Shown here: piece by piece, positions 1-64,000 of the stretch
Numbering within the stretch: the stretch's first letter is position 1
How the letters are laid out: each line of letters opens with the position of its first letter
Assembly (NCBI GenBank): GCA_041641295.1
Contig: JBEPYO010000001.1
Location: forward strand, 32,001 to 96,000
DNA from: Nitrososphaerota archaeon
GTDB taxonomy: Archaea; Thermoproteota; Nitrososphaeria_A; Caldarchaeales; Calditenuaceae
Length of the DNA: 64,000 nucleotides
Direction of reading: 5' to 3'
Made by a program: the position numbers and the translations under genes
Notes under the pieces: model-generated
Databases searched by the model: none
Seen by the model: the letters and a program-made list of their open reading frames with translations, nothing else
Told to the model about the DNA's origin: nothing

Positions 1-104
1 ACCATCAAAATTTTCAGTTCACCGTTTGTGAGCTCACTCACTTTTATTGCAGCGGCGAAACCCGCCGCCCCCGCCCCAAGAATAACAAGGTCGTAACTAC
101 TCAT
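1..104 (-). CDS. 5' part of a flavoprotein disulfide reductase, probably mercuric reductase-like; truncated by the window edge
   Basis: My translation from ATG at 104 gives MSSYDLVILGAGAAGFAAAIKVSELTNGELKILM, with a GxGxxG FAD-binding motif and GFAAAIK as in archaeal MerA-type proteins. The redox Cys pair lies outside the window. Confidence 0.55.
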   Translation of the reverse strand, partial: MSSYDLVILGAGAAGFAAAIKVSELTNGELKILM

Positions 105-348
105 ATTCCCTTTGTAAAACATAAAGTATTTAAAACCTCTGGTAAAGATGCTTAACCTTTTTGAAATACTTGTAAAAATTTGCATTGGAAGAGTAACTTT
201 GAGTTAACAACTCTTACAAGGTAGGGTTTTCCGCTAATGCTTTAACTCTTATCCTTCGGTTGGCTGTCTCTACAATCTACTTCTCAGGATATTTCCATAT
301 TATAACGGAAGCGTTATATCCCACATATAATGACATTATGGTCGTAAG

Positions 349-885
349 GTGATGAATGGCTTGACTGAGCTTAACGGCCTAAATCTGGAAAAGCTTGAGG
401 AGCTTGTGAGAATAGTTGCTTCTCAGAAGGAGAAGGCTGAGGAACTCAATGTATGGAGGGCTAGAGTTAAGTGGACTGGAGGATTCCAAAGCAAGGCATA
501 CGTGAGGAACCACACCTTCATCATAGATGAGCCTGCTGATCTAGCGGGTGTAGACATGGCCCCCAACGCTGTTGAATATGTGCTGTCGGCACTGGGTGCA
601 TGCCTGACTGTAGGGTTTGTCCTAAATGCCACAAAGAGAAACGTCAAGATAGATGACCTAGAAATTAGCCTGGAGGGAAGGATAGACAATATACTTAATT
701 TTCTGGGCTTGAGCGAGCAGGGTCATCCTGGATACCGTGAGATAAAGGCGAAACTATACGTTAGATCATCGGCCGATGCTAAAACCCTTGAAGAGATTTG
801 GAAGAAGACGGTTGAGACATCTCCTGTGGGGAACACCCTCTCAAGAAACGTGAAGATAATTCCAGAACTATCTGTGGTGAGCTGA
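349..885 (+). CDS. OsmC/Ohr family protein
   Basis: DEPADLAG..APNAVEYVLSALGACL motif and C-terminal SPVGNTL are typical of OsmC-like proteins. Confidence 0.85.
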   Translation: MMNGLTELNGLNLEKLEELVRIVASQKEKAEELNVWRARVKWTGGFQSKAYVRNHTFIIDEPADLAGVDMAPNAVEYVLSALGACLTVGFVLNATKRNVKIDDLEISLEGRIDNILNFLGLSEQGHPGYREIKAKLYVRSSADAKTLEEIWKKTVETSPVGNTLSRNVKIIPELSVVS

Positions 886-890
886 TAAAA

Positions 891-2051
891 ATGGGCCGGC
901 TGTTTACTACAAGTGTTGTTGGAAGCTGGCCTAGGCCCCCGTGGCTGCTTGCAGAGCTGAGGAGAAAGAACAAGGGCGAGATAAGCTATGATGAGTTCAG
1001 TGCCATAGCCGACGAGGCTGTTTTGTTAGCCGTAAAATACCAAGAGGATGCGGGCATAGAGGTTTTGACTGATGGGGAGCAACGTAGAGATAACTTCTAC
1101 TCCTTTGTAGCGGACAAGCTAGAGGGAATAAAGCTCATGACGGTGGCCGAGGTGATGGACTTTGTAGAAGACAGCTCAAGATATGAGCAGCTTTTAAGAG
1201 CCCTAGATGTCCCAGCCTTCGCCATCAAAAGCCCAGTAGTTGTTGGACCTGTCAAGAAGAAGAGACCAATTGCTCTAGACGAGTTGGAGTTCCTCCGTAG
1301 ACACACAAAACATGAGGTGAAGGTAACGCTCCCGGGGCCCTACATGCTCACCAGGGCGAGCTGGATAGACCCTGTCTCACGTGCAGCCTACTGGAATAGG
1401 GAGGAGCTTGCGAGGGAGTATGTTAGGCTGTTAAGGGAGGAGATAATCCAGCTAAGGGATGCCGGTGCGTCATTCATCCAGCTCGATGAGCCCACATTGA
1501 CAGAAGTTGTGTACGGCGAGGCGTCCAAGCAGACATTCATGTGCGCTGCCATCTTCTCAAAGATCGACCCGAAGGAGGAGCTGAACTTTGCAACCGAGCT
1601 GATAAACAAAACAGTTAAAGGAATTGACGGCGTCAGACTAGGGATCCACGTCTGCAGAGGAAACTGGAGCACAAGGGAGGAGGCATTGCTGAAAGGCGAC
1701 TATAGGCCGCTAATCCCATACTTCCAAGAGATGAAGGTGAGGCAATTTGTTCTCGAATTCGCAACACAAAGGGCTGGAGAACTCTCAGTCTTTAAAGACG
1801 TTTCAGGCATAGAAGAACTTGGGTTGGGAGTAATTAATCCGAGAGTACGTGAAGTTGAAAGCCCAGACTCGATAGTCAAGAAAGCCGAGGAGGCTGTCAA
1901 ATACTTCGACCCGGATAAAATCTTTCTAAACCCAGACTGTGGCTTCGGAACATTTGCAGAATCCCCTGTAAACACACCAAAAACGGCATTTCAGAAGCTG
2001 AAAAACATGGTTGAGGCTGCCTCGATACTCCGAAAAAGATACGGCGGATAA
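891..2051 (+). CDS. Cobalamin-independent methionine synthase-like (single-barrel MetE/Meth_synt_2) Zn enzyme
   Basis: VVGSWPRP, TDGEQRR, IQLDEP, Zn ligands HVCRGN, LEFA and NPDCGF; 386 aa, so no N-terminal folate barrel. Confidence 0.85.
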   Translation: MGRLFTTSVVGSWPRPPWLLAELRRKNKGEISYDEFSAIADEAVLLAVKYQEDAGIEVLTDGEQRRDNFYSFVADKLEGIKLMTVAEVMDFVEDSSRYEQLLRALDVPAFAIKSPVVVGPVKKKRPIALDELEFLRRHTKHEVKVTLPGPYMLTRASWIDPVSRAAYWNREELAREYVRLLREEIIQLRDAGASFIQLDEPTLTEVVYGEASKQTFMCAAIFSKIDPKEELNFATELINKTVKGIDGVRLGIHVCRGNWSTREEALLKGDYRPLIPYFQEMKVRQFVLEFATQRAGELSVFKDVSGIEELGLGVINPRVREVESPDSIVKKAEEAVKYFDPDKIFLNPDCGFGTFAESPVNTPKTAFQKLKNMVEAASILRKRYGG

Positions 2052-2110
2052 TCCTATTTAACTACATAGCATTTTTTCTCGTCTCATGTATAGATCCTTC
2101 ATCATTGTGG

Positions 2111-2596
2111 TCAGGTTTTAGAAGTAGGTTGTTGCGGCGCTGTCAATTTAAAGGTGAAAACGCCCTTATCTGTGATGAGTGCTATGTTGTAGACTGTTCC
2201 GGGCTCCCAAGCAATCCCGATGTACAGATTTGTTATTCCGCGGGGAGGAATCACGCATTGCGAGCCAACTATGTATGAACATCTCCATCCCCCATAGGGG
2301 GCAAATACAGCCTCGCTCCCCCTAAATAACTGGGAGCTCGATAAAGGTTCAAACCTCAGCTCGACACCGTTCACCTTGATGCTTTTAATCAAGACAGGCT
2401 CTACATGCTCGTTCGCCACTGCCAGAGATAGCTGCGAAAGACCTCTCGCAAAGTTGTATCCTTTGATATTTAGCGTCGTGGAAACAGTTGGACTGTATGG
2501 CTTCATAAAGTCCAGTATACCTATTGATACGACTACCAAGCCTAGAGCCGCGACCAGCATAAGGGCTAGTGATGTCCGTCTTTGCGCGTCACCCAC
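2111..2596 (-). CDS. Membrane-anchored exported beta-sandwich protein, last gene of the NrfCD/cupredoxin operon
   Basis: N-terminal RR plus hydrophobic helix, beta-rich body; start overlaps the upstream gene's 3' end. Confidence 0.6.
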   Translation of the reverse strand: MGDAQRRTSLALMLVAALGLVVVSIGILDFMKPYSPTVSTTLNIKGYNFARGLSQLSLAVANEHVEPVLIKSIKVNGVELRFEPLSSSQLFRGSEAVFAPYGGWRCSYIVGSQCVIPPRGITNLYIGIAWEPGTVYNIALITDKGVFTFKLTAPQQPTSKT

Positions 2597-3536
2597 GCGG
2601 CATCCCCTCCCGCCTCAGCCTGAGAATAGATCGGACAGTCCACAGCACTATCATCCAAGCCGTTACGACGACAGATGTGGCCAAGACGACCAAGACAGTA
2701 TTTGCTCCCGCCTGAACGCCGACCAGCCTAGGGTCAGGCCACAGGTTCTCACCTCGAACGGATGTTTCAGAGAGATCGATTGGAAGCCGCGGTGGTGATG
2801 CAATAGTAGAGGTAATGGTGAGAGTTGCGTTCGCTGGCTTGAACCTTCCGCTTCCTCCAAAGACGGCTAAGATTTGTCTTGGACCAATTTTTGGTGGCTT
2901 GTATTCCAAGGCGGCTATTCCATCTATGTTGGTAGGTATAGCCCCTATGCTCACATATCCTAGAGGGGTATAGTCTAGGAACTCGACTAGGATTCCTTGT
3001 ACGGGTTGACCGTCCTCCGTCATAGCCTTGGCGGTGAGGAGATATATGCCGGGCTGACTCTCGTCGGCTAAAATGGTCAGGCGTAAGGACTCGATGGATG
3101 TCTCGGTCTCCCTGACAACTAATACCCCGTTTTGAAGGTTCTCATGACCCCTACAGCGTAATATGCATCTAATGCTGAATGCTCCGGGCTGGTTAATTGT
3201 CAGCTCTACAACCTTTTTCTCCTCCTCTCCGCTGAGTTCAACCTTTACACCAAATTTTTCAATCTCGATTATGTGGGGATTACCCATTTTCATGCCATGA
3301 TCTCCGTACAAAAAGGTTATCCTAACCGTGTCTCCTTGGTTCACCTCTATCCTGAGTTCTGCTGAGCCGTTGAACCCCATACTTGAGACGATTATTGTAA
3401 ACTCCTTCACCGAGGGTTGAGTGTTCGAGCTTGACACCTCTATTTGGGCCACTGCCGTATGTGGTAGGTGTAGGGCTACGAGATACAGGCTACTCAACAG
3501 CATGATAATTGTGAGAAGAGTTGTAGACCTCCTCAT
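2589..3536 (-). CDS. Cupredoxin (CuA-like) + Ig-like domain protein with C-terminal TM anchor
   Basis: Likely start is ATG 3536 (ATGA overlap with the upstream stop). Signal peptide, IEVNQGDTVRITF, His in NPH, CILRCRGHENL, Ig-like repeat, C-terminal hydrophobic helix. Confidence 0.7.
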   Translation of the reverse strand: MRRSTTLLTIIMLLSSLYLVALHLPHTAVAQIEVSSSNTQPSVKEFTIIVSSMGFNGSAELRIEVNQGDTVRITFLYGDHGMKMGNPHIIEIEKFGVKVELSGEEEKKVVELTINQPGAFSIRCILRCRGHENLQNGVLVVRETETSIESLRLTILADESQPGIYLLTAKAMTEDGQPVQGILVEFLDYTPLGYVSIGAIPTNIDGIAALEYKPPKIGPRQILAVFGGSGRFKPANATLTITSTIASPPRLPIDLSETSVRGENLWPDPRLVGVQAGANTVLVVLATSVVVTAWMIVLWTVRSILRLRREGMPRG

Positions 3537-5476
3537 TTCAAGATCGCCTCCTCGATCTGCATGGCAAATCTCTTTAGTGCCTCCGCTCCGTAGTATCCAA
3601 GGATACTGACTTTGTAGTGGTTCTGCCACACCTCTAGCTTGGGCGGCGACGTTTTCTCATTTAGTAGGGCGACGCTGCCCCTCGGAAGTTCGAATTTAGT
3701 CACGTTCGGCAAAATCGTCTCAGGAGGGCCTAACTTGTCGCCTATCCTCTGGATAAGGACTAGAACGGATACCGGCTCATCGTAGAGGGTTAGACTGCGT
3801 GTTGAGGGGTCATGGAATGCTAGAGATATTAGGGCTGCCTGCCGGTTGTATCTTATGCTAGTGAGTCTGGCTGAGCCCAGCTTTTGAAGGGCCTCCCTCC
3901 TGACTCTGAGTCCTAAGTCATTAAAAGCACTCATATCGGATGCGATCCCCAGGACACCCAGGCTTCTTCTTAACGGCGTAGCGGCGCCTCTGCCGCTTGA
4001 CAAAGCCTTTATGAGGCTCTTAAGCTGCGCGCCCCCAACAAGGCCTGCTACCAGCCCCACCGCTGCTACAGCGACTGTCTTCATAGCACTCCTTCTAACT
4101 TCGATAGGCCTCTCAACCTGGGCTTCTGGATGTGGGACGATTAGTTTTAGAACTGGATAGGCAGAAGGCTCGGCAGCCAAGGCAGCCGGAGCCTGCTCAT
4201 GGCCCACCGTCTCCCATATAGATACGATGGGGAAGAGCTTGGTGAAAACCAAGTAGATGAGCATGAAGAGTGAAAATGCGCCCGCGGTTATCGATAGCTC
4301 GACCCATGTGGGAACATATGTCCCCCAAGGATATGGGAGCTGAGGCACTGCTAGGCTGGGGACAACGATGTTCCACCTCTCTAACCACATGCCAATGTTG
4401 ACTAGGATCGATGCAGCGAGGTAGCCCTTAATGTTGCGTGTGCCAGGGTAGGCGAGAAGGAAGGCCGGGACTATGAGGCCGCCAACTATCTGTACCCAGA
4501 AGTATGGAGCATAGGAGCCCCAAAAGAGTGATGAGAGCCACACACCCTCAAGCTCTTTAGTGCCTAGATACTTGTAGCCGACCACCAAGTGTTCATTGAT
4601 TGTCAGGTAGACGAGTATCAGAACTAGTGCGAGCATCAGTTTTGCCATTGTGTGTAGATGTTTTTCCGTGATAAACGCGTCTAGACCTAGAAGCTTTCTG
4701 ACGAGGGCCATGATGATAATCACTGTTGCTACTCCTGAGAGGACGGCCCCAGCCACGAAGTATGGTCCGAAAATTGTGCTGTTCCAGCCGACCCTCAACG
4801 TCATGGCAAAGTCCCAAGAGACAACTGTATGCACGGTTATCACCATGAATACTATTAGTATGGTGAGTATGCGCATGGCCTGCTCAAGTATTCTCCACTG
4901 TTCAGGCGTCCCCATCCAATTCAGAGACAGCAGGCTGTATAACCTTCTCCTCCATGATGATGCATCTTTCACAGAGTCTCTGAGTACTGCTATATCGGGA
5001 ATCATCGGAACATACAGGTACAGAGTGGACGTTACGAAGTATGTTCCAATCGCTATGAAGTCCCATATTAGAGGCGACTGAATTCTTCCAAACATCAGTA
5101 AGTTCAATATCCGGTCCGGCCTGCCTAAGTCTATTAAAGGCATAAGCATGGCGACAAACAGTGAGGCAAAGGTTACGGCCTCCGCCATTCTTGTTATCGG
5201 GCGCCGCCAATCAGAGCCTGTCAGCCTGAGGATTGCAGAGATGAGGGCCCCTACGTGGCTTATTCCGATGAAGAAGACGAAGTTTATGATATAGAACCCC
5301 CAAACGACCGTTCTCAAGCCCGTAACTCCTAGACCTGTGGCAAGCTGTACGGACCAGGCGTAAACCCCCCAAGCCACCACAGCTAAGAGGGTGGCGAAGG
5401 CTACGTAGAAGAGGGTTCCATGACGCTGTACTGGCCTGATGAGAGCGTCAATCTTCAGATAGGTTGATGCGGTCAT
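3533..5476 (-). CDS. NrfD/PsrC family quinol-interacting membrane subunit (ActC-like) with C-terminal extension
   Basis: WGFYIINFVFFIGISH..LISAIL, RMAEA, DLGRP, SPLIWDF, HTVVSWDFA, PYFVAGA, WLERW motifs and about 10 TM helices. Confidence 0.85.
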   Translation of the reverse strand: MTASTYLKIDALIRPVQRHGTLFYVAFATLLAVVAWGVYAWSVQLATGLGVTGLRTVVWGFYIINFVFFIGISHVGALISAILRLTGSDWRRPITRMAEAVTFASLFVAMLMPLIDLGRPDRILNLLMFGRIQSPLIWDFIAIGTYFVTSTLYLYVPMIPDIAVLRDSVKDASSWRRRLYSLLSLNWMGTPEQWRILEQAMRILTILIVFMVITVHTVVSWDFAMTLRVGWNSTIFGPYFVAGAVLSGVATVIIIMALVRKLLGLDAFITEKHLHTMAKLMLALVLILVYLTINEHLVVGYKYLGTKELEGVWLSSLFWGSYAPYFWVQIVGGLIVPAFLLAYPGTRNIKGYLAASILVNIGMWLERWNIVVPSLAVPQLPYPWGTYVPTWVELSITAGAFSLFMLIYLVFTKLFPIVSIWETVGHEQAPAALAAEPSAYPVLKLIVPHPEAQVERPIEVRRSAMKTVAVAAVGLVAGLVGGAQLKSLIKALSSGRGAATPLRRSLGVLGIASDMSAFNDLGLRVRREALQKLGSARLTSIRYNRQAALISLAFHDPSTRSLTLYDEPVSVLVLIQRIGDKLGPPETILPNVTKFELPRGSVALLNEKTSPPKLEVWQNHYKVSILGYYGAEALKRFAMQIEEAILK

Positions 5477-6273
5477 ACAGAACCGGCACCCCTAGGCGGT
5501 AGATAGATCACGCGCGGCTCTGTGCCTAACTCTTCTTTCAACCTGAAGGGCGCCCTACCTTTAACGATCTCTGACAGCCTGACAGTCTCATCGCCATTTG
5601 ACACGACGTCTTCAGAGGCGTCTCCGAAGAATAAGGCCCTGTGTCCCGCCCTCGTACATGCCTCTACACAGGCGGGCAGTCTCCCCTCTAAAATCCTGTG
5701 CCTACACCATATACACTTTTCAACAACCCCACGCCTGTGGGGAATATTGTAGTCTGGGGAGTAGGGGGTGTTTGCTTCGTCTTCACTTTGTGGGGGGTCG
5801 AACCAGTTAAAGAAGCGGCGCTGGTAGGGGCATGCAGTTATGCATATACGGCATCCGATGCATCTCTCCTGATCTATTAGGACTATATGGTCTTCTGAAT
5901 AGAATGTTGCGCCTACCGGACATACTTTGGCACACGGGGCATTCTGGCAGTTCTGACAGAGCACTGGCAAAAAATACCCATCCCTCTCAAACACCTCTAT
6001 CCAAGGCTGTCGCCCGTTGTAGTTATGCTCTCCCCAAGCAGGAGGAACCCTCATCTCTTCCTGGCAGGCCTCAACACATTTCATGCAGCCGTTACATCGA
6101 TCCGTGTCTATGACGAATACCCACTTTCTCTCCTCTGCCCTTACCCTCGAAACCTCCAGCTCTGTTGGCTGACTAGCCTCGGGAGTCGAGGCCGACGCTA
6201 CAGTACCGGCAAGCGCCGATACTACTCCAGCTAAGAGTTCACGTCTCGAGATCTTCACAGGCTCACCCTCCAA
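5473..6273 (-). CDS. Tat-exported 4Fe-4S dicluster protein (NrfC/PsrB/ActB2-like)
   Basis: SRRELL Tat motif; 16 Cys in four groups (CNGCMKCVEAC, CQNC..PC..VCP, CIGCRICITACP, KCIWC..PACVEAC); ELGTEPRVIYL terminus. Confidence 0.9.
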   Translation of the reverse strand: MEGEPVKISRRELLAGVVSALAGTVASASTPEASQPTELEVSRVRAEERKWVFVIDTDRCNGCMKCVEACQEEMRVPPAWGEHNYNGRQPWIEVFERDGYFLPVLCQNCQNAPCAKVCPVGATFYSEDHIVLIDQERCIGCRICITACPYQRRFFNWFDPPQSEDEANTPYSPDYNIPHRRGVVEKCIWCRHRILEGRLPACVEACTRAGHRALFFGDASEDVVSNGDETVRLSEIVKGRAPFRLKEELGTEPRVIYLPPRGAGSV

Positions 6274-6464
6274 AACATGGATAGGCCTAGATATTCACCA
6301 GCGTGCGTGGCCGTAGGTTCTATGCGTCTTTGCCCCAACGGAAACGCTCCCATCAAAACTGCTGAGGAAATCATAGTGAGAAGAATAGGAGTGATAATCA
6401 AACAATAATAAAAATTAGTGTGATGAAAAAAAGGTGTGGGAGACCTTGTCGAGTACACATCAAC

Positions 6465-7040
6465 CTACCCCTCTAATACGACCAAGTATCCAACCATGTA
6501 TGCGTGATCTGCATCACAATCGTCTTTTTCATGATCAAATGGTATACCACATCTAAACTGGAACACTCCAGCTTTGTCGGCAACAAAGGACACCATCACG
6601 GTACGCTTAGCTTCGTCGGGCTGCTCCTCCTTCCCAGGTATCCTGCCTGTATCGACGCCAAAGTCTGCCAGAACAAAGGAGTGCGCGTGGCTCCGCGGGT
6701 TCTTCACCGTCAGCTCCACCTTGTCACCCTTCCGCACAACTAGAACAGGCGGCTCCCATCTATGGAACTCGCCCGTAAGCTCCTCTTCCTCATTCACCTC
6801 TTGTACTATCTTACCCTCACCCAGTACGATTGTAAACTTTTGAGTCTTCGGGCCTACCTTTGCCGTTAATTCGTCAAGAGTTACAGCCTGCTCGTTCAGC
6901 TGTCCAGACAGCCTATTGAGCTGGCCTGATATTGCATCGAGCTGAGCCGTTGTAGACGACGTTTGTCCGACGACTAGTGCTACCGCTGCGACGGCGATGA
7001 CCAAGCTGACAAGACTGAGAACCAAGTACGCTCTGCTCAT
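6465..7040 (-). CDS. Membrane-anchored cupredoxin-domain protein with coiled-coil stalk
   Basis: Likely start is ATG 7040 (MSRAYLV) after GAGGGA. TM helix, heptad stalk, VVRKGDKVELTVKN, HSF, FRC..C...H..M copper-ligand loop. Confidence 0.75.
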   Translation of the reverse strand: MSRAYLVLSLVSLVIAVAAVALVVGQTSSTTAQLDAISGQLNRLSGQLNEQAVTLDELTAKVGPKTQKFTIVLGEGKIVQEVNEEEELTGEFHRWEPPVLVVRKGDKVELTVKNPRSHAHSFVLADFGVDTGRIPGKEEQPDEAKRTVMVSFVADKAGVFQFRCGIPFDHEKDDCDADHAYMVGYLVVLEG

Positions 7041-7075
7041 GACCACATTCCCTCGCACATCTTGAACCGCTAACA

Positions 7076-7226
7076 CGGAAAAATGCGTTTCTAGGGAATA
7101 CACTATGCAGGACCAAACGCAAACCCTATTCCCTACCAGAAATGCAACGGAAATTTTCTATTGTCGTAGGGAAAGAAAAATTTCCGCTGGTTTTTCTCTC
7201 AAACCATCCTCTATCCTCGGAAAAAC
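7076..7226. promoter_or_regulatory. Divergent promoter region with two inverted repeats
   Basis: TAGGGAATA (7092-7100) / TATTCCCTA (7127-7135); CGGAAATTTTCT (7148-7159) / AGAAAAATTTCCG (7174-7186). Confidence 0.45.
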
Positions 7227-7306
7227 TTAAGTAAAAGGTAAAGATATTTCACCGGCGCCGGACATCGAATATATAAGAGCCTGCATAACATTTACAGTGA
7301 CCTTCT

Positions 7307-8113
7307 CTGAGCTCGAGGAAGCCTCAAGAAGATAAGGGGCAAACTGAGGATGATTTTTACCGCGTCCTCTGCCACCCGCTTAGGCGAAAGATCATTGTTC
7401 TGCTCCACGAAAGAATAGAGCTGTCATATTCTGAGATGTTAAGAGAGCTTGCGGTGGAGGAGGGTCTCTTCAACTTTCATCTAAGATCTATGCGTAAACT
7501 CATAGACATAACAGAGGATGGAAAATATGTCCTATCAAACATGGGAAGGCTTGCATACGACGTCATCACCAAGGTGCAGTCCAGCTTAGCCACCGTGGAC
7601 ACGCTCTTTCCGAAGCCAGCCCTCACCCACAACATATTGGCGAGAAGAGTCGCAGCCTTCCTTATCGACGGTCTAATCTTCTTCGTATTCAGCGGAGTAT
7701 GGTTAGACCCATTCCTCTGGAACGCTCTTATGCAATCGATAATGCACATCACCGAGCTGAGAGTTCTCCACCCCTGGCTATTCCACCCAGAGCATATCCC
7801 TGAGATCGGGGGATTGATCTTTCGAGTAGTTGCAGCCTACTCACATATCTTCTTCGCCATATTCATCACGCTCACACTACTGGATGCATACAAGGGTCAA
7901 ACCCCGGGACGCTATCTTCTCGGGATAAGAGTGGTAACAATAGCTAATCGAAGGCTGGATCTAATAGAAGCAGGGATAAGAAACATTGGGAAGGTCTTTC
8001 TACTCCCGCTGGACCTAATCATAGGCCTTCTCTTCTTTTACAAGCGCGGCTACATAAGATTCTTCGACTACTACACAAAAAGCAAAGTGGAGATGGTGAA
8101 AGGAGGTCTCTAG
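7307..8113 (+). CDS. ArsR-like winged HTH fused to RDD-family membrane domain
   Basis: The frame stays open upstream of the track start 7436 and encodes FYRVLCHPLRRKIIVLL..LSYSEM (HTH). In-frame TGA at 7298 leaves CTG 7307 as the likely start. RRVAAFLID, GQTPGRYLLGIRVV and RN are RDD motifs. Confidence 0.7.
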   Translation: MSSRKPQEDKGQTEDDFYRVLCHPLRRKIIVLLHERIELSYSEMLRELAVEEGLFNFHLRSMRKLIDITEDGKYVLSNMGRLAYDVITKVQSSLATVDTLFPKPALTHNILARRVAAFLIDGLIFFVFSGVWLDPFLWNALMQSIMHITELRVLHPWLFHPEHIPEIGGLIFRVVAAYSHIFFAIFITLTLLDAYKGQTPGRYLLGIRVVTIANRRLDLIEAGIRNIGKVFLLPLDLIIGLLFFYKRGYIRFFDYYTKSKVEMVKGGL

Positions 8114-8435
8114 CAAGCATTAAAGGGTCTTAACAGGATGTAACAAAGAATGTTTTAAGGGGCCCGGTCATATCATCGCCTCCACACCAGCCTTGGCCAA
8201 GAGACATGTCTAGGCTGAAAGGCTTGGCAGAAGCGAAAAATGCGCCTCACCCCAGCTGCTGGGTATGATACACATCTATGCAGGATGGTTAGGATCTTCT
8301 CTTGACCCTTTTATTGGTTCCGGATACCTTTATAATTTATGGGTAAGGTAAGCAGATAACCATATCACAACATCAAAGAATTACACATACCGTGGAGACA
8401 TTGGTTTTAAATCATAGTTTTTATAGCACTGATGA

Positions 8436-9023
8436 ATGTTAAACGGTATCATGCACAATGTCACTATTAAGGTGTTAACACCAGCTCTGCTTGAGGATTA
8501 TCTAAAATTTTTTGACGAATACGCGTTCGCAGATAACCCACAATGGTTCGGCTGCTACTGCATGTATTTTCACTTCAACGGAAGTAATGAAGAATGGGAC
8601 GCCCGCCCTCCTTTAGAAAACCGAGACGCGGTCAGCGAACTTATCCGTCGTGGTAAGTTTCAAGGCCTTCTTGCATATGTTGATGGCAAGCCTGTTGGCT
8701 GGTGTCATGCTGCACCACGTATGGAAATGTCTAGACTAGGCACAATCCCTGAACTGCGGATTGAGGATGCTGAAAGAGTTGGCTCGATCGTCTGCTTTAT
8801 CATAGCTCACCCGTTTCGTCGCAGGGGAATTGCCCGCCTCTTGCTAGATGCTGCATGCGACTTGCTCTCTAGTCTGGGTCTCTCAATTGCAGAGGCCTAT
8901 CCAGTTAAGGAGGCGAAGACAGATGCAGAGAACTATAGAGGGCCACTAACCCTGTACTTGTCGGCTGGCTTCAAACCCTTCAGAGAACTTAAAGACACGA
9001 TAATAGTGCGTAAAACACTGTGA
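8436..9023 (+). CDS. GNAT family N-acetyltransferase
   Basis: CFIIAHPFRRRGIARLLL acetyl-CoA motif, WFGCYC, AEAYP, GF. Confidence 0.85.
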   Translation: MLNGIMHNVTIKVLTPALLEDYLKFFDEYAFADNPQWFGCYCMYFHFNGSNEEWDARPPLENRDAVSELIRRGKFQGLLAYVDGKPVGWCHAAPRMEMSRLGTIPELRIEDAERVGSIVCFIIAHPFRRRGIARLLLDAACDLLSSLGLSIAEAYPVKEAKTDAENYRGPLTLYLSAGFKPFRELKDTIIVRKTL

Positions 9024-9252
9024 AGTAATTTATGACTTTGTTCAACCGCGGTCAGACATTTCGAGTGATTGGATCACATCAAGTGATCGTATAATTTTAG
9101 ATAACTCCTAAACTGTCTTCTGGCATATAGATATCACGCTTCGGAATACAAAACTAATGATTGGACATAAAATGGCGCAGCAGTTAAGCCAAGAGCAGGC
9201 CTCTTTTTGGGATATTTGTTTTGCTTGTTAGGCCCGTTCATGATGTATGCCC

Positions 9253-9618
9253 TTATAGGGGTTTGGCGTATTTGGCTACAGTATCTTGGGAAAGCTCCAG
9301 TGCTATGAATGGCTCGTCTCCAACAACCCACGCATCATGGCCAGGCAAGATTTCATAGGCGCTTCCAGGCTGCAGCTCAGCGACTTCCTTGCCATCACTC
9401 GCAACCACCTTAAGACGACCTGAAATCACATATCCTATGTGATGTAACTGACAACTATCAGTCTTTGTAATCGGCTTGATAGACTTTGACCACCTCCATC
9501 CAGGCTGCAGGATCATACGCATTATAGAGAATCCTCCTAGATTCACCACCTCTACTTTCCCGTTCTCAAAGCTTCTCACATCATCCGGCGATTCTAATCG
9601 TTTATTCCTTATGCTCAT
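9253..9618 (-). CDS. Cupin domain protein
   Basis: LQPGWRWS, CQLHHIGYVISG, PGHDAWVVG. Confidence 0.85.
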   Translation of the reverse strand: MSIRNKRLESPDDVRSFENGKVEVVNLGGFSIMRMILQPGWRWSKSIKPITKTDSCQLHHIGYVISGRLKVVASDGKEVAELQPGSAYEILPGHDAWVVGDEPFIALELSQDTVAKYAKPL

Positions 9619-9775
9619 GACTAACTCTTATTTACGTACATATTAAGTCTAGCTGGCCCACCGATTTTAACGTAGTTCAACATGGATTAATAGGTAAACC
9701 GGGAGCACGTATGCGTGCCAATCCGTGTAGGGATATTATCCTTTGCCGCGGCATAGTTACAGATAATTTATCAGG

Positions 9776-10405
9776 TTAGTTTGTTTGTTTTTGTTTGAGT
9801 TTCTTGATTCTGGTGCGATACTTTTCTCTATAGAGTTGGAGGCATGAACGGCAACATAAGAAGGCGTATGCGCCTCCAGCCCTAAATGTAAGCGGCTCCC
9901 CTCTGATGGGTCCGCCACAGTAGTCACACTTCAGCTCGACCACTACCCCTTCTTCCAGTGGGAAACCTGGCTCATCCCTCAAACTACGGATAATCATGAT
10001 TACATTGTTTATCTCAAGTCCTTCGATGCGTGCTAGCTCTTCCTCGAACCGCTGGAATCCAACAAGGTCCTTGCAGGCAACCTTGATCAGTAGGTTACTT
10101 TCCCCACTTATGAGAAAGACACCACGTACCTGCTGCATAGCTAATATGCGTTCAATTATTTCTCTTGCCGTATTGCCTTTCACCTTGGCGAATATTAGGC
10201 CGGCGGCCCCCCTGCCGAACGACTCAAGGTCTAGAACTGGAATGAAGCCTTTGAGCAATCCAGCCTTCTTGAGGCGCTCGACCCTATATGCAATTGTAGG
10301 CGTTGTTGTTCTCAGGGTGCGGGCTATTTGTCTATATGATGCCCGCGCATCCCGCATGAGAGCCTGCAGTATTGCTATGTCTAACTTGTCAAGAGTTAGG
10401 GGCAT
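9776..10405 (-). CDS. Lrp/AsnC family regulator with C-terminal TRASH domain (CopR/CopT-like)
   Basis: Probable leaderless ATG 10405 about 25 nt after TATATAT. LDKLDIAILQAL..DARASYRQIA HTH; CDYCG..CCRSC TRASH motif; lies beside copA. Confidence 0.85.
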   Translation of the reverse strand: MPLTLDKLDIAILQALMRDARASYRQIARTLRTTTPTIAYRVERLKKAGLLKGFIPVLDLESFGRGAAGLIFAKVKGNTAREIIERILAMQQVRGVFLISGESNLLIKVACKDLVGFQRFEEELARIEGLEINNVIMIIRSLRDEPGFPLEEGVVVELKCDYCGGPIRGEPLTFRAGGAYAFLCCRSCLQLYREKYRTRIKKLKQKQTN

Positions 10406-10467
10406 GCACAACATCATCACTATGGGGATATATATGGTTGCGGTACTTTTCATCCATAGAGCCCTGC

Positions 10468-11415
10468 TTATTCTGAAGCCATCTCCTCTACAAAATTCCA
10501 TTCAAAGACCCTGTCAACACCGTACAACCCTTTCAGGATAAGTCTGATAGAGCGGGGTTGGTAATCTAATGGTGGGAATGTTAGTATCCCGTCTCTATGA
10601 TGACCGCCCGGAGGAGATCCATTCCATGACTTTGGATAATAAATTCTACCATTATCGTCCTGAAGTATGGCGACAGAGAGCATGTCCCAATATAGGTCAC
10701 CTACGTGAGTATCCATTTTAATATTGAAGGAGAGTTCTTTGCCTACCGAGTATGGGAGTGGGGTCACCTCTACTGTCAGCCCATTTGCCTCACTGACTTG
10801 CTTGGGGAGCATTATCACGTTGCTGCTCTCCTGCTCTGATGACATGGCGACAGTACCTAGAATTCCCCAGCCCAGCATAAACGAGCCTATTATAACAGAA
10901 GTTACTAGTGCCGTATTTTTAGCCTTAGCCATATTTATACGCATCAATCCAGCTAGGATACCCTTGTCTTCATAGAGTCTGTGCCTCTGTATCAGGTTTA
11001 GCATGAAGGTGATGCCAACAACATTTGATAGCAGCCCTACGACGATGAGGTATGGTTGGTAGGCTGTAAGGAATATGGCCGCGGCCGTAAACCCTACCAG
11101 GGGCAAAACATCAGTTATGTGGTGGATGCAGCAAGCTAACATGGCGGTTGTTGAAACCCCTCCCGTTATGGATACGCAGGCAGTGCCTTCGTGTAGGGTT
11201 GCGGCTCTGTGTCTCGCGTAGGAGAAGAGTGAGACTTGGACACCAAATCCCGCCAACAATGGAATCATCAGAGGCGAGAGGAGAATAAACTGTTCAACGG
11301 CGGCCGCTAGAGACTGTGCAATAACCATTATGAAGAAATAGACGGTGAACAAAGCCCCGGCAGACAGCAAGCCGATGGCTACGTGCCTGTTCAAATAATT
11401 TGGCTTAGCTACCAT
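10468..11415 (-). CDS. Polytopic membrane protein with CCxHH motif and extracellular His-rich domain, putative copper handling
   Basis: About 6 TM helices; MLACCIHHITD; soluble C-terminal domain with MDTHVGDL and GGHHRDG. Confidence 0.6.
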   Translation of the reverse strand: MVAKPNYLNRHVAIGLLSAGALFTVYFFIMVIAQSLAAAVEQFILLSPLMIPLLAGFGVQVSLFSYARHRAATLHEGTACVSITGGVSTTAMLACCIHHITDVLPLVGFTAAAIFLTAYQPYLIVVGLLSNVVGITFMLNLIQRHRLYEDKGILAGLMRINMAKAKNTALVTSVIIGSFMLGWGILGTVAMSSEQESSNVIMLPKQVSEANGLTVEVTPLPYSVGKELSFNIKMDTHVGDLYWDMLSVAILQDDNGRIYYPKSWNGSPPGGHHRDGILTFPPLDYQPRSIRLILKGLYGVDRVFEWNFVEEMASE

Positions 11416-11568
11416 GGGGCATCCCCTCCAAAGAGATACCTTGTACTGCGCAACAATAGTCTGAAGACAGGCTGGGCAGCATCATGCATTACCTCCTTTC
11501 ATACATTAAATCCTTAAACTAAAAGATATGCCTTCCTTGTTACAAATAAAAAGTGTGAGACTCGCATA

Positions 11569-11584
11569 CTTTACATGTGTAAAG
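11569..11584. promoter_or_regulatory. Palindromic operator CTTTAC-N4-GTAAAG, copy 1
   Basis: CTTTACATGTGTAAAG, followed 7 nt later by a TATA-like TATTTAT upstream of the cupredoxin gene. Confidence 0.6.
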
Positions 11585-11621
11585 ACGGATGTATTTATTG
11601 GAGCAGGTCTTATACTATTTG

Positions 11622-12095
11622 ATGAAAGGTAAGAAAACAAAACGAAGGCAGCGAGGCCTCCTTGATGCATTGAAGGCAGCTCTTCCACTTATTCTGTTTA
11701 TTATCTTCTTGGGTTGGCTGCTCTGGCCTCAGACACCACAGTCATACTCACAGTCGCAGATAACGTCGCAGTCCCCGGCACAGTCTGGAGCTGGCAGGGT
11801 AGTAGAAGTCCAAGCAGATATGGCTGGCTTTAGACCAAATATAATCCGAGCAAGGGTGGGAGAGAAACTGACTGTAAGACTTGTCAGTCTAGACAATGAG
11901 TACCACGTTGATGGAGGGGGCAAGCACCAATTTGCCATCGACGAGATGGGTGTGAATATAGTCGCGCCTCCCTTAGGCGCAAGTGAAGCTTCCTTCACAC
12001 CTACTCAGGCAGGAACCTACGTATTTTACTGCGATATCTGTTGCGGCGGCCGTAATAACCCGTCAATGAGGGGCCAGTTAATAGTCGAGAGTTAG
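11622..12095 (+). CDS. Membrane-anchored cupredoxin-domain protein (CDICCGG type)
   Basis: Likely ATG 11622; TM anchor; GFRPNIIRARVGE, HQF, YCDICCGG..M. Confidence 0.75.
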   Translation: MKGKKTKRRQRGLLDALKAALPLILFIIFLGWLLWPQTPQSYSQSQITSQSPAQSGAGRVVEVQADMAGFRPNIIRARVGEKLTVRLVSLDNEYHVDGGGKHQFAIDEMGVNIVAPPLGASEASFTPTQAGTYVFYCDICCGGRNNPSMRGQLIVES

Positions 12096-12214
12096 AAACG
12101 ACTTCACGATTGATCGGTCTACTGCGGGTCACGTATTAAAAATCCGCCTAATAGGTTCCTCTCTTAAATGTGTATTCGTATAGTCTGATACATGTTAGAT
12201 TTTTAGTCCCCATT

Positions 12215-12230
12215 CTTTACATTCGTAAAG
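12215..12230. promoter_or_regulatory. Palindromic operator CTTTAC-N4-GTAAAG, copy 2
   Basis: CTTTACATTCGTAAAG, followed 7 nt later by TTTTTA upstream of the YHS-copA genes. Confidence 0.6.
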
Positions 12231-12271
12231 AGCTAGCTTTTTACTCGACTGTGCTCAATATTGTGGTGAAG

Positions 12272-12490
12272 ATGTTCGGGTTCGGGAAAGCTAAGGATCC
12301 TGTGTGTGGCATGAGCGTAGAAAAGAAGAAAGCGATCAAGAGAATTGTCGGAGGTGTTGAGTATTATTTTTGTAGCGAGCATTGTGCAAATGAATTTGAA
12401 AACAAGCATGGGGGGTCAGTTGAACTTGAAGAGGACGAGCTGCACAGCCACGGTGGACATAGAGGGCACCATCATACGGGCTGTTGTTGA
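12272..12490 (+). CDS. YHS/TRASH-domain metallochaperone with His/Cys-rich tail
   Basis: KDPVCGM..YYFCSEHC; tail HSHGGHRGHHHTGCC; directly upstream of copA. Confidence 0.85.
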   Translation: MFGFGKAKDPVCGMSVEKKKAIKRIVGGVEYYFCSEHCANEFENKHGGSVELEEDELHSHGGHRGHHHTGCC

Positions 12491-12545
12491 TAACTGGTGC
12501 GGCTTACAAGACTTTTTGGACGTATCTCAGTAGAGGTGTAATTTT

Positions 12546-15077
12546 GTGAAGGAGAAGAAAATAGACCTGCAGATTGGTGGAATGCACTGCGCCTCATGCG
12601 CTCAGACGATAGAGAAGGCTCTAAGAGGCTTAGAAGGAGTGATAGATGTGAGTGTTAACTTCAATGCTGCTAAAGCTTACGTCGTGTATGACCCGGGTAA
12701 AGTGCACCTCTCTGACTTGAAGAGGATTATAAGTGATGTGGGGTATAGAGTTCTCACAAATAAGGTTACCTTAAAGATTGAGGGGATGACTTGCGCCTCC
12801 TGCGTCCAGAAGGTTGAGAATGCGCTCAGAAATGTGGATGGAGTCTTTGATGCTACGGTAAATTTGGCCTTGGGTAAGGCAACAGTCGAATACGCATCTG
12901 ACGTTAAAATTTCGGAGATGGTTAAAGCGGTCAGGGAGGTAGGTTATGAGGCGTCGGAGGCTGTTGAGGCAGAGCTGACGATTGACAGGGGAAAGCTTGA
13001 GAGGAGGAAGGAGATAAGACGGCAGACAATCAACCTTGCCCTTGCAACTCCACTAGCGTTGATAGTTATGCTGGGAGAGTTCCGCATGTATTGGCTGAAC
13101 TATTTTTATGTTCCCGAGTTTATGGAGAATAAATTCTTCCTCCTTGCTATCACTTCTATAGTAGTGTTTGGTCCTGCTAGGCAGTTCTTTGTTAACTCCT
13201 TTAGAGGGCTGATGCACGGCGCAACGGACATGAACCTTCTCTACGCCACAGGTATAGGCGCTGCATACTCAGTCAGCGCTTTCAGTACATTCTTCCCCTT
13301 CGGGGGTGGGCTCCCAAGCGTCTGGTTTGAGGCAGCAGCCCTTCTAACAGCCTTCATAGTCCTAGGACGCTTCCTAGAGGCTATAACGCGTGGAAGAACC
13401 TCAGAGGCCATCAGGAGGCTCATGGAGATTAAGCCTAAGACTGCGAGGGTGATCCGGGATGGTGAAGAGGTGGAGATATCAGCGGATGATGTTCAGATCG
13501 GGGATGTAGTCTTAGTGAGGCCAGGTGAAAGGATTCCCGTAGACGGTATAGTGATTGAAGGATACTCCTCCGTAGATGAGTCCATGATCACGGGGGAAAG
13601 TATGCCAGTGGACAAGAAGGTAGGTGATGAGGTTATAGGTGGAACGGTGAACAAGGCAGGCTTTCTCAAGTTTAGGGCAACTAAAGTTGGTAAGGATACC
13701 GCTTTAGCACAAATTATAAAGCTTGTTGAGCAGGCTCAGACCTCTAAGCTCCCAATTCAGAGGCTGGCAGACTGGGTTGCAGGAAACTTCATCTTCGCCA
13801 TACACGTTTTAGCTCTGATAACGTTTCTCTTCTGGTTCTTCATTGGCTATGAAGCATTCTTCGTACCTAAGGGCGAGGAGATCTTTACTGGGTTCTGGTA
13901 CCGCGTCGTTCCCCAAGCCTCTCCAGCCACACTCGCCCTGCTTATCTCAATAGCTGTACTAGTCATCTCATGCCCATGCGCCGTGGGCCTCGCCACTCCC
14001 TCAGCTGTTATGATGGGAACAGGCAAGGCGGCGGAGAACGGGATACTGATAAGAAGTGGTGAAGCCCTAGAAATGGCCCATAAGCTTGACGTCATCATCT
14101 TCGATAAGACAGGTACTCTAACTAAAGGGGAGCCGTCAGTAACCGATGTAGTGCTAAAGGCAGCACCAGCTATACGCGCCAACCCACATCCTCGTGACGA
14201 GAGATGGCTGCTCTTGATGGCGGCTATTGCTGAGAAGAGGTCGGAGCACCCGCTAGCGAAGGCAATTGTGAAAAGGGCTAGGGAACTTGGTCTCGACATA
14301 CCAGACCCAGAGTCATTTGAGGCTATACCGGGGCAGGGGGTCCAAGCAGCATACAATGGAAAGACAATCCTTCTAGGCAACAGAAAACTGATGACCAGCA
14401 AGGGAATAAGGATAGACGATCTGGAGGAGAAGATAGCAGCCCTGGAGGACGAGGGGAAGACAGTTATGATCCTCTCTTATGATGGCGAGGCCTGCGGAGT
14501 TATAGCGGTCGCAGACACTCTTAAGGAACACTCTGCAGAAGCCGTTAATATTATTCAGGAGATGGGCATCGAAGTTGCCATGCTCACCGGTGATAACAGG
14601 AGGACGGCAAACGCGATAGCTAAGCGTCTTGGCATTAAGCGTGTATTGGCAGAGGTCCTGCCGCAGGACAAGGCGGAGGAAGTAAGGAAGCTTCAGGCCG
14701 AGGGTAAGAAGGTGGGATTCGTAGGCGATGGAATCAACGATGCTCCGGCGCTAACCCAGGCGGATGTCGGCATAGCGCTAGGAAGTGGTACAGACATCGC
14801 GATGGAGGCGGGGAAGATAGTCCTTATCAAGGACGACCTCCGAGACGTGGTGAATGCCATCGACATCAGCAAACGCACTATGAGAAAGATTAAGGAGAAC
14901 TTGTTCTGGGCATTCTTCTATAACGCCACTGCCGTGCCATTAGGCATGGGCATCCTCTACCCGTCCATGAGCTTCGTAGTGAGCCCCGAACTAGCAGCCC
15001 TGCTAATGGCCCTCAGTTCTTTCACCGTAACCATGAACACCCTCACGATGAAGAGGATGAAGCCGAGAGTCAGGTGA
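12546..15077 (+). CDS. copA: Cu(I)-translocating P1B-type ATPase
   Basis: Two GMxCASC HMA domains, TGES, CPC, DKTGT, SEHP, GDGIND, YN and MxxSS Cu(I) signatures. Confidence 0.95.
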
Positions 15078-15295
15078 TGCAAATGAGCCGTGTGACTGCT
15101 AGGTTAGTTACAGCGGGCTCATGCCTATTGCTCGCCGGCCTAGTAACCACACTCTTTGTGCTGGCTGCACTACAGCTCGGCAAGTATTCGCAGATTGACA
15201 TCTACATAGGAGCCGCATGGGTCTTCACCCTCTCACTCATCATCTCATCACCAATATTGGTTCCGCTCATCCGCAAAAAGTTGAAAGGGGAATGA
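15074..15295 (+). CDS. Small 2-TM membrane protein coupled to copA
   Basis: GTGA overlap with the copA stop; two hydrophobic helices. Confidence 0.55.
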
Positions 15296-15364
15296 ACGGG
15301 GCAGCTGTTCCGGGTTGATATGAGGGAAGCGATTGGAGATTGGAATCGTGAATATGTACGCGTG

Positions 15365-15982
15365 TTAGAATGGGTTGAGTATCCCAAGCCTTAGATTAGC
15401 CATCACATAGATTAAGGCCAGCTGGAAGATCGCTTGGCTTCCAGTCATCCTGAAGATGCGAAGACCTAGCCGGACTATCTTATCCTTGTCCGGAACCTCC
15501 TTCCTCAGCTCCCTGTATATCCTTATCTCACTGGGTAATATTATTCCGAAGCCCTGTATCACAAGGACAGTCACTACCACAACGGCTATCACAATCATGG
15601 GATACTTAAAGTCAAGAATGTTGTAGCGTAGAGCCAATGTAATTCCTGATGTTATTGCCACCCCCGCTAGGACAGGCACGAAGAATACCGCGATTGGAAC
15701 TATCCTCTTTACAAACTCTGCCCGAGAATCTGGAGTGAGCCCCTTCATCACCCGGCTCAACACCAGCCCATAGAACAAGTCTATACCGGTCCATGTCCCA
15801 CCTGTTATGACGTGCGTATAAATGAGGAGCCTGAGATCTCTAGACGCAAGCGCTATGATGAGACCAGCTATCGGTACGATTAATGTGGCGTATGATAGTG
15901 GGGTAACAGTCCGGGGTGCAGGAACTCCCTCCTGCATGTGCTTGGAACCGGCGGGTGGGATAAAACTCTTCCACATGTACAC
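15365..15982 (-). CDS. Conserved-looking polytopic membrane protein
   Basis: About 5 TM helices; HVITGGTWTGIDLF motif; start uncertain. Confidence 0.6.
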   Translation of the reverse strand: MYMWKSFIPPAGSKHMQEGVPAPRTVTPLSYATLIVPIAGLIIALASRDLRLLIYTHVITGGTWTGIDLFYGLVLSRVMKGLTPDSRAEFVKRIVPIAVFFVPVLAGVAITSGITLALRYNILDFKYPMIVIAVVVVTVLVIQGFGIILPSEIRIYRELRKEVPDKDKIVRLGLRIFRMTGSQAIFQLALIYVMANLRLGILNPF

Positions 15983-16194
15983 GTGAGTGACATATAAAAT
16001 AAATATGAGATTATGGTGAGCTGATTACTGTATTTTCTACCCTGTCTCTTAATCTCTTCTATACTAGAATTGCATTTTCGCAGGGGTGGGCAGAGCTCAG
16101 GCAAGCTATATGAAATTTAGAACGTTGAGGGCGCCTACAATGTAAGAGGGGGCCGTCTTTAGGCCATCTACATGGCAGATTCCGTGTCTGGCGA

Positions 16195-16929
16195 CTAGTG
16201 GGTGGTCAGAGCTCCCCAGAGTATGAGGGCCGACACAATTACCATGACGACGCCAAGCCACAGCTTCGCTAGCCCATGCCTACTCGTCAGCCATCTGCGT
16301 ACCCGAACTGCCACATGCCTATTGGTACAAATCAGTAGTATGGTTGTGGAGGGGGTTATGAAGAGTGTGTTGTAGAGAAAGAGGTAGAAGAGATTCAGGC
16401 TACTCTGCATAGAGAGGGTTGAAAGAAATAGCGTATATATTCCGCCTGTACATGCGCAGGGAAAGCTATGCAGCCCAGTAAGTACGCCAGCCCCTATAAG
16501 TGCTGGGAACGCCACCATTTTTGTCAACTGAACAGCACCCTTCTTCATCAAATATACAGCACCTTTTGCAAAGTATTCTGAGACATTGTATATCGGCAAC
16601 AGGCCCGGGTAAAAGTAATTTACTATGTTGGCGGATCCTATAAAAAGCATGATCGCGGCGCTGATTCTGGCTAATATGTGAGGAACAGTTGGGAACCCCG
16701 AGATAGATATGAGGAAGCCGAGCCCGACAACAAAGTACGATGCATAGACTGCGGCAATGAAGGCAGCACCCATCAATAGGGTTTGGATCCTACTCAAACC
16801 AAATGTAAACATCAGGGATATCAGTAGAGCGGTTATACTAAGAACGCAGATATTTAGACCATCAACCAGAGCGAGGGGCAAAAGGTACGAGATCTCCGAC
16901 ATACCCCTTTTACGGATATCCAACCCCAC
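16195..16929 (-). CDS. CcdA/DsbD-like transmembrane thiol protein
   Basis: About 6-7 TM helices with DGLNIC and FPCACTGGIY Cys motifs at CcdA-like positions. Confidence 0.6.
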   Translation of the reverse strand: MGLDIRKRGMSEISYLLPLALVDGLNICVLSITALLISLMFTFGLSRIQTLLMGAAFIAAVYASYFVVGLGFLISISGFPTVPHILARISAAIMLFIGSANIVNYFYPGLLPIYNVSEYFAKGAVYLMKKGAVQLTKMVAFPALIGAGVLTGLHSFPCACTGGIYTLFLSTLSMQSSLNLFYLFLYNTLFITPSTTILLICTNRHVAVRVRRWLTSRHGLAKLWLGVVMVIVSALILWGALTTH

Positions 16930-17143
16930 ATTCCTATATATGTCTTGTTATTGTTATGTATGAAATGTTAGAACCGTTTATACACACCAGCCCATTCTCT
17001 TCTCGGAAATGAGGACTGAAAAATTTTCGCCTAAAGGGTATAGAAATTTTGCGTCCAAAGCCAAAATATGTCCACGACCACCACGCCGGTTATGATTAGA
17101 CTCTGACAAACTTTAATTAGTTCTTTGATAGCATCTTTGTGGG

Positions 17144-17578
17144 ATGAAAATGAGAAATAGAGTGAAGAAGCGCACCAGTAGTAAACTGTCGTCAACTCTA
17201 AAAGCCCTTCTTCCGCTTATCTTATTCTCAGCCCTCATTGCTTGGCTTGTCTGGCCTCAGACACCCTCCCAGACATCTTTGGGTACTATTGAAGGTAGAA
17301 AACCCGTCTTAAACCCTGACCTTTTCAAGGGTGTTGTGAGGGAAGCATACATGACAGCCAAACAGTATCCAGAACTCCTTGAACAGATAAGGTGCTATTG
17401 TGGCTGCGATAATCCAATGCACACCCCCTACCACAGAAGCCTGTATGAATGCTTCACTGATACACACGGATCAAACTGCCAAGTATGTGTTGATGAAGCG
17501 ATACTCGCGAGGAACCTCTACCTAGAAGGAAAGACACCCGCAGAAATCAGGTCAATAATCGATCAAAGATACGCTTGA
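17144..17578 (+). CDS. PCYCGC-motif family membrane-anchored protein
   Basis: CYCGC..HRSLYECF..HGSNCQVC..IRSIIDQRY pattern; N-terminal TM anchor. Confidence 0.75.
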   Translation: MKMRNRVKKRTSSKLSSTLKALLPLILFSALIAWLVWPQTPSQTSLGTIEGRKPVLNPDLFKGVVREAYMTAKQYPELLEQIRCYCGCDNPMHTPYHRSLYECFTDTHGSNCQVCVDEAILARNLYLEGKTPAEIRSIIDQRYA

Positions 17579-17707
17579 TAAGCCCTTTGCTATGAAGCGT
17601 CTAAATCTTGCGAGCTTTTCCACCATTTCTGAACTAAAAAACAGGGGGTCTATAAGGATAGGGAGATGCCTCACTGGTTTAACACCTCTCATACCGGCCT
17701 GTAAGTG

Positions 17708-18781
17708 TCAGGTGAATGGCGTATCACGCCATTTAGTGGCGTTAGCCTCTATTACTCTCAACGCATTCCCGTAAGCTATCTTTTCTACGTCTTGCTTCGA
17801 TAATCCGCGTGACAAAAGCTCGCTCCAGAGATTCCCGAACATCGTGATATCTTCTAGGCCTCGGGGCTCGTCAAGATGCATGATGCCGAAGAAATCGGTT
17901 CCTATTGCCGGTATATCCGGGCCGAAATTATCATGTATGTAAATTATATGGTCCGCGACTCTTTTTACGTCTGCGTCTTTCCCCAACGTTGGTAGAATCA
18001 TAGTGATGCCAACAACGCCCTTATTTCTTTTCAAAGCGTCCAGTTCTTCGTCGTCGAGATTGCGTGCATGTTTTTGTATGGATGCAGCGTTTGCGTGACT
18101 AACAATTGCTGGCAGCTTGGAGAGGCTCAGCGCTTCGATGGTGCTCTTCTTGCTTGCGTGGGCCAAGTCTATTATGACGCCGAGCTCGTTACACCTTTCA
18201 ACTAGGTCTTCTCCGTCGCCTGTTAAGCCGTAGTCCCGCTTAGACATGCATGAGGCGGCATACTTGTTGTCGAAGTTCCAGGTGAGCTGGAGAGACCTAA
18301 TACCTAGCATGTAGAACAGGTCTATGTCCTCAACATCCTCAAGCGGCTCGGCACCCTCTATAGCCATTAAGAACCACGTCTTTCCACCTCTCCGCGCTTC
18401 ACCGAGGTCTGAGGAAGTCCTTAAAAGCCCTAAATCGTTTTTATGTGCTGACAGGAGATTATAGTACGTCTTGACATGTTCTAGGGTTACCATCGTGGGT
18501 GAGCGTATCCTCATCGCTCCGACCTTTACACCATAACCCGTTACCTGCTGTCTAAGCCTGGACGGATTCTGCGTAGGGATGATGTGGGCTATGGAGGAGA
18601 AGACGATCCTGACATCGGCTCTCTTGAACTTGGGGATGTCGCCATGCCTTCCTTTTAAGTCGACGTCGAAGCTCTCCGGCTTAAATTTTAACCCATAGCC
18701 TCCAAGAAAGTAGTATAGCGAGATGTCCTCGTGCAAATCTATTAACGGTGGGCTAAGCCTCGTAGCCAATCCCTCAGGCAT
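17708..18781 (-). CDS. Membrane dipeptidase (peptidase M19) family
   Basis: IDLHED, IEGAE, LTWN, IDLAH, SHAN, RNLDDE, GTDF, GNALR. Confidence 0.9.
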   Translation of the reverse strand: MPEGLATRLSPPLIDLHEDISLYYFLGGYGLKFKPESFDVDLKGRHGDIPKFKRADVRIVFSSIAHIIPTQNPSRLRQQVTGYGVKVGAMRIRSPTMVTLEHVKTYYNLLSAHKNDLGLLRTSSDLGEARRGGKTWFLMAIEGAEPLEDVEDIDLFYMLGIRSLQLTWNFDNKYAASCMSKRDYGLTGDGEDLVERCNELGVIIDLAHASKKSTIEALSLSKLPAIVSHANAASIQKHARNLDDEELDALKRNKGVVGITMILPTLGKDADVKRVADHIIYIHDNFGPDIPAIGTDFFGIMHLDEPRGLEDITMFGNLWSELLSRGLSKQDVEKIAYGNALRVIEANATKWRDTPFT

Positions 18782-18875
18782 CAGGCATAGCCCGCTTCTT
18801 TATACATTTTACCCCATCCCCATTGAAATTCTGCCACGGGAAAAGGAGCTCTTTGACCCGCCCATTTCCATTATT

Positions 18876-19817
18876 CTAAGCAGTCCGCTGCTTTGCTATA
18901 CTCTTGAGTATCTGTGATGCGAGTCTACGCGCGTCTCCGCGGCTATTCATGCGTGTGTCTAGGACTAGGCATTGTCTACCCTCCGCCTCGATTTTACTTG
19001 CCAGTTCAGCGTCTTCTACGTCAATTACCATTACGTCTATTATGTCTCTGTAGAGTGAGTAGACACCGTATGCTGTGGGCTCGACTCCGATCATTTGGAG
19101 CATCTTATCGGCTGGGCCCTTTATTGTCTTGCCGCCGATTATGGGGCTGACTGCTATTTTCTTCGCCGGGCTTCTTTTTAGCGCGTCTCTGAAGCCTTTG
19201 AGGCCCAGTATAGGTCCTATACTCACGATCGGGTTGCTGGGGGCGATAGCTATTATGTCCGACTCGAGGACTGCTTGGATTGCCTCATGGAGGGGCTCAG
19301 CCTTCTCAATGCCCTCAAACCATATACGCCTCACATCTACACTGTATCCATGTTTGACGAAGTATTCTTGGAATCGCAGCACGCCTAGCTCAGTCTCGAC
19401 CATGGTCCTCACACGGTCGTTAGTCATCGGCAATATTCTCGCCCTCACCCCTAGGGCTTTTCTAAGCCTTTCAGTTGCCTGCGAGAGTGTGAAACCTTCT
19501 TTTAACATCTTGGTCCTTATCAGGTTTAATGCTAGGTCTTTGTCGCCTATCTTGAACCAGTTTTCTATGCCGAGCTTTCCTAGCATTTCGTTGCAGTTGA
19601 AAGTATCGTTTCTTATCCCCCATCCACGCTCCCAGTCCCCGACCCCCGCCAGAGTGTAGAGGACGGTGTCTATGTCTGGGGAGACATGGAGGCCGTAGAA
19701 CTCCTCATCGTCAGCAGTATTGACTATAACTACGACCTCCTCGCTTTCCGGTGTCTCGTCGAGGACTCCGGCGGCGAACCTCGCACCGCCAACACCGCCA
19801 GAAAGTATTGTTATGAT
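18876..19817 (-). CDS. cofD: 2-phospho-L-lactate/enolpyruvate transferase (F420 biosynthesis)
   Basis: The frame extends upstream of the track start 19586 as ITILSGGVGGARF..VIVNTADD..SPDIDTVLYTL; IGDKD, FQEYFV, PSNPIVSIGPI, KGPA. Start is probably ATC 19817 or ATA 19814. Confidence 0.9.
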   Translation of the reverse strand: MITILSGGVGGARFAAGVLDETPESEEVVVIVNTADDEEFYGLHVSPDIDTVLYTLAGVGDWERGWGIRNDTFNCNEMLGKLGIENWFKIGDKDLALNLIRTKMLKEGFTLSQATERLRKALGVRARILPMTNDRVRTMVETELGVLRFQEYFVKHGYSVDVRRIWFEGIEKAEPLHEAIQAVLESDIIAIAPSNPIVSIGPILGLKGFRDALKRSPAKKIAVSPIIGGKTIKGPADKMLQMIGVEPTAYGVYSLYRDIIDVMVIDVEDAELASKIEAEGRQCLVLDTRMNSRGDARRLASQILKSIAKQRTA

Positions 19818-20443
19818 ATCGGCTCACCCCACATGTTTCTGTAAGCTATCTCCTTAACTGGTTTCCGGGTTTTGGGGCGTGTGCCTCCTGGGTGTGCTAT
19901 CTCGATTAGGGCTTGGGGTTCTAGGTGTGGGGGTAGTTTTAGGACCCTGCGTACGGCTTCTGGTGCGAAGAGGGGGCCGCAGCGCCAGCAGGCGCCTAGG
20001 CCTTGGATGTGGAGTGCAAGTAGTAGGTTCTCGATGAAGGCGCCTATGGACTGGACTGCCATTACATATTCGCACCTCTGCCTTCTCTCGTCAGGGTACT
20101 TGTCCATCTCTTCCATCGTTAGGCAGACAACTATCACCACAGAGGCCCTCAAGGTCCTCTTCTTCGACTCCTCTATTATTATCTCCACCTTCCAGTCAGG
20201 GAGGCCGTCCCCCTTCAGGTCGCGCCTCCACTCAGCAGCCATCTCTTCAAGCAGCCTCTCCAAAACGACTCTATCATCGATAACCACGACACGCCATGGC
20301 TGGGAGTTGTGCGCGCTCGGAGCCGAGATTGCGGTCTCTAGCGCCCTAATTATCTTTGAGAACTCCACTTCCCCTGGGGTTAACAGTTTTGAAGAACTCC
20401 TACCCTCGATCATCTTAAGTAATTGCTCGGTACTAAGTTCCAT
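19811..20443 (-). CDS. Nitroreductase-family protein resembling the FbiB C-terminal dehydro-F420 reductase domain
   Basis: APSAHNSQPWR, MAAEWRRDL..DG, YPDERRQRCEY, LLLALH..GLGACW..PLFAPEAVR; overlaps cofD. Confidence 0.75.
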   Translation of the reverse strand: MELSTEQLLKMIEGRSSSKLLTPGEVEFSKIIRALETAISAPSAHNSQPWRVVVIDDRVVLERLLEEMAAEWRRDLKGDGLPDWKVEIIIEESKKRTLRASVVIVVCLTMEEMDKYPDERRQRCEYVMAVQSIGAFIENLLLALHIQGLGACWRCGPLFAPEAVRRVLKLPPHLEPQALIEIAHPGGTRPKTRKPVKEIAYRNMWGEPIS

Positions 20444-20488
20444 GTCGCCTAGATGGGCCCTGTAGTGATGATTTAACTCTTCGCCGAA

Positions 20489-21154
20489 TTATCCATCTTT
20501 TTTTAGAAAGTCCTCAGCGATATGGATGTCTTCTAACGTGTTTATATTTATTCCCAACTCTCTAAACTCCAGTGATATTAAATTGGGGGTTGAGAAGTCT
20601 GGCGGACCCTCGCTATCTTTCCTGAAGATCCTAAGGCCGGCTGGCTGATATTCCACACCACCGTGTCGGATGATTGTCGGGACTCTAGACAGACCCTTAA
20701 CACTGTCATAGGGCAATACATAGACAATGTACTTAACCTCATGTTGTTGCGAAATGTCTAATGCAGTTTGGATGTGGTGTGGCTTCAGGGTTGGGATGTC
20801 GCAGGATACTATCAGATAGGTGGCTTTTTGCCGCGGTGTTAGGTATTCTGAGAGGTCGTTTAGGAAGCCTGCGCCCTGGGCTATATACGGCTCGTACCCC
20901 ATCTCTTGGAGGTATTTTGTGGTCTGGGGAGTGTGTATGCTCGTCACGAAGTCGACGCTTTTTATGGCGCTGCAGCCCTGTATGGCGCCTAGGGTATAGC
21001 TGATGAGTGGCTTTCCTAAGACCTTGACTAGGGGCTTTTCTCGCCCGCCCATTCTCGCTCCCCTGCCCCCACACATAACGACGGCGATTACTTTCCATGC
21101 CTTTTCATTATAGAAGCTTGGAGTATGCGGCGTATCCATTATCCTGTTATTCAC
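20489..21154 (-). CDS. NTP-transferase, CobY/MobA-like guanylyltransferase
   Basis: MCGGRGARMG..EKPL, SCDIP, NINTLED. Confidence 0.7.
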   Translation of the reverse strand: MNNRIMDTPHTPSFYNEKAWKVIAVVMCGGRGARMGGREKPLVKVLGKPLISYTLGAIQGCSAIKSVDFVTSIHTPQTTKYLQEMGYEPYIAQGAGFLNDLSEYLTPRQKATYLIVSCDIPTLKPHHIQTALDISQQHEVKYIVYVLPYDSVKGLSRVPTIIRHGGVEYQPAGLRIFRKDSEGPPDFSTPNLISLEFRELGININTLEDIHIAEDFLKKDG

Positions 21155-21728
21155 CTCCTCTCATTTTTGAGTAGACGATTATGGCGATGAGTGTGGGGAT
21201 GCCTATCCATAGTGAAGTGTAGGATAGGATTCTGATGAGTGAGTAGGTTTCAGCCTCGTTCTCCGATACTATTTGGAGGCTGCCTTCAACTCTTCCAGAG
21301 CCCTCCGGTCCCGAGATTATGAAATATACGTCATAGACCCCGGCTTCATCAATTCTGTAGGACCAAGTCTTGATGCCGAGGTGGGTCGCCTCAGGGCCCC
21401 CAACTATCGAGAGACGCCCCGGCTTTAATAATATCAGCGTGAAATTGATTGGGGTCGAGCCGAGTGAGGCCCCCTGTATCGAGGCTGTTATTTGGAACTC
21501 CTCGCCGACTCTAGGTGTGGCAGGGATTACGTAGGCCTCAAAAAGATAACCTCCCACTCTGGTGGGCGTACATATGGCTCTAGCCGGCCCCTCAGGAAAT
21601 GCAAAAGAATTAACGTAAACTAAAGCTCCAGCTGATACTGCCATTAATAGTGAGAGCGCTAGTATAGCAACTCTAACGCCCCTTAACAAGTCCCTACCGG
21701 CCGTCTCTATTTTTGGGGATTTAAACAT
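21147..21728 (-). CDS. Hypothetical protein with N- and C-terminal TM helices flanking an Ig-like domain
   Basis: Hydrophobic termini with a beta-rich centre; divergent from the Rieske gene. Confidence 0.55.
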   Translation of the reverse strand: MFKSPKIETAGRDLLRGVRVAILALSLLMAVSAGALVYVNSFAFPEGPARAICTPTRVGGYLFEAYVIPATPRVGEEFQITASIQGASLGSTPINFTLILLKPGRLSIVGGPEATHLGIKTWSYRIDEAGVYDVYFIISGPEGSGRVEGSLQIVSENEAETYSLIRILSYTSLWIGIPTLIAIIVYSKMRGGE

Positions 21729-21803
21729 GCGGCCACTATAGAAGGTATTCCAGAGCGAAATTAGCTTTAAGAACAGGCACCAAGTTATATCCTGAGAGCC
21801 GGA

Positions 21804-22343
21804 TTGACGGCCCGGAGACGACTACTGCAGGGGATATTGGCGACAGCTGCCATAGTCGTGGTATCCCCATTCACCCAACTCATCAATTTCTTCTACAGGA
21901 AGGAGGAAGGAAAAGCGCAGCGACAAAAGATAGCTAATTTGAAGGACCTGTCCCCAGGCTCCTACATCTACTTCTCATACCCCCAGACTGGCGACCCGAA
22001 GGTTGATAATGACCCGTTCAGACAATTCGTCCTCATAATGACGAGTGACGGCCAGTTGAGAGTGTACAGCAGGGTCTGTGTCCACCTCTGGTGCCTCCCC
22101 TCCTACATCCCCTCTAGAGGCCAGCTCATCTGCCCCTGCCACGGCTCAATCTACCGGAACTCGGATGGAGTGGCTATAGGAGGTCCGGCCGCCTATCAGC
22201 CCTATCCAACAAATGCCCTGCCGATGGGTAGGATAGAGGTTGACAATAATGGGGATATCTGGATGGTCGGCGTTGAGGGTAGGATAGGGTATGGTAGAGA
22301 GTGGCGTAATGTTAAGCCTGAGGACCTAGTTAAGCGGGTGTAG
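21804..22343 (+). CDS. Rieske 2Fe-2S subunit of a bc-type complex
   Basis: Tat-like RRRLL anchor; CVHLWC and CPCHGS motifs. Confidence 0.92.
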   Translation: MTARRRLLQGILATAAIVVVSPFTQLINFFYRKEEGKAQRQKIANLKDLSPGSYIYFSYPQTGDPKVDNDPFRQFVLIMTSDGQLRVYSRVCVHLWCLPSYIPSRGQLICPCHGSIYRNSDGVAIGGPAAYQPYPTNALPMGRIEVDNNGDIWMVGVEGRIGYGREWRNVKPEDLVKRV

Positions 22344-22348
22344 CTATT

Positions 22349-23725
22349 ATGTCCTCTAGTGCTAAGACTATGCGTGAGCTCGTCAATAATCTTTGGAAGT
22401 GGACAGTCGATAGGCTTGAAAGGACAACCATCGTGGTGTACAAGTTTACTGTGCCTAAGCAGTATGTTAGCCCCTTTGGTTATCTCGGCACCCTCACAGC
22501 GATTGTCTTCGCGATTCTAGGAGTATCAGGGGCCTTCCTCATGTTCTACTACAGGCCAGACGTTGAGCTCGCATTCCTGAGTGTACAGGAGATTCAGGAG
22601 AAAGTCCCGTTTGGCTTCATAATGAGAAACATACACTACCATGCCTCGAATCTAATGGTTCTCCTCGCAGTTCTACACCTCTACTACCAATACTTCTCAG
22701 GCCGCTATAAGATAAAAAACGAGGTTCTTTGGGTTACGGGCGTAATCCTAGGGGTTTTGACAGTCTTGGAGGCCTATACTGGTTACAACCTCATAATGAA
22801 TCAGAGGGCTATGCTGGCGGTAAATATAGGGATGGGGTTGACATTCTCTGCGCCTGTTCTCGGCCCCTCGGTAGCTCCCATCTTCCTAGGTGGTGGCCTG
22901 TTCGATCTAATCATAAGGTTCTATGCCCTCCACGTCTTCATACTCCCTCTGCTCATGTTGCTGCTGGCGGCTGTCCATTTTCCGAGGGCTCTAATCATCG
23001 ACTTCCCGGTCATATCAGCGGTAGTCGGTGTAATATTCATCTCGGCAGGCCTCTTCCCAGCTGAGCTCGGCATCAAATTCGACCTGACGCGTGGGATAGT
23101 AGAGGTTCCCGAATGGTATCTTACGGCAATATACGCCTTCCTTAGGGCTGGTACGGAGCGGTTCACAGCCGGGGCCCTACTTCCTTTGCTCTTCGTAATA
23201 CTCTTCCTCATAGTCCCATTCGTAGACAAGTCTAGGAGGTTGTCCTGGAAGGATAGGCCATTCTTCACTGGCCTCGGTGTTGCAAGCATCGCGTTAATTG
23301 CCATCACCACTGTCTGGGGCTTCTATGTAGACTTCTCAAAGGAGACGGCCTTCGACCAGCTGTATATTGAGCCGACGCTATTTTACGGCACGATAGGCGG
23401 TGTGACAGTGGCCAGCTTCTACGCCACATATTTTTACATGTCTAGGCAGAAGAGAGGTGCTAGGCCTACACCGACAAGGCCGATCATGCTCAGCCCCAAG
23501 GCCTCCACCAGCCTGATGATAACACTCCTCATATTCATCGCGGCAGCGGTGGCGGCGACATTTTACACCTACTCGATAAACCTGCCCAACCACTCCATGT
23601 TCTATCTAGGTATCGCCTTCTTCCTATTCGGGCTGCTACTGCATATATATAGGCACTCACTTTCGGTTGAGGAGCGGCTCAAGGCCCAAAAACAGCAGCA
23701 AAAAGCCGAAGCAGCCAGCCAGTAG
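22349..23725 (+). CDS. Cytochrome b (b + subunit IV fused) of a bc-type complex
   Basis: Heme His in RNIHYH..LHL and ALHV..VH; PEWY motif; extra C-terminal TM helices. Confidence 0.92.
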   Translation: MSSSAKTMRELVNNLWKWTVDRLERTTIVVYKFTVPKQYVSPFGYLGTLTAIVFAILGVSGAFLMFYYRPDVELAFLSVQEIQEKVPFGFIMRNIHYHASNLMVLLAVLHLYYQYFSGRYKIKNEVLWVTGVILGVLTVLEAYTGYNLIMNQRAMLAVNIGMGLTFSAPVLGPSVAPIFLGGGLFDLIIRFYALHVFILPLLMLLLAAVHFPRALIIDFPVISAVVGVIFISAGLFPAELGIKFDLTRGIVEVPEWYLTAIYAFLRAGTERFTAGALLPLLFVILFLIVPFVDKSRRLSWKDRPFFTGLGVASIALIAITTVWGFYVDFSKETAFDQLYIEPTLFYGTIGGVTVASFYATYFYMSRQKRGARPTPTRPIMLSPKASTSLMITLLIFIAAAVAATFYTYSINLPNHSMFYLGIAFFLFGLLLHIYRHSLSVEERLKAQKQQQKAEAASQ

Positions 23726-23795
23726 CTCCTGATCATTTTTAAAGCCGAAGGTTTTAATCGGAGAAGAGTCTGGCCGCCTAGCGGGTGGGATAGGG

Positions 23796-24014
23796 CTGGA
23801 AGAGGTTACGGACGTCTTAGAGGAGTTGAGGAGGATTGTGGATGGGTGGGGTGAGGTTGAGGAGGAGTATGGCGGCTATGCCATTAAAGTAGTCAATGGG
23901 GCTAAACTACCCTGGAGTAGAATTTGCGAACTGCTCCTCAGGATAAATCATGAGATATGGATTGAGCGGCGCGGAGAGGATATGTACATAGTGTCTAAGC
24001 CCCTAGCTGACTAG
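23796..24014 (+). CDS. Small hypothetical protein
   Basis: SD-like GGGTGGGA followed by in-frame CTG 23796 (EEVTDVLEELRRIV...), or TTG 23826. Confidence 0.5.
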   Translation: MEEVTDVLEELRRIVDGWGEVEEEYGGYAIKVVNGAKLPWSRICELLLRINHEIWIERRGEDMYIVSKPLAD

Positions 24015-25420
24015 GGCATTAGTGGGATCTGCAGATATATCAGTAGGAGGGCTAGTGAGAGGGTGAGTAGGCTGACTATTGCGCCAATCTTAAACCACTC
24101 CATGAAGGTAATATGTCCAAGCCTCTGCCTCTCGACCATACCTATGGCGACTATGTTGGCGGTGCTTCCGATCATCGTCATATTCCCCATGAGCGTACCC
24201 GCGAAGAGAAGGACCCACCAGAGGGGGTAAATCGGCAGGCCTGTCTGTCCCAGCTCTTGGAAAATCGGAATCAAGACTGCTACCGCCAATATGTTATCCA
24301 TGAATGCGGTCATCATTCCTGAAATGAACCCTAGTAGCGGGATGGCGAGCGCTATATTTCCGCCAGTTAAGTTAGCAAATATTGAGCCGAAGACGCTGGT
24401 AACTCCCACATACTTAAGCGTCCCCACGGTCGCGAAGAACATTAGGAAGAAAGTCAGGGTCCACCAGTCAACACGCTTCTCCAAGAGCTCCCTCGCATGC
24501 TCTCCTTGGAGGAAGAGTGCAGCAGAAGCCCCTATGAGGGGTGCGGCGATAAGCATTGTATTCTTCTCGAGTGAGAGGGCATTTTCTATCGCCGTATGCC
24601 CGATTAGGAGGGACATGGTGAATAGGAAGAGAAATAGAGCCTTCTTATCCAGCTTGTCAGGCCCTCCATTATCCGGCTGTGCTTTCGCGGCTACGAGCCT
24701 GTATTCTGCGAGCCTTTCATCCATCAGCTTAAAGTACTTCCTATAGTACGTATATCCGACAAGCATCGTAACTAGGAGTGCCGCTATAGAGATCGGCGTT
24801 GCCCATCTAAGGAACTCTGCAAAGCTCAGACCCGCCCTGAGAGCTATCATTACGCCGACTGGGTTGCCAACAACTGTTGCACTGCTCCCAATATTAGTGG
24901 CGAAGATAACCAATATCAGCAAGGGTATGAAATTAATCGCCAGCCGGCTTGTCAAGCGCAAGACCAACGCTGTCATGAACAAAATTGATGTAACCTCGTC
25001 TACAAGAGCGGCTGAGAATGCCGCCATCCCCATCAACAAAACCATCGATGATCGGGCTGTCCGGGCAGCACCCATTATCCGGTTTAGCAGGTATTCGAAG
25101 AAGTGCCTCTCCTCGAGATATCCAACCACGATCATCATGCCGATCAGGAATATTATAATATCCAGTCCTGCGAACTCGACTAAGTGAGTAACATCTAATA
25201 GTCCTGTGGAAAGCAGTGCGAAAATACCGATAAATGCGAACGCCACCCTAAGCCTCCAGAAGAGTAGAATACTCAGGATAATGCCTAAAAATACCGTGAA
25301 AGATATGACTTGCGTACTAGTGAATAAGCCTGTAAAGCTAATGAAGGCGTAGGCAAGTATAACCCCCAAAATCCATGCAAGTAACCGGTAGCGAATCATA
25401 CGAATAATCCTCCCACTCAC
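24011..25420 (-). CDS. ArsB/NhaD/SLC13 (ion transporter superfamily) permease
   Basis: SAALVDEVT, TNIGSSATVVGNP, MDNI, GNMTMIGSTANIVA. Confidence 0.85.
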   Translation of the reverse strand: MSGRIIRMIRYRLLAWILGVILAYAFISFTGLFTSTQVISFTVFLGIILSILLFWRLRVAFAFIGIFALLSTGLLDVTHLVEFAGLDIIIFLIGMMIVVGYLEERHFFEYLLNRIMGAARTARSSMVLLMGMAAFSAALVDEVTSILFMTALVLRLTSRLAINFIPLLILVIFATNIGSSATVVGNPVGVMIALRAGLSFAEFLRWATPISIAALLVTMLVGYTYYRKYFKLMDERLAEYRLVAAKAQPDNGGPDKLDKKALFLFLFTMSLLIGHTAIENALSLEKNTMLIAAPLIGASAALFLQGEHARELLEKRVDWWTLTFFLMFFATVGTLKYVGVTSVFGSIFANLTGGNIALAIPLLGFISGMMTAFMDNILAVAVLIPIFQELGQTGLPIYPLWWVLLFAGTLMGNMTMIGSTANIVAIGMVERQRLGHITFMEWFKIGAIVSLLTLSLALLLIYLQIPLMP

Positions 25421-25454
25421 GATTTATAATTTTCCCTTCGACGTACACACCAGC

Positions 25455-28349
25455 TTAGACGAACTCCGTATAGATTCCAGGGCGTAGAGGCACTGCGGTC
25501 GCAGCCTTCCCCATCGGGTCGTATTCTGCCTCTTCAGCCCTCAGAACCTGTATGGCACCTCCACACTCATTCTCAAGGTATTCGCGATTTTCCCGATACA
25601 GGTCATACTCTTGGTCCGCGACGCTTAAGATGGTTTCGACGCTGTATCTCTGGACGTAGCTCTGCATCATCTCGAACAGTCTTTTGGCAATCGTGGGTAG
25701 CTTGCTCCTCTCTATGTTTTCGATCTTCACTATCTCGCCTATTATGCTGCTGTATCCTCTCTGGGTTATTACTTCCCAGTTCTCTGCCATTCTTTTAATG
25801 ACGGGTATCATTGATTTCTTGGAGACGTATATGTAGATTTTAGACGGCCTCTTCTTCGTTGTCTGTGCTATGCTTTTGATGTCTTCTATAATGCTATCTA
25901 AGACCTCGTCCCTGAGCAGTAGCTCTGTGTTTGCTTTCTCTACGCTAGGCCAGCTTGAGAGCGACACGTATCCTTTGCCGCCTATCATGCTCCAAGCCTC
26001 CTCTGCGGTGAATGGGGCGGCTATGGAGAGCATCTTTATCCAAGACTCTATTAACGTCTTTGCGGCTGGCCCCATACGGCCTCCCCGCCTCCTCAAGTAT
26101 TTCCGCCACAGATTGTCCATGTCGTAGAGGATTTTAGAGGCGGCTGTACGGGTCTTTAACACTTTCATACTCTGCTCCACCTCCTCAACCACTTGTCTTA
26201 GCCGCGCCAGAGCCCACCCGTCAGCCTCCAACCAAGCATCATCTGCAATGGATGAACGGTACTCGCCGATAATTCTAAGGAAGTTGTCGAGAAATCTCCT
26301 GACGCTCTCTGCGTTCTTCCATTTCCAGTCTGGGTCATCCATATCCTCTGCCGAAAGTATTATGGCAAGCCTCGTCGCATCGGCGCCTACACGTGATATA
26401 GCCTCTTTCAGCGACACGAATATGCCTCGACTCTTATGCATCTCCTCCCCCTCAATCCTAACCATTCCGTTAATGCCTACTGCGCGCGGCCACTTGTCTG
26501 GTGGGAAGATCGCTACGTGCTGGAAGATGTAGAATGTGAGGTGGTTTGGGAGTAGTTCCTTAGCGGACACTCTGAGGTTGACGGGGTACCAGTAGTCAAA
26601 CTCCCTCTTCATTGCTTCTAGCAGCTCTGGGTTAACCCCTGTCTTTCTCGATACCTCATCCCTGTCCCCTCTGCCTCTAAAAACGTAGTCGAATAACTCG
26701 TGCCTAAGCTGCTCAGGCTTCACGAGGCCGGTGTTAACGTATTTGCTAATGGTGTATAGTGCCTGGTATATGGTTGAGTCGCTCAGCGTCTCAACGATCC
26801 ATGCATTATCGAATGGAAACCTGGTTCCAAGCCCCGTCTTACGGGTGCATGGCCAGTCTTTAAGCCAGTCTACTACGTTCAAGAACCATTGCCTAGCCCC
26901 CTCCGGATAAATCTCCATTTCATTGATGTGTTTTCTCACCTGCTCCTTCCAGTCCTCGTCGCCATAGGTGACGAACCACTGGTCCTCCACGACCTTGACT
27001 ATGCATCTGTCTCCGCTCCTGCAGACTACGGGCTGGGGCAGCTCATACATGATAGTGGCCAGCTTCTCAGAGATGAGGCGTGACTTGACCGTGTCGCGTG
27101 CCTCTTTTACCGTCATACCCTTATACTCGCCGCAAAGCTCGTTGAGCTCGCCACCATAGAATTCCTTGGAATAGATCTCCTGGGTAAAGTCTTCTAGTCT
27201 AGGGTCTGTCGAGGAGGTTACTCCTGCCTTATCCACAATTTCGACAGCGGGGTGAGGAGATAGGCCCGGTGTCGAGATGATACTGATGGGTTGTAGGCTC
27301 TCTATTATTGAGCGATCTATTCCATATTCCTCAAGCCTCTGTGGCTTCATCCTCAACTCTTTCAGCCCGGCATAGTCGTAGGGAGCGTGGCTGGGTACAC
27401 TGTAGACCACGCCCGTGCCTAGGTTGGGGTCAACAAAATCAGCCGGCAGTATGATCAGCCTCTTGCCTGTTATGGGTGCGATGCAGTATTTGCCAATCAG
27501 CGCGCGTCCATCGATTATCCTCCCAGTACCGGCCACGCCCTTATGCTGCTCCTTCAGCTTAACTACAGCCTCGCGACTCACAATGACCCGCGCACCCGAG
27601 AGGACAATCTCAACATACTCGGCCTCCGGCTTGACCCAGACGTTAGTAGCGCCAAAGATTGTCTCCGGGCGTAGAGTGGATGCTGCTAGATAAACCTCCT
27701 CACCCTCAAGCTTGAAAAATACGAGGGTAAACTCGACCGGGGATACACCCTCACCCACCAGCCTGTCATGGTCCCCTGTTGGGCTCTCACAGACCGGGCA
27801 CCATACCACTGGGTGTGAGCCCTTTCTAAGCCTACCTAGCTCGTATAGCGTCCTATACTGCCATTCTATGAACCTGCTGTAGTATGGGTGTAGGTCTGAG
27901 GTGTAGAACTCCCTCCTCCAGTCTATGGAGAACCCCATCATCTTAACCGTCTCCCTATTCTCCTCTGTGTAGTATCTGCTGATGAAGGCGGGGTCTGTGA
28001 ACCGTGGGAGCAGGTCTTCAGGAACCTTGTCAATCTCCCTGAGCATCTTTAAGACAGCGGGGTCGCCGCGCCTCAGCCTCTCAGCAGTCCCTGCAACCGC
28101 CTCGCCTGTCCAGTGCCAAGCCCAAGGAAAGAGGACGTTGTAGCCCTTCATCCGCATGTATCGGGCATACATGTCAACCCTAGTTGCCGTGAAACAGTGG
28201 CCGACGTGCAGTGGCCCATTCTGGTAGGAGTAAGGGAAAGTGACGAAGACCTTTGGCCTACTAGGGTCAGGGTCTGCCTCGAAGACCCTATCCTCATAAA
28301 TCTTCTTAGCCCATTTCTCCTCATATGCTACGGCTGAGCGGGTAGGCAT
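25455..28349 (-). CDS. leuS: Leucine--tRNA ligase (archaeal type)
   Basis: TFPYSYQNGPLHVGH, TLRPET, GTGVVYSVPSHAPYD editing domain, LSDSTIY, NHLTF, KMSKS variant EMHKS. Confidence 0.95.
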   Translation of the reverse strand: MPTRSAVAYEEKWAKKIYEDRVFEADPDPSRPKVFVTFPYSYQNGPLHVGHCFTATRVDMYARYMRMKGYNVLFPWAWHWTGEAVAGTAERLRRGDPAVLKMLREIDKVPEDLLPRFTDPAFISRYYTEENRETVKMMGFSIDWRREFYTSDLHPYYSRFIEWQYRTLYELGRLRKGSHPVVWCPVCESPTGDHDRLVGEGVSPVEFTLVFFKLEGEEVYLAASTLRPETIFGATNVWVKPEAEYVEIVLSGARVIVSREAVVKLKEQHKGVAGTGRIIDGRALIGKYCIAPITGKRLIILPADFVDPNLGTGVVYSVPSHAPYDYAGLKELRMKPQRLEEYGIDRSIIESLQPISIISTPGLSPHPAVEIVDKAGVTSSTDPRLEDFTQEIYSKEFYGGELNELCGEYKGMTVKEARDTVKSRLISEKLATIMYELPQPVVCRSGDRCIVKVVEDQWFVTYGDEDWKEQVRKHINEMEIYPEGARQWFLNVVDWLKDWPCTRKTGLGTRFPFDNAWIVETLSDSTIYQALYTISKYVNTGLVKPEQLRHELFDYVFRGRGDRDEVSRKTGVNPELLEAMKREFDYWYPVNLRVSAKELLPNHLTFYIFQHVAIFPPDKWPRAVGINGMVRIEGEEMHKSRGIFVSLKEAISRVGADATRLAIILSAEDMDDPDWKWKNAESVRRFLDNFLRIIGEYRSSIADDAWLEADGWALARLRQVVEEVEQSMKVLKTRTAASKILYDMDNLWRKYLRRRGGRMGPAAKTLIESWIKMLSIAAPFTAEEAWSMIGGKGYVSLSSWPSVEKANTELLLRDEVLDSIIEDIKSIAQTTKKRPSKIYIYVSKKSMIPVIKRMAENWEVITQRGYSSIIGEIVKIENIERSKLPTIAKRLFEMMQSYVQRYSVETILSVADQEYDLYRENREYLENECGGAIQVLRAEEAEYDPMGKAATAVPLRPGIYTEFV

Positions 28350-28423
28350 CCTCCTTATTGCAGTAAGATGGTGCTCATATATCTTGAGCGGGGCTGTCTA
28401 CTTGAGGGCAACTCTAGCTGGGT

Positions 28424-29422
28424 TCATATACGGTGGCTGCTGAAGTGTCTCCAACCCCTACCACTGAGCTCGTAGCGTTTCCCGTCAAGCCACGCGACGA
28501 TGGATTTCTCCCTCGTAGCCTCGCCTATGGGGATGAGCCTACAGCCCAGTCCTCTCAGAACGGCTGCGGCGTCGTCAAGACTCTCTCTAGGTATCGTCAG
28601 GACGAGTTCGTATTCCTCCCCACCCCTGAAAATAGCCTCAAACATGTCGAGGTTGTAGGTTGTTGCATATTCTGCGGCTACTGAGTCTATGGGCGGATCT
28701 GTCACCCTGAAGCCCACACCACTCCACTGGGAGAGCTCGGAGAGACAGGCCTCCAGCCCGTCACTAGAGTCTATAGAAGCCGTCACAAGCCTAGCTCTCC
28801 CAAGCGCTAGCCCCTCTCTCAGCCTAGGCTTTGGGTTAAAGACAGCATCAAGGAGTGGCCGCCACTTCTCTTCCGTGTTTGAGTTTAATGCGGCGTGTAG
28901 ACCGGTGTATGTCTTCCCGAACTCGCCTGTAACTGCAAGTATATCGCCCGGCCGCGCCCCACTACGGGGTATAGGGGCCTCTGAATACCCTATCCCTACC
29001 ACACCTATAGAGACCTCACCGGCCTGGTTTGTGTCGCCCGCAACCACCTCGCCGCCAAAACTCCGCGCCGTCTCGAGTATGCCCGACCAGAGCTCGAGAA
29101 ACTCGTTTCCACGCATCTCCCTAGGGAGTCCCAGCTCAACAACAAAGAAGAGGGGCTGCGCAGCCTTTGCCGCAAAGTCGCTGACAACGCTCACCACTGC
29201 TTTAGAGCCTGTTTGACGGTGCGTCATGCCCGGAGGAACGTCAGTGGAGGCCACTAGCATATCCCCCGATACTATTATCTGCCCGTTGACGCTTAACTCC
29301 ACCGCGTCGTCGCCAATTTGCAGCCGACCCTTCTGAACCGGCTTGAGCGAGTTCAGAATCACAGACAGTATCCAATCCTCACCTAGCTCCGATAAAGAAC
29401 TCTTATGCGTCTCCTCTACCAT
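28424..29422 (-). CDS. thiL: Thiamine-monophosphate kinase
   Basis: GDDA, SDFAAK, GDTN, RSGARPGD, IDSSDGL, GGEEYEL. Confidence 0.92.
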   Translation of the reverse strand: MVEETHKSSLSELGEDWILSVILNSLKPVQKGRLQIGDDAVELSVNGQIIVSGDMLVASTDVPPGMTHRQTGSKAVVSVVSDFAAKAAQPLFFVVELGLPREMRGNEFLELWSGILETARSFGGEVVAGDTNQAGEVSIGVVGIGYSEAPIPRSGARPGDILAVTGEFGKTYTGLHAALNSNTEEKWRPLLDAVFNPKPRLREGLALGRARLVTASIDSSDGLEACLSELSQWSGVGFRVTDPPIDSVAAEYATTYNLDMFEAIFRGGEEYELVLTIPRESLDDAAAVLRGLGCRLIPIGEATREKSIVAWLDGKRYELSGRGWRHFSSHRI

Positions 29423-30351
29423 GAGCGACGACCCTTCCTCTCCAGAGCAAGGACGAGCTGGGTCAATAATGTATTGGCAGGGGCCGGCTTTCCTGCTGAC
29501 CTTAGGACCCTCGACAGGGCTCCGTTGATGAACTCTATTTCTGTCCTCCTACCCCTCTCTATATCCTGAAGCATGGAGGACTTGTTCTCGTATGTTGCTC
29601 TAATCGCCTCATAGACCCTATTTTTCACATGCTCAGGTGATAGCCTAGCCCCTAGTAGGGAGCTTGCCTCCACACCCTCCAGCACCAACTCATCAATCAC
29701 CCATGATAACTCCTGCACCTCCAGCAGCACACCATTCTTCACGCCAAGAATAGCCGTCAGGGGGTTTATCACAGAGTTGATGATTAACTTAGTCAGTACC
29801 TCGGGGTAGACGTTTTCTACCGCCGCGGTCTTCACACCCATTTTCGTCAACTCGTCGGCTACTTGTCTTATCTTTTCTACAGGTGTTTTGGTGGAGGGGT
29901 GGGAGCCGAGTACTGTTTCGCCGTCATAGGCGTGGAAGACGCTGTTCAGACCTGTAAGTGTGGAGGCCTGAAGGGTGTAGCCCGCAACAACCCTCTCTGG
30001 GCCGAACACCTCGGCAAGCCGCTCCACGTTGTTAAGCCCATTCTGTACTGTGGCTACTAGGCACTGCCCACTTAAGTAGGGTGAAACCATCCGCGCAGCG
30101 GCCTCAGTGTCATATGACTTGACACAAATCAGACAGAGGTCGGCTCTGGATGCCTTTCTGGGATCTGTTGTACACTCAGGCCAAGCCCTCCAAGAAGAAC
30201 CCCCCTCGCTGATGATCACTCCGTCAGAGCTAATCGCTTCAGCCGCTTCCCGCCTCCGCGTTAGGATCACAACATCTCCGCCATGGCGACTTATAACTCC
30301 GGCAAACAATATTCCGAGGGCTCCTGCACCTACGACCAGTATCCTCATCAC
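29416..30351 (-). CDS. panE: 2-dehydropantoate 2-reductase
   Basis: GAGALG, VKSYD, QNG, KLIINSVINPLTA, SSMLQD..RTEIEFING. Confidence 0.93.
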   Translation of the reverse strand: MMRILVVGAGALGILFAGVISRHGGDVVILTRRREAAEAISSDGVIISEGGSSWRAWPECTTDPRKASRADLCLICVKSYDTEAAARMVSPYLSGQCLVATVQNGLNNVERLAEVFGPERVVAGYTLQASTLTGLNSVFHAYDGETVLGSHPSTKTPVEKIRQVADELTKMGVKTAAVENVYPEVLTKLIINSVINPLTAILGVKNGVLLEVQELSWVIDELVLEGVEASSLLGARLSPEHVKNRVYEAIRATYENKSSMLQDIERGRRTEIEFINGALSRVLRSAGKPAPANTLLTQLVLALERKGRRSW

Positions 30352-31196
30352 GGCCTTCTTACTTTACTGAGGAATTCCTCAAACGTCTCCTTCTTCATGT
30401 GCCTTGTATGCTCCTCGGATGGGAATACTCCTTCGAGAACCTCTGACTTATATCTTGAGATTGCATCCTTTACGATCGACGCAAGATCTACGTACCTCTT
30501 AGAGAAGGGTGGAGACCTGTCGTATAGTCCTAGGATGTCGTGGAGTACGAGTACTTGGCCGTCGCACCCGGGTCCGGAACCTATTCCGATTACAGGTATC
30601 TTTAGCTGTTTAGAGATGTACTCAGCAACCTCGGCTGTAACGTATTCGGCGACTATGGCAAAGGCGCCCGCCTCCTCTATGGCCTTTGCATCCTCGACTA
30701 TTTTGAGGGCGTCGTCAACATCTTTTGCCGTCAGTCTGTATCCGGTGGTCGAGGCGGCGCTCTGCGGTGTTAAGCCGATATGACCCACAACTGGTATACC
30801 GGCATTAACAATAGCCCTGACAACCTCCGCGTACTCGACTCCTCCTTCAAGCTTGACTGCGTCAACCATCCCCTCCTTAACAAGCCGGCCGGCATTTCTG
30901 ACAGCCTCCTCCTTCGATACTTGGAACGACATGAACGGCATATCTCCCACTACAAGAGCCCTCTCAACACCCCGCGATACAGACTTGCAAAAAGTTATCA
31001 TGTCTCTGAGCGTCACAAACCGGGTGTCCTTATACCCCATCATGACCATGGAGGCCGAATCGCCTACAAGCACTATGTCGACGCCAACTTGGTCTACGAG
31101 TCGGGCAAAAGCATAGTCATACGCCGTTATCATGACTATTTTCCTCCCCTTCTTCTTCAGCTGGATTATGTCCCTTGCGGTTAGTTTCTCGTTCAA
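30348..31196 (-). CDS. panB: 3-methyl-2-oxobutanoate hydroxymethyltransferase
   Basis: TAYD, LVGDS, DMPF, KLEGG, GHIGLTPQ, GIGSG..DGQVLV. Confidence 0.95.
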   Translation of the reverse strand: MNEKLTARDIIQLKKKGRKIVMITAYDYAFARLVDQVGVDIVLVGDSASMVMMGYKDTRFVTLRDMITFCKSVSRGVERALVVGDMPFMSFQVSKEEAVRNAGRLVKEGMVDAVKLEGGVEYAEVVRAIVNAGIPVVGHIGLTPQSAASTTGYRLTAKDVDDALKIVEDAKAIEEAGAFAIVAEYVTAEVAEYISKQLKIPVIGIGSGPGCDGQVLVLHDILGLYDRSPPFSKRYVDLASIVKDAISRYKSEVLEGVFPSEEHTRHMKKETFEEFLSKVRRP

Positions 31197-31960
31197 GGCA
31201 GCTCCTCCAACCCCGCTAGGCGTGTCAGATGCCTCAATATGAGTTCTATCATCCTTCTGAGGTTTTCCTCGTTGTTGAAGGAGTGGTATATCTCCTCCAG
31301 CTCTTTGGCTGTATAACCCTTCAACTCCTCGACGGCCCTGCAGAGGTTTGGCATAGCCCTAACAACGTTGTCAACTATCGAGATTGTAGCGGCCCTCGAC
31401 GTCCGCGAAAGCGGGTTAAGATCAATGGCCACGATCCTCTTCCCAAGGGCCACCAGCTTCTCGGCTCGGTCCCCATCCTCCAATGGTACTAGTACCGTGT
31501 CTGCAGAGTATATCCCATTCCTCGAGACGAACCGTCTCTGACTGCTTAGGCCAGGGATCTCCACAAGATCTGAATCTCCCAACACGTTTTCAGCCCCTCT
31601 ACCCTCGAGAAACTCCTTAATCCTTCTGATTCTCTCGGGTGAGCGGTGGAACAGGTTTACCTCGATTCTCGCGTTGAGAGTTTTTGCGAGTCTGACCACC
31701 TCGTCTGGGACAAGTGCAGCCGTGTTGCCGTTCACGGAGATTACTGGGTGTTTTGAGAGGAGGAGTAGTGCCGCCGCGGCCCTTGTAGCCTCTAGGGCAG
31801 GCGGGTGAGTCTCCTCGCCTAAAATGTAGTCTAGTGCCTCCCCCCTCCCGTGGGCCAATAACCCGTGTGGAACAACTATCCCCGCCTCAAACCCCTTCAC
31901 AATCCTCTCCCTGATCATGAGGGAGACGTATCGAGGATGGTCTCGAGGTATCTCCTCCAC
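31193..31960 (-). CDS. Archaeal 4-phosphopantoate--beta-alanine ligase (phosphopantothenate synthetase)
   Basis: HPRYVSL..RE, AHGRGEA, SVNGN, PLEDGDR, IDLNPLSRT. Confidence 0.93.
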   Translation of the reverse strand: MEEIPRDHPRYVSLMIRERIVKGFEAGIVVPHGLLAHGRGEALDYILGEETHPPALEATRAAAALLLLSKHPVISVNGNTAALVPDEVVRLAKTLNARIEVNLFHRSPERIRRIKEFLEGRGAENVLGDSDLVEIPGLSSQRRFVSRNGIYSADTVLVPLEDGDRAEKLVALGKRIVAIDLNPLSRTSRAATISIVDNVVRAMPNLCRAVEELKGYTAKELEEIYHSFNNEENLRRMIELILRHLTRLAGLEELP

Positions 31961-32817
31961 TCCACCTCACCCGGCTTGAAAACCCTAACTATGGGTAGTG
32001 AAGCCCCTATATTTACGGCAACCTCTTCAATTTCAGCCTCCTCGACAACCATAACCAGCACCCTCTTTTTCACATACCATCCCAAAAGCCTAGGGGAGAC
32101 TGGTCTTACAATCTCTTCAACGCTCCTATCCACTAGGCCCAGCTCCTTCGAAAATCTGTTCGAGATTTCGAGGAAATTAGCTAGGCTTGGGTTTTTCAGG
32201 AACTCTCTATAGGACCGTTCTCCAGCCTCCATTATCTTCTCGTGATGTGTTGTGAGTAGGCTCTCGGTGGACAGTCTTCCGAGCTCGGAGGTCACTATCG
32301 CTATCTTATCACTTATCCTGATGTTCTCGACCTCGCCCACACCAGGCCCTCCGGGCCGCTTCCTCAAGACAAGCCCTACCCCATCCCAGATGGCGAGAAC
32401 GTCTCCCAACCCAGTCTTACACCTCACCTCAGAGACATGAGCCTTCATCGCTGCTTCACCCGCACTCATCTTCCCGGCCAAGGCGTAGCAGGCAGCTACC
32501 GCCAAGCCTGAGGCGGCGCTGAAGGCATATCCAGCCCCTGGGAGACAGTTTCCGCTTAAATGCACTGAGGAGCCTCCTCCCATCTCGTTATAGATCTCCA
32601 GTGCTGGTCCCCAGCTTATAGGCTCACTGTTGAACCATACCCCCTCTCCTTCACTCACAACGCATTTCAAGCCAGGACGTATGACTAAGCCTGCGCCAAG
32701 TGAGCCTGTCAACTCCCAGCTCTCCCTGTAGACAGGGTAGAAAAAGCCTGTCAAGTGGAGGGGGACCTCAAACTCGAAGCCATCTCCACGACTGCGGTAT
32801 CTAGCTTTGTGTCTCAC
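31915..32817 (-). CDS. Pantoate kinase (GHMP family)
   Basis: PLHLTGFF, GSLGAG, PGAGYAFSA, AHVSEV..TGLGDV; in the pan operon; probable GTG start 32817. Confidence 0.88.
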   Translation of the reverse strand: MRHKARYRSRGDGFEFEVPLHLTGFFYPVYRESWELTGSLGAGLVIRPGLKCVVSEGEGVWFNSEPISWGPALEIYNEMGGGSSVHLSGNCLPGAGYAFSAASGLAVAACYALAGKMSAGEAAMKAHVSEVRCKTGLGDVLAIWDGVGLVLRKRPGGPGVGEVENIRISDKIAIVTSELGRLSTESLLTTHHEKIMEAGERSYREFLKNPSLANFLEISNRFSKELGLVDRSVEEIVRPVSPRLLGWYVKKRVLVMVVEEAEIEEVAVNIGASLPIVRVFKPGEVEWRRYLETILDTSPS

Positions 32818-32904
32818 TCCATAGCCAGGTGTTGCGGGTAAATATTCACGTTTTTGCAAGGGTTCCTTAACATTTATTTAGAATGGGCGTAGAGTGTTTG
32901 TCGC

Positions 32905-35208
32905 ATGGTCAGGATTAGGAAGACCCGGGCCGAGATTGAGGGGCGGTGGAGAGAAGAGTTTGTAGTGGAAGAGGAGGAGAAGATAACCCCCTGGCCCTCT
33001 GGAGCGAGTTTTAGATACATTGGTGGGCGGGTGAAGACGGTAGATGGTGTCGCAAAGGTTACTGGAGCGGCGACATACACAGTAGATGTCTCCCTCAAGG
33101 GCATGCTCGTGGGGAAATTCTTGAGATGCCCCTACCCCCACGCCCGAATCATCCACATAGACACCTCGGATGCGGAGAGAATTAAAGGGGTTAGGGCAGT
33201 GTTCACCCATTTGAACACGCCGAAAATACCCTTCTACGGAGGCGCTTCCACCGTCTTCAACAATGTCCTGAAATTCCAGGGTGAAGAGGTTGCCTTTGTC
33301 GTAGCCGAAGACGAGGGTATAGCTGAGGACGCGCTCGAGGCGATAGTTGTGGATTACGAGAGGCTGCCTTTTGTTGTCGACCCCTTAGAGGCTTTGAGAG
33401 AGGATGCGCCAAAAGTCCACAGCGAGGGTAACGTATTCCGAGGCGGCCCGTCGAGGGTTGTGAGAGGCAACCCTTCTCAAGGGTTTGAGGATGCAGACTT
33501 GGTCCTAGAGGAAACATTTAGGACAAGCGCGGCCTTACACAACTCTCTTGAGACACACTCGACAGTAGCCTATTGGACCACTGCAGGCCTAACGGTCTGG
33601 GAGTCCACCCAAGCGGTGAACAACGTGAGGCAGCGGCTGAGCCAGATATTCTCAATCCCGCTCTCAAAGGTGAGAGTGATATGCGAGTATATGGGTGGTG
33701 GTTTCGGCGCGAAGTTTGACCCGGGAAAACACACAATCATGGCTGCCCTTGCCTCAAAACAGACGGGGAGGCCCGTGAAGGTTGTTCTTTCGAGGAGCGA
33801 GGAGAATCTATCCGCGGGCTGCAGGGCCCAGACGATACAGAAGGTTAAGGCTGGGTTTAAGAGGGATGGAAGGATCTCAGCCATGCGGCTGGAGGCCATC
33901 ATTAATCTGGGTGCATATGCCGAGTGGGTTCCACTTGTATCCGGACCTTACAGGATGTTATACCAAATACCCAATCTTGAGACTATAGAGTGGGGAGTCT
34001 ATACCAACACCACACCTCACACCGCCATGAGGGCGCCCGGGTTCACAGAGGGTATCTTCGGGCTAGAGTCGGTGATGGATATGGCTGCTGAGGAGCTGGG
34101 ATTAGACCCGCTCGAAATAAGGCTTAGAAACTACGCCGAAAGGGAGCCTGAGAGCGGTGTGAACTACACGTCAAAGGGATTGAGGGATGCTTACCTGATA
34201 GGGGCGGAGCTGTTTGGATGGGACTATGCAAGGTCGGTTAGAAGGGAGAATAACAGGGTTCGGGCAGTAGGCATGGCTAGTGTGGTCTGGTGGGGAGGCG
34301 GTGGACCGCCAGCATATGCTGAGGTTAAGCTCAACAGGGACGGCACAGTCCAGGTCTTGACATCGACTCAGGATATAGGCACTGGGACAAGGACGATACT
34401 AGCCCAGATAGTGGCAGAAGAACTCTCGGTGCCAATTGAGCGTGTCCAAGTGGTGATCGGCGATACTTCACTGGAGCTCTTCTCACCAGGGAGTGGTGGG
34501 AGTGGGACCCTCGCCTCCATGGGTCCTGCAGTGAGGGCTGCTGCAATAGATGCGCGAAACCAACTCCTAGATATAGCCTCACAGTTTCTGGACGCTCCGA
34601 GAGAGATACTTGAACTGAGGGATGGCGTGATAAGGACAAAGGAGGGTGAAAAGTCGATACCGCTTGAGGAACTCCTAGCACAGTTGGGAGATTTCACACT
34701 AGTTGGTAAGGGTGCGAGGGGGCCTAATCCTGATGGATATGCTATTGAGACATTCGCGGCTCAGTTCGCCGAGGTTGAGGTGGATTTAGAGACGGGGTCT
34801 GTTAGGGTTTTGAGGGTTGTTTCAGCCCACGATTCTGGGAGAATCATCAATAGGCTTACGGCGGAGGGGCAGGTGATTGGTGGGGTAGTCCAGGGATTAG
34901 GATACGCCCTCCTAGAGCAGAGGCTTGTCGACCCATCCACTGGTACTGTAGTCAATCCTAACCTGCTAGACTATCTCCTCCCCTCAAGCCTCGAGACGCC
35001 GGAGGTTACAGCAGTTTTCGTCGAGCCGCTGGACACTCAGGCTAACAACTTGGGTGCTAAGGGTCTTGGTGAGCCTCCAATAATAGGAATGGCAGCAGCC
35101 ATTGCAAATGCTGTCTCGAGAGCGTTGGGGGTCAGGATTACAGAGCTACCTATAACTTCAGAAAAAGTAGCGGAGGCTGTGAGGAAGGCTAAGGAGAAGG
35201 CGAGGTAA
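32905..35208 (+). CDS. Xanthine dehydrogenase/aldehyde oxidoreductase family molybdopterin-binding large subunit
   Basis: KVTG.A.Y, GGGFGAK, AMRAPG, QDIGTG, GQVIGG..QGLG, AKGLGEPP. Confidence 0.92.
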   Translation: MVRIRKTRAEIEGRWREEFVVEEEEKITPWPSGASFRYIGGRVKTVDGVAKVTGAATYTVDVSLKGMLVGKFLRCPYPHARIIHIDTSDAERIKGVRAVFTHLNTPKIPFYGGASTVFNNVLKFQGEEVAFVVAEDEGIAEDALEAIVVDYERLPFVVDPLEALREDAPKVHSEGNVFRGGPSRVVRGNPSQGFEDADLVLEETFRTSAALHNSLETHSTVAYWTTAGLTVWESTQAVNNVRQRLSQIFSIPLSKVRVICEYMGGGFGAKFDPGKHTIMAALASKQTGRPVKVVLSRSEENLSAGCRAQTIQKVKAGFKRDGRISAMRLEAIINLGAYAEWVPLVSGPYRMLYQIPNLETIEWGVYTNTTPHTAMRAPGFTEGIFGLESVMDMAAEELGLDPLEIRLRNYAEREPESGVNYTSKGLRDAYLIGAELFGWDYARSVRRENNRVRAVGMASVVWWGGGGPPAYAEVKLNRDGTVQVLTSTQDIGTGTRTILAQIVAEELSVPIERVQVVIGDTSLELFSPGSGGSGTLASMGPAVRAAAIDARNQLLDIASQFLDAPREILELRDGVIRTKEGEKSIPLEELLAQLGDFTLVGKGARGPNPDGYAIETFAAQFAEVEVDLETGSVRVLRVVSAHDSGRIINRLTAEGQVIGGVVQGLGYALLEQRLVDPSTGTVVNPNLLDYLLPSSLETPEVTAVFVEPLDTQANNLGAKGLGEPPIIGMAAAIANAVSRALGVRITELPITSEKVAEAVRKAKEKAR

Positions 35209-35214
35209 ACAAGT

Positions 35215-35904
35215 TTAAGCCCGCGATACTATCCGTCTACAATTCATGATCAGCTCATTAATCGCGTCGAACGCCTTCCCACCATCCTCGGTGGCCACGA
35301 ATATTATGGTATCCTTGTAACAGCTTATTACTTCCTCGACATTTATCTCCCTGTGGGCAAGCCACTCCAATATATGCGAGACTACACCGTGGGTCTTCTC
35401 TATGATGGAGGGGCTTACGATTACTAGGGCTGCAATACTACCGGACTCGCCGATGATGAGGGAGCGTGGAAACTCGCTTCTAATCTCTTCCAGCTTCTCT
35501 TGACTGCATATCAAGGTTATGGATGTTATTCCGTCGAGCAGTTGGAAGAACCCCCTGACCCTAATAGCAAGGTCGCGGGCGATCCTCAGGGTGGTCCTGT
35601 TACGTTTCAGTATAATCTTGGCCAAACCCGTCTTGGCCTCCAGCTTGCTTCTCGCTATGACTTGGGCTGTGGCCAATCTCCTCCCATGAAACCGGCCTCT
35701 AACCCGTTTTAGCGCCGTCACGATGGTGGAGTGCTTGACTTCCTGACCGAGTAGGGCGTCTAAAGTCGGTTTTAGGAGCTTCGCAAGGGCAGAGAGGTTA
35801 GCGTACCCGCCGTCCAATGCCGACTTATAGCCCTTTTCCAAACCGATTAGGTAGCGGACAGCCCTACTCACAGACCAGTCCCGGTACAATCCCTGCCCCA
35901 ACAT
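35215..35904 (-). CDS. ACT-domain protein with N-terminal helical (putative DNA-binding) domain
   Basis: ANLSALAK..STIVTALKR N-terminus; C-terminal GVVSHILEWLAHREINVEEVISCYKD ACT-like domain; divergent from carA. Confidence 0.7.
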   Translation of the reverse strand: MLGQGLYRDWSVSRAVRYLIGLEKGYKSALDGGYANLSALAKLLKPTLDALLGQEVKHSTIVTALKRVRGRFHGRRLATAQVIARSKLEAKTGLAKIILKRNRTTLRIARDLAIRVRGFFQLLDGITSITLICSQEKLEEIRSEFPRSLIIGESGSIAALVIVSPSIIEKTHGVVSHILEWLAHREINVEEVISCYKDTIIFVATEDGGKAFDAINELIMNCRRIVSRA

Positions 35905-35967
35905 GACCGAAACCGGTCAATAAGTATATACCCTGAAGCATCACATGTCTAATATCATAGAGACCAA

Positions 35968-37101
35968 ATGGATGAATGCTTGGATGGGCTCGTGAAGCGC
36001 ATCGCGGGCGCCTATGTCGCCGCCCTTGCCCTCGAGGATGGCACCTTCATTGTCGGCAAAGGCTTCGGCGCTCTTGGGGAAAGAAATGGAGAAGTTGTAT
36101 TTAGCACTGCAATGAATGGCTACACCGAATCCCTGACAGACCCCTCCTACGTGGGTCAGATACTCATACTCACCTATCCTCTGATTGGGAATTATGGCGT
36201 ACCACCTGACTTCGAGTCGGACGGAATAAAGATTGAGGCATTGGTTGTGTCGCAGGCGACTGAGCCGAGCCACCCGCGTTCAATGAAGTCTCTTAGCGAC
36301 TGGCTCAAAGAGAACTCAGTCCCAGGAATAATGGATGTTGATACGAGGATGCTGGTTCAGCAGATAAGAGAGATGGGCGTTATGGGCGGCGCAGTACAGG
36401 TAGCCGAATCGCTTGAGGATATTAGCCGTGAGAAATTAATAAGAAAGGCGCGAGAAGTTGACTACGACTCCCTCGTCTTCGAATACTCTGCCTACAAGGA
36501 GCCCACGATTTTTAACGAAGGAAAAAGCTCAACGATAGTTGTAGTTGACTATGGCGTTAAGGACGGGATAATAAACAGGCTTATGGGGCTGGGATACAGG
36601 GTTGTTGTCGTCCCGGGAAGGCTTGGGTCGGATGCCGTCTTCTCCTACAACCCGAAGGGAATTGTAATCAGTAACGGTCCCGGGAACCCAGCAAATATGC
36701 ATCACGCTATCAGGCTTGTTAAAGAGGTTATAGAGAGCGGAACTCCAACTCTTGGCGTATGTTTAGGGCACCAGCTAATTGCTCTGGCCCTAGGTGCCGA
36801 GACCTACAAGATGAAATACGGTCATAGAGGGATAAACAAGGCCTGCAGAGACCTCGTCACGGGAAAGCGAGTAATAACCCTGCAGAATCACGGCTATGCT
36901 GTTTCTGAGGAGAGCCTCTCTGGGACAGGTCTCAAGCCCTGGTTCGTCGACTGCGATGATGGTACAATTGAGGGCCTCATTCACGAGTCCCTGCCAGTGA
37001 TTTCTGTACAGTTTCACCCGGAGGGGAGGCCGGGGCCAAGGGATGCTAACTATGTTTTCGAATTCTTCGAGAAGATGGTGAGAAGAAATGGAGACAGTTA
37101 G
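35968..37101 (+). CDS. carA: Carbamoyl-phosphate synthase small subunit
   Basis: GYTESLTDPSY, YPLIGNYG, SNGPG, GVCLGHQ, QNHGY, QFHPE. Confidence 0.97.
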   Translation: MDECLDGLVKRIAGAYVAALALEDGTFIVGKGFGALGERNGEVVFSTAMNGYTESLTDPSYVGQILILTYPLIGNYGVPPDFESDGIKIEALVVSQATEPSHPRSMKSLSDWLKENSVPGIMDVDTRMLVQQIREMGVMGGAVQVAESLEDISREKLIRKAREVDYDSLVFEYSAYKEPTIFNEGKSSTIVVVDYGVKDGIINRLMGLGYRVVVVPGRLGSDAVFSYNPKGIVISNGPGNPANMHHAIRLVKEVIESGTPTLGVCLGHQLIALALGAETYKMKYGHRGINKACRDLVTGKRVITLQNHGYAVSEESLSGTGLKPWFVDCDDGTIEGLIHESLPVISVQFHPEGRPGPRDANYVFEFFEKMVRRNGDS

Positions 37102-40100
37102 AAAGGTCCTTCTAATAGGCTCCGGCGGAATTAAAATCGCAGAGGCTGCCGAGTTCGACTACAGTGGAAGCCAAGCGTTAAAGGCGCTCAAGGGCGAGGG
37201 AATAACTACAATCCTCGTCAACCCCAACATAGCCACAATCCAGACCACACACCTCCTCGCAGACCGAGTATACCTGACCCCAATCACTGTAGAGTATCTG
37301 GAGAAGATAATTGAGAGGGAGCAGCCCGACGGTATTATGGTAGGCTTCGGCGGCCAGAGCGCCCTCAGCGCAGGCGTCCAGCTCTACCGGAAGGGAGTGC
37401 TGGACAAGTATGGTGTAAAAGTCTTGGGCACTCCTATAGAAGGGATTGAAGCGGCATTAACTCGGTCAATATTCCGTGAAACAATGCTTAAGGCTGGCCT
37501 CCCAGTACCACCATCAAAGCCTGCAAACAGCATTAAAGAAGCGGTGGCGGCGGCGGATGAGGTTGGATACCCGGTAATAGTTCGTGTAAGCTTTAACTTG
37601 GGCGGTAGGGGGTCCTTCGTAGCGTATAGGAGAGAGGAGCTGGAAGCAAAGCTTACTAGGGCATTCTCCCACAGCATAGTTGGTAATGTACTGGTTGAGA
37701 AGTACTTGGAGAAGTGGAAGGAGATAGAGTATGAGGTGATGAGGGATAGGGCTGGTAATATGGTGGCGGTTGCCTGTCTTGAGAACATCGACCCAATGGG
37801 TGTTCACACGGGCGAGTCGCTAGTCGTGGCACCCAGCCAAACATTGACGGACAGCGAATACCAGACACTCAGATCAGCCTCCTTTGGGGTCGCATCTGCG
37901 ATAAAGCTGGTGGGTGAGTGTAACGTCCAGCTTGCACTCCAGCAGATGACAGGAGAATACTATGTGATAGAGACAAACCCCCGTATGTCGCGGAGCAGCG
38001 CGCTGGCGAGTAAGGCAACAGGCTACCCCCTCGCATACATAGCTGCAAAACTATGCCTTGGATACCTACTCGACGAGCTACTCAACATGATTACGGGGAG
38101 CACTACGGCATTCTTCGAGCCAAGCCTTGACTATGTCGTGTTGAAGGCACCCCGCTGGGACCTAGACAAGTTCTGGCCAAGAGACGAGATCTTGGGTTCA
38201 GAGATGATGAGCATAGGGGAAGTGATGGCTATTGGCAGAAACATGGAGGAGGTCTACCAGAAGGCTTTCAGGATGCTAGACATTGGAGTTTTGGGACTGG
38301 TTGACAACGACACATTCACTCCTGAGGACCTATCAGCAGTCATGGAGCGGCTCAAACAGTTTAGACCCTACTGGCTCCGGGACGTTGCTAAAGCCCTATA
38401 CCTCGGTGCGACGATTGATCAGATATCCAGTATAACCGGTGTTGACAAGTTCTTCCTCAAACCCGTGGAGAAAATAGTCAACATTGCCAAACTCATTAGA
38501 AAGGCCGACTCACTCAAGCAGGAGTCTAGGGAAGTCCTCTTTAGAGAGGCTCTGAAGGCAGGATTTACTGCAGAACAGATAGCCGCAATTTCTGGGAAGA
38601 GATATGAGGAGGTTAAGGAGGCCTTTCGGACTAATGGCTGGAATCCTTGGCTCAAGAATATCGATACCCTGGCCGGTGAGAAGCCCGCAGTAACCAACTA
38701 CTCCTACACAACATATTCGGGGATGACTCACGACGTCTTAAGTCAGGGCCCTGACGGCCTACTCCTCGTGCTTGGCGCCGGGTGCTTCAGGATTGGAGTG
38801 TCTGTGGAGTTTGACTGGGGCACTGTTAACATTTACAAGAATTTGAAGGAAATGGGAAAGCGTGCGGCCATAATAAATTACAATCCCGAGACAGTCTCTA
38901 CGGACTGGGACATAGTCGACTTCCTCATAAACTCCGAGCTCACCCCGGAGGCAATACAGGATATAGCTTCGATACAGAGCTGCGGCGGCGTAATTATCTC
39001 ATCGGCGGGGCAGATAGGGAACAACGTCGCGGAAGAGTTGGACAGGAGGGGTGTACCAATCCTAGGGAGCCAGCCCTCTTCTGTCGGGCGTGCGGAGAAC
39101 CGCTCGAAATTTAGCAAGCTCCTAGAGGAGCTCGGAATAAAGCAGCCGCGCTGGGCCACAGTCACAGACTTGGCGAGACTCCCCAAGATAGCGGAGGAGG
39201 TCGGATACCCAGTCATCCTGCGCCCCAGCTACATCCTCAGCGGGACATCCGTCTTCATAGCCTATGACGAAGACGAGCTGAAAGACCTCATGGGAAAACT
39301 CTCAAGACATACCGACAAACCCGTAGTTGTTAGCCACTTCATCGAAGACGCGGTGGAGGCTGAGGTTGACTGTATCTCAGACGGCTCTGAAGTGCTTATG
39401 CTTCCAATGGATCACGTAGAATATGCGGGTGTCCATAGCGGCGACGCGACAATTTCCATCCCGCCCTATAGGACCAGTGAGAGGACGTTAGCCAAGATAG
39501 CGGAATATACAGGCCTAATCGCGAATGCCCTCCAAGTTAAGGGGCCATTCAACATACAGTACCTAGTCAAAGACGGCGAAGTCTATGTGATCGAGTGTAA
39601 TCTGAGGTGCAGCCGTTCAATGCCCTTTAGCAGCAAAGTCTACAACATAGACCTTCTGGGCTATGGGACTAGGTGCATACTTGGTGAGAGACTATCTCTT
39701 ACCGACGATAGATTGGAGGAGATATCTGACAGGGTGTTTGCGCCACTGCAGCTTATCTGGGGAGTGAAGTCTCCGCAGTTCTCGTGGGCACAGATCCGGG
39801 GGTCATACCCGTTCTTGGGCCCCGAAATGAGGAGTACTGGTGAAGTTGCCGCGCTTGGGCTTGAGTTCCACGAGGCCCTGCTCAAGAGCTGGCTCTCCGC
39901 CACACCTAACACAATTCCTCCGAAAGATACACCTATACTTATCTACCCAGACTCGCAGAGGACTACGCCTCGGCTAAAGTCGGTGGCCGAGGTATTGAGA
40001 GAGGCTGGCTACGAGGTTTTAACTCTGGAGGAGTCGCCTATTCCGGGTGTTCCGGAGATTCGGGGAGAGACTGCTGTGAAGGCAATTAGGATGAGGCGGA

Positions 40101-40351
40101 TCGGCATGCTGATCAGCTCCGGGTACATACCCCAGATAGACTATGACGTAAGGCGGGCTGCGGTCGACCATAACATACCTGTCATTCTTAACGCCGAGCT
40201 AGCCCTGGAGATTTCAAAGGCATTAAAGAGGCTATCCGATGAGACACTGAAGCTGACCGTCATGGAGCTGGGAGAGCTTTGGGAGATTAACCGCCAAAGA
40301 ATCTTACCCCTCCTACTTGAGCGCAGGAGGGATACAGAGGTCCTCAAATAG
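37088..40351 (+). CDS. carB: Carbamoyl-phosphate synthase large subunit
   Basis: EFDYSGSQA, GVHTGES, ETNPRMSRSSALASKATGYP, NPETVSTD, GVHSGD, duplicated ATP-grasp domains. Confidence 0.97.
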   Translation: METVRKVLLIGSGGIKIAEAAEFDYSGSQALKALKGEGITTILVNPNIATIQTTHLLADRVYLTPITVEYLEKIIEREQPDGIMVGFGGQSALSAGVQLYRKGVLDKYGVKVLGTPIEGIEAALTRSIFRETMLKAGLPVPPSKPANSIKEAVAAADEVGYPVIVRVSFNLGGRGSFVAYRREELEAKLTRAFSHSIVGNVLVEKYLEKWKEIEYEVMRDRAGNMVAVACLENIDPMGVHTGESLVVAPSQTLTDSEYQTLRSASFGVASAIKLVGECNVQLALQQMTGEYYVIETNPRMSRSSALASKATGYPLAYIAAKLCLGYLLDELLNMITGSTTAFFEPSLDYVVLKAPRWDLDKFWPRDEILGSEMMSIGEVMAIGRNMEEVYQKAFRMLDIGVLGLVDNDTFTPEDLSAVMERLKQFRPYWLRDVAKALYLGATIDQISSITGVDKFFLKPVEKIVNIAKLIRKADSLKQESREVLFREALKAGFTAEQIAAISGKRYEEVKEAFRTNGWNPWLKNIDTLAGEKPAVTNYSYTTYSGMTHDVLSQGPDGLLLVLGAGCFRIGVSVEFDWGTVNIYKNLKEMGKRAAIINYNPETVSTDWDIVDFLINSELTPEAIQDIASIQSCGGVIISSAGQIGNNVAEELDRRGVPILGSQPSSVGRAENRSKFSKLLEELGIKQPRWATVTDLARLPKIAEEVGYPVILRPSYILSGTSVFIAYDEDELKDLMGKLSRHTDKPVVVSHFIEDAVEAEVDCISDGSEVLMLPMDHVEYAGVHSGDATISIPPYRTSERTLAKIAEYTGLIANALQVKGPFNIQYLVKDGEVYVIECNLRCSRSMPFSSKVYNIDLLGYGTRCILGERLSLTDDRLEEISDRVFAPLQLIWGVKSPQFSWAQIRGSYPFLGPEMRSTGEVAALGLEFHEALLKSWLSATPNTIPPKDTPILIYPDSQRTTPRLKSVAEVLREAGYEVLTLEESPIPGVPEIRGETAVKAIRMRRIGMLISSGYIPQIDYDVRRAAVDHNIPVILNAELALEISKALKRLSDETLKLTVMELGELWEINRQRILPLLLERRRDTEVLK

Positions 40352-40375
40352 TATTTATCAAGCGGCTAACAGGCC

Positions 40376-40804
40376 GTGATTGATATGGTTGAGCGGACAT
40401 TCATCATGTTGAAGCCCAGTGCGGTCTCGAGGGGGTTGGTTGGAAGCATCATTTCTCGGTTCGAGGCGAAGGGGCTGAGGATAGCCGCTCTCAAACTCGT
40501 GAGAGTTAAGAGAGAGATGGCTGAGAAACTCTACGCCGTCCACTTCGGAAAACCATTCTACCAATCGCTCATAGACTCAATCAGTGGTAAAGATGTCGTT
40601 GTGGCTATACTCGAGGGTAGGAGCGCCATCGAGGTTGTGAGGCTCATGATAGGGGCGACTGACCCTGTAAAGGCAAGTCCGGGGACAATCCGCGGCGACT
40701 ACGGCCTAGACATAACAAACAACATAATACACGCCTCCGACAGTCCAGACTCATACGAATATGAGCACAGGATATTCTTCTCCCAAGAAGAGATTCTCGA
40801 CTAG
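40376..40804 (+). CDS. ndk: Nucleoside diphosphate kinase
   Basis: ERTFIMLKP, PGTIRGD, NIIHASDS. Confidence 0.97.
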   Translation: MIDMVERTFIMLKPSAVSRGLVGSIISRFEAKGLRIAALKLVRVKREMAEKLYAVHFGKPFYQSLIDSISGKDVVVAILEGRSAIEVVRLMIGATDPVKASPGTIRGDYGLDITNNIIHASDSPDSYEYEHRIFFSQEEILD

Positions 40805-40996
40805 CTAGGCCCGCCTCTCCTTACCGTAATAGGCAGTCCACTTAATCTTTCTCGGATCCTTCTTGTGCTTCGTCATGTAGACGAAGCACCTCCTGCTGCA
40901 AAACCAGTTGAGAGCCCCATCCCTACGCACCAACAATAGGCCCGTGCCGTGGACAAAACTCCTCCCGCAAAAGCTGCATGTATGCATGGTAGGCAC
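40805..40996 (-). CDS. rpl24e: 50S ribosomal protein L24e
   Basis: CSFCG..GTG..FCSRRC..PRKIKWT; GTG 40996 after GGAGG; conserved rpl7ae-rps28e-rpl24e-ndk context. Confidence 0.93.
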   Translation of the reverse strand: MPTMHTCSFCGRSFVHGTGLLLVRRDGALNWFCSRRCFVYMTKHKKDPRKIKWTAYYGKERRA

Positions 40997-41007
40997 GCAC
41001 CCTCCCC

Positions 41008-41211
41008 TCACTTAATCTTCTCGGCTTCCCTCTCAGTGTCCATCAATATCAAGACGTCTCCAATCCGCACGGGCCCCTTCACATTCCTCGTAATCACTCT
41101 TCCAGCATCGGGGCCCTCGAGTATCCGGACCCTAACCTGAGTAACATCACCCCTAACGCCTGTCCTCCCGACGACCTGCTCCACAACCGCAGGGACTCCT
41201 TGGCTGCTCAT
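41008..41211 (-). CDS. rps28e: 30S ribosomal protein S28e
   Basis: [31 protein letters not shown]-like motif. Confidence 0.96.
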
Positions 41212-41246
41212 GGCTTCTTAGCCAGCCTCAAAGAATAGGGTAGAAA

Positions 41247-41639
41247 CTATTTAACGCTAACCTGCCGCCTAATCGTCTCGAGCTGCTTCAGAATCTCCTC
41301 AAAATATGTCTTGGCCTCCCCGACATCTATTATCGAGACCGAGCTGGCAGAGACCTCGAGCCCCGCAGCCCTTCCTAGGTCCTCCTTCTTAGGAACATAG
41401 ATGTATGGTATCTTCTTCTCTTCGCAGAGGGACGGTAGGAAGGCGACGATCTCGGGTGGGTCAACATTTTCAGCTATGACAACCAGCTTGGCCTGTCCCC
41501 GCTCAATCGACTTGATAACCTCGTTCACGCCCTTCCTGATCTTTCCAGTCTCTCTAGCCATCTTCACTATCTCGAGTGTTGCGTTAGCCAGCTCTGGCGG
41601 CGTCTTAAACTTGACAAAGAAGCTTAGCTCGGGTGTCAT
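41247..41639 (-). CDS. rpl7ae: 50S ribosomal protein L7Ae
   Basis: [28 protein letters not shown]. Confidence 0.96.
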
Positions 41640-41710
41640 TGCTAAGCACCGGTGAACTTATCAGTCTGGCGCATGATATATATTTGTTTCCTGCGGCGTG
41701 TCTCTGGGAT

Positions 41711-43105
41711 TTATAGATATGGCGTAACGCCGCCCCTCATGAACGGCACGAAGTTTACGATGGTGAGGGCGACGTGGAGTATTCCTTTCAGATAGTTCTC
41801 TATCGAGATGCTCTCGTCTGGTGCGTGGACGTTTGACTGGTGGTCTCCAATACCTGCGGCTACACATGGCATCTGGAGGAGTTCTGTGACTAGGTACATT
41901 GGACCGGAGCCTGCTGAGGATGGGTAGATGATTGGCTTCATCCCGTACGCAGATTCCGCGGTCCTAGCTATGAGCTGGACAAAGGGCTCGCTCGGATGCG
42001 TCCTAGCCGCCGGATAACCCATGTCCAAAGGCACAACCGAGACTCTACCACCACTCACCCTCTCCACATGCCTCTTGACCAGCTCCAATACTCTCTCAGG
42101 CCTCATCCCTGGAACAAGCCTTATGTCGATCTTGGCGAAGGCTGAGCTTGGTAGGACTGTCTTTGAACCATGCCCAGTATAGCCTGACTGTATGCCGCAG
42201 ATGTTGATGCACGGCATGAGTGTGAGGTCGAAGAGCAGCTCCTTAGCCGATTTATTTGATAAGAGTCCTTCATCCCCGACGATGGCTCTAACCTCGGACT
42301 CGAAACCACTCAGCTCCTCCAGTAGCGCGACTGTCTCGCTATCTGGCATCTGAACGTCGTCGTAGAATCCTTCAATCAATACGCGCCCACTCCTGTCCCT
42401 CATAGAGGAGAGAAGGTGGACTAGCTCGAATGCGGGGTTCCTCACGATAGCCCCCCAAGATGAGTGGAGGTCAGGCCTCTTCTCAGAGGCGTGGAGCTCA
42501 AGGTATAGTATGCCTTTCGCTCCTAGGTAGATGTGTGGTCTACCGTCGGGGCTGGCCCCTCCCATCTCCCATAGGCAGGCATCGGCGCTTAGAATCTCTC
42601 TATGATTTTGGAAGAATTTGCTAAGGTGTGGACTTCCGATCTCCTCCTCACCCTCTATTAGAAACTTGATGTTCAGAGGGACTTCGCCGATGGTGTCTAG
42701 TAGCAGGTCTATAGCACATAGCCTTGCGGCAAGGTTACCCTTATTGTCGCAAGCACCTCTAGCGTATACTCTTTCATTTCTGATGGTTGGCTGGAATGGT
42801 GGTGAGGTCCACTTCTCGAGTGGGTCAGGTGGCTGGACGTCGTAGTGGTTGTAAATTAGGAGGGTGCCGTGCCGCTCCTCCCTAAGCTCCCCCCACACAA
42901 TTGGATAGCCTCCATGATCTGTGAAAATGTCGCTTCTAAGCCCTACCTTCTCCAACACCTCCGCTACACGGCCTGCCGCCTCCTCCATCCCTTCGCCCGT
43001 GGCCGAGACGCTTGGAAAGCTCAGCAGACTCTTTAAAAGCTGGAGATACTCCCCCCGCTTCTCGTTTATTCTATGCCAAAGCTCCCCTGTTATCCCGCTC
43101 ATCAT
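41711..43105 (-). CDS. M20/M25/M40 family metallopeptidase
   Basis: YNHYDVQP, ARGACDNKG, EGEEEIGS, DLHS, HAPDE. Confidence 0.92.
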   Translation of the reverse strand: MMSGITGELWHRINEKRGEYLQLLKSLLSFPSVSATGEGMEEAAGRVAEVLEKVGLRSDIFTDHGGYPIVWGELREERHGTLLIYNHYDVQPPDPLEKWTSPPFQPTIRNERVYARGACDNKGNLAARLCAIDLLLDTIGEVPLNIKFLIEGEEEIGSPHLSKFFQNHREILSADACLWEMGGASPDGRPHIYLGAKGILYLELHASEKRPDLHSSWGAIVRNPAFELVHLLSSMRDRSGRVLIEGFYDDVQMPDSETVALLEELSGFESEVRAIVGDEGLLSNKSAKELLFDLTLMPCINICGIQSGYTGHGSKTVLPSSAFAKIDIRLVPGMRPERVLELVKRHVERVSGGRVSVVPLDMGYPAARTHPSEPFVQLIARTAESAYGMKPIIYPSSAGSGPMYLVTELLQMPCVAAGIGDHQSNVHAPDESISIENYLKGILHVALTIVNFVPFMRGGVTPYL

Positions 43106-43230
43106 GGCTATGGGGTTCGCGCCCGCCGATAAGTCTTGAGGTTTGGCCTAACTGGGATAATCTCCAGTGGAAGGACTGGTAATAACATATATCGGCTCCT
43201 TTTACTATATTTATAGCAGGGTGACTGACC

Positions 43231-43587
43231 ATGCCTAAGCTCCAGACCGGCACCGTAATAGTGGGATACTATGCCACTAAGATTCGCCGGACACTCTTCG
43301 CACAGAACAGAGAACTGCTAAAGACTGGCCAGCTCGAGGCCAGCGAGATAGCTAGAGCAGCGGGAGAGCTGAACCAGAAGCTCTACACAGCACTAGTCGA
43401 GAAGCTAGTGCTTTCAAAAGGGGACATCGTGAGGATCGAGATAGAGTACGCAGTAGAGAACTCCAAGATCGTTTGGAATTTTGACACACTGAAGGTAAGT
43501 GTATACAGGCGGGTAGACCCGGACACGGTTGAGGCCGCTCTAAGGGCTATACGACAAGAGAAGCTGCAGGTAGAGGCTGATGGATGA
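43231..43587 (+). CDS. DUF2258 / ThermoDBP-related nucleic-acid-binding protein
   Basis: LQTGTVIVGYYATKIRRTLFA..AAGELNQKLY..KGDIVRIEIEY..IVWN pattern. Confidence 0.75.
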   Translation: MPKLQTGTVIVGYYATKIRRTLFAQNRELLKTGQLEASEIARAAGELNQKLYTALVEKLVLSKGDIVRIEIEYAVENSKIVWNFDTLKVSVYRRVDPDTVEAALRAIRQEKLQVEADG

Positions 43588-44522
43588 GGCCGCCCGAGGA
43601 GGTCCTCCTCAAGTATATCCTTCCAAACATTAGGGGCCTGCTGGCACACACACTGAGGAGGAGAGGCTACAGCCAATCAAGAATATCTGCAGTGCTGGGT
43701 GTAAGCCAGGCCGCGGTAAGTGGCTATCTCTCGCGAAGCGCATCCACATATTCCGACAGACTTAGGAGCTTCGGAATACCGGACGAGGAAATAGATGCCT
43801 TGGCTAACTCTTTGGCCAGCGCGGCAGCGGAGGGGGCTCCCAGATTAACCCAAGTACTCCACATGGCTTGGAGAAGACTACTCTCCAACGGCCACATCTG
43901 CAGGCTACACAGGAGACTCTATCCCGAACTAGCAGATTGCGAGGTCTGCATCGGCATCGAGGTGAGGTTGCCTCTCGAGAGGGAGAGAATTCTGGAGGAT
44001 CTTAGACTCGCAGCCGAGTTGGTGGAGCGCTCCCCCGAACTCTTACTCCTATATCCTGAGGTCTCGATAAACATTGCAACTGCTTTGGATAACGCTTCGA
44101 GTCTTAACGACATAGCTGCTTTTCCAGGCAGAATAGTTAGGATCGGTGCAAGGATGGTCCCAGTCAGCAAGCCTGCATTCGGTGCCTCAAAACACTTGGC
44201 CTCCATCCTCCTCGGCAGCATCAGGATCAACGCCGATAAGAAGAGTATCATGAATCTGAAGATGGTCAAGGGGGTGGAAGAGGTGATAAAGAAGGCCGGC
44301 CTCGTAGCGGTCAGCACCAAACCTAATGAGAGGGTGAGGAGTGAGGAAGAAGTGGTCTTTGACGTGATTGAGGCATTGAAGAGGAATCCCGCGGCGGATG
44401 TGGTGCTTGATGAGGGGGGTGTGGGGTTGGAGCCAGCCATCTATGTTTTCGGAAGAACCCCCATAGAAGTTGTAAACAAGGCCTGCAGCATAGCGAGACA
44501 GCTGAAAGAGTCTGGGTCTTAA
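43584..44522 (+). CDS. HTH + thiamine-phosphate synthase (ThiN-like) domain protein, ThiR-like regulator
   Basis: SQSRISAVLGVSQAAVSGYL HTH; CRLH..CEVC; PEVSINI, AAFPGRI, FGASKHLA, DEGGVGLEP. Confidence 0.8.
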   Translation: MRPPEEVLLKYILPNIRGLLAHTLRRRGYSQSRISAVLGVSQAAVSGYLSRSASTYSDRLRSFGIPDEEIDALANSLASAAAEGAPRLTQVLHMAWRRLLSNGHICRLHRRLYPELADCEVCIGIEVRLPLERERILEDLRLAAELVERSPELLLLYPEVSINIATALDNASSLNDIAAFPGRIVRIGARMVPVSKPAFGASKHLASILLGSIRINADKKSIMNLKMVKGVEEVIKKAGLVAVSTKPNERVRSEEEVVFDVIEALKRNPAADVVLDEGGVGLEPAIYVFGRTPIEVVNKACSIARQLKESGS

Positions 44523-44539
44523 GATTTGCGCCTGCTATG

Positions 44540-45499
44540 CTACGCGGTCTGAATTCTCCGCAGTATGTTGTTTAGGGCTTCTGTCAGGGCTTCCTTCAAC
44601 TTTTTAGCCGTCAGCACGCCACTCCTCCAGTCTTGGACAAACTCGCTATAATCGCTATATGTCTTCCCGCCCGCCTCGAAAACGCCAAGCCAAGGGAAAA
44701 CAACACGCTCCACAATCATTGTCAAAGGATTGTTCTCCAGTTCTCGTTCAGGGCAAAAGGCCTGGAAAACCTTTCTTGAGACCTCTTCCTCCCCATCATC
44801 GAGGAATATGGCGTTGTCAAGGCTCTTCGACATTTTCGCCCCGCCGTCAAGCCCTAGGATAATAGGTGTATGAATTGCCACAGGTTTAGGATATCCGAGC
44901 TTTCTAAGATACTCCCGCGCCATAACGTGGATCTTTCTCTGATCCATGCCTCCCACGGCGACATTTACCCCTAAATAGCCTATGTCTAGACATTGCATAA
45001 GCGCGTAAATCTCAGACCCGACCTTATACATGACATCCTTCTTGCTAATCATGTCCATGGCTTTTCTAGCCTCTGATGCTGTAACCAGCTTGGCTAGACG
45101 CATCAACTCTTTAACATAGCCTTCACTGAGCTGGTAACTTGAACCGTAGACAAACTCGACGTTTAAGCTCTCCACACCTCGAGACTTAACCACCTTTGAG
45201 AGGAGCTCCTGGTTCTGCCTCGCAACCTCCTTAAGATGTTCCAGCTCGCCCTTGTCGTTAAGCCATCCGTGAATATCTGCTAGAAGAAACTTTGTCTTAA
45301 AACCTGCTTTGGCAAGCCGGATTAGCGGCTCACAGGCCACCAGTGTACCCAAGTGTAGAATATTGCTTGGCTCGATCCCGATGTAGGCCTGAACCTTACC
45401 GGTCTCAAGAATGCTGTTAAATTCTTCCAAGGTTAAGACCTCCACAGATACGCTGCTTATGGACTTGGCGACCTCCTCCGGCGTTGCCCTAGCTGTCAT
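44540..45499 (-). CDS. tyrS: Tyrosine--tRNA ligase (archaeal type)
   Basis: YIGIEPS..HLG, LADIHG.LN, YALMQCLD, GGMDQRKIH, KMSKS. Confidence 0.95.
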   Translation of the reverse strand: MTARATPEEVAKSISSVSVEVLTLEEFNSILETGKVQAYIGIEPSNILHLGTLVACEPLIRLAKAGFKTKFLLADIHGWLNDKGELEHLKEVARQNQELLSKVVKSRGVESLNVEFVYGSSYQLSEGYVKELMRLAKLVTASEARKAMDMISKKDVMYKVGSEIYALMQCLDIGYLGVNVAVGGMDQRKIHVMAREYLRKLGYPKPVAIHTPIILGLDGGAKMSKSLDNAIFLDDGEEEVSRKVFQAFCPERELENNPLTMIVERVVFPWLGVFEAGGKTYSDYSEFVQDWRSGVLTAKKLKEALTEALNNILRRIQTA

Positions 45500-45690
45500 T
45501 CCAGCCTTAGCTCTTTCCGGCGGCTATATATTCTAATATCCACCCGGTGCCGGGGTCTCAGCCCTCACTTTCGGATGTGGAGGACACACTGACAAGCTCA
45601 TGGCCAACAGCCGACCAGACAACGGTATTCTCTCTTTCGGGGAGGTGTGTGAAAACTCTTAAAAATGTGTTCCGACAAACGAGTTATATG

Positions 45691-45709
45691 AGGCCCACGT
45701 AGTGGGCCT
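45691..45709. promoter_or_regulatory. Perfect inverted repeat immediately after the TATA box of the RNR gene
   Basis: AGGCCCAC-GTA-GTGGGCCT following TTATAT (45684-45689). Confidence 0.4.
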
Positions 45710-48384
45710 TGCTCGGTGGCTTGGGAGTGGGTATAAAACTTGAAGGGTATCCGGTCAAGAAGATCGTCAAGAGGGACGGACGCGTAGTGGATTTTGACTA
45801 TCGGCGCATCCGCGAGGCCATCAAGAAGGCTATGATCTCGGTGGACAAATATGATGAAGCCCTCCTCGACCAAGTGGTCGAGTATGTCCTTCAGGTCATA
45901 GCGGAGAAGTATGGCGCGGAGCGGACGCCGCATGTGGAGAATGTTCAGGATATAGTTGAGCTCGCCCTAGTTAGATTTGACCTCTATGAGGTCGCTAAGT
46001 CCTATATCCTGTATAGGAAGCAGAGGGAGCGCATCAGGAAGGAGAAGATGCTAATCCTTGAAACAGACTATCTTGACGAGGTTGATAAGAGGTTCTCGGT
46101 AAACGCTTTGAGACTCATGGCGAGTAGATACCTCCTCAAGAATGAGGAGGGGAAGCTTGCAGAGCGGCCTAAACAGCTGTTTCAAAGGGTGGCTGCGCTA
46201 ATAGTGATTCCCGACATACTCTACGACCCGCTAATCTTCGACAAGGAGGCTAAACAGGGGGTACACCCCCAAGAATCCTTCAACCCGGAGTTCTGGGCTG
46301 GGAAGATCGGCCTCGGCAAGAACGGCGAGGGCTACCAGGTTTACTGGAATAGATGGCACCTTGAGAGGATGAAAAAGCTCTACGACAACCTCAACTCCCA
46401 AGGCATGATGAAATACCCGTGGAGCGTTTTCTGGGAGATGCTTCTCTCAGGCGCCTTTGACCACCATTACAGCGACTACCTCAACTACTATAACCTCATG
46501 GTTGAGAAGAAGTTCATGCCCAACAGCCCAACCCTCTTTAACGCAGGAGCTAGGCTGGGTCAGCTCTCAGCCTGCTTCGTCCTACCCATCGAGGATAATA
46601 TCGAGTCGATAATGAGGGCTGCGACGGAGGCGGCCATCATCTTCAAGAGTGGCGGAGGCATAGGGATCAACTACTCCAAGCTGAGGCCTGAGGGCGATGT
46701 TGTCTTCTCCACCTCAGGAGTCGCTTCGGGGCCGGTAACCTTCATGCGGATTATAGACACAGTAACCGAAGTGGTGAAGCAGGGTGGGAAGAGGAGGGGG
46801 GCGAATATGGGTATCTTGGAGGTCTGGCATCCGGACATTGAGAAGTTTATCCGGGCAAAGGAGAAGGAGGGATTCTTAGAGAACTTCAACATCAGCGTAC
46901 TCATAGATGACAAGTTTATGGAGTGTCTCGAAAACGACACTCCTTACGAGCTCAGGAACCCGCGAGACGGTAAGGTTTGGGGGACGAAGAGCCCCTCACA
47001 CCTCTTCCACCTCATAGCTGAAATGGCATGGAAGACCGCTGACCCCGGAGTCCTATTCCTCGAGAACATCAATAGAAGAAACCCGCTTCGGAAGGCCCTC
47101 GGCAACATTACTTCCACCAACCCCTGTGGGGAGGAGCCCCTATACGAGTATGAGTCCTGCAACCTAGGCTCCATCAACTTGTATGCATTCGTGAGGTCTA
47201 CTGAGAAGGGGAAAGAGATTGACTGGGATGCTCTCCGGGAGGCTGTGAAAATCGCCTACAGGTTCCTAGACAACGTGATAGATGTGAACAACTATCCACT
47301 ACAGAGCATAGACGAGATGTCGAAGAAGACGCGGAGAATCGGGCTCGGATTTATGGGGCTTGCAGACCTCCTCTTCGCACTGCGTATCCCATACAACAGT
47401 GAGGAGGGGTTCAGCCTCATGCAGAGGATAACAGAGTTCATAGCGTATCACGCCTACAGTGAGAGCATTGAGCGTGCCAAGGAGAGGGGAGTCTTCCCAC
47501 TCTATTGGGAAAGCTCTTACGTAAATGGCCAGCTCCCACTGGAGGGCTTCTATAAGAGGGAGCTCTGGACAATGGATTGGGACAGAATCGCTGAGGATGT
47601 AAAGCGCTACGGCATCCGCAACAGCTTCCTAATGTCAATCGCACCCACCGGCAGCATATCCATGCTGGTAGATACGAGTTCGGGTCTAGAGCCTGTCTTC
47701 GCACTGATTTACGAGAAGCACGTGACCGTCGGCGTTTTTCACTACATAGACCCGGAGTTTGAGAACTACTTGAAGGAAGCAGGCCTCTATAACGAGCAGA
47801 TCTTCAAGATGGTTGCTGACAACGGAGGCTCAATACAGGGTCTAGACGTCTTTCCAGAGGAGGCTAGGAGGGTCTTCGTGGTGGCGTATGACGTGCCATG
47901 GTGGGATCATGTGAGGGCCCAGTATCATGTGGGCCTCTGGGTAGACGCGGCAGTCAGTAAGACGATTAACATGCCCAGCTGGGTTACTGTCGAGGATGTC
48001 AAGAACGCGTACCTATTCGCCTACAAACTCGGGTTGAAGGGCATTACAATCTACAGGGACCTCTCAAAGTCTACGCAAGTCTTGGTAACTCCGAGCCAGA
48101 GGGAGTCGAGGTACGTTACAGTCGTGGAGAATAATACGCTGAACATTATGAGGGGGTTGGGCATTGAAATCAAGGTTCCATCGCCTGAGAAGGCTCGGAG
48201 GACTGCCATACCTCTTCAAGTATCGCTAACAGAGCCGCGAGAAGAGCCAATCTTAAACATCGAGACGGGGAGCGGTGAAGAGAAGTACGATGTTTGTCCA
48301 GACTGCAAAAGCAGGAACCTAGTGTGGCAGGAGGGCTGTGTGAAGTGCATTGACTGCGGCTGGACCAGCTGCGTGATTTCTTAG
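45709..48384 (+). CDS. nrdJ: Adenosylcobalamin-dependent (class II) ribonucleotide reductase with ATP cone
   Basis: VKRDG ATP cone, PNSPTLFN, LSACFV, TNPCGEE, APTGSIS, SKTIN, C-terminal CxxC..CxxC; no small-subunit gene; start uncertain. Confidence 0.92.
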   Translation: MLGGLGVGIKLEGYPVKKIVKRDGRVVDFDYRRIREAIKKAMISVDKYDEALLDQVVEYVLQVIAEKYGAERTPHVENVQDIVELALVRFDLYEVAKSYILYRKQRERIRKEKMLILETDYLDEVDKRFSVNALRLMASRYLLKNEEGKLAERPKQLFQRVAALIVIPDILYDPLIFDKEAKQGVHPQESFNPEFWAGKIGLGKNGEGYQVYWNRWHLERMKKLYDNLNSQGMMKYPWSVFWEMLLSGAFDHHYSDYLNYYNLMVEKKFMPNSPTLFNAGARLGQLSACFVLPIEDNIESIMRAATEAAIIFKSGGGIGINYSKLRPEGDVVFSTSGVASGPVTFMRIIDTVTEVVKQGGKRRGANMGILEVWHPDIEKFIRAKEKEGFLENFNISVLIDDKFMECLENDTPYELRNPRDGKVWGTKSPSHLFHLIAEMAWKTADPGVLFLENINRRNPLRKALGNITSTNPCGEEPLYEYESCNLGSINLYAFVRSTEKGKEIDWDALREAVKIAYRFLDNVIDVNNYPLQSIDEMSKKTRRIGLGFMGLADLLFALRIPYNSEEGFSLMQRITEFIAYHAYSESIERAKERGVFPLYWESSYVNGQLPLEGFYKRELWTMDWDRIAEDVKRYGIRNSFLMSIAPTGSISMLVDTSSGLEPVFALIYEKHVTVGVFHYIDPEFENYLKEAGLYNEQIFKMVADNGGSIQGLDVFPEEARRVFVVAYDVPWWDHVRAQYHVGLWVDAAVSKTINMPSWVTVEDVKNAYLFAYKLGLKGITIYRDLSKSTQVLVTPSQRESRYVTVVENNTLNIMRGLGIEIKVPSPEKARRTAIPLQVSLTEPREEPILNIETGSGEEKYDVCPDCKSRNLVWQEGCVKCIDCGWTSCVIS

Positions 48385-48433
48385 ACGTTCTCAGAATCGG
48401 AATAGGTATTTATCAAGAATCGGTCTCGAGTTT

Positions 48434-49342
48434 TTGGTGGCTCAGGTACTTATTACTGGCTCTCAGGGATTCATTGGTAGAAGTCTCCGGGAATATCTTG
48501 TGAGGGAGGGGTATTCGGTTTTAGGCTTGGATGTTTGTGAAGGTGCGGAGATAAAGGCTAACATCCTCTCGCTGGATGAGCTGTTATCATCCCTCCGAGA
48601 CTACAGGCCGAGCCACATAGTCCATCTGGCAGCGATATCAAACCCCCCTGCATGTAGGTCCGACCCGCACAACTGTCTAAACACAAACGTCCTCGGCACA
48701 GTCAATATGCTTGAAGTAGCCCGTCGACTAGGTGTTGACAGGTTTGTGTATCTCTCTTCAGCCAACGTTTATGGGCCACACCCTCCTCTCCCAGTCGTGG
48801 AGGAAACCCCTCTCCAGCCACGCACAGTATACGACTACTCTAAAGTCATGGCGGAAAAATGTGTCGAGGCCTACAGTCGCGTGTATGGTGTTCCCGCAGT
48901 GATTTTCAGGTCTTGGAAGGTCTTCGGAGAATACGACTCGCCCCAGAGTGCAATATCTCGGTTTATAGACGCTTGCCTGAGGGGTGGCGAAATAACGCTG
49001 TACAACGGCGGTAGAGACGTTACAGACCCCTACCACGTAGATAACCTGTGCCATGCGATTGAGCTGGCTTTGAGGAGCGAGAAGGCTGTCGGAGAAGTCT
49101 TCAACGTGGGGACTGGAAATGCCGTCTCGATTAGAGAGCTTGCGGAGCTTATAAAGAGGCTGACTTCCTCAAACGCAGCTCTTAAGGATGCGCCACCGCG
49201 GAGTGCGGAGGAGTCGGAGCCCATGATAAGCTATCCATCAATCGAAAAGATCGTGAGGCTACTTGGTTACAGGCCGATAGTAAGCCTTGAAGAGGGTCTC
49301 AAGAGGCAGATTAGACACCGTCAACGAGCCCTCGGCTTGTGA
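48434..49342 (+). CDS. NAD-dependent epimerase/dehydratase
   Basis: TGSQGFIG, HLAA, SSANVYG, YDYSK. Confidence 0.9.
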   Translation: MVAQVLITGSQGFIGRSLREYLVREGYSVLGLDVCEGAEIKANILSLDELLSSLRDYRPSHIVHLAAISNPPACRSDPHNCLNTNVLGTVNMLEVARRLGVDRFVYLSSANVYGPHPPLPVVEETPLQPRTVYDYSKVMAEKCVEAYSRVYGVPAVIFRSWKVFGEYDSPQSAISRFIDACLRGGEITLYNGGRDVTDPYHVDNLCHAIELALRSEKAVGEVFNVGTGNAVSIRELAELIKRLTSSNAALKDAPPRSAEESEPMISYPSIEKIVRLLGYRPIVSLEEGLKRQIRHRQRALGL

Positions 49343-50504
49343 AAAACTTCTGAGCCATCTCCCTCAGTGCATTATATCCGCCAACACCCCGGTCGACATA
49401 GGCCCTGACGATATAGATTGGTTTCGCCGTCATCTCGAGGATCCAAGACCTCGCCTCGCGCCTCTCATGGCTTCCACTCACCCTTATCGTCAGCTCTGCT
49501 GGGCCATACTTTGTGAGTGGAGGTACGACTGACGAGTCGATGTAGACATTCTCTGCGGGCAGGTGGAGTGTTTCGGCAAGCTCCGCTTCAATCTCTCTCT
49601 TCTTCTCGCTAGACCAAGAGGCTGTGTGTGGGCCCTCAGCCCTACCCTCAAAGATCATCTTCGGAAGAATCCTTCTTGAAAGTGCGTCCATTCTGCCCCT
49701 GGATTTCGGGTTGTTTTTGAGCATGCACCAGACTGCGAAGTCGTCGAGGTTTAGGTAGTCTTCAATTGGCAGCTCAGCTATTCCTGTTAGCTCTCCGCCA
49801 TACTCCTCCGCCGCCCTGAGGAGCTGGAGCTGGGCTGCCCGGACGGCGTGGTGGAAATATATGTTGAGGAAGGAGTGGAGCCGTGCTACTGCAAGCTCCT
49901 CCAACACCCCCCGCCCCCTCTCATCAATACATATCTCACCATCCTCGATCTTTGTCAGGTAGATGAGACGCCTCACGTCAATCACCCCGTAGGTCGCCCC
50001 TGTGAAGTATGAGTCTCTTAGTAGGAAGTCCAGCCTGTCCACGTCTATAGGTCCCGATACCAGCTTGCTTAGCCTGTGCTTACCTTCCAGAAGTCCTATG
50101 AGTTCGCCTATGTCTATGCCAGCCCCCTCAACGGCTAGTCTCAGCTCGTCGTTGCCCGAGATTATCCTCCTACCTATCTCCTCGTGTGTATAGCCCCTCT
50201 CGATGAGGAACTCCTCAAATAAGTGTGAAAAAGGGGTGTGTCCTATGTCGTGTAGGAGGGCTGCTGCCTTGAAGACGCGTGCATCGTCCTCCTGCAGGCC
50301 TAAACTCTTTGCAAACTCTTCTGCTAGGACCATGGATCCTAGGGAGTGGTCGAAGCGCGTGTGGCGTGCTCCGGGGTATACAAGGTATGCTAGGGGGAGT
50401 TGCCCAATTCTCCTCAGCCTCTGAAACGCAAACGTGTCCACGATTCTAAGCTCCCAGTCTGAGAGTGTGATATAGCCGTGGACCGGGTCCTTAATCAGCT
50501 TCAA
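49311..50504 (-). CDS. HD-domain phosphohydrolase (dNTPase-like)
   Basis: DPVHG, FQRLRRIGQL, HTRFDHSLG, LLHDIGHTPFSH, DVDRLDFLLRD. Confidence 0.92.
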   Translation of the reverse strand: MKLIKDPVHGYITLSDWELRIVDTFAFQRLRRIGQLPLAYLVYPGARHTRFDHSLGSMVLAEEFAKSLGLQEDDARVFKAAALLHDIGHTPFSHLFEEFLIERGYTHEEIGRRIISGNDELRLAVEGAGIDIGELIGLLEGKHRLSKLVSGPIDVDRLDFLLRDSYFTGATYGVIDVRRLIYLTKIEDGEICIDERGRGVLEELAVARLHSFLNIYFHHAVRAAQLQLLRAAEEYGGELTGIAELPIEDYLNLDDFAVWCMLKNNPKSRGRMDALSRRILPKMIFEGRAEGPHTASWSSEKKREIEAELAETLHLPAENVYIDSSVVPPLTKYGPAELTIRVSGSHERREARSWILEMTAKPIYIVRAYVDRGVGGYNALREMAQKFFTSRGLVDGV

Positions 50505-50555
50505 AACCGCTACCCTCCACTTCTAGCCGCCGATATATCATGGTTTCCCGTGTCT

Positions 50556-51419
50556 TTATTTGAGCGCCCCTAGGAGGAACCCTACTAAGCCTATGAGCAT
50601 CCAGACTAGATATTCTGACTTGGTCTTTCTGCTTGTATCAGGGTCTCGAAGCAATCTAATGCTGGAGTATGTGAAACCTGCGCACGCTATTGTGACTGGC
50701 GGTATGTAGAGGGGGCTCATAGCTCCGATGGCTATGGGAAGCGGACTTAGAGCAACGGCGGTGAAGACGAGGCCTGCACCTAGTCTCGCCGCAGCATGTT
50801 TGCCATGTGTAATTGCATATGTCTTGACTCCGCGACTTCTATCACCCTCCACATCGGAGATCCCTTTGACGACCTCCCTCCCCATCCCGGCGAGGAAGGA
50901 CATAGAGGATATAATGGCGACTGGTACGCCTACCGCGCCTTCAGCAAGTATTGCGCCGTAGATGTAGGGAGCGGATATTGTGGCACTCACTGCCGCGTTG
51001 CCGACCAGTCCCGTCTTCTTTAGGAAGGTATTGTAGGCGAGTGCGAGGGCGTAGAATATAGCCGCCACCAACAGGGGGCTAGGACCCAAGAGAGCCGATG
51101 ACGCCAACCCGGCGAGTCCGAGGAGGATTGAGAATGGGACTGCCTCGGAGACTTTGACCAGTCCTGAGGGTATGGGTCGACTGGGATTGTTGACGGCATC
51201 TATTTCCCTGTCTATGATGTCGTTCACAACCATGGATGAAGCCGTTAGACCATAGGCGGTAACCGCTGCGAAAACCCCCTCTAAAAGTGTGGGAATTCTG
51301 CCGCTCTGGACAAAATATCCCACGTAAACCGCGAAGATCATCATCAAGCCGTTTGGGGGACGTGTTATCTCTACGAATCCCCTGATCCTCAGAGATTTGA
51401 GAGGTTCGTGTCTGTGCAT
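50556..51419 (-). CDS. UbiA-family prenyltransferase, digeranylgeranylglyceryl phosphate synthase-like
   Basis: RPPN, NDIIDREIDAVNNPSRPIPSG, REVVKGISDVEGD. Confidence 0.85.
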   Translation of the reverse strand: MHRHEPLKSLRIRGFVEITRPPNGLMMIFAVYVGYFVQSGRIPTLLEGVFAAVTAYGLTASSMVVNDIIDREIDAVNNPSRPIPSGLVKVSEAVPFSILLGLAGLASSALLGPSPLLVAAIFYALALAYNTFLKKTGLVGNAAVSATISAPYIYGAILAEGAVGVPVAIISSMSFLAGMGREVVKGISDVEGDRSRGVKTYAITHGKHAAARLGAGLVFTAVALSPLPIAIGAMSPLYIPPVTIACAGFTYSSIRLLRDPDTSRKTKSEYLVWMLIGLVGFLLGALK

Positions 51420-51928
51420 GAGTAGTAGATCACCTCTCCCCTCCGCTCCAGGACTGCGATAATTAGGATCTTCCCCTTCCTCATAACCTGCTTTGTTGCC
51501 TTGAGGAGTTCCTCCATCTTAAGTGTCGAGCCTTCGGGGAAAGGGAAAATGAGATACTTTGAGGTCTCCCTGTTGGAGGGTTCGTAGAGTCTATAGGTTA
51601 GCATGCCGCCAAACCCCATCTTCACTATCCTACCACTGCTTCTCAGGTCTCGGTATACTATGTATCGGGGCCAGAGATGGGGCTGTTCTTTAGAGAGCTG
51701 GTCAAGGTAGGCCTTGAAGTCTAGAGGGTTGCCCTCTCTGTCTGTGAGGCTGAGCGCCTTCTTCTCGAGGAGATATAGCACCTCCTCGGGCCAAAGCACC
51801 AGCTGGCCCTCAGAAAGATCTCCATACCCCCTCGCCATCATCCCCTCTATATCCCCCTCAACCACTCTGCACCTGTAGTCTTCAGCTAGGACAGCTTTTA
51901 GCCCCCCTCTCTCCAACCCACCGCCCAA
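51389..51928 (-). CDS. tRNA-splicing endonuclease subunit, probably structural (beta) subunit
   Basis: EEVLYLLEK, YIVYRDLR..GRIVK.G, IAVLERRGEVIYY; the canonical catalytic Tyr and His positions are not evident. Confidence 0.75.
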   Translation of the reverse strand: MGGGLERGGLKAVLAEDYRCRVVEGDIEGMMARGYGDLSEGQLVLWPEEVLYLLEKKALSLTDREGNPLDFKAYLDQLSKEQPHLWPRYIVYRDLRSSGRIVKMGFGGMLTYRLYEPSNRETSKYLIFPFPEGSTLKMEELLKATKQVMRKGKILIIAVLERRGEVIYYSCTDTNLSNL

Positions 51929-52001
51929 TAATATGTGAGTCAGGTAAAAACATGTATCGAATAAACTATGTTAAGAGGCTGAGACGTTTGTTTTTGGTTT
52001 C

Positions 52002-53558
52002 ATGTCGGAGCAGGGGAGGGAGGAGTTGGAGCTGCACCCCTTGGAGAGGCGTGTACTGAGCCTTATCCTCTCTGAGGGGCCTCTTGGTTTCGACGAGGTG
52101 GCCGCGAAGCTTTCCGTGAACGTGGGTGCCGTGGCTAAGGCGGCAGAGTGGTTGGCAAGTAAGGGGCTTGCAGAGCCCTCAAAGGCCTCTGTGACGCATG
52201 TGTTGACGCTTGGAGAGGAGGGGCTGATATACGTTGAGAAAGGTCTTCCTGAGAGGAGGCTTGTTGAGGTCCTCAGATCTATGGGGGGTGAGGCAACGCT
52301 CAGCCAGTTGGAATCTGCAGGCATCCTCGGCAAAGATGAGCTAAACATCGGCATCATCTGGGCTAAGAGGAATGGATGGATATCGGTCTCTAAATCTGAT
52401 GGCGAGGTCAAGCTCAAGATTGAGAGGTATCCGGACTCAAAGTCTGACGACGAGCTGGTCCTTGAGATATTGAAGAGGGGGGCGGCGAGGCTCGAAGATA
52501 TGGGCCCGCTCCAGGCCGCCTGTGAGAGGTTAAGCCGCAGACCCCGGGTGTTGAGGATTAATGAAGTTGCCAGATATGTTCTGACACCTACCAAGAGGGC
52601 TCTAAGCCTACCTCCCGAGGTGTTGGCTGAGAGGGAGGAGATTACTCAGTTGACCCCGGAGCTGCTTATCAGTGGGGCGTGGAGGGAGAAGAGGTTTAGA
52701 CGGTATGACGTGTATGCTCCTGTTAAGCCTGTACTGGCGCCTAGGCCACACCCGCTAACACACCTCATCCAGCTAATCAAGTCCATCTTTGTTGAGCTGG
52801 GGTTTGAGGAGATTCAGGGGCCGCTGGTGGAGCTCGCCTTCTGGAACTTCGACGCACTCTTCCAGCCGCAGGACCACCCGGCCAGAGAAATGCACGACAC
52901 CTTCTATCTTTCAAGCCCAGCCACAGGTGAGCCGCCAAGAGAGCTCGCCGCCAAGGTTGGCAGAGTCCATCGGGATGGTGGGGCGACAGGCTCAAGGGGC
53001 TGGGGATATGAATGGAGCATCGAAGAGGCTTCACGCCTAGTTCTGAGAACACACACTACAGCAACCACTATACGGCATCTCGCCCAATCTCCGAAGAGGC
53101 CCCTGAAAGTCTTCACAATAGACAGGGTCTACCGTAACGAGAAGGTTGACTGGCGGAGGCTGGCCGAGTTCCACCAGGTGGAAGGCATACTCGTAGATAA
53201 GAACGCAAACTTGAGACAGCTGATGGGGGTAATAAAGGAGTTCTACGCGCGGATGGGGCTTAAAAAAGTCAGATTCAGGCCCAGCTACTTCCCCTACACA
53301 GAGCCTTCGGCAGAGGTAGATGTCTACGTGGAGACTAAGGGTAGCTGGGTTGAGCTCGGCGGCATGGGCATCTTCAGGCCTGAAGTGACTTTGCCTCTTG
53401 GGGTCAGGGAGCCGGTCCTCGCTTGGGGACTGGGTCTCGAGCGTCTCGCCCTCCTACTACTCGACGTGGATGACGCGCGGATACTCTACCAGAATGATCT
53501 CAGGTGGCTCCTCAGCTTCAACCCTCTAAAGCTCGAGAAGCTCAGGGTGAGTGGCTAG
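52002..53558 (+). CDS. pheS: Phenylalanine--tRNA ligase alpha subunit
   Basis: WNFDALFQPQDHPAREMHDTF, RTHTT, EFHQVEG, YFPYTEPS, WGLGLERL. Confidence 0.97.
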   Translation: MSEQGREELELHPLERRVLSLILSEGPLGFDEVAAKLSVNVGAVAKAAEWLASKGLAEPSKASVTHVLTLGEEGLIYVEKGLPERRLVEVLRSMGGEATLSQLESAGILGKDELNIGIIWAKRNGWISVSKSDGEVKLKIERYPDSKSDDELVLEILKRGAARLEDMGPLQAACERLSRRPRVLRINEVARYVLTPTKRALSLPPEVLAEREEITQLTPELLISGAWREKRFRRYDVYAPVKPVLAPRPHPLTHLIQLIKSIFVELGFEEIQGPLVELAFWNFDALFQPQDHPAREMHDTFYLSSPATGEPPRELAAKVGRVHRDGGATGSRGWGYEWSIEEASRLVLRTHTTATTIRHLAQSPKRPLKVFTIDRVYRNEKVDWRRLAEFHQVEGILVDKNANLRQLMGVIKEFYARMGLKKVRFRPSYFPYTEPSAEVDVYVETKGSWVELGGMGIFRPEVTLPLGVREPVLAWGLGLERLALLLLDVDDARILYQNDLRWLLSFNPLKLEKLRVSG

Positions 53559-53560
53559 TT

Positions 53561-55222
53561 ATGCCTGCCATCACATTGAGGGTTGACAGGGTATCCAGAT
53601 TTGTGGGCATCAATCTATCCTCCAACCAGATAGCGGAGCTGGCGGCCGCGTTGGGAATGTCTGTCGAGGAGGTGGGAGAGACTGAGGTCAAGGTCGAGTA
53701 TAACCCCAATCGCCCAGACTTTGGAAGCCAAGCCTCTATCGCAAGGGCCTTTAAGGGCCTGCTCGAGATCGAGCTAGGAGCTGGGAAATATTCTGCGAGA
53801 GCCTCCGGGATCGTCGTAGAAGTCGAGAGAAGCGTCCAATCTGTGAGACCTTACATCGCATGTGCACTGGTTCGCTCATTAAACCTAGACGAGGAGGATA
53901 TAGCGGACCTCATAGTATTGCAGGAGGACCTCCACTGGATTTTGGGCCGCGACCGCCGTAAAGTCGCCATCGGCATACACGACTACTCTAAGATCCGGCC
54001 ACCATTCACCTACCGTGCAGTCGGCCTCTCGGAGATACGCTTCATCCCGCTCGGCTCCTACCAAGAAATGACCCCACAGCAAATACTAGCCGAGCATCCC
54101 ACCGGGAGAAAATATGCTTGGATACTCCAAGGAAAGGACTTAGCGCCAATAATACTGGATAGCCGTGGGAACGTCCTCTCATTCCCACCAATAATCAACT
54201 CCTCCCTCACGGAGCTGAGACCCGGCGCGCGAGAACTATTCATAGACGTTACAGGCACAGACGAGAAAGCTGTAAACCAAGCACTAAACATACTGGTCAC
54301 CACACTGATAGACCTTGGTGGTGTCGCATACAAGACCCTTATAAAATACAAGTACAGGAGGAGACAAGTCTACACCCCCAACCTCTCAACCACCAAGTGG
54401 GTCTTGGACCCGAGCCTCGCATCGTCCCTCATCGGCCTAGAACTATCGATGAGAGATATTGTGAAGGCTTTGCGTAGAATGAGGCTTGATGCTAAAGCGT
54501 CGCGCGGGAAGGTGGTCGTGGGTGTACCGCCCTACAGGGTCGATATTCTACACCCCGTCGACCTAGTCGAGGAGGTTGCGATAGGCCTCGGCTACCAGAA
54601 CCTCGAGCCCGTGTTGCCAGAGACGGCAGGAATAGGGGCTCTACTGCCGGTCTCGAAGGCCCTAGACGTTCTGAGACAGTTTATGCTCGGTATGGGCTTC
54701 ACAGAGGTGGTAAACACGACACTCTCCAACACGGAGAGGGACTTTAACTGGATGCTCATCAACCGGGAGCCTGGAATAAAGATATTGAACCCGGTCTCCA
54801 TAATGTACGACTGTCTTAGAGAGCTGCTACTCCCCGGCCTCCTCTCAAACCTAGCCGCCAACTCGAAGAACCCGTATCCCCAGCGCCTATTCGAGCTCGG
54901 AGACGTGATAGTCAGGAATGACGCGCTACCGGAGAAGGCTGGAAGAGAGAAACACCTAGCCTTCGTTGCCTGCCACTCTACTGCGTCTTTCTCCGAGTTA
55001 AAGGCGGTGTTGGAGGAAGTTCTCCGCCTATTCGAGATGGAGAACAGTCTGTCCGCGAAGGACTATCCCTTCTTCATCCCTGGTCGCGGAGCAGCAGTGG
55101 TTAAGGAGGGGGTGGAGGTCGGCTTCATAGGCGAGGTACATCCCTCCGTCTTGGAGAACTTCGGCCTCTACATGCCCGTTGTAGGCTGCGAACTCAACCT
55201 CTCACTACTAGGCATAGCATAG
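53561..55222 (+). CDS. pheT: Phenylalanine--tRNA ligase beta subunit
   Basis: ATG 53561 (MPAI); NRPD, RPYI, QEDLH, SFPPIINS, RVDILHPVDLVEEVAI, GEVHP. Confidence 0.95.
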   Translation: MPAITLRVDRVSRFVGINLSSNQIAELAAALGMSVEEVGETEVKVEYNPNRPDFGSQASIARAFKGLLEIELGAGKYSARASGIVVEVERSVQSVRPYIACALVRSLNLDEEDIADLIVLQEDLHWILGRDRRKVAIGIHDYSKIRPPFTYRAVGLSEIRFIPLGSYQEMTPQQILAEHPTGRKYAWILQGKDLAPIILDSRGNVLSFPPIINSSLTELRPGARELFIDVTGTDEKAVNQALNILVTTLIDLGGVAYKTLIKYKYRRRQVYTPNLSTTKWVLDPSLASSLIGLELSMRDIVKALRRMRLDAKASRGKVVVGVPPYRVDILHPVDLVEEVAIGLGYQNLEPVLPETAGIGALLPVSKALDVLRQFMLGMGFTEVVNTTLSNTERDFNWMLINREPGIKILNPVSIMYDCLRELLLPGLLSNLAANSKNPYPQRLFELGDVIVRNDALPEKAGREKHLAFVACHSTASFSELKAVLEEVLRLFEMENSLSAKDYPFFIPGRGAAVVKEGVEVGFIGEVHPSVLENFGLYMPVVGCELNLSLLGIA

Positions 55223-55231
55223 ACTCTTAGC

Positions 55232-56059
55232 CTAGTCGGAGTAGCTCTCCTTCCAAGCAGGATATGAGCCGAGAACCTTCAGCAGAATAGATTTAGCCGC
55301 CAGCTCAGACAAAGCTTCACGAACCCTCTCATCGCTTATGTGGCCCTCGAAGTCTACGTAAAAGTGGTATTGCCAGGGCCTCGCCCTAGTGGGTCTGGAC
55401 TCTATCTTTGTCAGATTTATCTCCCGTCTCGCGAAGGCGCCGAGAGCCTCGTAGAGAGCGCCAGGCCTGTGGGGAAGGGAGAAGATTATGCTTGTCTTCT
55501 CCTTTTCAGCCCTCTCCGGCTCTCCGCGACCTATCACCAAGAACCTGGTGTAGTTTCTCCCGTAGTCTTCAATCCCTCGCGCCAAAATCTCCATTGAGTA
55601 TATCTCGGCGGCCCTGGCGCTTGCAATCGCTGCGACGGTTTTGTCTCCTAGCTCCTTGACGAGCCGGACTGCAGCCGCCGTGTCGTAGTGGCTGATCGAC
55701 TCTAGGCCGAGCGAGGCGATGTAGGCCCTGCATTGGGCGAGGGCCTGGGGATGTGATACAACCTTCTTAAGGCCGGCGATGGTTGCTCCAGGCAGCCCGA
55801 TTAGGCAGTGGGAGATTCTCAGATTCAACTCGCCTATAACTTTTAGGCTCGTGGTTAGGAGGGCGTCATAGGTCTCGCCGACGCTCCCCTCAATACTGTT
55901 CTCTACTGGTACAACGCCGGCCTCCACCTCGCCCGCCTCCACGCTCATAAAGACTGCGGAGATGGTTTTTCGCGGCTGGGGCTCAGCCCTCTCGCCGAAG
56001 TACCGTATAACCGCCTCCTCGCTGTAAGCCCCCCTCTCGCCTTGAAACGCCACCTTCAA
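55232..56059 (-). CDS. pheA: Prephenate dehydratase
   Basis: KVAFQGERGAYSE, PVENSIEG, SHPQALAQC, NYTRF, INLTKIESRP; probable TTG start 56059. Confidence 0.93.
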   Translation of the reverse strand: MKVAFQGERGAYSEEAVIRYFGERAEPQPRKTISAVFMSVEAGEVEAGVVPVENSIEGSVGETYDALLTTSLKVIGELNLRISHCLIGLPGATIAGLKKVVSHPQALAQCRAYIASLGLESISHYDTAAAVRLVKELGDKTVAAIASARAAEIYSMEILARGIEDYGRNYTRFLVIGRGEPERAEKEKTSIIFSLPHRPGALYEALGAFARREINLTKIESRPTRARPWQYHFYVDFEGHISDERVREALSELAAKSILLKVLGSYPAWKESYSD

Positions 56060-56094
56060 CCCACGCCAACACCACAACTCGGCCTAATATCCAT

Positions 56095-57045
56095 TCACGC
56101 AGCCCGCGCCCCTTTCTCTTTTAACACCTTGATAAGAGCTGGAATGAACTGGTATAAGTCAATGGGGACCGAGTAGTCCGCCTCCCTATGGATGGGCGCC
56201 GAGGTGTCATTATTCACTGCAACAATTATCCTCGAATTCCTGACCCCCACCATGTGTTGCACCTGCCCCGATATTCCTATTGCGATGTAGAGCTGGGGGC
56301 TAATCCACTTACCAGACAGACCTACATGCTTTTCCTCAGGCATCCAGCCCAAGTCGCTTGCTATCGGCCTGCTACACGCCAGCTCCGCGCCTAGAAGCTG
56401 GGCAAGATCCTCCGCCATCTTCAAGTCCTCCCGCCTCTTAAATCCGCGGCCGACAGAGACCACAACACGGGCCTTAGAGAGGTCGGCCCCTTTCCTCTCA
56501 ATCTTTTCAACTGAGACGCGCCTCAGCCTCAAATTCTCTATAGACGGCCTACTGAGCCTCACAGTCTCAAAGCTGCCGCCCTCCCTCGCTTGTGGCCGCC
56601 TTCCTGTCAACTGAATTGTCAGAAGTGCTGGAAACTTCTTAATGGCTACTCTCTCAACATAGCCTCCCCCGAGGAATGGTCTCTCAACTACGAGCCTCCC
56701 ATCATTAAACTCTAGATTGGTGCAGTCCGTCAGGCATGGTGATGAAAGGTTCTGGGCTGTTCTCGCGAAGAGCTCTCTATAGATCTTCTTAGATGGTCCG
56801 ATAACTAGTCCCGGCTCACTATTTCTCACTAGGTCGATAACAATTTTTTCAAGTCCCTCGGGTGGAATCTCGTCAAAACCCTCTAGCAGATAGGCTCGCT
56901 TCAAACCAAGCGATGCGAGAGACTCCCCGTCAATCACGGCCTCTGGGATAAGCGCCTCCACGACCGAAGCTCCAATCTGGTCTGCGACAGCCCTCATCTC
57001 CAGTAGCTCGTCAAGCTCACCTGCCAAAATCAACACAGAAATCAA
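56095..57045 (-). CDS. etfA: Electron transfer flavoprotein alpha subunit
   Basis: VVSVGRG, ACSRP, VGLSG, YIAIGISGQVQHMVG, AVNND..API. Confidence 0.93.
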   Translation of the reverse strand: MISVLILAGELDELLEMRAVADQIGASVVEALIPEAVIDGESLASLGLKRAYLLEGFDEIPPEGLEKIVIDLVRNSEPGLVIGPSKKIYRELFARTAQNLSSPCLTDCTNLEFNDGRLVVERPFLGGGYVERVAIKKFPALLTIQLTGRRPQAREGGSFETVRLSRPSIENLRLRRVSVEKIERKGADLSKARVVVSVGRGFKRREDLKMAEDLAQLLGAELACSRPIASDLGWMPEEKHVGLSGKWISPQLYIAIGISGQVQHMVGVRNSRIIVAVNNDTSAPIHREADYSVPIDLYQFIPALIKVLKEKGARAA

Positions 57046-57824
57046 ACCCTAAGCACCCCCTCCCGAACCAGACTCTCCACAAGCCTCTCAGCACACTCGA
57101 GAGGATCACCCTCCAACACAATGTTTCTGCGCGCAGTCTTCAAAGCCCGGACCGAGAGCCTCTCGACAAGCGGCTCCACAAGATCCCTTTCTAGTCCCAG
57201 CTCTGAGAGGTCAACCCGCGTTATCGGCTTCTTAGACGCGGCCCTTATCATGAGTAGGCTTGGAAGCCTCGGAGAAGCCAGCTCTAGGCTGGCTGTTATT
57301 ATTAGCGGCAGCTCAGACTCGAGGGTCTCTGTCCTATCCTCTAGGCTGCGTCTTACCCGTACTATGTTCCCACTCAACTCGACGCTGACTGCATGTGTTA
57401 TGCATGGTATTCCCATCGCCTCTGAGAGTCTGGGGCCGAGCTGGTAGTTCCCAGCGTCTGAGGATGCCTCACCGCAAAAGAGTATGTCCGCCCCTCCCGC
57501 CTTTTTTGAGAGCCTTGAGAGGACGTTTGCAGTAACCCATGCATCGGCCATAGAGAGCCTAGGATCGCTGACGTAGAAACACCTATCAGCACCCATGGCG
57601 AGGGCTTCGCGGAGGACAAGCTCGTTCACGGCGTCGCCGGCCGAGAGTACTACCACTTCACCGCCCCAGCCCTCCTTAATCCTTAGGGCAGCCTCTAATG
57701 CAACTAAGTCCGCCTCACCCAGCCTGAGTGTGGCCTTCTCAAGCCTCGGAGCCAGCGTAGAGGGGTCATATTCTAAGGTTGAGATGTCGGGAACCTGCTT
57801 TACAAATACGTGAATAACCGGCAA
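57042..57824 (-). CDS. etfB: Electron transfer flavoprotein beta subunit
   Basis: VKQVPD, ALEAALR, ALAMGAD, GEASSD, PRLPS. Confidence 0.93.
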   Translation of the reverse strand: MPVIHVFVKQVPDISTLEYDPSTLAPRLEKATLRLGEADLVALEAALRIKEGWGGEVVVLSAGDAVNELVLREALAMGADRCFYVSDPRLSMADAWVTANVLSRLSKKAGGADILFCGEASSDAGNYQLGPRLSEAMGIPCITHAVSVELSGNIVRVRRSLEDRTETLESELPLIITASLELASPRLPSLLMIRAASKKPITRVDLSELGLERDLVEPLVERLSVRALKTARRNIVLEGDPLECAERLVESLVREGVLRV

Positions 57825-57959
57825 GTCTCGGTCTCAGAAAATCACCCGCCCATCCCATTATTTATAGTGGTGGACTCTACTTGGGCGCCTCAAGGGGTTT
57901 GATGACCCATTGTTGTAGGCCCCTGAGAAATAAATATTGGGAGAGGACAGGTCATTCCA

Positions 57960-58448
57960 ATGAACCTCTCTAGGCTGCCGCAAGAGGTTGAGGCTGTTTT
58001 AGAGGGAGCGCTCGTCGCGATTTTAACCGTCATTAACGAGAGGAATGAGCCTGTCTCACATCCCATGCTACCACTATATGACCGCGAGAAAGGCGTGCTC
58101 TACTTCACCTCGAGCATTCTGTTCAGCAAGAAGCTCGAACACATCAAGAAAAACCCGCGAGTCTCTGTACTAATATCTCAGCGTGAATATGTGAAGTCTG
58201 AGCAATACCACGCTGTCGAGATTAAAGGTGATGCAAGGGTACTAGACCGAGACTTAAGCCGTGAGTGGCAGAGGCTATTACCCCTTTGGAGGAAGAAAGA
58301 GCCTTATATCGACGCATACGTTAAGCAGAGGTTTGCCCTGCCCCTCTTCTGGGAGAGGGCCATCATAGAGGTTCAGCCGAGAAAAGTAAGGGTCTGGCGC
58401 GACGGCGACCTAGAGAGGGAGCCCGAACATTATAGCCTTGGTGGGTAG
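57960..58448 (+). CDS. Pyridoxamine 5'-phosphate oxidase-like split-barrel protein (flavin/F420-binding family)
   Basis: AILTVI..PVSHP..LYFTS..KKLEHIKKNPRVSVLI..VEIKGDA..IIEVQP. Confidence 0.8.
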   Translation: MNLSRLPQEVEAVLEGALVAILTVINERNEPVSHPMLPLYDREKGVLYFTSSILFSKKLEHIKKNPRVSVLISQREYVKSEQYHAVEIKGDARVLDRDLSREWQRLLPLWRKKEPYIDAYVKQRFALPLFWERAIIEVQPRKVRVWRDGDLEREPEHYSLGG

Positions 58449-58450
58449 GG

Positions 58451-59770
58451 ATGATCCAGATCGACGATTTGAGGAAGTTTGAGCAGGTTGCGATGGCTTT
58501 CATCGACGAAGACGGATACCCCTCGACGATACCTCTGGTCACCAGTAGACTGGACGGGGACGTTAAGCTTAAGCTGCCAAGAGGCATAGAGGGTGGCAAG
58601 GTTGAGGGCAAAAAGGTCAATCTCATATTAAATCACATTACGCCACTTCCCGCGGGCGGATATACAGACCGGCGGTACATAGTCTTCAGAGGCCTATCCC
58701 GAGTGAGGGACGACACCCTCAGTGTAGAGATGGAGAAAGTCTATACCTGGGACGAGAGAACGACACCATTTCCAGAATATGTTGAGGTCTCGACATCGAG
58801 GGCTAGGCGATATCTTGAGGGGATCGGGAAGAGGCTTGGAGAAACTTTTAGACCAAGCATAGGTGCCTTCTGGAGCTTTTTCAGGACGGTGCGGCTACCA
58901 TTCCTAATTGCGACGGCTGTACCGGTCGCGATTGGAGCGGGTGCTGCATTTTATAGAGGGTTCTTCGACCCGATACTCCTACTCCTAACGCTCCTGGGCC
59001 TCTCATGCATACATTTGGCACTGAATGTGGCAAACGATTATTTCGATACTATCTTGGGCGCCGACACAGCCAACAGGAGACCCACACCATTCAGCGGAGG
59101 GTCAAGAGCGATAATATACGGCATCGTCAACATGCAGGAGGCTAGATTGATCTATACATCCCTTTTCGTAGGTGGTGTGGTTACAGGCGCATATTTGGCG
59201 GTCACTAGAGGCTTGTTAGAGATTGCAATACTCACCGGTCTCGGATTGTTTCTCTCATACTTCTATACTGCGCCACCGCTTAAGCTGGCCTATAGGGGGC
59301 TTGGTGAAGTTGCAGTATTCCTCGGCTTCGGCCCAATAATCGTCCTTGGAACATATTTCGTCCAGACCCAGAGCATAGGCCTAGATGCTGTAGCCGCCTC
59401 GATACCTATAGGCCTCTTGATTATGCTGATACTCTACGTTAACGAGATACCGGACGCGCCATATGACAGGGAGGCGGGGAAGATGACCCTCCTTACAAGG
59501 TTCACGAAGGCGCAGGCATTATTCTTTCTCGCCGCCTCGTTCACAGCCACGTATCTAAGCATCTCCCTGATACCCCTACTCAATTTAGGGCCAGCATCCG
59601 TGATGATAGCTCTTGCCGGAGCCCCTCTCGCCTATCGCGTCTATAGGGGTGTTAAACAGAACTACGGCGACCCCTACCGGATGATTGGTGTCATGTCTCT
59701 AAACGTGAAGACCGCTGCGATAACAGGTTCTCTCCTAGCAGCAGGCTACTTTATCGGTGCAGCCCTATAA
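58451..59770 (+). CDS. MenA-like (UbiA superfamily) prenyltransferase with ~140-aa N-terminal soluble extension
   Basis: RLPFL, NVANDYFD..GAD, FSGGS, YTAPPLKLAYRGLGE, NEIPD..DREAGKMTL; N-terminal AFIDEDGYP domain. Confidence 0.85.
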   Translation: MIQIDDLRKFEQVAMAFIDEDGYPSTIPLVTSRLDGDVKLKLPRGIEGGKVEGKKVNLILNHITPLPAGGYTDRRYIVFRGLSRVRDDTLSVEMEKVYTWDERTTPFPEYVEVSTSRARRYLEGIGKRLGETFRPSIGAFWSFFRTVRLPFLIATAVPVAIGAGAAFYRGFFDPILLLLTLLGLSCIHLALNVANDYFDTILGADTANRRPTPFSGGSRAIIYGIVNMQEARLIYTSLFVGGVVTGAYLAVTRGLLEIAILTGLGLFLSYFYTAPPLKLAYRGLGEVAVFLGFGPIIVLGTYFVQTQSIGLDAVAASIPIGLLIMLILYVNEIPDAPYDREAGKMTLLTRFTKAQALFFLAASFTATYLSISLIPLLNLGPASVMIALAGAPLAYRVYRGVKQNYGDPYRMIGVMSLNVKTAAITGSLLAAGYFIGAAL

Positions 59771-61195
59771 CCCGCGACTATTTCGCCGCTGCATCTCTAC
59801 CACCCTAAGGTCAGGCCACTTAATTCTGAGGGCAAGTGGAATGTTAATGATTGATAGGGCCCATGCGATGCCGAAGGAAATAATGCTGGGGTAATAAATC
59901 GTCTCAAGGGAGCCGAGTGCTATGGGAGCGTTGGCGAAGGGGGCCCACATGGTCTGTGAGCCGAGAGATCCGCCGAAGCTTCTGAAGAAGGTCAGAATAG
60001 AGGTTAGAAAGCCAAGCTCTGCTGAGGTGGCTAAAGTCTGAATCGTGATCAATGTCGTGGGGACGGTTAAGCCCATGGAGGTGCCCACCATTATGAGCGG
60101 CGGTATCAGGAGCCAATAGCTCGGGGCAAGAATGTTTGTAGCTATTAGGAGCGTGAGCGCTGCAAGAAAAAGGCCGACTCCTGTCTTGATCATGGGGCCT
60201 GGCCCATACTTGACTATGAGGCGTGAAGAAATGTTTGCAGCGAGAACCCATCCTAGGGTTGTGGGGGCCATAAGTAGACCAGCCGCTGTAGGGGGTAAAC
60301 CATAGAACCATTGAAGAATAGGGGGTATTACGGTTACTGTGCCGAAGAATGAGAAGCCTATCACTCCATTGATTGCGAACAATGTGAAATTCAGTCTGTC
60401 TGATAAGAGTCTGAACGGTATGAAAGGTGTTCTCTCCGCCCTTTCAACGCGTATGAAGAGGGGGGTAGCGATAAGAGCTACAATTGCTGTAAGCGATACT
60501 GCCTGCCAGCCGAGTAGTGGGGCGTCGATTAGCAGGAGGAGGCAGGTCGCGATTATTGTAAATAGTATGAACCCTTTTGTGTCGAGGCTTCTGTCCCTCT
60601 GCCTTGACCCCAGCCCCTTTAGGCTCTTCATCCCCATTACAAGGGCAACCAGCGCGGGCGGGATGTTAATGAGATAGACCCAACGCCACCCAAGCGCGTC
60701 TACTATCATCCCACCCATCGGCGGGCCGAGAATGCTACCAACAGCCCAGACAGTTGAAGTATATCCTGTTACACGTCCCCTTTCCTCAAGCGTGAACAGG
60801 TCCCCAATAATGGTGAACGTTAAGGCGAATATAGCCCCCGACCCTATACCCTGCAATAGTCTGAAAAGCACGAGCGTCTCCATGCTCCACGATATCCCAC
60901 ACAGGAGAGAGGCAACTAGGAAAACCACTAGGCCGGTGTTATAGATCAGCCGCCTCCCATACAGGTCTGATAGCCTGCCCCAAACCGGTATCGAGATTGT
61001 AGACGAGAAGATGAAGATCGTGATAGGCCAGTTGTAGAGTGCTTGGCCTCCGAGCTCGAGGACAGCCCGGGGCATCGCGATGGGAACGATAGTACCCTCT
61101 AATGAGGCCATGAATAGGCCCGTGATAAGACCAATCAGAATGCGCCACTTATTTAGGGGGCCATCAGCCACGCAATTTGAGGCAGTTATAGCCAA
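59765..61195 (-). CDS. MFS drug/metabolite transporter (EmrB/QacA, DHA2-like)
   Basis: GRLSDLYGRR, RLLQGIG, GPPMGG, WRWVYLINIP; about 14 TM helices. Confidence 0.9.
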   Translation of the reverse strand: MAITASNCVADGPLNKWRILIGLITGLFMASLEGTIVPIAMPRAVLELGGQALYNWPITIFIFSSTISIPVWGRLSDLYGRRLIYNTGLVVFLVASLLCGISWSMETLVLFRLLQGIGSGAIFALTFTIIGDLFTLEERGRVTGYTSTVWAVGSILGPPMGGMIVDALGWRWVYLINIPPALVALVMGMKSLKGLGSRQRDRSLDTKGFILFTIIATCLLLLIDAPLLGWQAVSLTAIVALIATPLFIRVERAERTPFIPFRLLSDRLNFTLFAINGVIGFSFFGTVTVIPPILQWFYGLPPTAAGLLMAPTTLGWVLAANISSRLIVKYGPGPMIKTGVGLFLAALTLLIATNILAPSYWLLIPPLIMVGTSMGLTVPTTLITIQTLATSAELGFLTSILTFFRSFGGSLGSQTMWAPFANAPIALGSLETIYYPSIISFGIAWALSIINIPLALRIKWPDLRVVEMQRRNSRGL

Positions 61196-61223
61196 TTTAA
61201 ACGTTATGTGTGAGAAGAGGAGT

Positions 61224-62123
61224 CTATCCTTTCCAGAGGGAGATTATATTGAGTAGTGCTAAGACAGAGTAGACTGCCTCCTCTGTCCTCACACTTCTTA
61301 CACCTTGATATGGTATAAAATTCACACAGATGTCAAATATCTCCTCCAGTCTGGAGTTTTGAAGCTCAGCAATCTCTGCTAATCCTCGCTTATAGGAGCC
61401 GAAAGCCACACATACCGGGCCTCTAACCGTCTTAAGTGCCTTGCTGAGCCTATCCCAAACCTCTACTACAGGCTCACCATCCCTGTCAGTTGCGATCGAG
61501 TATCTATAATTCTTGACTATCTCTTTTAGCGTTCCCTTGTGGGTTGAGATTTTTGTCCCGAGGTAGTAGGGGAGCTCGTCGCGGCGCTTTATCTTGAACC
61601 TTATCTTCTTTCCATGCGACTTGACCAGCAGCAGTACCCTAGACCCGTGCCTTCTCGGCGCTTCTAAGACGATGGGCTTCTTTAGACCCGCGTGCAGTAT
61701 AGTTAATTCTCCCCTCCTCTCAAATAGGCCTTCTCTGAGCTCCCATGCATCGCTGGGTGGGATGGGTGATGGAGGGTGCGTGGGGATGTTGAGTGGTGGT
61801 AATAGCCCAGCATATCTCAGCTCAGGTCTAAGTCTGAAAAGCTTTTTTCTAAGGTAGGGCGGTGTTGATAGATATTCACATATTAGTTTTATCAGCTCCG
61901 AGTTTTTGCTGGGCTTTTCAGGCTCCTCCTCGTAGATAATCATTTGGCTTACCCTGAATATTGTCATCGCCCTGAAGAGGAACCCTATACGCATCGTCTT
62001 CTCTCGAAGATGTGCCGCATCCTCGGCGTAGGTGCTGGGTATCAGGACATGTATCTCAGGGACCGCAGCTGGCGGGGCCCTGACGCTAAATGTCGAGGAC
62101 GAATCTGACGAACGCCCTTCCAT
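61224..62123 (-). CDS. SPOUT-class RNA methyltransferase (DUF171/Methyltrn_RNA_3-like)
   Basis: YLSTPPYLRK, YAGLLPPL..P.H, FGS..GL, NFIPYQGVRSVRTEEA; true start uncertain. Confidence 0.85.
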   Translation of the reverse strand: MEGRSSDSSSTFSVRAPPAAVPEIHVLIPSTYAEDAAHLREKTMRIGFLFRAMTIFRVSQMIIYEEEPEKPSKNSELIKLICEYLSTPPYLRKKLFRLRPELRYAGLLPPLNIPTHPPSPIPPSDAWELREGLFERRGELTILHAGLKKPIVLEAPRRHGSRVLLLVKSHGKKIRFKIKRRDELPYYLGTKISTHKGTLKEIVKNYRYSIATDRDGEPVVEVWDRLSKALKTVRGPVCVAFGSYKRGLAEIAELQNSRLEEIFDICVNFIPYQGVRSVRTEEAVYSVLALLNIISLWKG

Positions 62124-62526
62124 CCTCCTTCTTCACCTCCATCAGCCAGTATGTCGGCGACTTCACATGGGTCCCAGGCCTGTGCCTACCCTCATCATAC
62201 TGCTCACCCCAAACCTCTCCCCTCACCTTAAAGACATCCGATTCGACCAGCTCTTCCACCCTAACCTTACAGCCTACAAACCGGTCAATCTCAAAGAGGA
62301 GAAGTAGCTTCTCAAGCCACTCGTAGAGGAGGGATAGGTGGTCGTACCCCTCAGCCTCTACAACTCTCTTTGATGCGGGTGATATCGACTCGAGATTGCT
62401 CACTAGGGTCTCGAATAATGCCATTCCAGCCTCTTCAAACGCCTCCTTCAAATCCGAGCCAAATGCCTCGACGTATATGTCGCTGGTATGCTCGAGGAAG
62501 CGCCTACCCCTCATACCACTAGCCAA
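62086..62526 (-). CDS. Archease (tRNA ligase cofactor)
   Basis: FLEHTSD, AFEEAG.ALF, VKSPTY, VLDI terminus. Confidence 0.92.
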   Translation of the reverse strand: MASGMRGRRFLEHTSDIYVEAFGSDLKEAFEEAGMALFETLVSNLESISPASKRVVEAEGYDHLSLLYEWLEKLLLLFEIDRFVGCKVRVEELVESDVFKVRGEVWGEQYDEGRHRPGTHVKSPTYWLMEVKKEDGRAFVRFVLDI

Positions 62527-62574
62527 GTCTCCCCGCCCAGAGATAAATCAGGCCCTCGCCGCGGATAAATCTTA

Positions 62575-63576
62575 ATGATAGCTGGGAAGATGTTACACAG
62601 GTTGGTCAAGAGGGTCTCGGTTCGAGTTCCATCAAGCACGGCTAATCTAGGTCCAGGCTTCGACGCCTTCTCCATGGCTCTCGAGGAGCCACATTTGGAA
62701 CTTGTGGTGGAGAGGGTTGAGGGGGGAGAGGGTGTAGTGGTTGATGTTTATGGCCCCTATCGCCACCGCGTCCCCACCGACCCACACCGAAACGCGGCGG
62801 CAAAAGTTCTCCTTAAGCTGGCCGAGAAGAGCGGCGGCACACAGGGTTTGAGAGTTGTTATAGACGCTTCGATTCCGGTGGCTAAGGGTCTCGGGTCCTC
62901 GGGAGCTGAGGCGGCAGGCGCAGTTGTGGCGGGTGAGCGAATTCTCGAAATGGTTCTTAACGAAGAGGAGAGGATTAGGATTGCGGCTTCAGCCGAGCCC
63001 GGGTCGCATGCCGACAACGTGATAGCATCCCTCCTCGGAGGGTTCAACATAATTGACAACTCTCCCGCAGGGCTGACCTACCTTAACATCAAGCCCCCAG
63101 ACTACATCGGATTGGTTATACTGGTCCCAGTCGTTGAGAAGAAGTCTACCGACGAGGCGCGCAAAATCCTCACAAGTCCTCCAACCCTGACAGAATATTC
63201 ACAAGCCCTCTCGAGGTCATCCCTCATCTCAGCAGCACTGGCATTGGGCAGGATGGACCTACTCTTGAAACTTATTCCGTTTGACCCCTTCATCGAGAAG
63301 GTCAGAGCTAACGCCGGCCTATACGGCCCTGGATACAGGTGGGAACACCTACTCGAAGAGAAAAAGAAATTACTGAGCGAATATGGCGTCGCCCTTTGTA
63401 TCAGCGGCTCGGGGCCCTCACGACTCTTAATTTACGACGTGCGAAGAGGAGTAGAGAAGATTGAGCGTGCAGTCGAGTACCTCTCTGAGCGTATTGAAAG
63501 ATTGGCTGGAGGCCTCGAGAAAGTTATATACACGAGGCCTACAACCCAAGGTGCAAAGATCATTGAGGAGCATTAG
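62575..63576 (+). CDS. thrB: Homoserine kinase
   Basis: VPSSTANLGPGFD, IPVAKGLGSSGA, HADNV, ISGSGPS. Confidence 0.9.
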   Translation: MIAGKMLHRLVKRVSVRVPSSTANLGPGFDAFSMALEEPHLELVVERVEGGEGVVVDVYGPYRHRVPTDPHRNAAAKVLLKLAEKSGGTQGLRVVIDASIPVAKGLGSSGAEAAGAVVAGERILEMVLNEEERIRIAASAEPGSHADNVIASLLGGFNIIDNSPAGLTYLNIKPPDYIGLVILVPVVEKKSTDEARKILTSPPTLTEYSQALSRSSLISAALALGRMDLLLKLIPFDPFIEKVRANAGLYGPGYRWEHLLEEKKKLLSEYGVALCISGSGPSRLLIYDVRRGVEKIERAVEYLSERIERLAGGLEKVIYTRPTTQGAKIIEEH

Positions 63577-63733
63577 GCTTAACCCCGCGAACAATGTATC
63601 CACTCTTACCTCCGGGTAGGATAATTAAGACGTCCCCACACCTCTTACACCTGAAATACAGATTCTCACCCCCCTCCGTCCTCTGGCCGCCCAAGAACTC
63701 GAGATCTTCATGCCTACACTTCTCATCCCCCAA
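63560..63733 (-). CDS. Small putative zinc-ribbon protein (57 aa), below the ORF-track cutoff
   Basis: TTG after GGGAGGGAGG; MGDEKCRHEDLEFLGGQRTEGGENLYFRCKRCGDVLIILPGGKSGYIVRGVKPNAPQ with CxH..CxxC. Confidence 0.55.
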   Translation of the reverse strand: MGDEKCRHEDLEFLGGQRTEGGENLYFRCKRCGDVLIILPGGKSGYIVRGVKPNAPQ

Positions 63734-63804
63734 TACCCTCCCCTCCCACTAACTATTCAGCACACATAAATTAATATGGGGATCTTCTGGATGAGTTGGT
63801 TGAA

Positions 63805-63896
63805 GGGGCCGTGGTCTAGCATGGCTATGACGCCAGCCTGGGGAACTACACGGTCCTGAGCGCTGGAGGACGTGGGTTCAAATCCCACCGGCCCCA
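63805..63896 (+). tRNA. tRNA-Pro(GGG) with 17-nt intron at position 37/38
   Basis: Acceptor GGGGCCG/CGGCCCC, anticodon stem CCAGC/GCTGG, loop CT-GGG-G, intron 63844-63860, T arm GTGGG-TTCAAAT-CCCAC; TATA-like TTAATA upstream. Confidence 0.9.
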
Positions 63897-64000
63897 CCCC
63901 CAGAAAACTTGGACAGGCCGCGCAAAAGATTTGTAGCTGAGGGCGCGTGAATAAATATTTATTTGAAGTGTGGGATAGAATTTTGAAAGTAATGAGCAGC

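Follow-up and report, generated by a model that had tools for sequence, protein, structure and literature searches.

A candidate haem-free relative of alternative complex III with two-cysteine copper proteins in a hot-spring archaeon

Which electron acceptor is served by an exported Fe-S protein and an NrfD-type membrane protein that are encoded between two putative copper proteins? We addressed this question in a window of 64,000 nucleotides (positions 32,001 to 96,000 of contig JBEPYO010000001.1) from a Nitrososphaerota archaeon, in which the ORF list gives five genes, all on the minus strand, between 2111 and 7103: cup1, the Fe-S protein, the NrfD protein, cup2 and bs. A preliminary description had proposed a quinol:cupredoxin oxidoreductase in which copper centres replace the c-type cytochromes of alternative complex III (ACIII).

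Gene order and the quinol-handling core

The open frame of cup1 spans 6465-7103 (212 aa from GTG 7103); its likely start is ATG 7040, preceded by GAGGGAA, which gives a coding part of 6465..7040. The gap of about 190 nt between cup1 and the Fe-S gene (5473..6273, 266 aa) contains a T-run and an AT-rich stretch, so that cup1 may have its own transcript here. The Fe-S and NrfD genes (the latter 3533..5476, 647 aa) share 4 nt. Within the cup2 ORF (2589-3629), translation probably begins at ATG 3536, where the start codon and the NrfD stop overlap as ATGA; this gives a coding part of 2589..3536, and bs (2111..2596, 161 aa), read from its GTG start, shares 8 nt with cup2. The same gene order, with bs orthologues always last, was found in all eight archaeal loci (Caldarchaeales, Bathyarchaeia and metagenomes, thus two classes plus metagenomes). 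This argues that the adjacency is not due to chance and that the cupredoxins are part of the module. The gene content given in the preliminary description (an anchored cupredoxin, a Tat four-cluster Fe-S protein, NrfD and a cupredoxin with an Ig domain, all co-oriented) was borne out by the ORF list, families, profiles and folds, and the cupredoxin-FeS-NrfD-cupredoxin order, whose conservation it had suggested surveying, was kept in our neighbourhood survey. The product of bs is small, anchored N-terminally and contains two cysteines. It matched no Pfam or NCBIfam family, and its Atlas matches were confined to hypothetical archaeal clusters; a weak lead, at 0.90, pointed to DoxA.

The membrane protein belongs to Pfam family PF03916 (NrfD, 118 bits). 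Its only strong matches in the PDB were the ActC chains of four ACIII structures, 6f0k_C, 6lod_C, 6btm_C and 8k9e_C, with E-values from 7.8e-71 (6f0k_C) to 1.6e-63; PsrC was absent among its PDB matches. A core of ten helices without cysteine takes up residues 1 to about 425; behind it come an additional, eleventh helix and a domain that measures about 150 aa (DNA 3533 to about 4050). The termini of ActC lie on the N side (PMC8076601), and together with the extra helix this predicts a C-terminal domain outside the membrane. An Atlas structure search of this domain gave DUF4367/MucB_RseB-type domains at TM 0.62-0.66 as a lead, and in genome G001 the domain is a separate ORF. Four ActC residues are named in a review, among them D169, D253 and R395 (PMC8076601). 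The equivalents of these three were present in 8/8 archaeal sequences, and the position of ActC-H139 was Asp in seven of the eight.

The Fe-S protein aligned over its full length to residues 796-1022 of 6f0k_B, the ActB2 part of ActB. The resemblance to ActC and ActB2 noted earlier was hence recovered for both subunits; the motifs on which it had been based, WGFYIINFVFFIGISH, RMAEA, SPLIWDF, PYFVAGA, RRFFNW and RGVVEKC, were all found in the translations and align to ActC and ActB of 6F0K. The protein matched Pfam Fer4_11 (60.5 bits) and scored 188.7 bits against the NCBIfam DsrO model, whose cut-off is 200 bits. Based on its twin-arginine motif SRRELL and its 16 cysteines, it is predicted to be a Tat-exported protein of the ActB2/NrfC/DsrO type, and a TatC gene was found in the genome. 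Four cysteines in each of four motifs predict four [4Fe-4S] clusters. In the third motif, the protein reads CIGCRIC where ActB reads CIGTRYC, with Cys in place of the Thr of the [3Fe-4S] motif. Whereas ActB carries a high-potential [3Fe-4S] signature, all motifs here have four cysteines, as in the low-potential PsrB/NrfC proteins, which counts against electron flow from quinol to copper.

We found that this position covaries with the quinol site of the membrane subunit. Over the loci, every His at the ActC-H139 position (47/47 pairs) had a Thr as its counterpart in the Fe-S motif, and every Asp (33/33) a Cys; these counts include one His/Thr and seven Asp/Cys pairs inside the archaeal clade, and eight rows of the table had no Fe-S ORF found. 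This covariation supports the view that the two subunits touch each other at the quinol site.

Cupredoxins and flanking genes

Profile searches and fold comparison showed that cup1 and cup2 are cupredoxin folds. For cup1, which consists of an N-terminal anchor helix, a long helical linker and a beta-sandwich, Pfam Cupredoxin_1 reached 24 bits (cut-off 27 bits), and NCBIfam matches to NirK, nitrosocyanin, NosZ and CoxB were weak. Its profile matched the PDB sequences of the NirK cupredoxin domain (1.4e-14), nitrosocyanin (2.9e-11) and the NosZ CuA domain (6.8e-09). The AF2 model (pLDDT 70.6; helix 2-61, sandwich 66-189) gave Z 11.6 to 6tfd_A and Z 10.0 to nitrosocyanin (34% identity). Pfam returned only weak Ig matches for cup2, which is composed of a signal peptide, a cupredoxin domain, an Ig-like domain and a C-terminal membrane anchor (AF2 model with pLDDT 84.7; sandwich 43-142, Ig 151-243, helix 276-310). 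Foldseek aligned it with the ba3 CuA domain 2cua_A (TM 0.66, rmsd 2.8 over 106 columns, 25% identity), and VIA-align with NirK (Z 12.4), Cupredoxin_1 4hcf (11.7), the NosZ CuA domain (11.6) and the Cu(I) chaperone CupA (4f2e, 10.7, 27% identity). Profile matches of cup2 to PDB sequences were the NirK cupredoxin domain (2.7e-12), auracyanin A (9.8e-07), NosZ (9.7e-05) and ba3 subunit II (1.1e-04).

Judged from their sequence motifs, both proteins carry two-cysteine, CuA-like loops and not classical blue copper sites. The loop of cup1 reads H...C-x10-C-x3-H-x2-M, with H120, C164 and C175 invariant in seven sequences, and its orthologue in locus L139 has the exact CuA spacing, C-x3-C-x3-H-x2-M. 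In cup2 the loop is H88...C124-x3-C128-x2-H131-x3-Q135, in which H88, C124 and C128 do not vary across 50 sequences; the consensus of this set has Met at position 131. Among the aligned copies, residue 131 is His in the four from Caldarchaeales and Met in the two from Bathyarchaeia, and Met likewise replaces the loop His of cup1 in the aligned Bathyarchaeia copies.

A regulator gene with a winged-helix and an RDD membrane domain (7319..8113, plus strand; RDD family, 48 bits) diverges from the cluster. According to tblastn, its HTH part extends, without a change of frame, to the 5' side of position 7436, where the first ATG/GTG/TTG occurs. Homologues with 47-55% identity adjoin the cluster in L014, L026, L027 and L139, and the gene is thus kept beside it in Caldarchaeales-type loci. 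In the window, a cop locus (CopR-like, cupredoxin, CopA) is located 2.7 kb from the cluster, and in genome G027 the cluster is bordered by cop-type genes; only these two of the eight loci have cop genes nearby.

Genomic partners and bacterial relatives

The genome, which is 93.8% complete, contains a single NrfD gene (PF03916). A genome-wide search confirmed that a Mo catalytic subunit is missing, as PF00384 was found neither here nor in carrier genome G041; of the five other carriers, four do have Mo enzymes, with a single Mo gene in G042. In this genome, a NiFe hydrogenase is encoded at a single locus. With a 431-aa large subunit, neighbours of the diaphorase type and no start with a twin-arginine motif, it appears to be a cytoplasmic enzyme that would not reside on the outer face. 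None of the five cluster proteins contains CxxCH, as previously stated, and just 3 of 1654 ORFs in the genome have one such motif. No cytochrome c domain (PF13442), PF01578 match or cytochrome c assembly gene was detected in this genome, and the five other carriers likewise had no cytochrome c machinery (assembly genes in 0/5). The Fe-S/ActC pair is consequently left with no other partner in the genome.

Three COX1 genes for haem-copper oxidases are present, and two of the three subunits II have the canonical CuA motif C-x3-C-x3-H-x2-M, so that electron acceptors exist; COX1 was also found in 5/5 other carriers. The genome further encodes a Rieske/cytochrome b pair, and cytochrome b occurs in all five other carriers. 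The module is therefore an addition to complex III, not a substitute for it, and these organisms do not require a second quinol oxidase. The genome also encodes a multicopper oxidase-plastocyanin fusion.

The cluster occurs in 5/401 genomes of the phylum sample and in 2/8 of the window's own genus, a patchy distribution that suits an accessory role. From the genome scan, 76 bacterial ActC loci were kept, and matches to cup1, cup2 or bs were absent from all of them. In the closest of these (gene maps of about 30 of the 76 were read), an ActB1-like gene accompanies a pentahaem ActA-like one. At 45-52% identity, these loci contain an ORF of 165-190 aa with five CxxCH motifs, a Tat protein about 800 aa long and more CxxCH proteins. 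The idea that copper centres stand in for c-type cytochromes is consistent with these haem and ActB1-like genes at corresponding places and with the missing cytochrome c machinery; as to the copper sites it needs amending, since these are two-cysteine, CuA-like loops and not classical blue copper.

Proposed electron route, alternatives and known systems

We infer that the five gene products assemble into one membrane complex on the outer face, a haem-free and Mo-free relative of ACIII that would pass electrons from quinol via Fe-S clusters and copper to an oxidase; we put this at a little better than even (about 0.55). The Tat motif of the Fe-S protein, the signal or anchor helices of cup1, cup2 and bs, and TatC place all parts on the same side. 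The ActC-type subunit would bind quinol beside the proximal cluster of the Fe-S protein, and electrons would travel along the four [4Fe-4S] clusters to anchored cup2, a fixed subunit at the place of ActA. The long-tethered cup1, possibly a mobile arm at the place of ActE or auracyanin, would take them from cup2 and hand them to the CuA-bearing oxidases. Copper at the sites may be binuclear, and proton translocation is possible given the kept ActC channel residues. We found no published description of such a module, which is likely an undescribed route from the quinone pool to oxygen reductases. The preliminary interpretation is thus partly supported: the ACIII-like core and the conserved cupredoxins speak for it, whereas the four cysteines in place of the ActB Thr, the co-occurring Rieske/cytochrome b and the rarity of the module weigh against it, and electron direction, copper content and subunit contacts are presumed.

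The same complex might instead run the other way, with the cupredoxins oxidising an external donor, which could be Fe(II), Cu(I) or another copper enzyme (for example the multicopper oxidase-plastocyanin fusion), and the ActC module delivering the electrons to the quinone pool, aided by the proton gradient. We regard this as unlikely. CuA and blue copper centres usually lie far above quinone potentials, which makes the step from copper to quinone strongly uphill; moreover, no candidate donor-oxidising enzyme was present in any of the eight loci, and the oxidases in every carrier could accept electrons directly. The reversed route does fit the four [4Fe-4S] motifs and the Asp for His at the quinol site, which resemble quinone-interacting Psr-type modules and an archaeal Psr-like paralogue, as well as the retained ActC gate and channel residues, the hot-spring metagenome habitat and a distribution expected of an accessory lithotrophic trait. 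A precedent is the proposal, reported in a review, that ACIII may take over the role of bc1 in the uphill route of the iron oxidiser Mariprofundus (PMC13741234).

Slightly less probable still is a function in copper handling, in which cup1 and cup2 bind Cu(I) via Cys, Met and His, and the Fe-S/ActC module reduces Cu(II) or oxidises Cu(I) on the outer side of the membrane, serving either detoxification or the metallation of CuA oxidases. The likeness of cup2 to CupA, its consensus Met at the variable ligand, the cop genes and the adjoining membrane-bound regulator are compatible with this, but the cop genes are close by in a minority of loci, NirK, NosZ, ba3 and auracyanin match equally well or better than CupA, and the L139 cup1 has the spacing of electron-transfer centres. 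To our knowledge, no copper chaperone system contains a four-cluster Fe-S protein and an ActC-type quinol subunit. That the pair is an orphan NrfC/NrfD anchor whose catalytic subunit, a Mo enzyme, hydrogenase or cytochrome, has its gene at another site, with the cupredoxins as unrelated neighbours, is suggested by public names of relatives ('molybdoenzyme membrane anchor', 'HybB-like', 'polysulfide reductase NrfD'), the Mo enzymes of other carriers and the hydrogenase locus, but is largely refuted by the conserved cupredoxin synteny, by the partners missing from this genome and from the outer face, and by the Mo enzymes beside ActC-like genes in G001, G027 and G038, which adjoin their own Fe-S/NrfD paralogue.

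Compared with known systems, the proposed quinol-to-oxidase module differs from ACIII proper, of which it lacks ActA, ActB1, ActE and ActF, and does not belong to it. Neither canonical CuA nor type 1 copper fits its loops, given the ten-residue Cys-Cys spacer of cup1 and the C-x3-C-x2-H-x3-Q of cup2, and Cys/Met sets typical of CupA-type Cu(I) carriers are approached where Met takes the variable ligand position. Overall, the locus appears to join the quinol-handling core of ACIII to two-cysteine copper proteins in place of cytochromes in a hot-spring archaeon.

The gene cluster and its ActC-like membrane subunit

Five open reading frames lie on the minus strand of the window between 2111 and 7103, and the last four of them abut or overlap. 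In order, they encode a tethered cupredoxin (Cup1), an iron-sulfur (Fe-S) protein, an ActC-like protein, a protein with cupredoxin and Ig domains (Cup2), and a small anchored protein (Bs). Approximately 190 nt, including a T-run and an AT-rich stretch, separate cup1 from the next gene. ATG 7040 and ATG 3536 are the likely starts of cup1 and cup2, respectively. For the Fe-S gene, GTG 6258 (MKISRRELL), which is located behind a GGAGG, may be the start in place of the listed TTG 6273. Pfam analysis placed the 647-aa ActC-like protein in the NrfD/PsrC superfamily (PF03916; 118.1 bits compared to a gathering cutoff of 25.8) and revealed 4Fe-4S dicluster domains in the 266-aa Fe-S protein. Cupredoxin_1 was detected below threshold in Cup1 (24 versus 27 bits) and was absent from Cup2, for which Pfam returned weak Ig matches only. 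Bs has an N-terminal anchor but belongs to no Pfam or NCBIfam family; an Atlas look-up yielded only hypothetical archaeal clusters, plus a weak DoxA lead at 0.90. No CxxCH motif is found in any of the five proteins. Taken as a whole, we consider it somewhat better than an even bet (roughly 55%) that the cluster encodes a membrane complex in which quinol would be oxidized at the ActC-type subunit and the electrons would pass through four Fe-S clusters to copper centers on the outer face and from there to CuA-type oxidases.

A divergently transcribed regulator gene, whose product combines a winged-helix domain with an RDD membrane domain, adjoins the cluster in the window and in four fetched loci (L014, L026, L027, and L139). 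In the window, its winged-helix part (7319-7436) is encoded in frame upstream of the first ATG, GTG, or TTG (7436), and no canonical start codon is present between the preceding stop and this position. The start codon may be non-canonical, or the sequence may contain an error.

When the ActC-like protein was compared to all PDB sequences with phmmer, subunits of alternative complex III (ACIII) were the sole matches. The ActC chains of 6F0K, 6LOD, 6BTM, and 8K9E were retrieved with E-values from 7.8e-71 to 1.6e-63, the best match being 6f0k_C (7.8e-71, 242 bits, residues 22-425). ActF was a weak match, and PsrC was not found in this search. The protein has a ten-helix ActC-type core including quinol-site and gate residues. 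According to the accessible text of an ACIII review (PMC8076601), His139, Asp169, and Asp253 form the quinol site of ActC, Arg395 acts as gate, and the termini are located on the N side. Equivalents of D169, D253, and R395 are kept in the window protein, and the position of His139 is occupied by Asp. Beyond the core, the protein continues with an eleventh helix and then a domain of approximately 150 aa; neither this domain nor the remainder of the protein contains cysteine. Given that ActC has its termini on the N side and that the window protein has one more helix, the C-terminal domain is predicted to lie outside. An Atlas structure search indicated a resemblance to DUF4367/MucB_RseB-type domains, which we regard as a lead only.

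The ActC-like gene is split in a same-genus relative (G001, contig C23, loci L016/L027; L016 2793-4687) into an ORF of 416 aa for the core and an ORF of 238 aa for the extra helix and the outer domain, so the outer domain can exist as a separate subunit. Short ActC-like forms of 430-470 aa with 53-56% identity are labeled as Thermoplasmata, Chloroflexi, or Dehalococcoidia. The Cup2-like proteins P0285 and P0286 are encoded on contigs whose lengths (12487 and 10404) equal those of the contigs encoding the ActC-like proteins P0071 and P0074, which is a hint of linkage only.

Iron-sulfur and putative copper subunits

The Fe-S protein carries an SRRELL twin-arginine motif and 16 cysteines in four motifs. 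Its whole mature length aligns to residues 796-1022 of ActB in 6F0K, and to this part only. The preliminary description had likened its RRFNW and RGVxEKC motifs to ActB; this likeness is borne out, both motifs lying inside the alignment. The top-scoring NCBIfam models were DsrO for the Fe-S protein (188.7, cutoff 200) and DsrP for the ActC-like protein (104.7, cutoff 350), and we rejected an identity as DsrOP because both remain under their equivalog cutoffs.

The third motif of the Fe-S protein reads CIGCRIC and that of ActB CIGTRYC, the latter being a [3Fe-4S] signature. Among 77 motif-bearing ORFs, the second position of this motif is Cys (four-Cys, [4Fe-4S]) in 24 and Thr (the ActB signature) in 53. 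This residue is strictly coupled to the one at the ActC-H139 position of the neighboring gene (80 of 80 pairs): His was paired with Thr in all 47 cases and Asp with Cys in all 33. The set comprised the fetched loci L014, L017-L021, L026-L105, L111, and L139 as well as the window (3533-6273), with eight rows in which no Fe-S ORF was found, and it spans bacterial ACIII, ACIII-like, archaeal Psr-like, and archaeal cupredoxin-type modules. Within the archaeal clade, one locus (L029) has His/Thr and the remaining seven have Asp/Cys. The strict pairing supports an ACIII-like contact of the Fe-S subunit with the ActC-like subunit at the quinol site, and the motif pattern shows the window module to be, as judged from its cysteines, of the four-[4Fe-4S] kind. 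The pairing also provides a testable clue to how the first electron transfer is tuned in such modules. The low-potential type of the Fe-S signature argues against a flow from quinol to copper, as does the Rieske/cytochrome b pair that is present in every carrier. A cluster working in reverse or on the donor side is nevertheless improbable in our view, although it deserves some weight, and oxidation of quinol with copper as acceptor remains the reading that we prefer.

Cup2 was modeled with AF2 from an alignment of 50 sequences (pLDDT 84.7) as a signal helix, a sandwich (43-142), an Ig domain (151-243), and a C-terminal anchor. With VIA-align, residues 28-144 matched NirK (Z 12.4), Cupredoxin_1 4HCF (11.7), the NosZ CuA domain (11.6), nitrosocyanin (10.8), CupA (10.7), and ba3 subunit II (10.2, 29% identity); Foldseek gave a TM score of 0.66 and an rmsd of 2.8 for the ba3 CuA domain. 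The Cup2 profile also matches cupredoxin domains by sequence (E 2.7e-12). In the model of Cup1, which is based on seven sequences only (pLDDT 70.6), a cupredoxin sandwich follows a long helix at the N terminus, and residues 62-191 matched solved cupredoxins with Z from 11.6 to 10.0. Its profile matches NirK, nitrosocyanin, and NosZ CuA domains (best E 1.4e-14). On the basis of the predicted Greek-key β-sandwich and the profile similarity, we assign both proteins to the cupredoxin fold.

H88, C124, and C128 of Cup2 are invariant across the 50 sequences, and the loop follows the pattern C-x3-C-x-G-[H/M]-E-N-L-Q. The variable position is His in four Caldarchaeales copies and Met in two Bathyarchaeia copies as well as in the family consensus. 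Type 1 blue copper proteins (plastocyanin, azurin, auracyanin) have a loop Cys-x(2-4)-His-x(2-5)-Met and two conserved His. When the Cup2 profile was aligned with the type 1 domain of NirK, C124 coincided with the ligand Cys, the column of the ligand His showed no conservation, and Leu occupied that of the Met. The seven Cup1 sequences share one invariant His and two invariant Cys. The loop of the window protein is C-x10-C-x3-H-x2-M, the orthologue in locus L139 displays the exact CuA pattern C-x3-C-x3-H-x2-M, and two aligned Bathyarchaeia-type copies (L028, L111) have C-x3-C-x3-M. By these patterns, the loops of Cup1 and Cup2 would resemble the two-cysteine loops of CuA type more than those of classical blue copper proteins. 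The tether of Cup1 is a long helix in the window and Gly-Pro-rich and collagen-like in HR01, L027, and L139. The Bathyarchaeia cup1 orthologue in L028 (6352-7103) extends over two overlapping ORFs, possibly due to a frameshift or an assembly error.

A word-based search for Cup2 retrieved only 10 proteins, all of which are unnamed or annotated as hypothetical; the family comprises 139 representatives below 1e-30, many of them recruited via the Ig domain. Prediction of a complex between the Fe-S protein (45-266) and Cup2 (28-250) yielded 0.29 and 0.27 compared to a mark of 0.32 and was run without controls, and we take it as evidence neither way. In the proposed complex, Cup2, which is C-terminally anchored and whose gene is translationally coupled to that of the ActC-like protein, would take the place of ActA, and Cup1 with its long tether that of ActE or auracyanin. 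We infer these places, as well as the direction of flow and a coupling to protons.

Distribution and genomic context

An ActC-like match was found in eight of 41 relatives. Three of these genomes (G027, G038, and G001) carry orthologues with 59-71% identity and all five genes in order. A Psr-like paralogue at 37-41% identity is present in seven genomes; in the five flanks fetched (G001, G003, G007, G027, and G038), it follows a Tat protein of 811-816 aa and its own Fe-S gene, and this Tat protein is a molybdopterin-family match in G001, G027, and G038. A scan of the genome collection returned 600 candidate stretches, 595 of which were relatives; 80 loci were kept, including four of archaeal origin (HR01, a Caldarchaeales MAG, and two Bathyarchaeia). 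A metagenome scan with the ActC-like protein led, among the matches listed, to 80 kept loci with mostly bacterial ActC, two of which represent the archaeal form of about 640 aa (639 aa). The order cup1, Fe-S, ActC-like, cup2, bs is identical in all eight distinct archaeal loci. The conservation of a cupredoxin-FeS-NrfD-cupredoxin order, which the preliminary description had suggested surveying, thus holds in these loci, and a chance adjacency of the genes was rejected on the same grounds. None of the 76 bacterial loci kept from the genome scan matched Cup1, Cup2, or Bs, and a second NrfD match was not detected in any archaeal locus. At 38-43% identity, the bacterial loci correspond to canonical ACIII, encoding ActF and an ActB of approximately 1000 aa.

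In a phylum sample of 401 genomes, the Cup2 profile revealed the cluster in only five, and all five belong to the order of the window's organism. This patchy distribution speaks against the quinol-to-copper reading. In a quick LG+G4 tree of 114 rows, with the archaeal Psr-like paralogues as root and with long-branch warnings from the program, the eight archaeal proteins form one clade (SH-aLRT 100), which is part of an unresolved fork with NC10, Chloroflexi, Calditrichota-type, and canonical ActC+ActF clades; the rows exclude reference DsrP, QrcD, HybB, and PsrC. No description of an archaeal ActB2/ActC module with cupredoxin subunits was found in the literature, of which subscription journals and supplements were incompletely covered.

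The genome containing the window (C1:32001-96000) has a size of 1.56 Mb in five contigs and is 93.8% complete. The nearest proteins and loci are labeled Caldarchaeum, archaeon HR01, or Caldarchaeales, which suggests a Caldarchaeales-like archaeon from hot springs. Among the data sets listed for the stretch, three of DNA, all from hot-spring metagenomes, may be its source, and none is of RNA. It encodes TatC and three COX1 proteins, and two of the three subunits II have a canonical CuA motif. Further candidate copper carriers for the oxidases are a fusion of a multicopper oxidase, a plastocyanin-like domain, and a membrane anchor, followed by SCO1 (C1:136607-138801), and a separate plastocyanin-like protein with a polytopic anchor (C1:662689-663513), which adjoins an ORF of 784 aa. 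Adjacent Rieske and cytochrome b genes are located in the window at 21804-23725, 15 kb from the cluster; the cytochrome b (458 aa) has fused N- and C-terminal domains, and the pair is the organism's complex III analogue. COX1 and cytochrome b are present in all five other carriers, and the cytochrome c assembly gene in none of them. A 92-nt tRNA (63805-63896) was identified with Rfam (56.9 bits) and was not found by ARAGORN in bacterial mode, consistent with an intron-bearing archaeal tRNA.

A copper-efflux (cop) locus at 9776-15077 starts 2.7 kb from the cluster. It comprises a CopR-like Lrp/AsnC+TRASH regulator, a family-less membrane protein of 315 aa, a cupredoxin whose loop reads C-x2-C-C, and a CopA ATPase. 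The Cys/Met-rich ligand sets of Cup1 and Cup2 weigh against the quinol-to-copper reading, and the Cu(I) chaperone CupA of Streptococcus pneumoniae (4F2E) shares with both proteins a membrane anchor, the cupredoxin fold (Z 10.7 for Cup2, 8.5 for Cup1), and a ligand set of Cys and Met. CupA works with the CopA pump and not with an Fe-S/quinone module. The cluster, in contrast, carries such a module, and cop-type genes are nearby in only two of eight loci. A role in copper handling appears quite unlikely to us.

The possibility that the cluster is an orphan anchor for an unlinked enzyme has very little to commend it, as the genome (93.8% complete) has a single PF03916 match and no match to the molybdopterin family PF00384. 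A search for an unlinked Mo subunit, as proposed in the preliminary description, hence came back empty, and such a partner was rejected; Mo enzymes occur in four of the five other carriers, the exception being G041, which lacks them like the window's genome. The single NiFe hydrogenase locus (431-aa large subunit, diaphorase-type neighbors) was rejected as a partner since it reads as a cytoplasmic type. No cytochrome c domain (PF13442) or cytochrome c assembly protein (PF01578) was detected in the genome, and only three of 1654 ORFs bear CxxCH, with one motif each.

Comparison with known systems

A more specific form of the quinol-to-copper reading is that the cluster represents a haem-free and Mo-free archaeal counterpart of ACIII, in which two CuA-like, possibly binuclear, cupredoxins would replace ActA and ActE, acting as a proton-coupled quinol:cupredoxin oxidoreductase that serves CuA-type oxidases. 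We advance this tentatively, at odds short of even. To our knowledge, c-type cytochromes are absent from many aerobic archaea, and the route from quinol to CuA oxidases in such archaea is known in outline only (Rieske/cytochrome b and copper carriers). If true, the complex would connect CuA-type oxidases to the quinone pool in archaea making no cytochrome c, and its CuA-type centers would be the first known to serve in the subunits of a quinol oxidoreductase and not in an oxidase or N2O reductase. ActB2/ActC would then be a portable quinol socket that evolution has equipped with copper in addition to haem, Mo, or Ni-Fe heads, and ACIII-type bioenergetics would extend to Archaea. In addition, the stand-alone two-cysteine cupredoxins with their lineage-specific His/Met switch would offer a natural set for the study of CuA-type centers.

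The CuA domains of ba3 oxidase (2CUA/1EHK) and NosZ share with Cup1 and Cup2 the cupredoxin fold, two loop cysteines, and an upstream His. Cup2 is 25-29% identical to ba3 subunit II in structural alignments, and Cup1 keeps the C-x3-H-x2-M end of the CuA motif. However, both are stand-alone anchored proteins and not parts of an oxidase or NosZ, and their spacing differs from that of CuA (C-x10-C in Cup1, C-x3-C-x2-H/M-x3-Q in Cup2). PsrBC, NrfCD, DsrOP, QrcCD, and HybAB resemble the cluster in that a Tat-exported four-cluster ferredoxin sits on a cofactor-free quinone subunit of the NrfD family. Their partner is a Mo enzyme, a hydrogenase, or a multihaem cytochrome, and the window's genome offers the cluster none of these as a partner.

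The highest identity among the fetched bacterial ActC-like proteins (45-52%) was observed for loci from Calditrichota, KSB1, Marinimicrobia, NC10, and others, which resemble the ACIII variant of Caldithrix abyssi (actABCEED, lacking ActF/G, in the accessible text of PMC5317091). Caldithrix-type modules and that of the window alike have a short separate four-Cys Fe-S protein, Asp at the His139 position, and no ActF. Only the former encode an ActA-like ORF of 165-190 aa with five CxxCH motifs, additional c-type cytochromes, and a separate ActB1-like Tat protein approximately 800 aa in length. The D253 position is Ile or Val in the former and Asp in the archaeal clade.

With ACIII itself (ActABCDEF(G/H); 6F0K from Rhodothermus marinus, 6BTM from Flavobacterium johnsoniae, 6LOD from Roseiflexus castenholzii, and 8K9E), the cluster has in common the ActC-type ten-helix quinol subunit and the ActB2-type outer-face Fe-S protein with RRFNW and RGVxEKC. 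ACIII passes electrons to outer-face acceptors including the blue copper protein auracyanin, as stated in the accessible parts of two reports (PMC7439408, PMC10873879); in the accessible text of the ACIII review, the words "copper" and "cupredoxin" do not occur (PMC8076601). The cluster differs from ACIII in that the pentahaem ActA, the monohaem ActE, the ActB1 domain, and ActF are absent, that Cys replaces the [3Fe-4S] Thr of ActB and Asp replaces His139, that the ActC core is fused to an extra helix and an outer domain, and that two cupredoxins and a small protein of no known family are fixed gene partners. Moreover, it is archaeal, whereas ActC/F are listed in bacterial phyla only in the accessible part of the review (PMC8076601). 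Because ActA, ActB1, ActE, and ActF are missing, we do not file the cluster as ACIII, although it would be ACIII-like in its working; it is a variant built from known modules.
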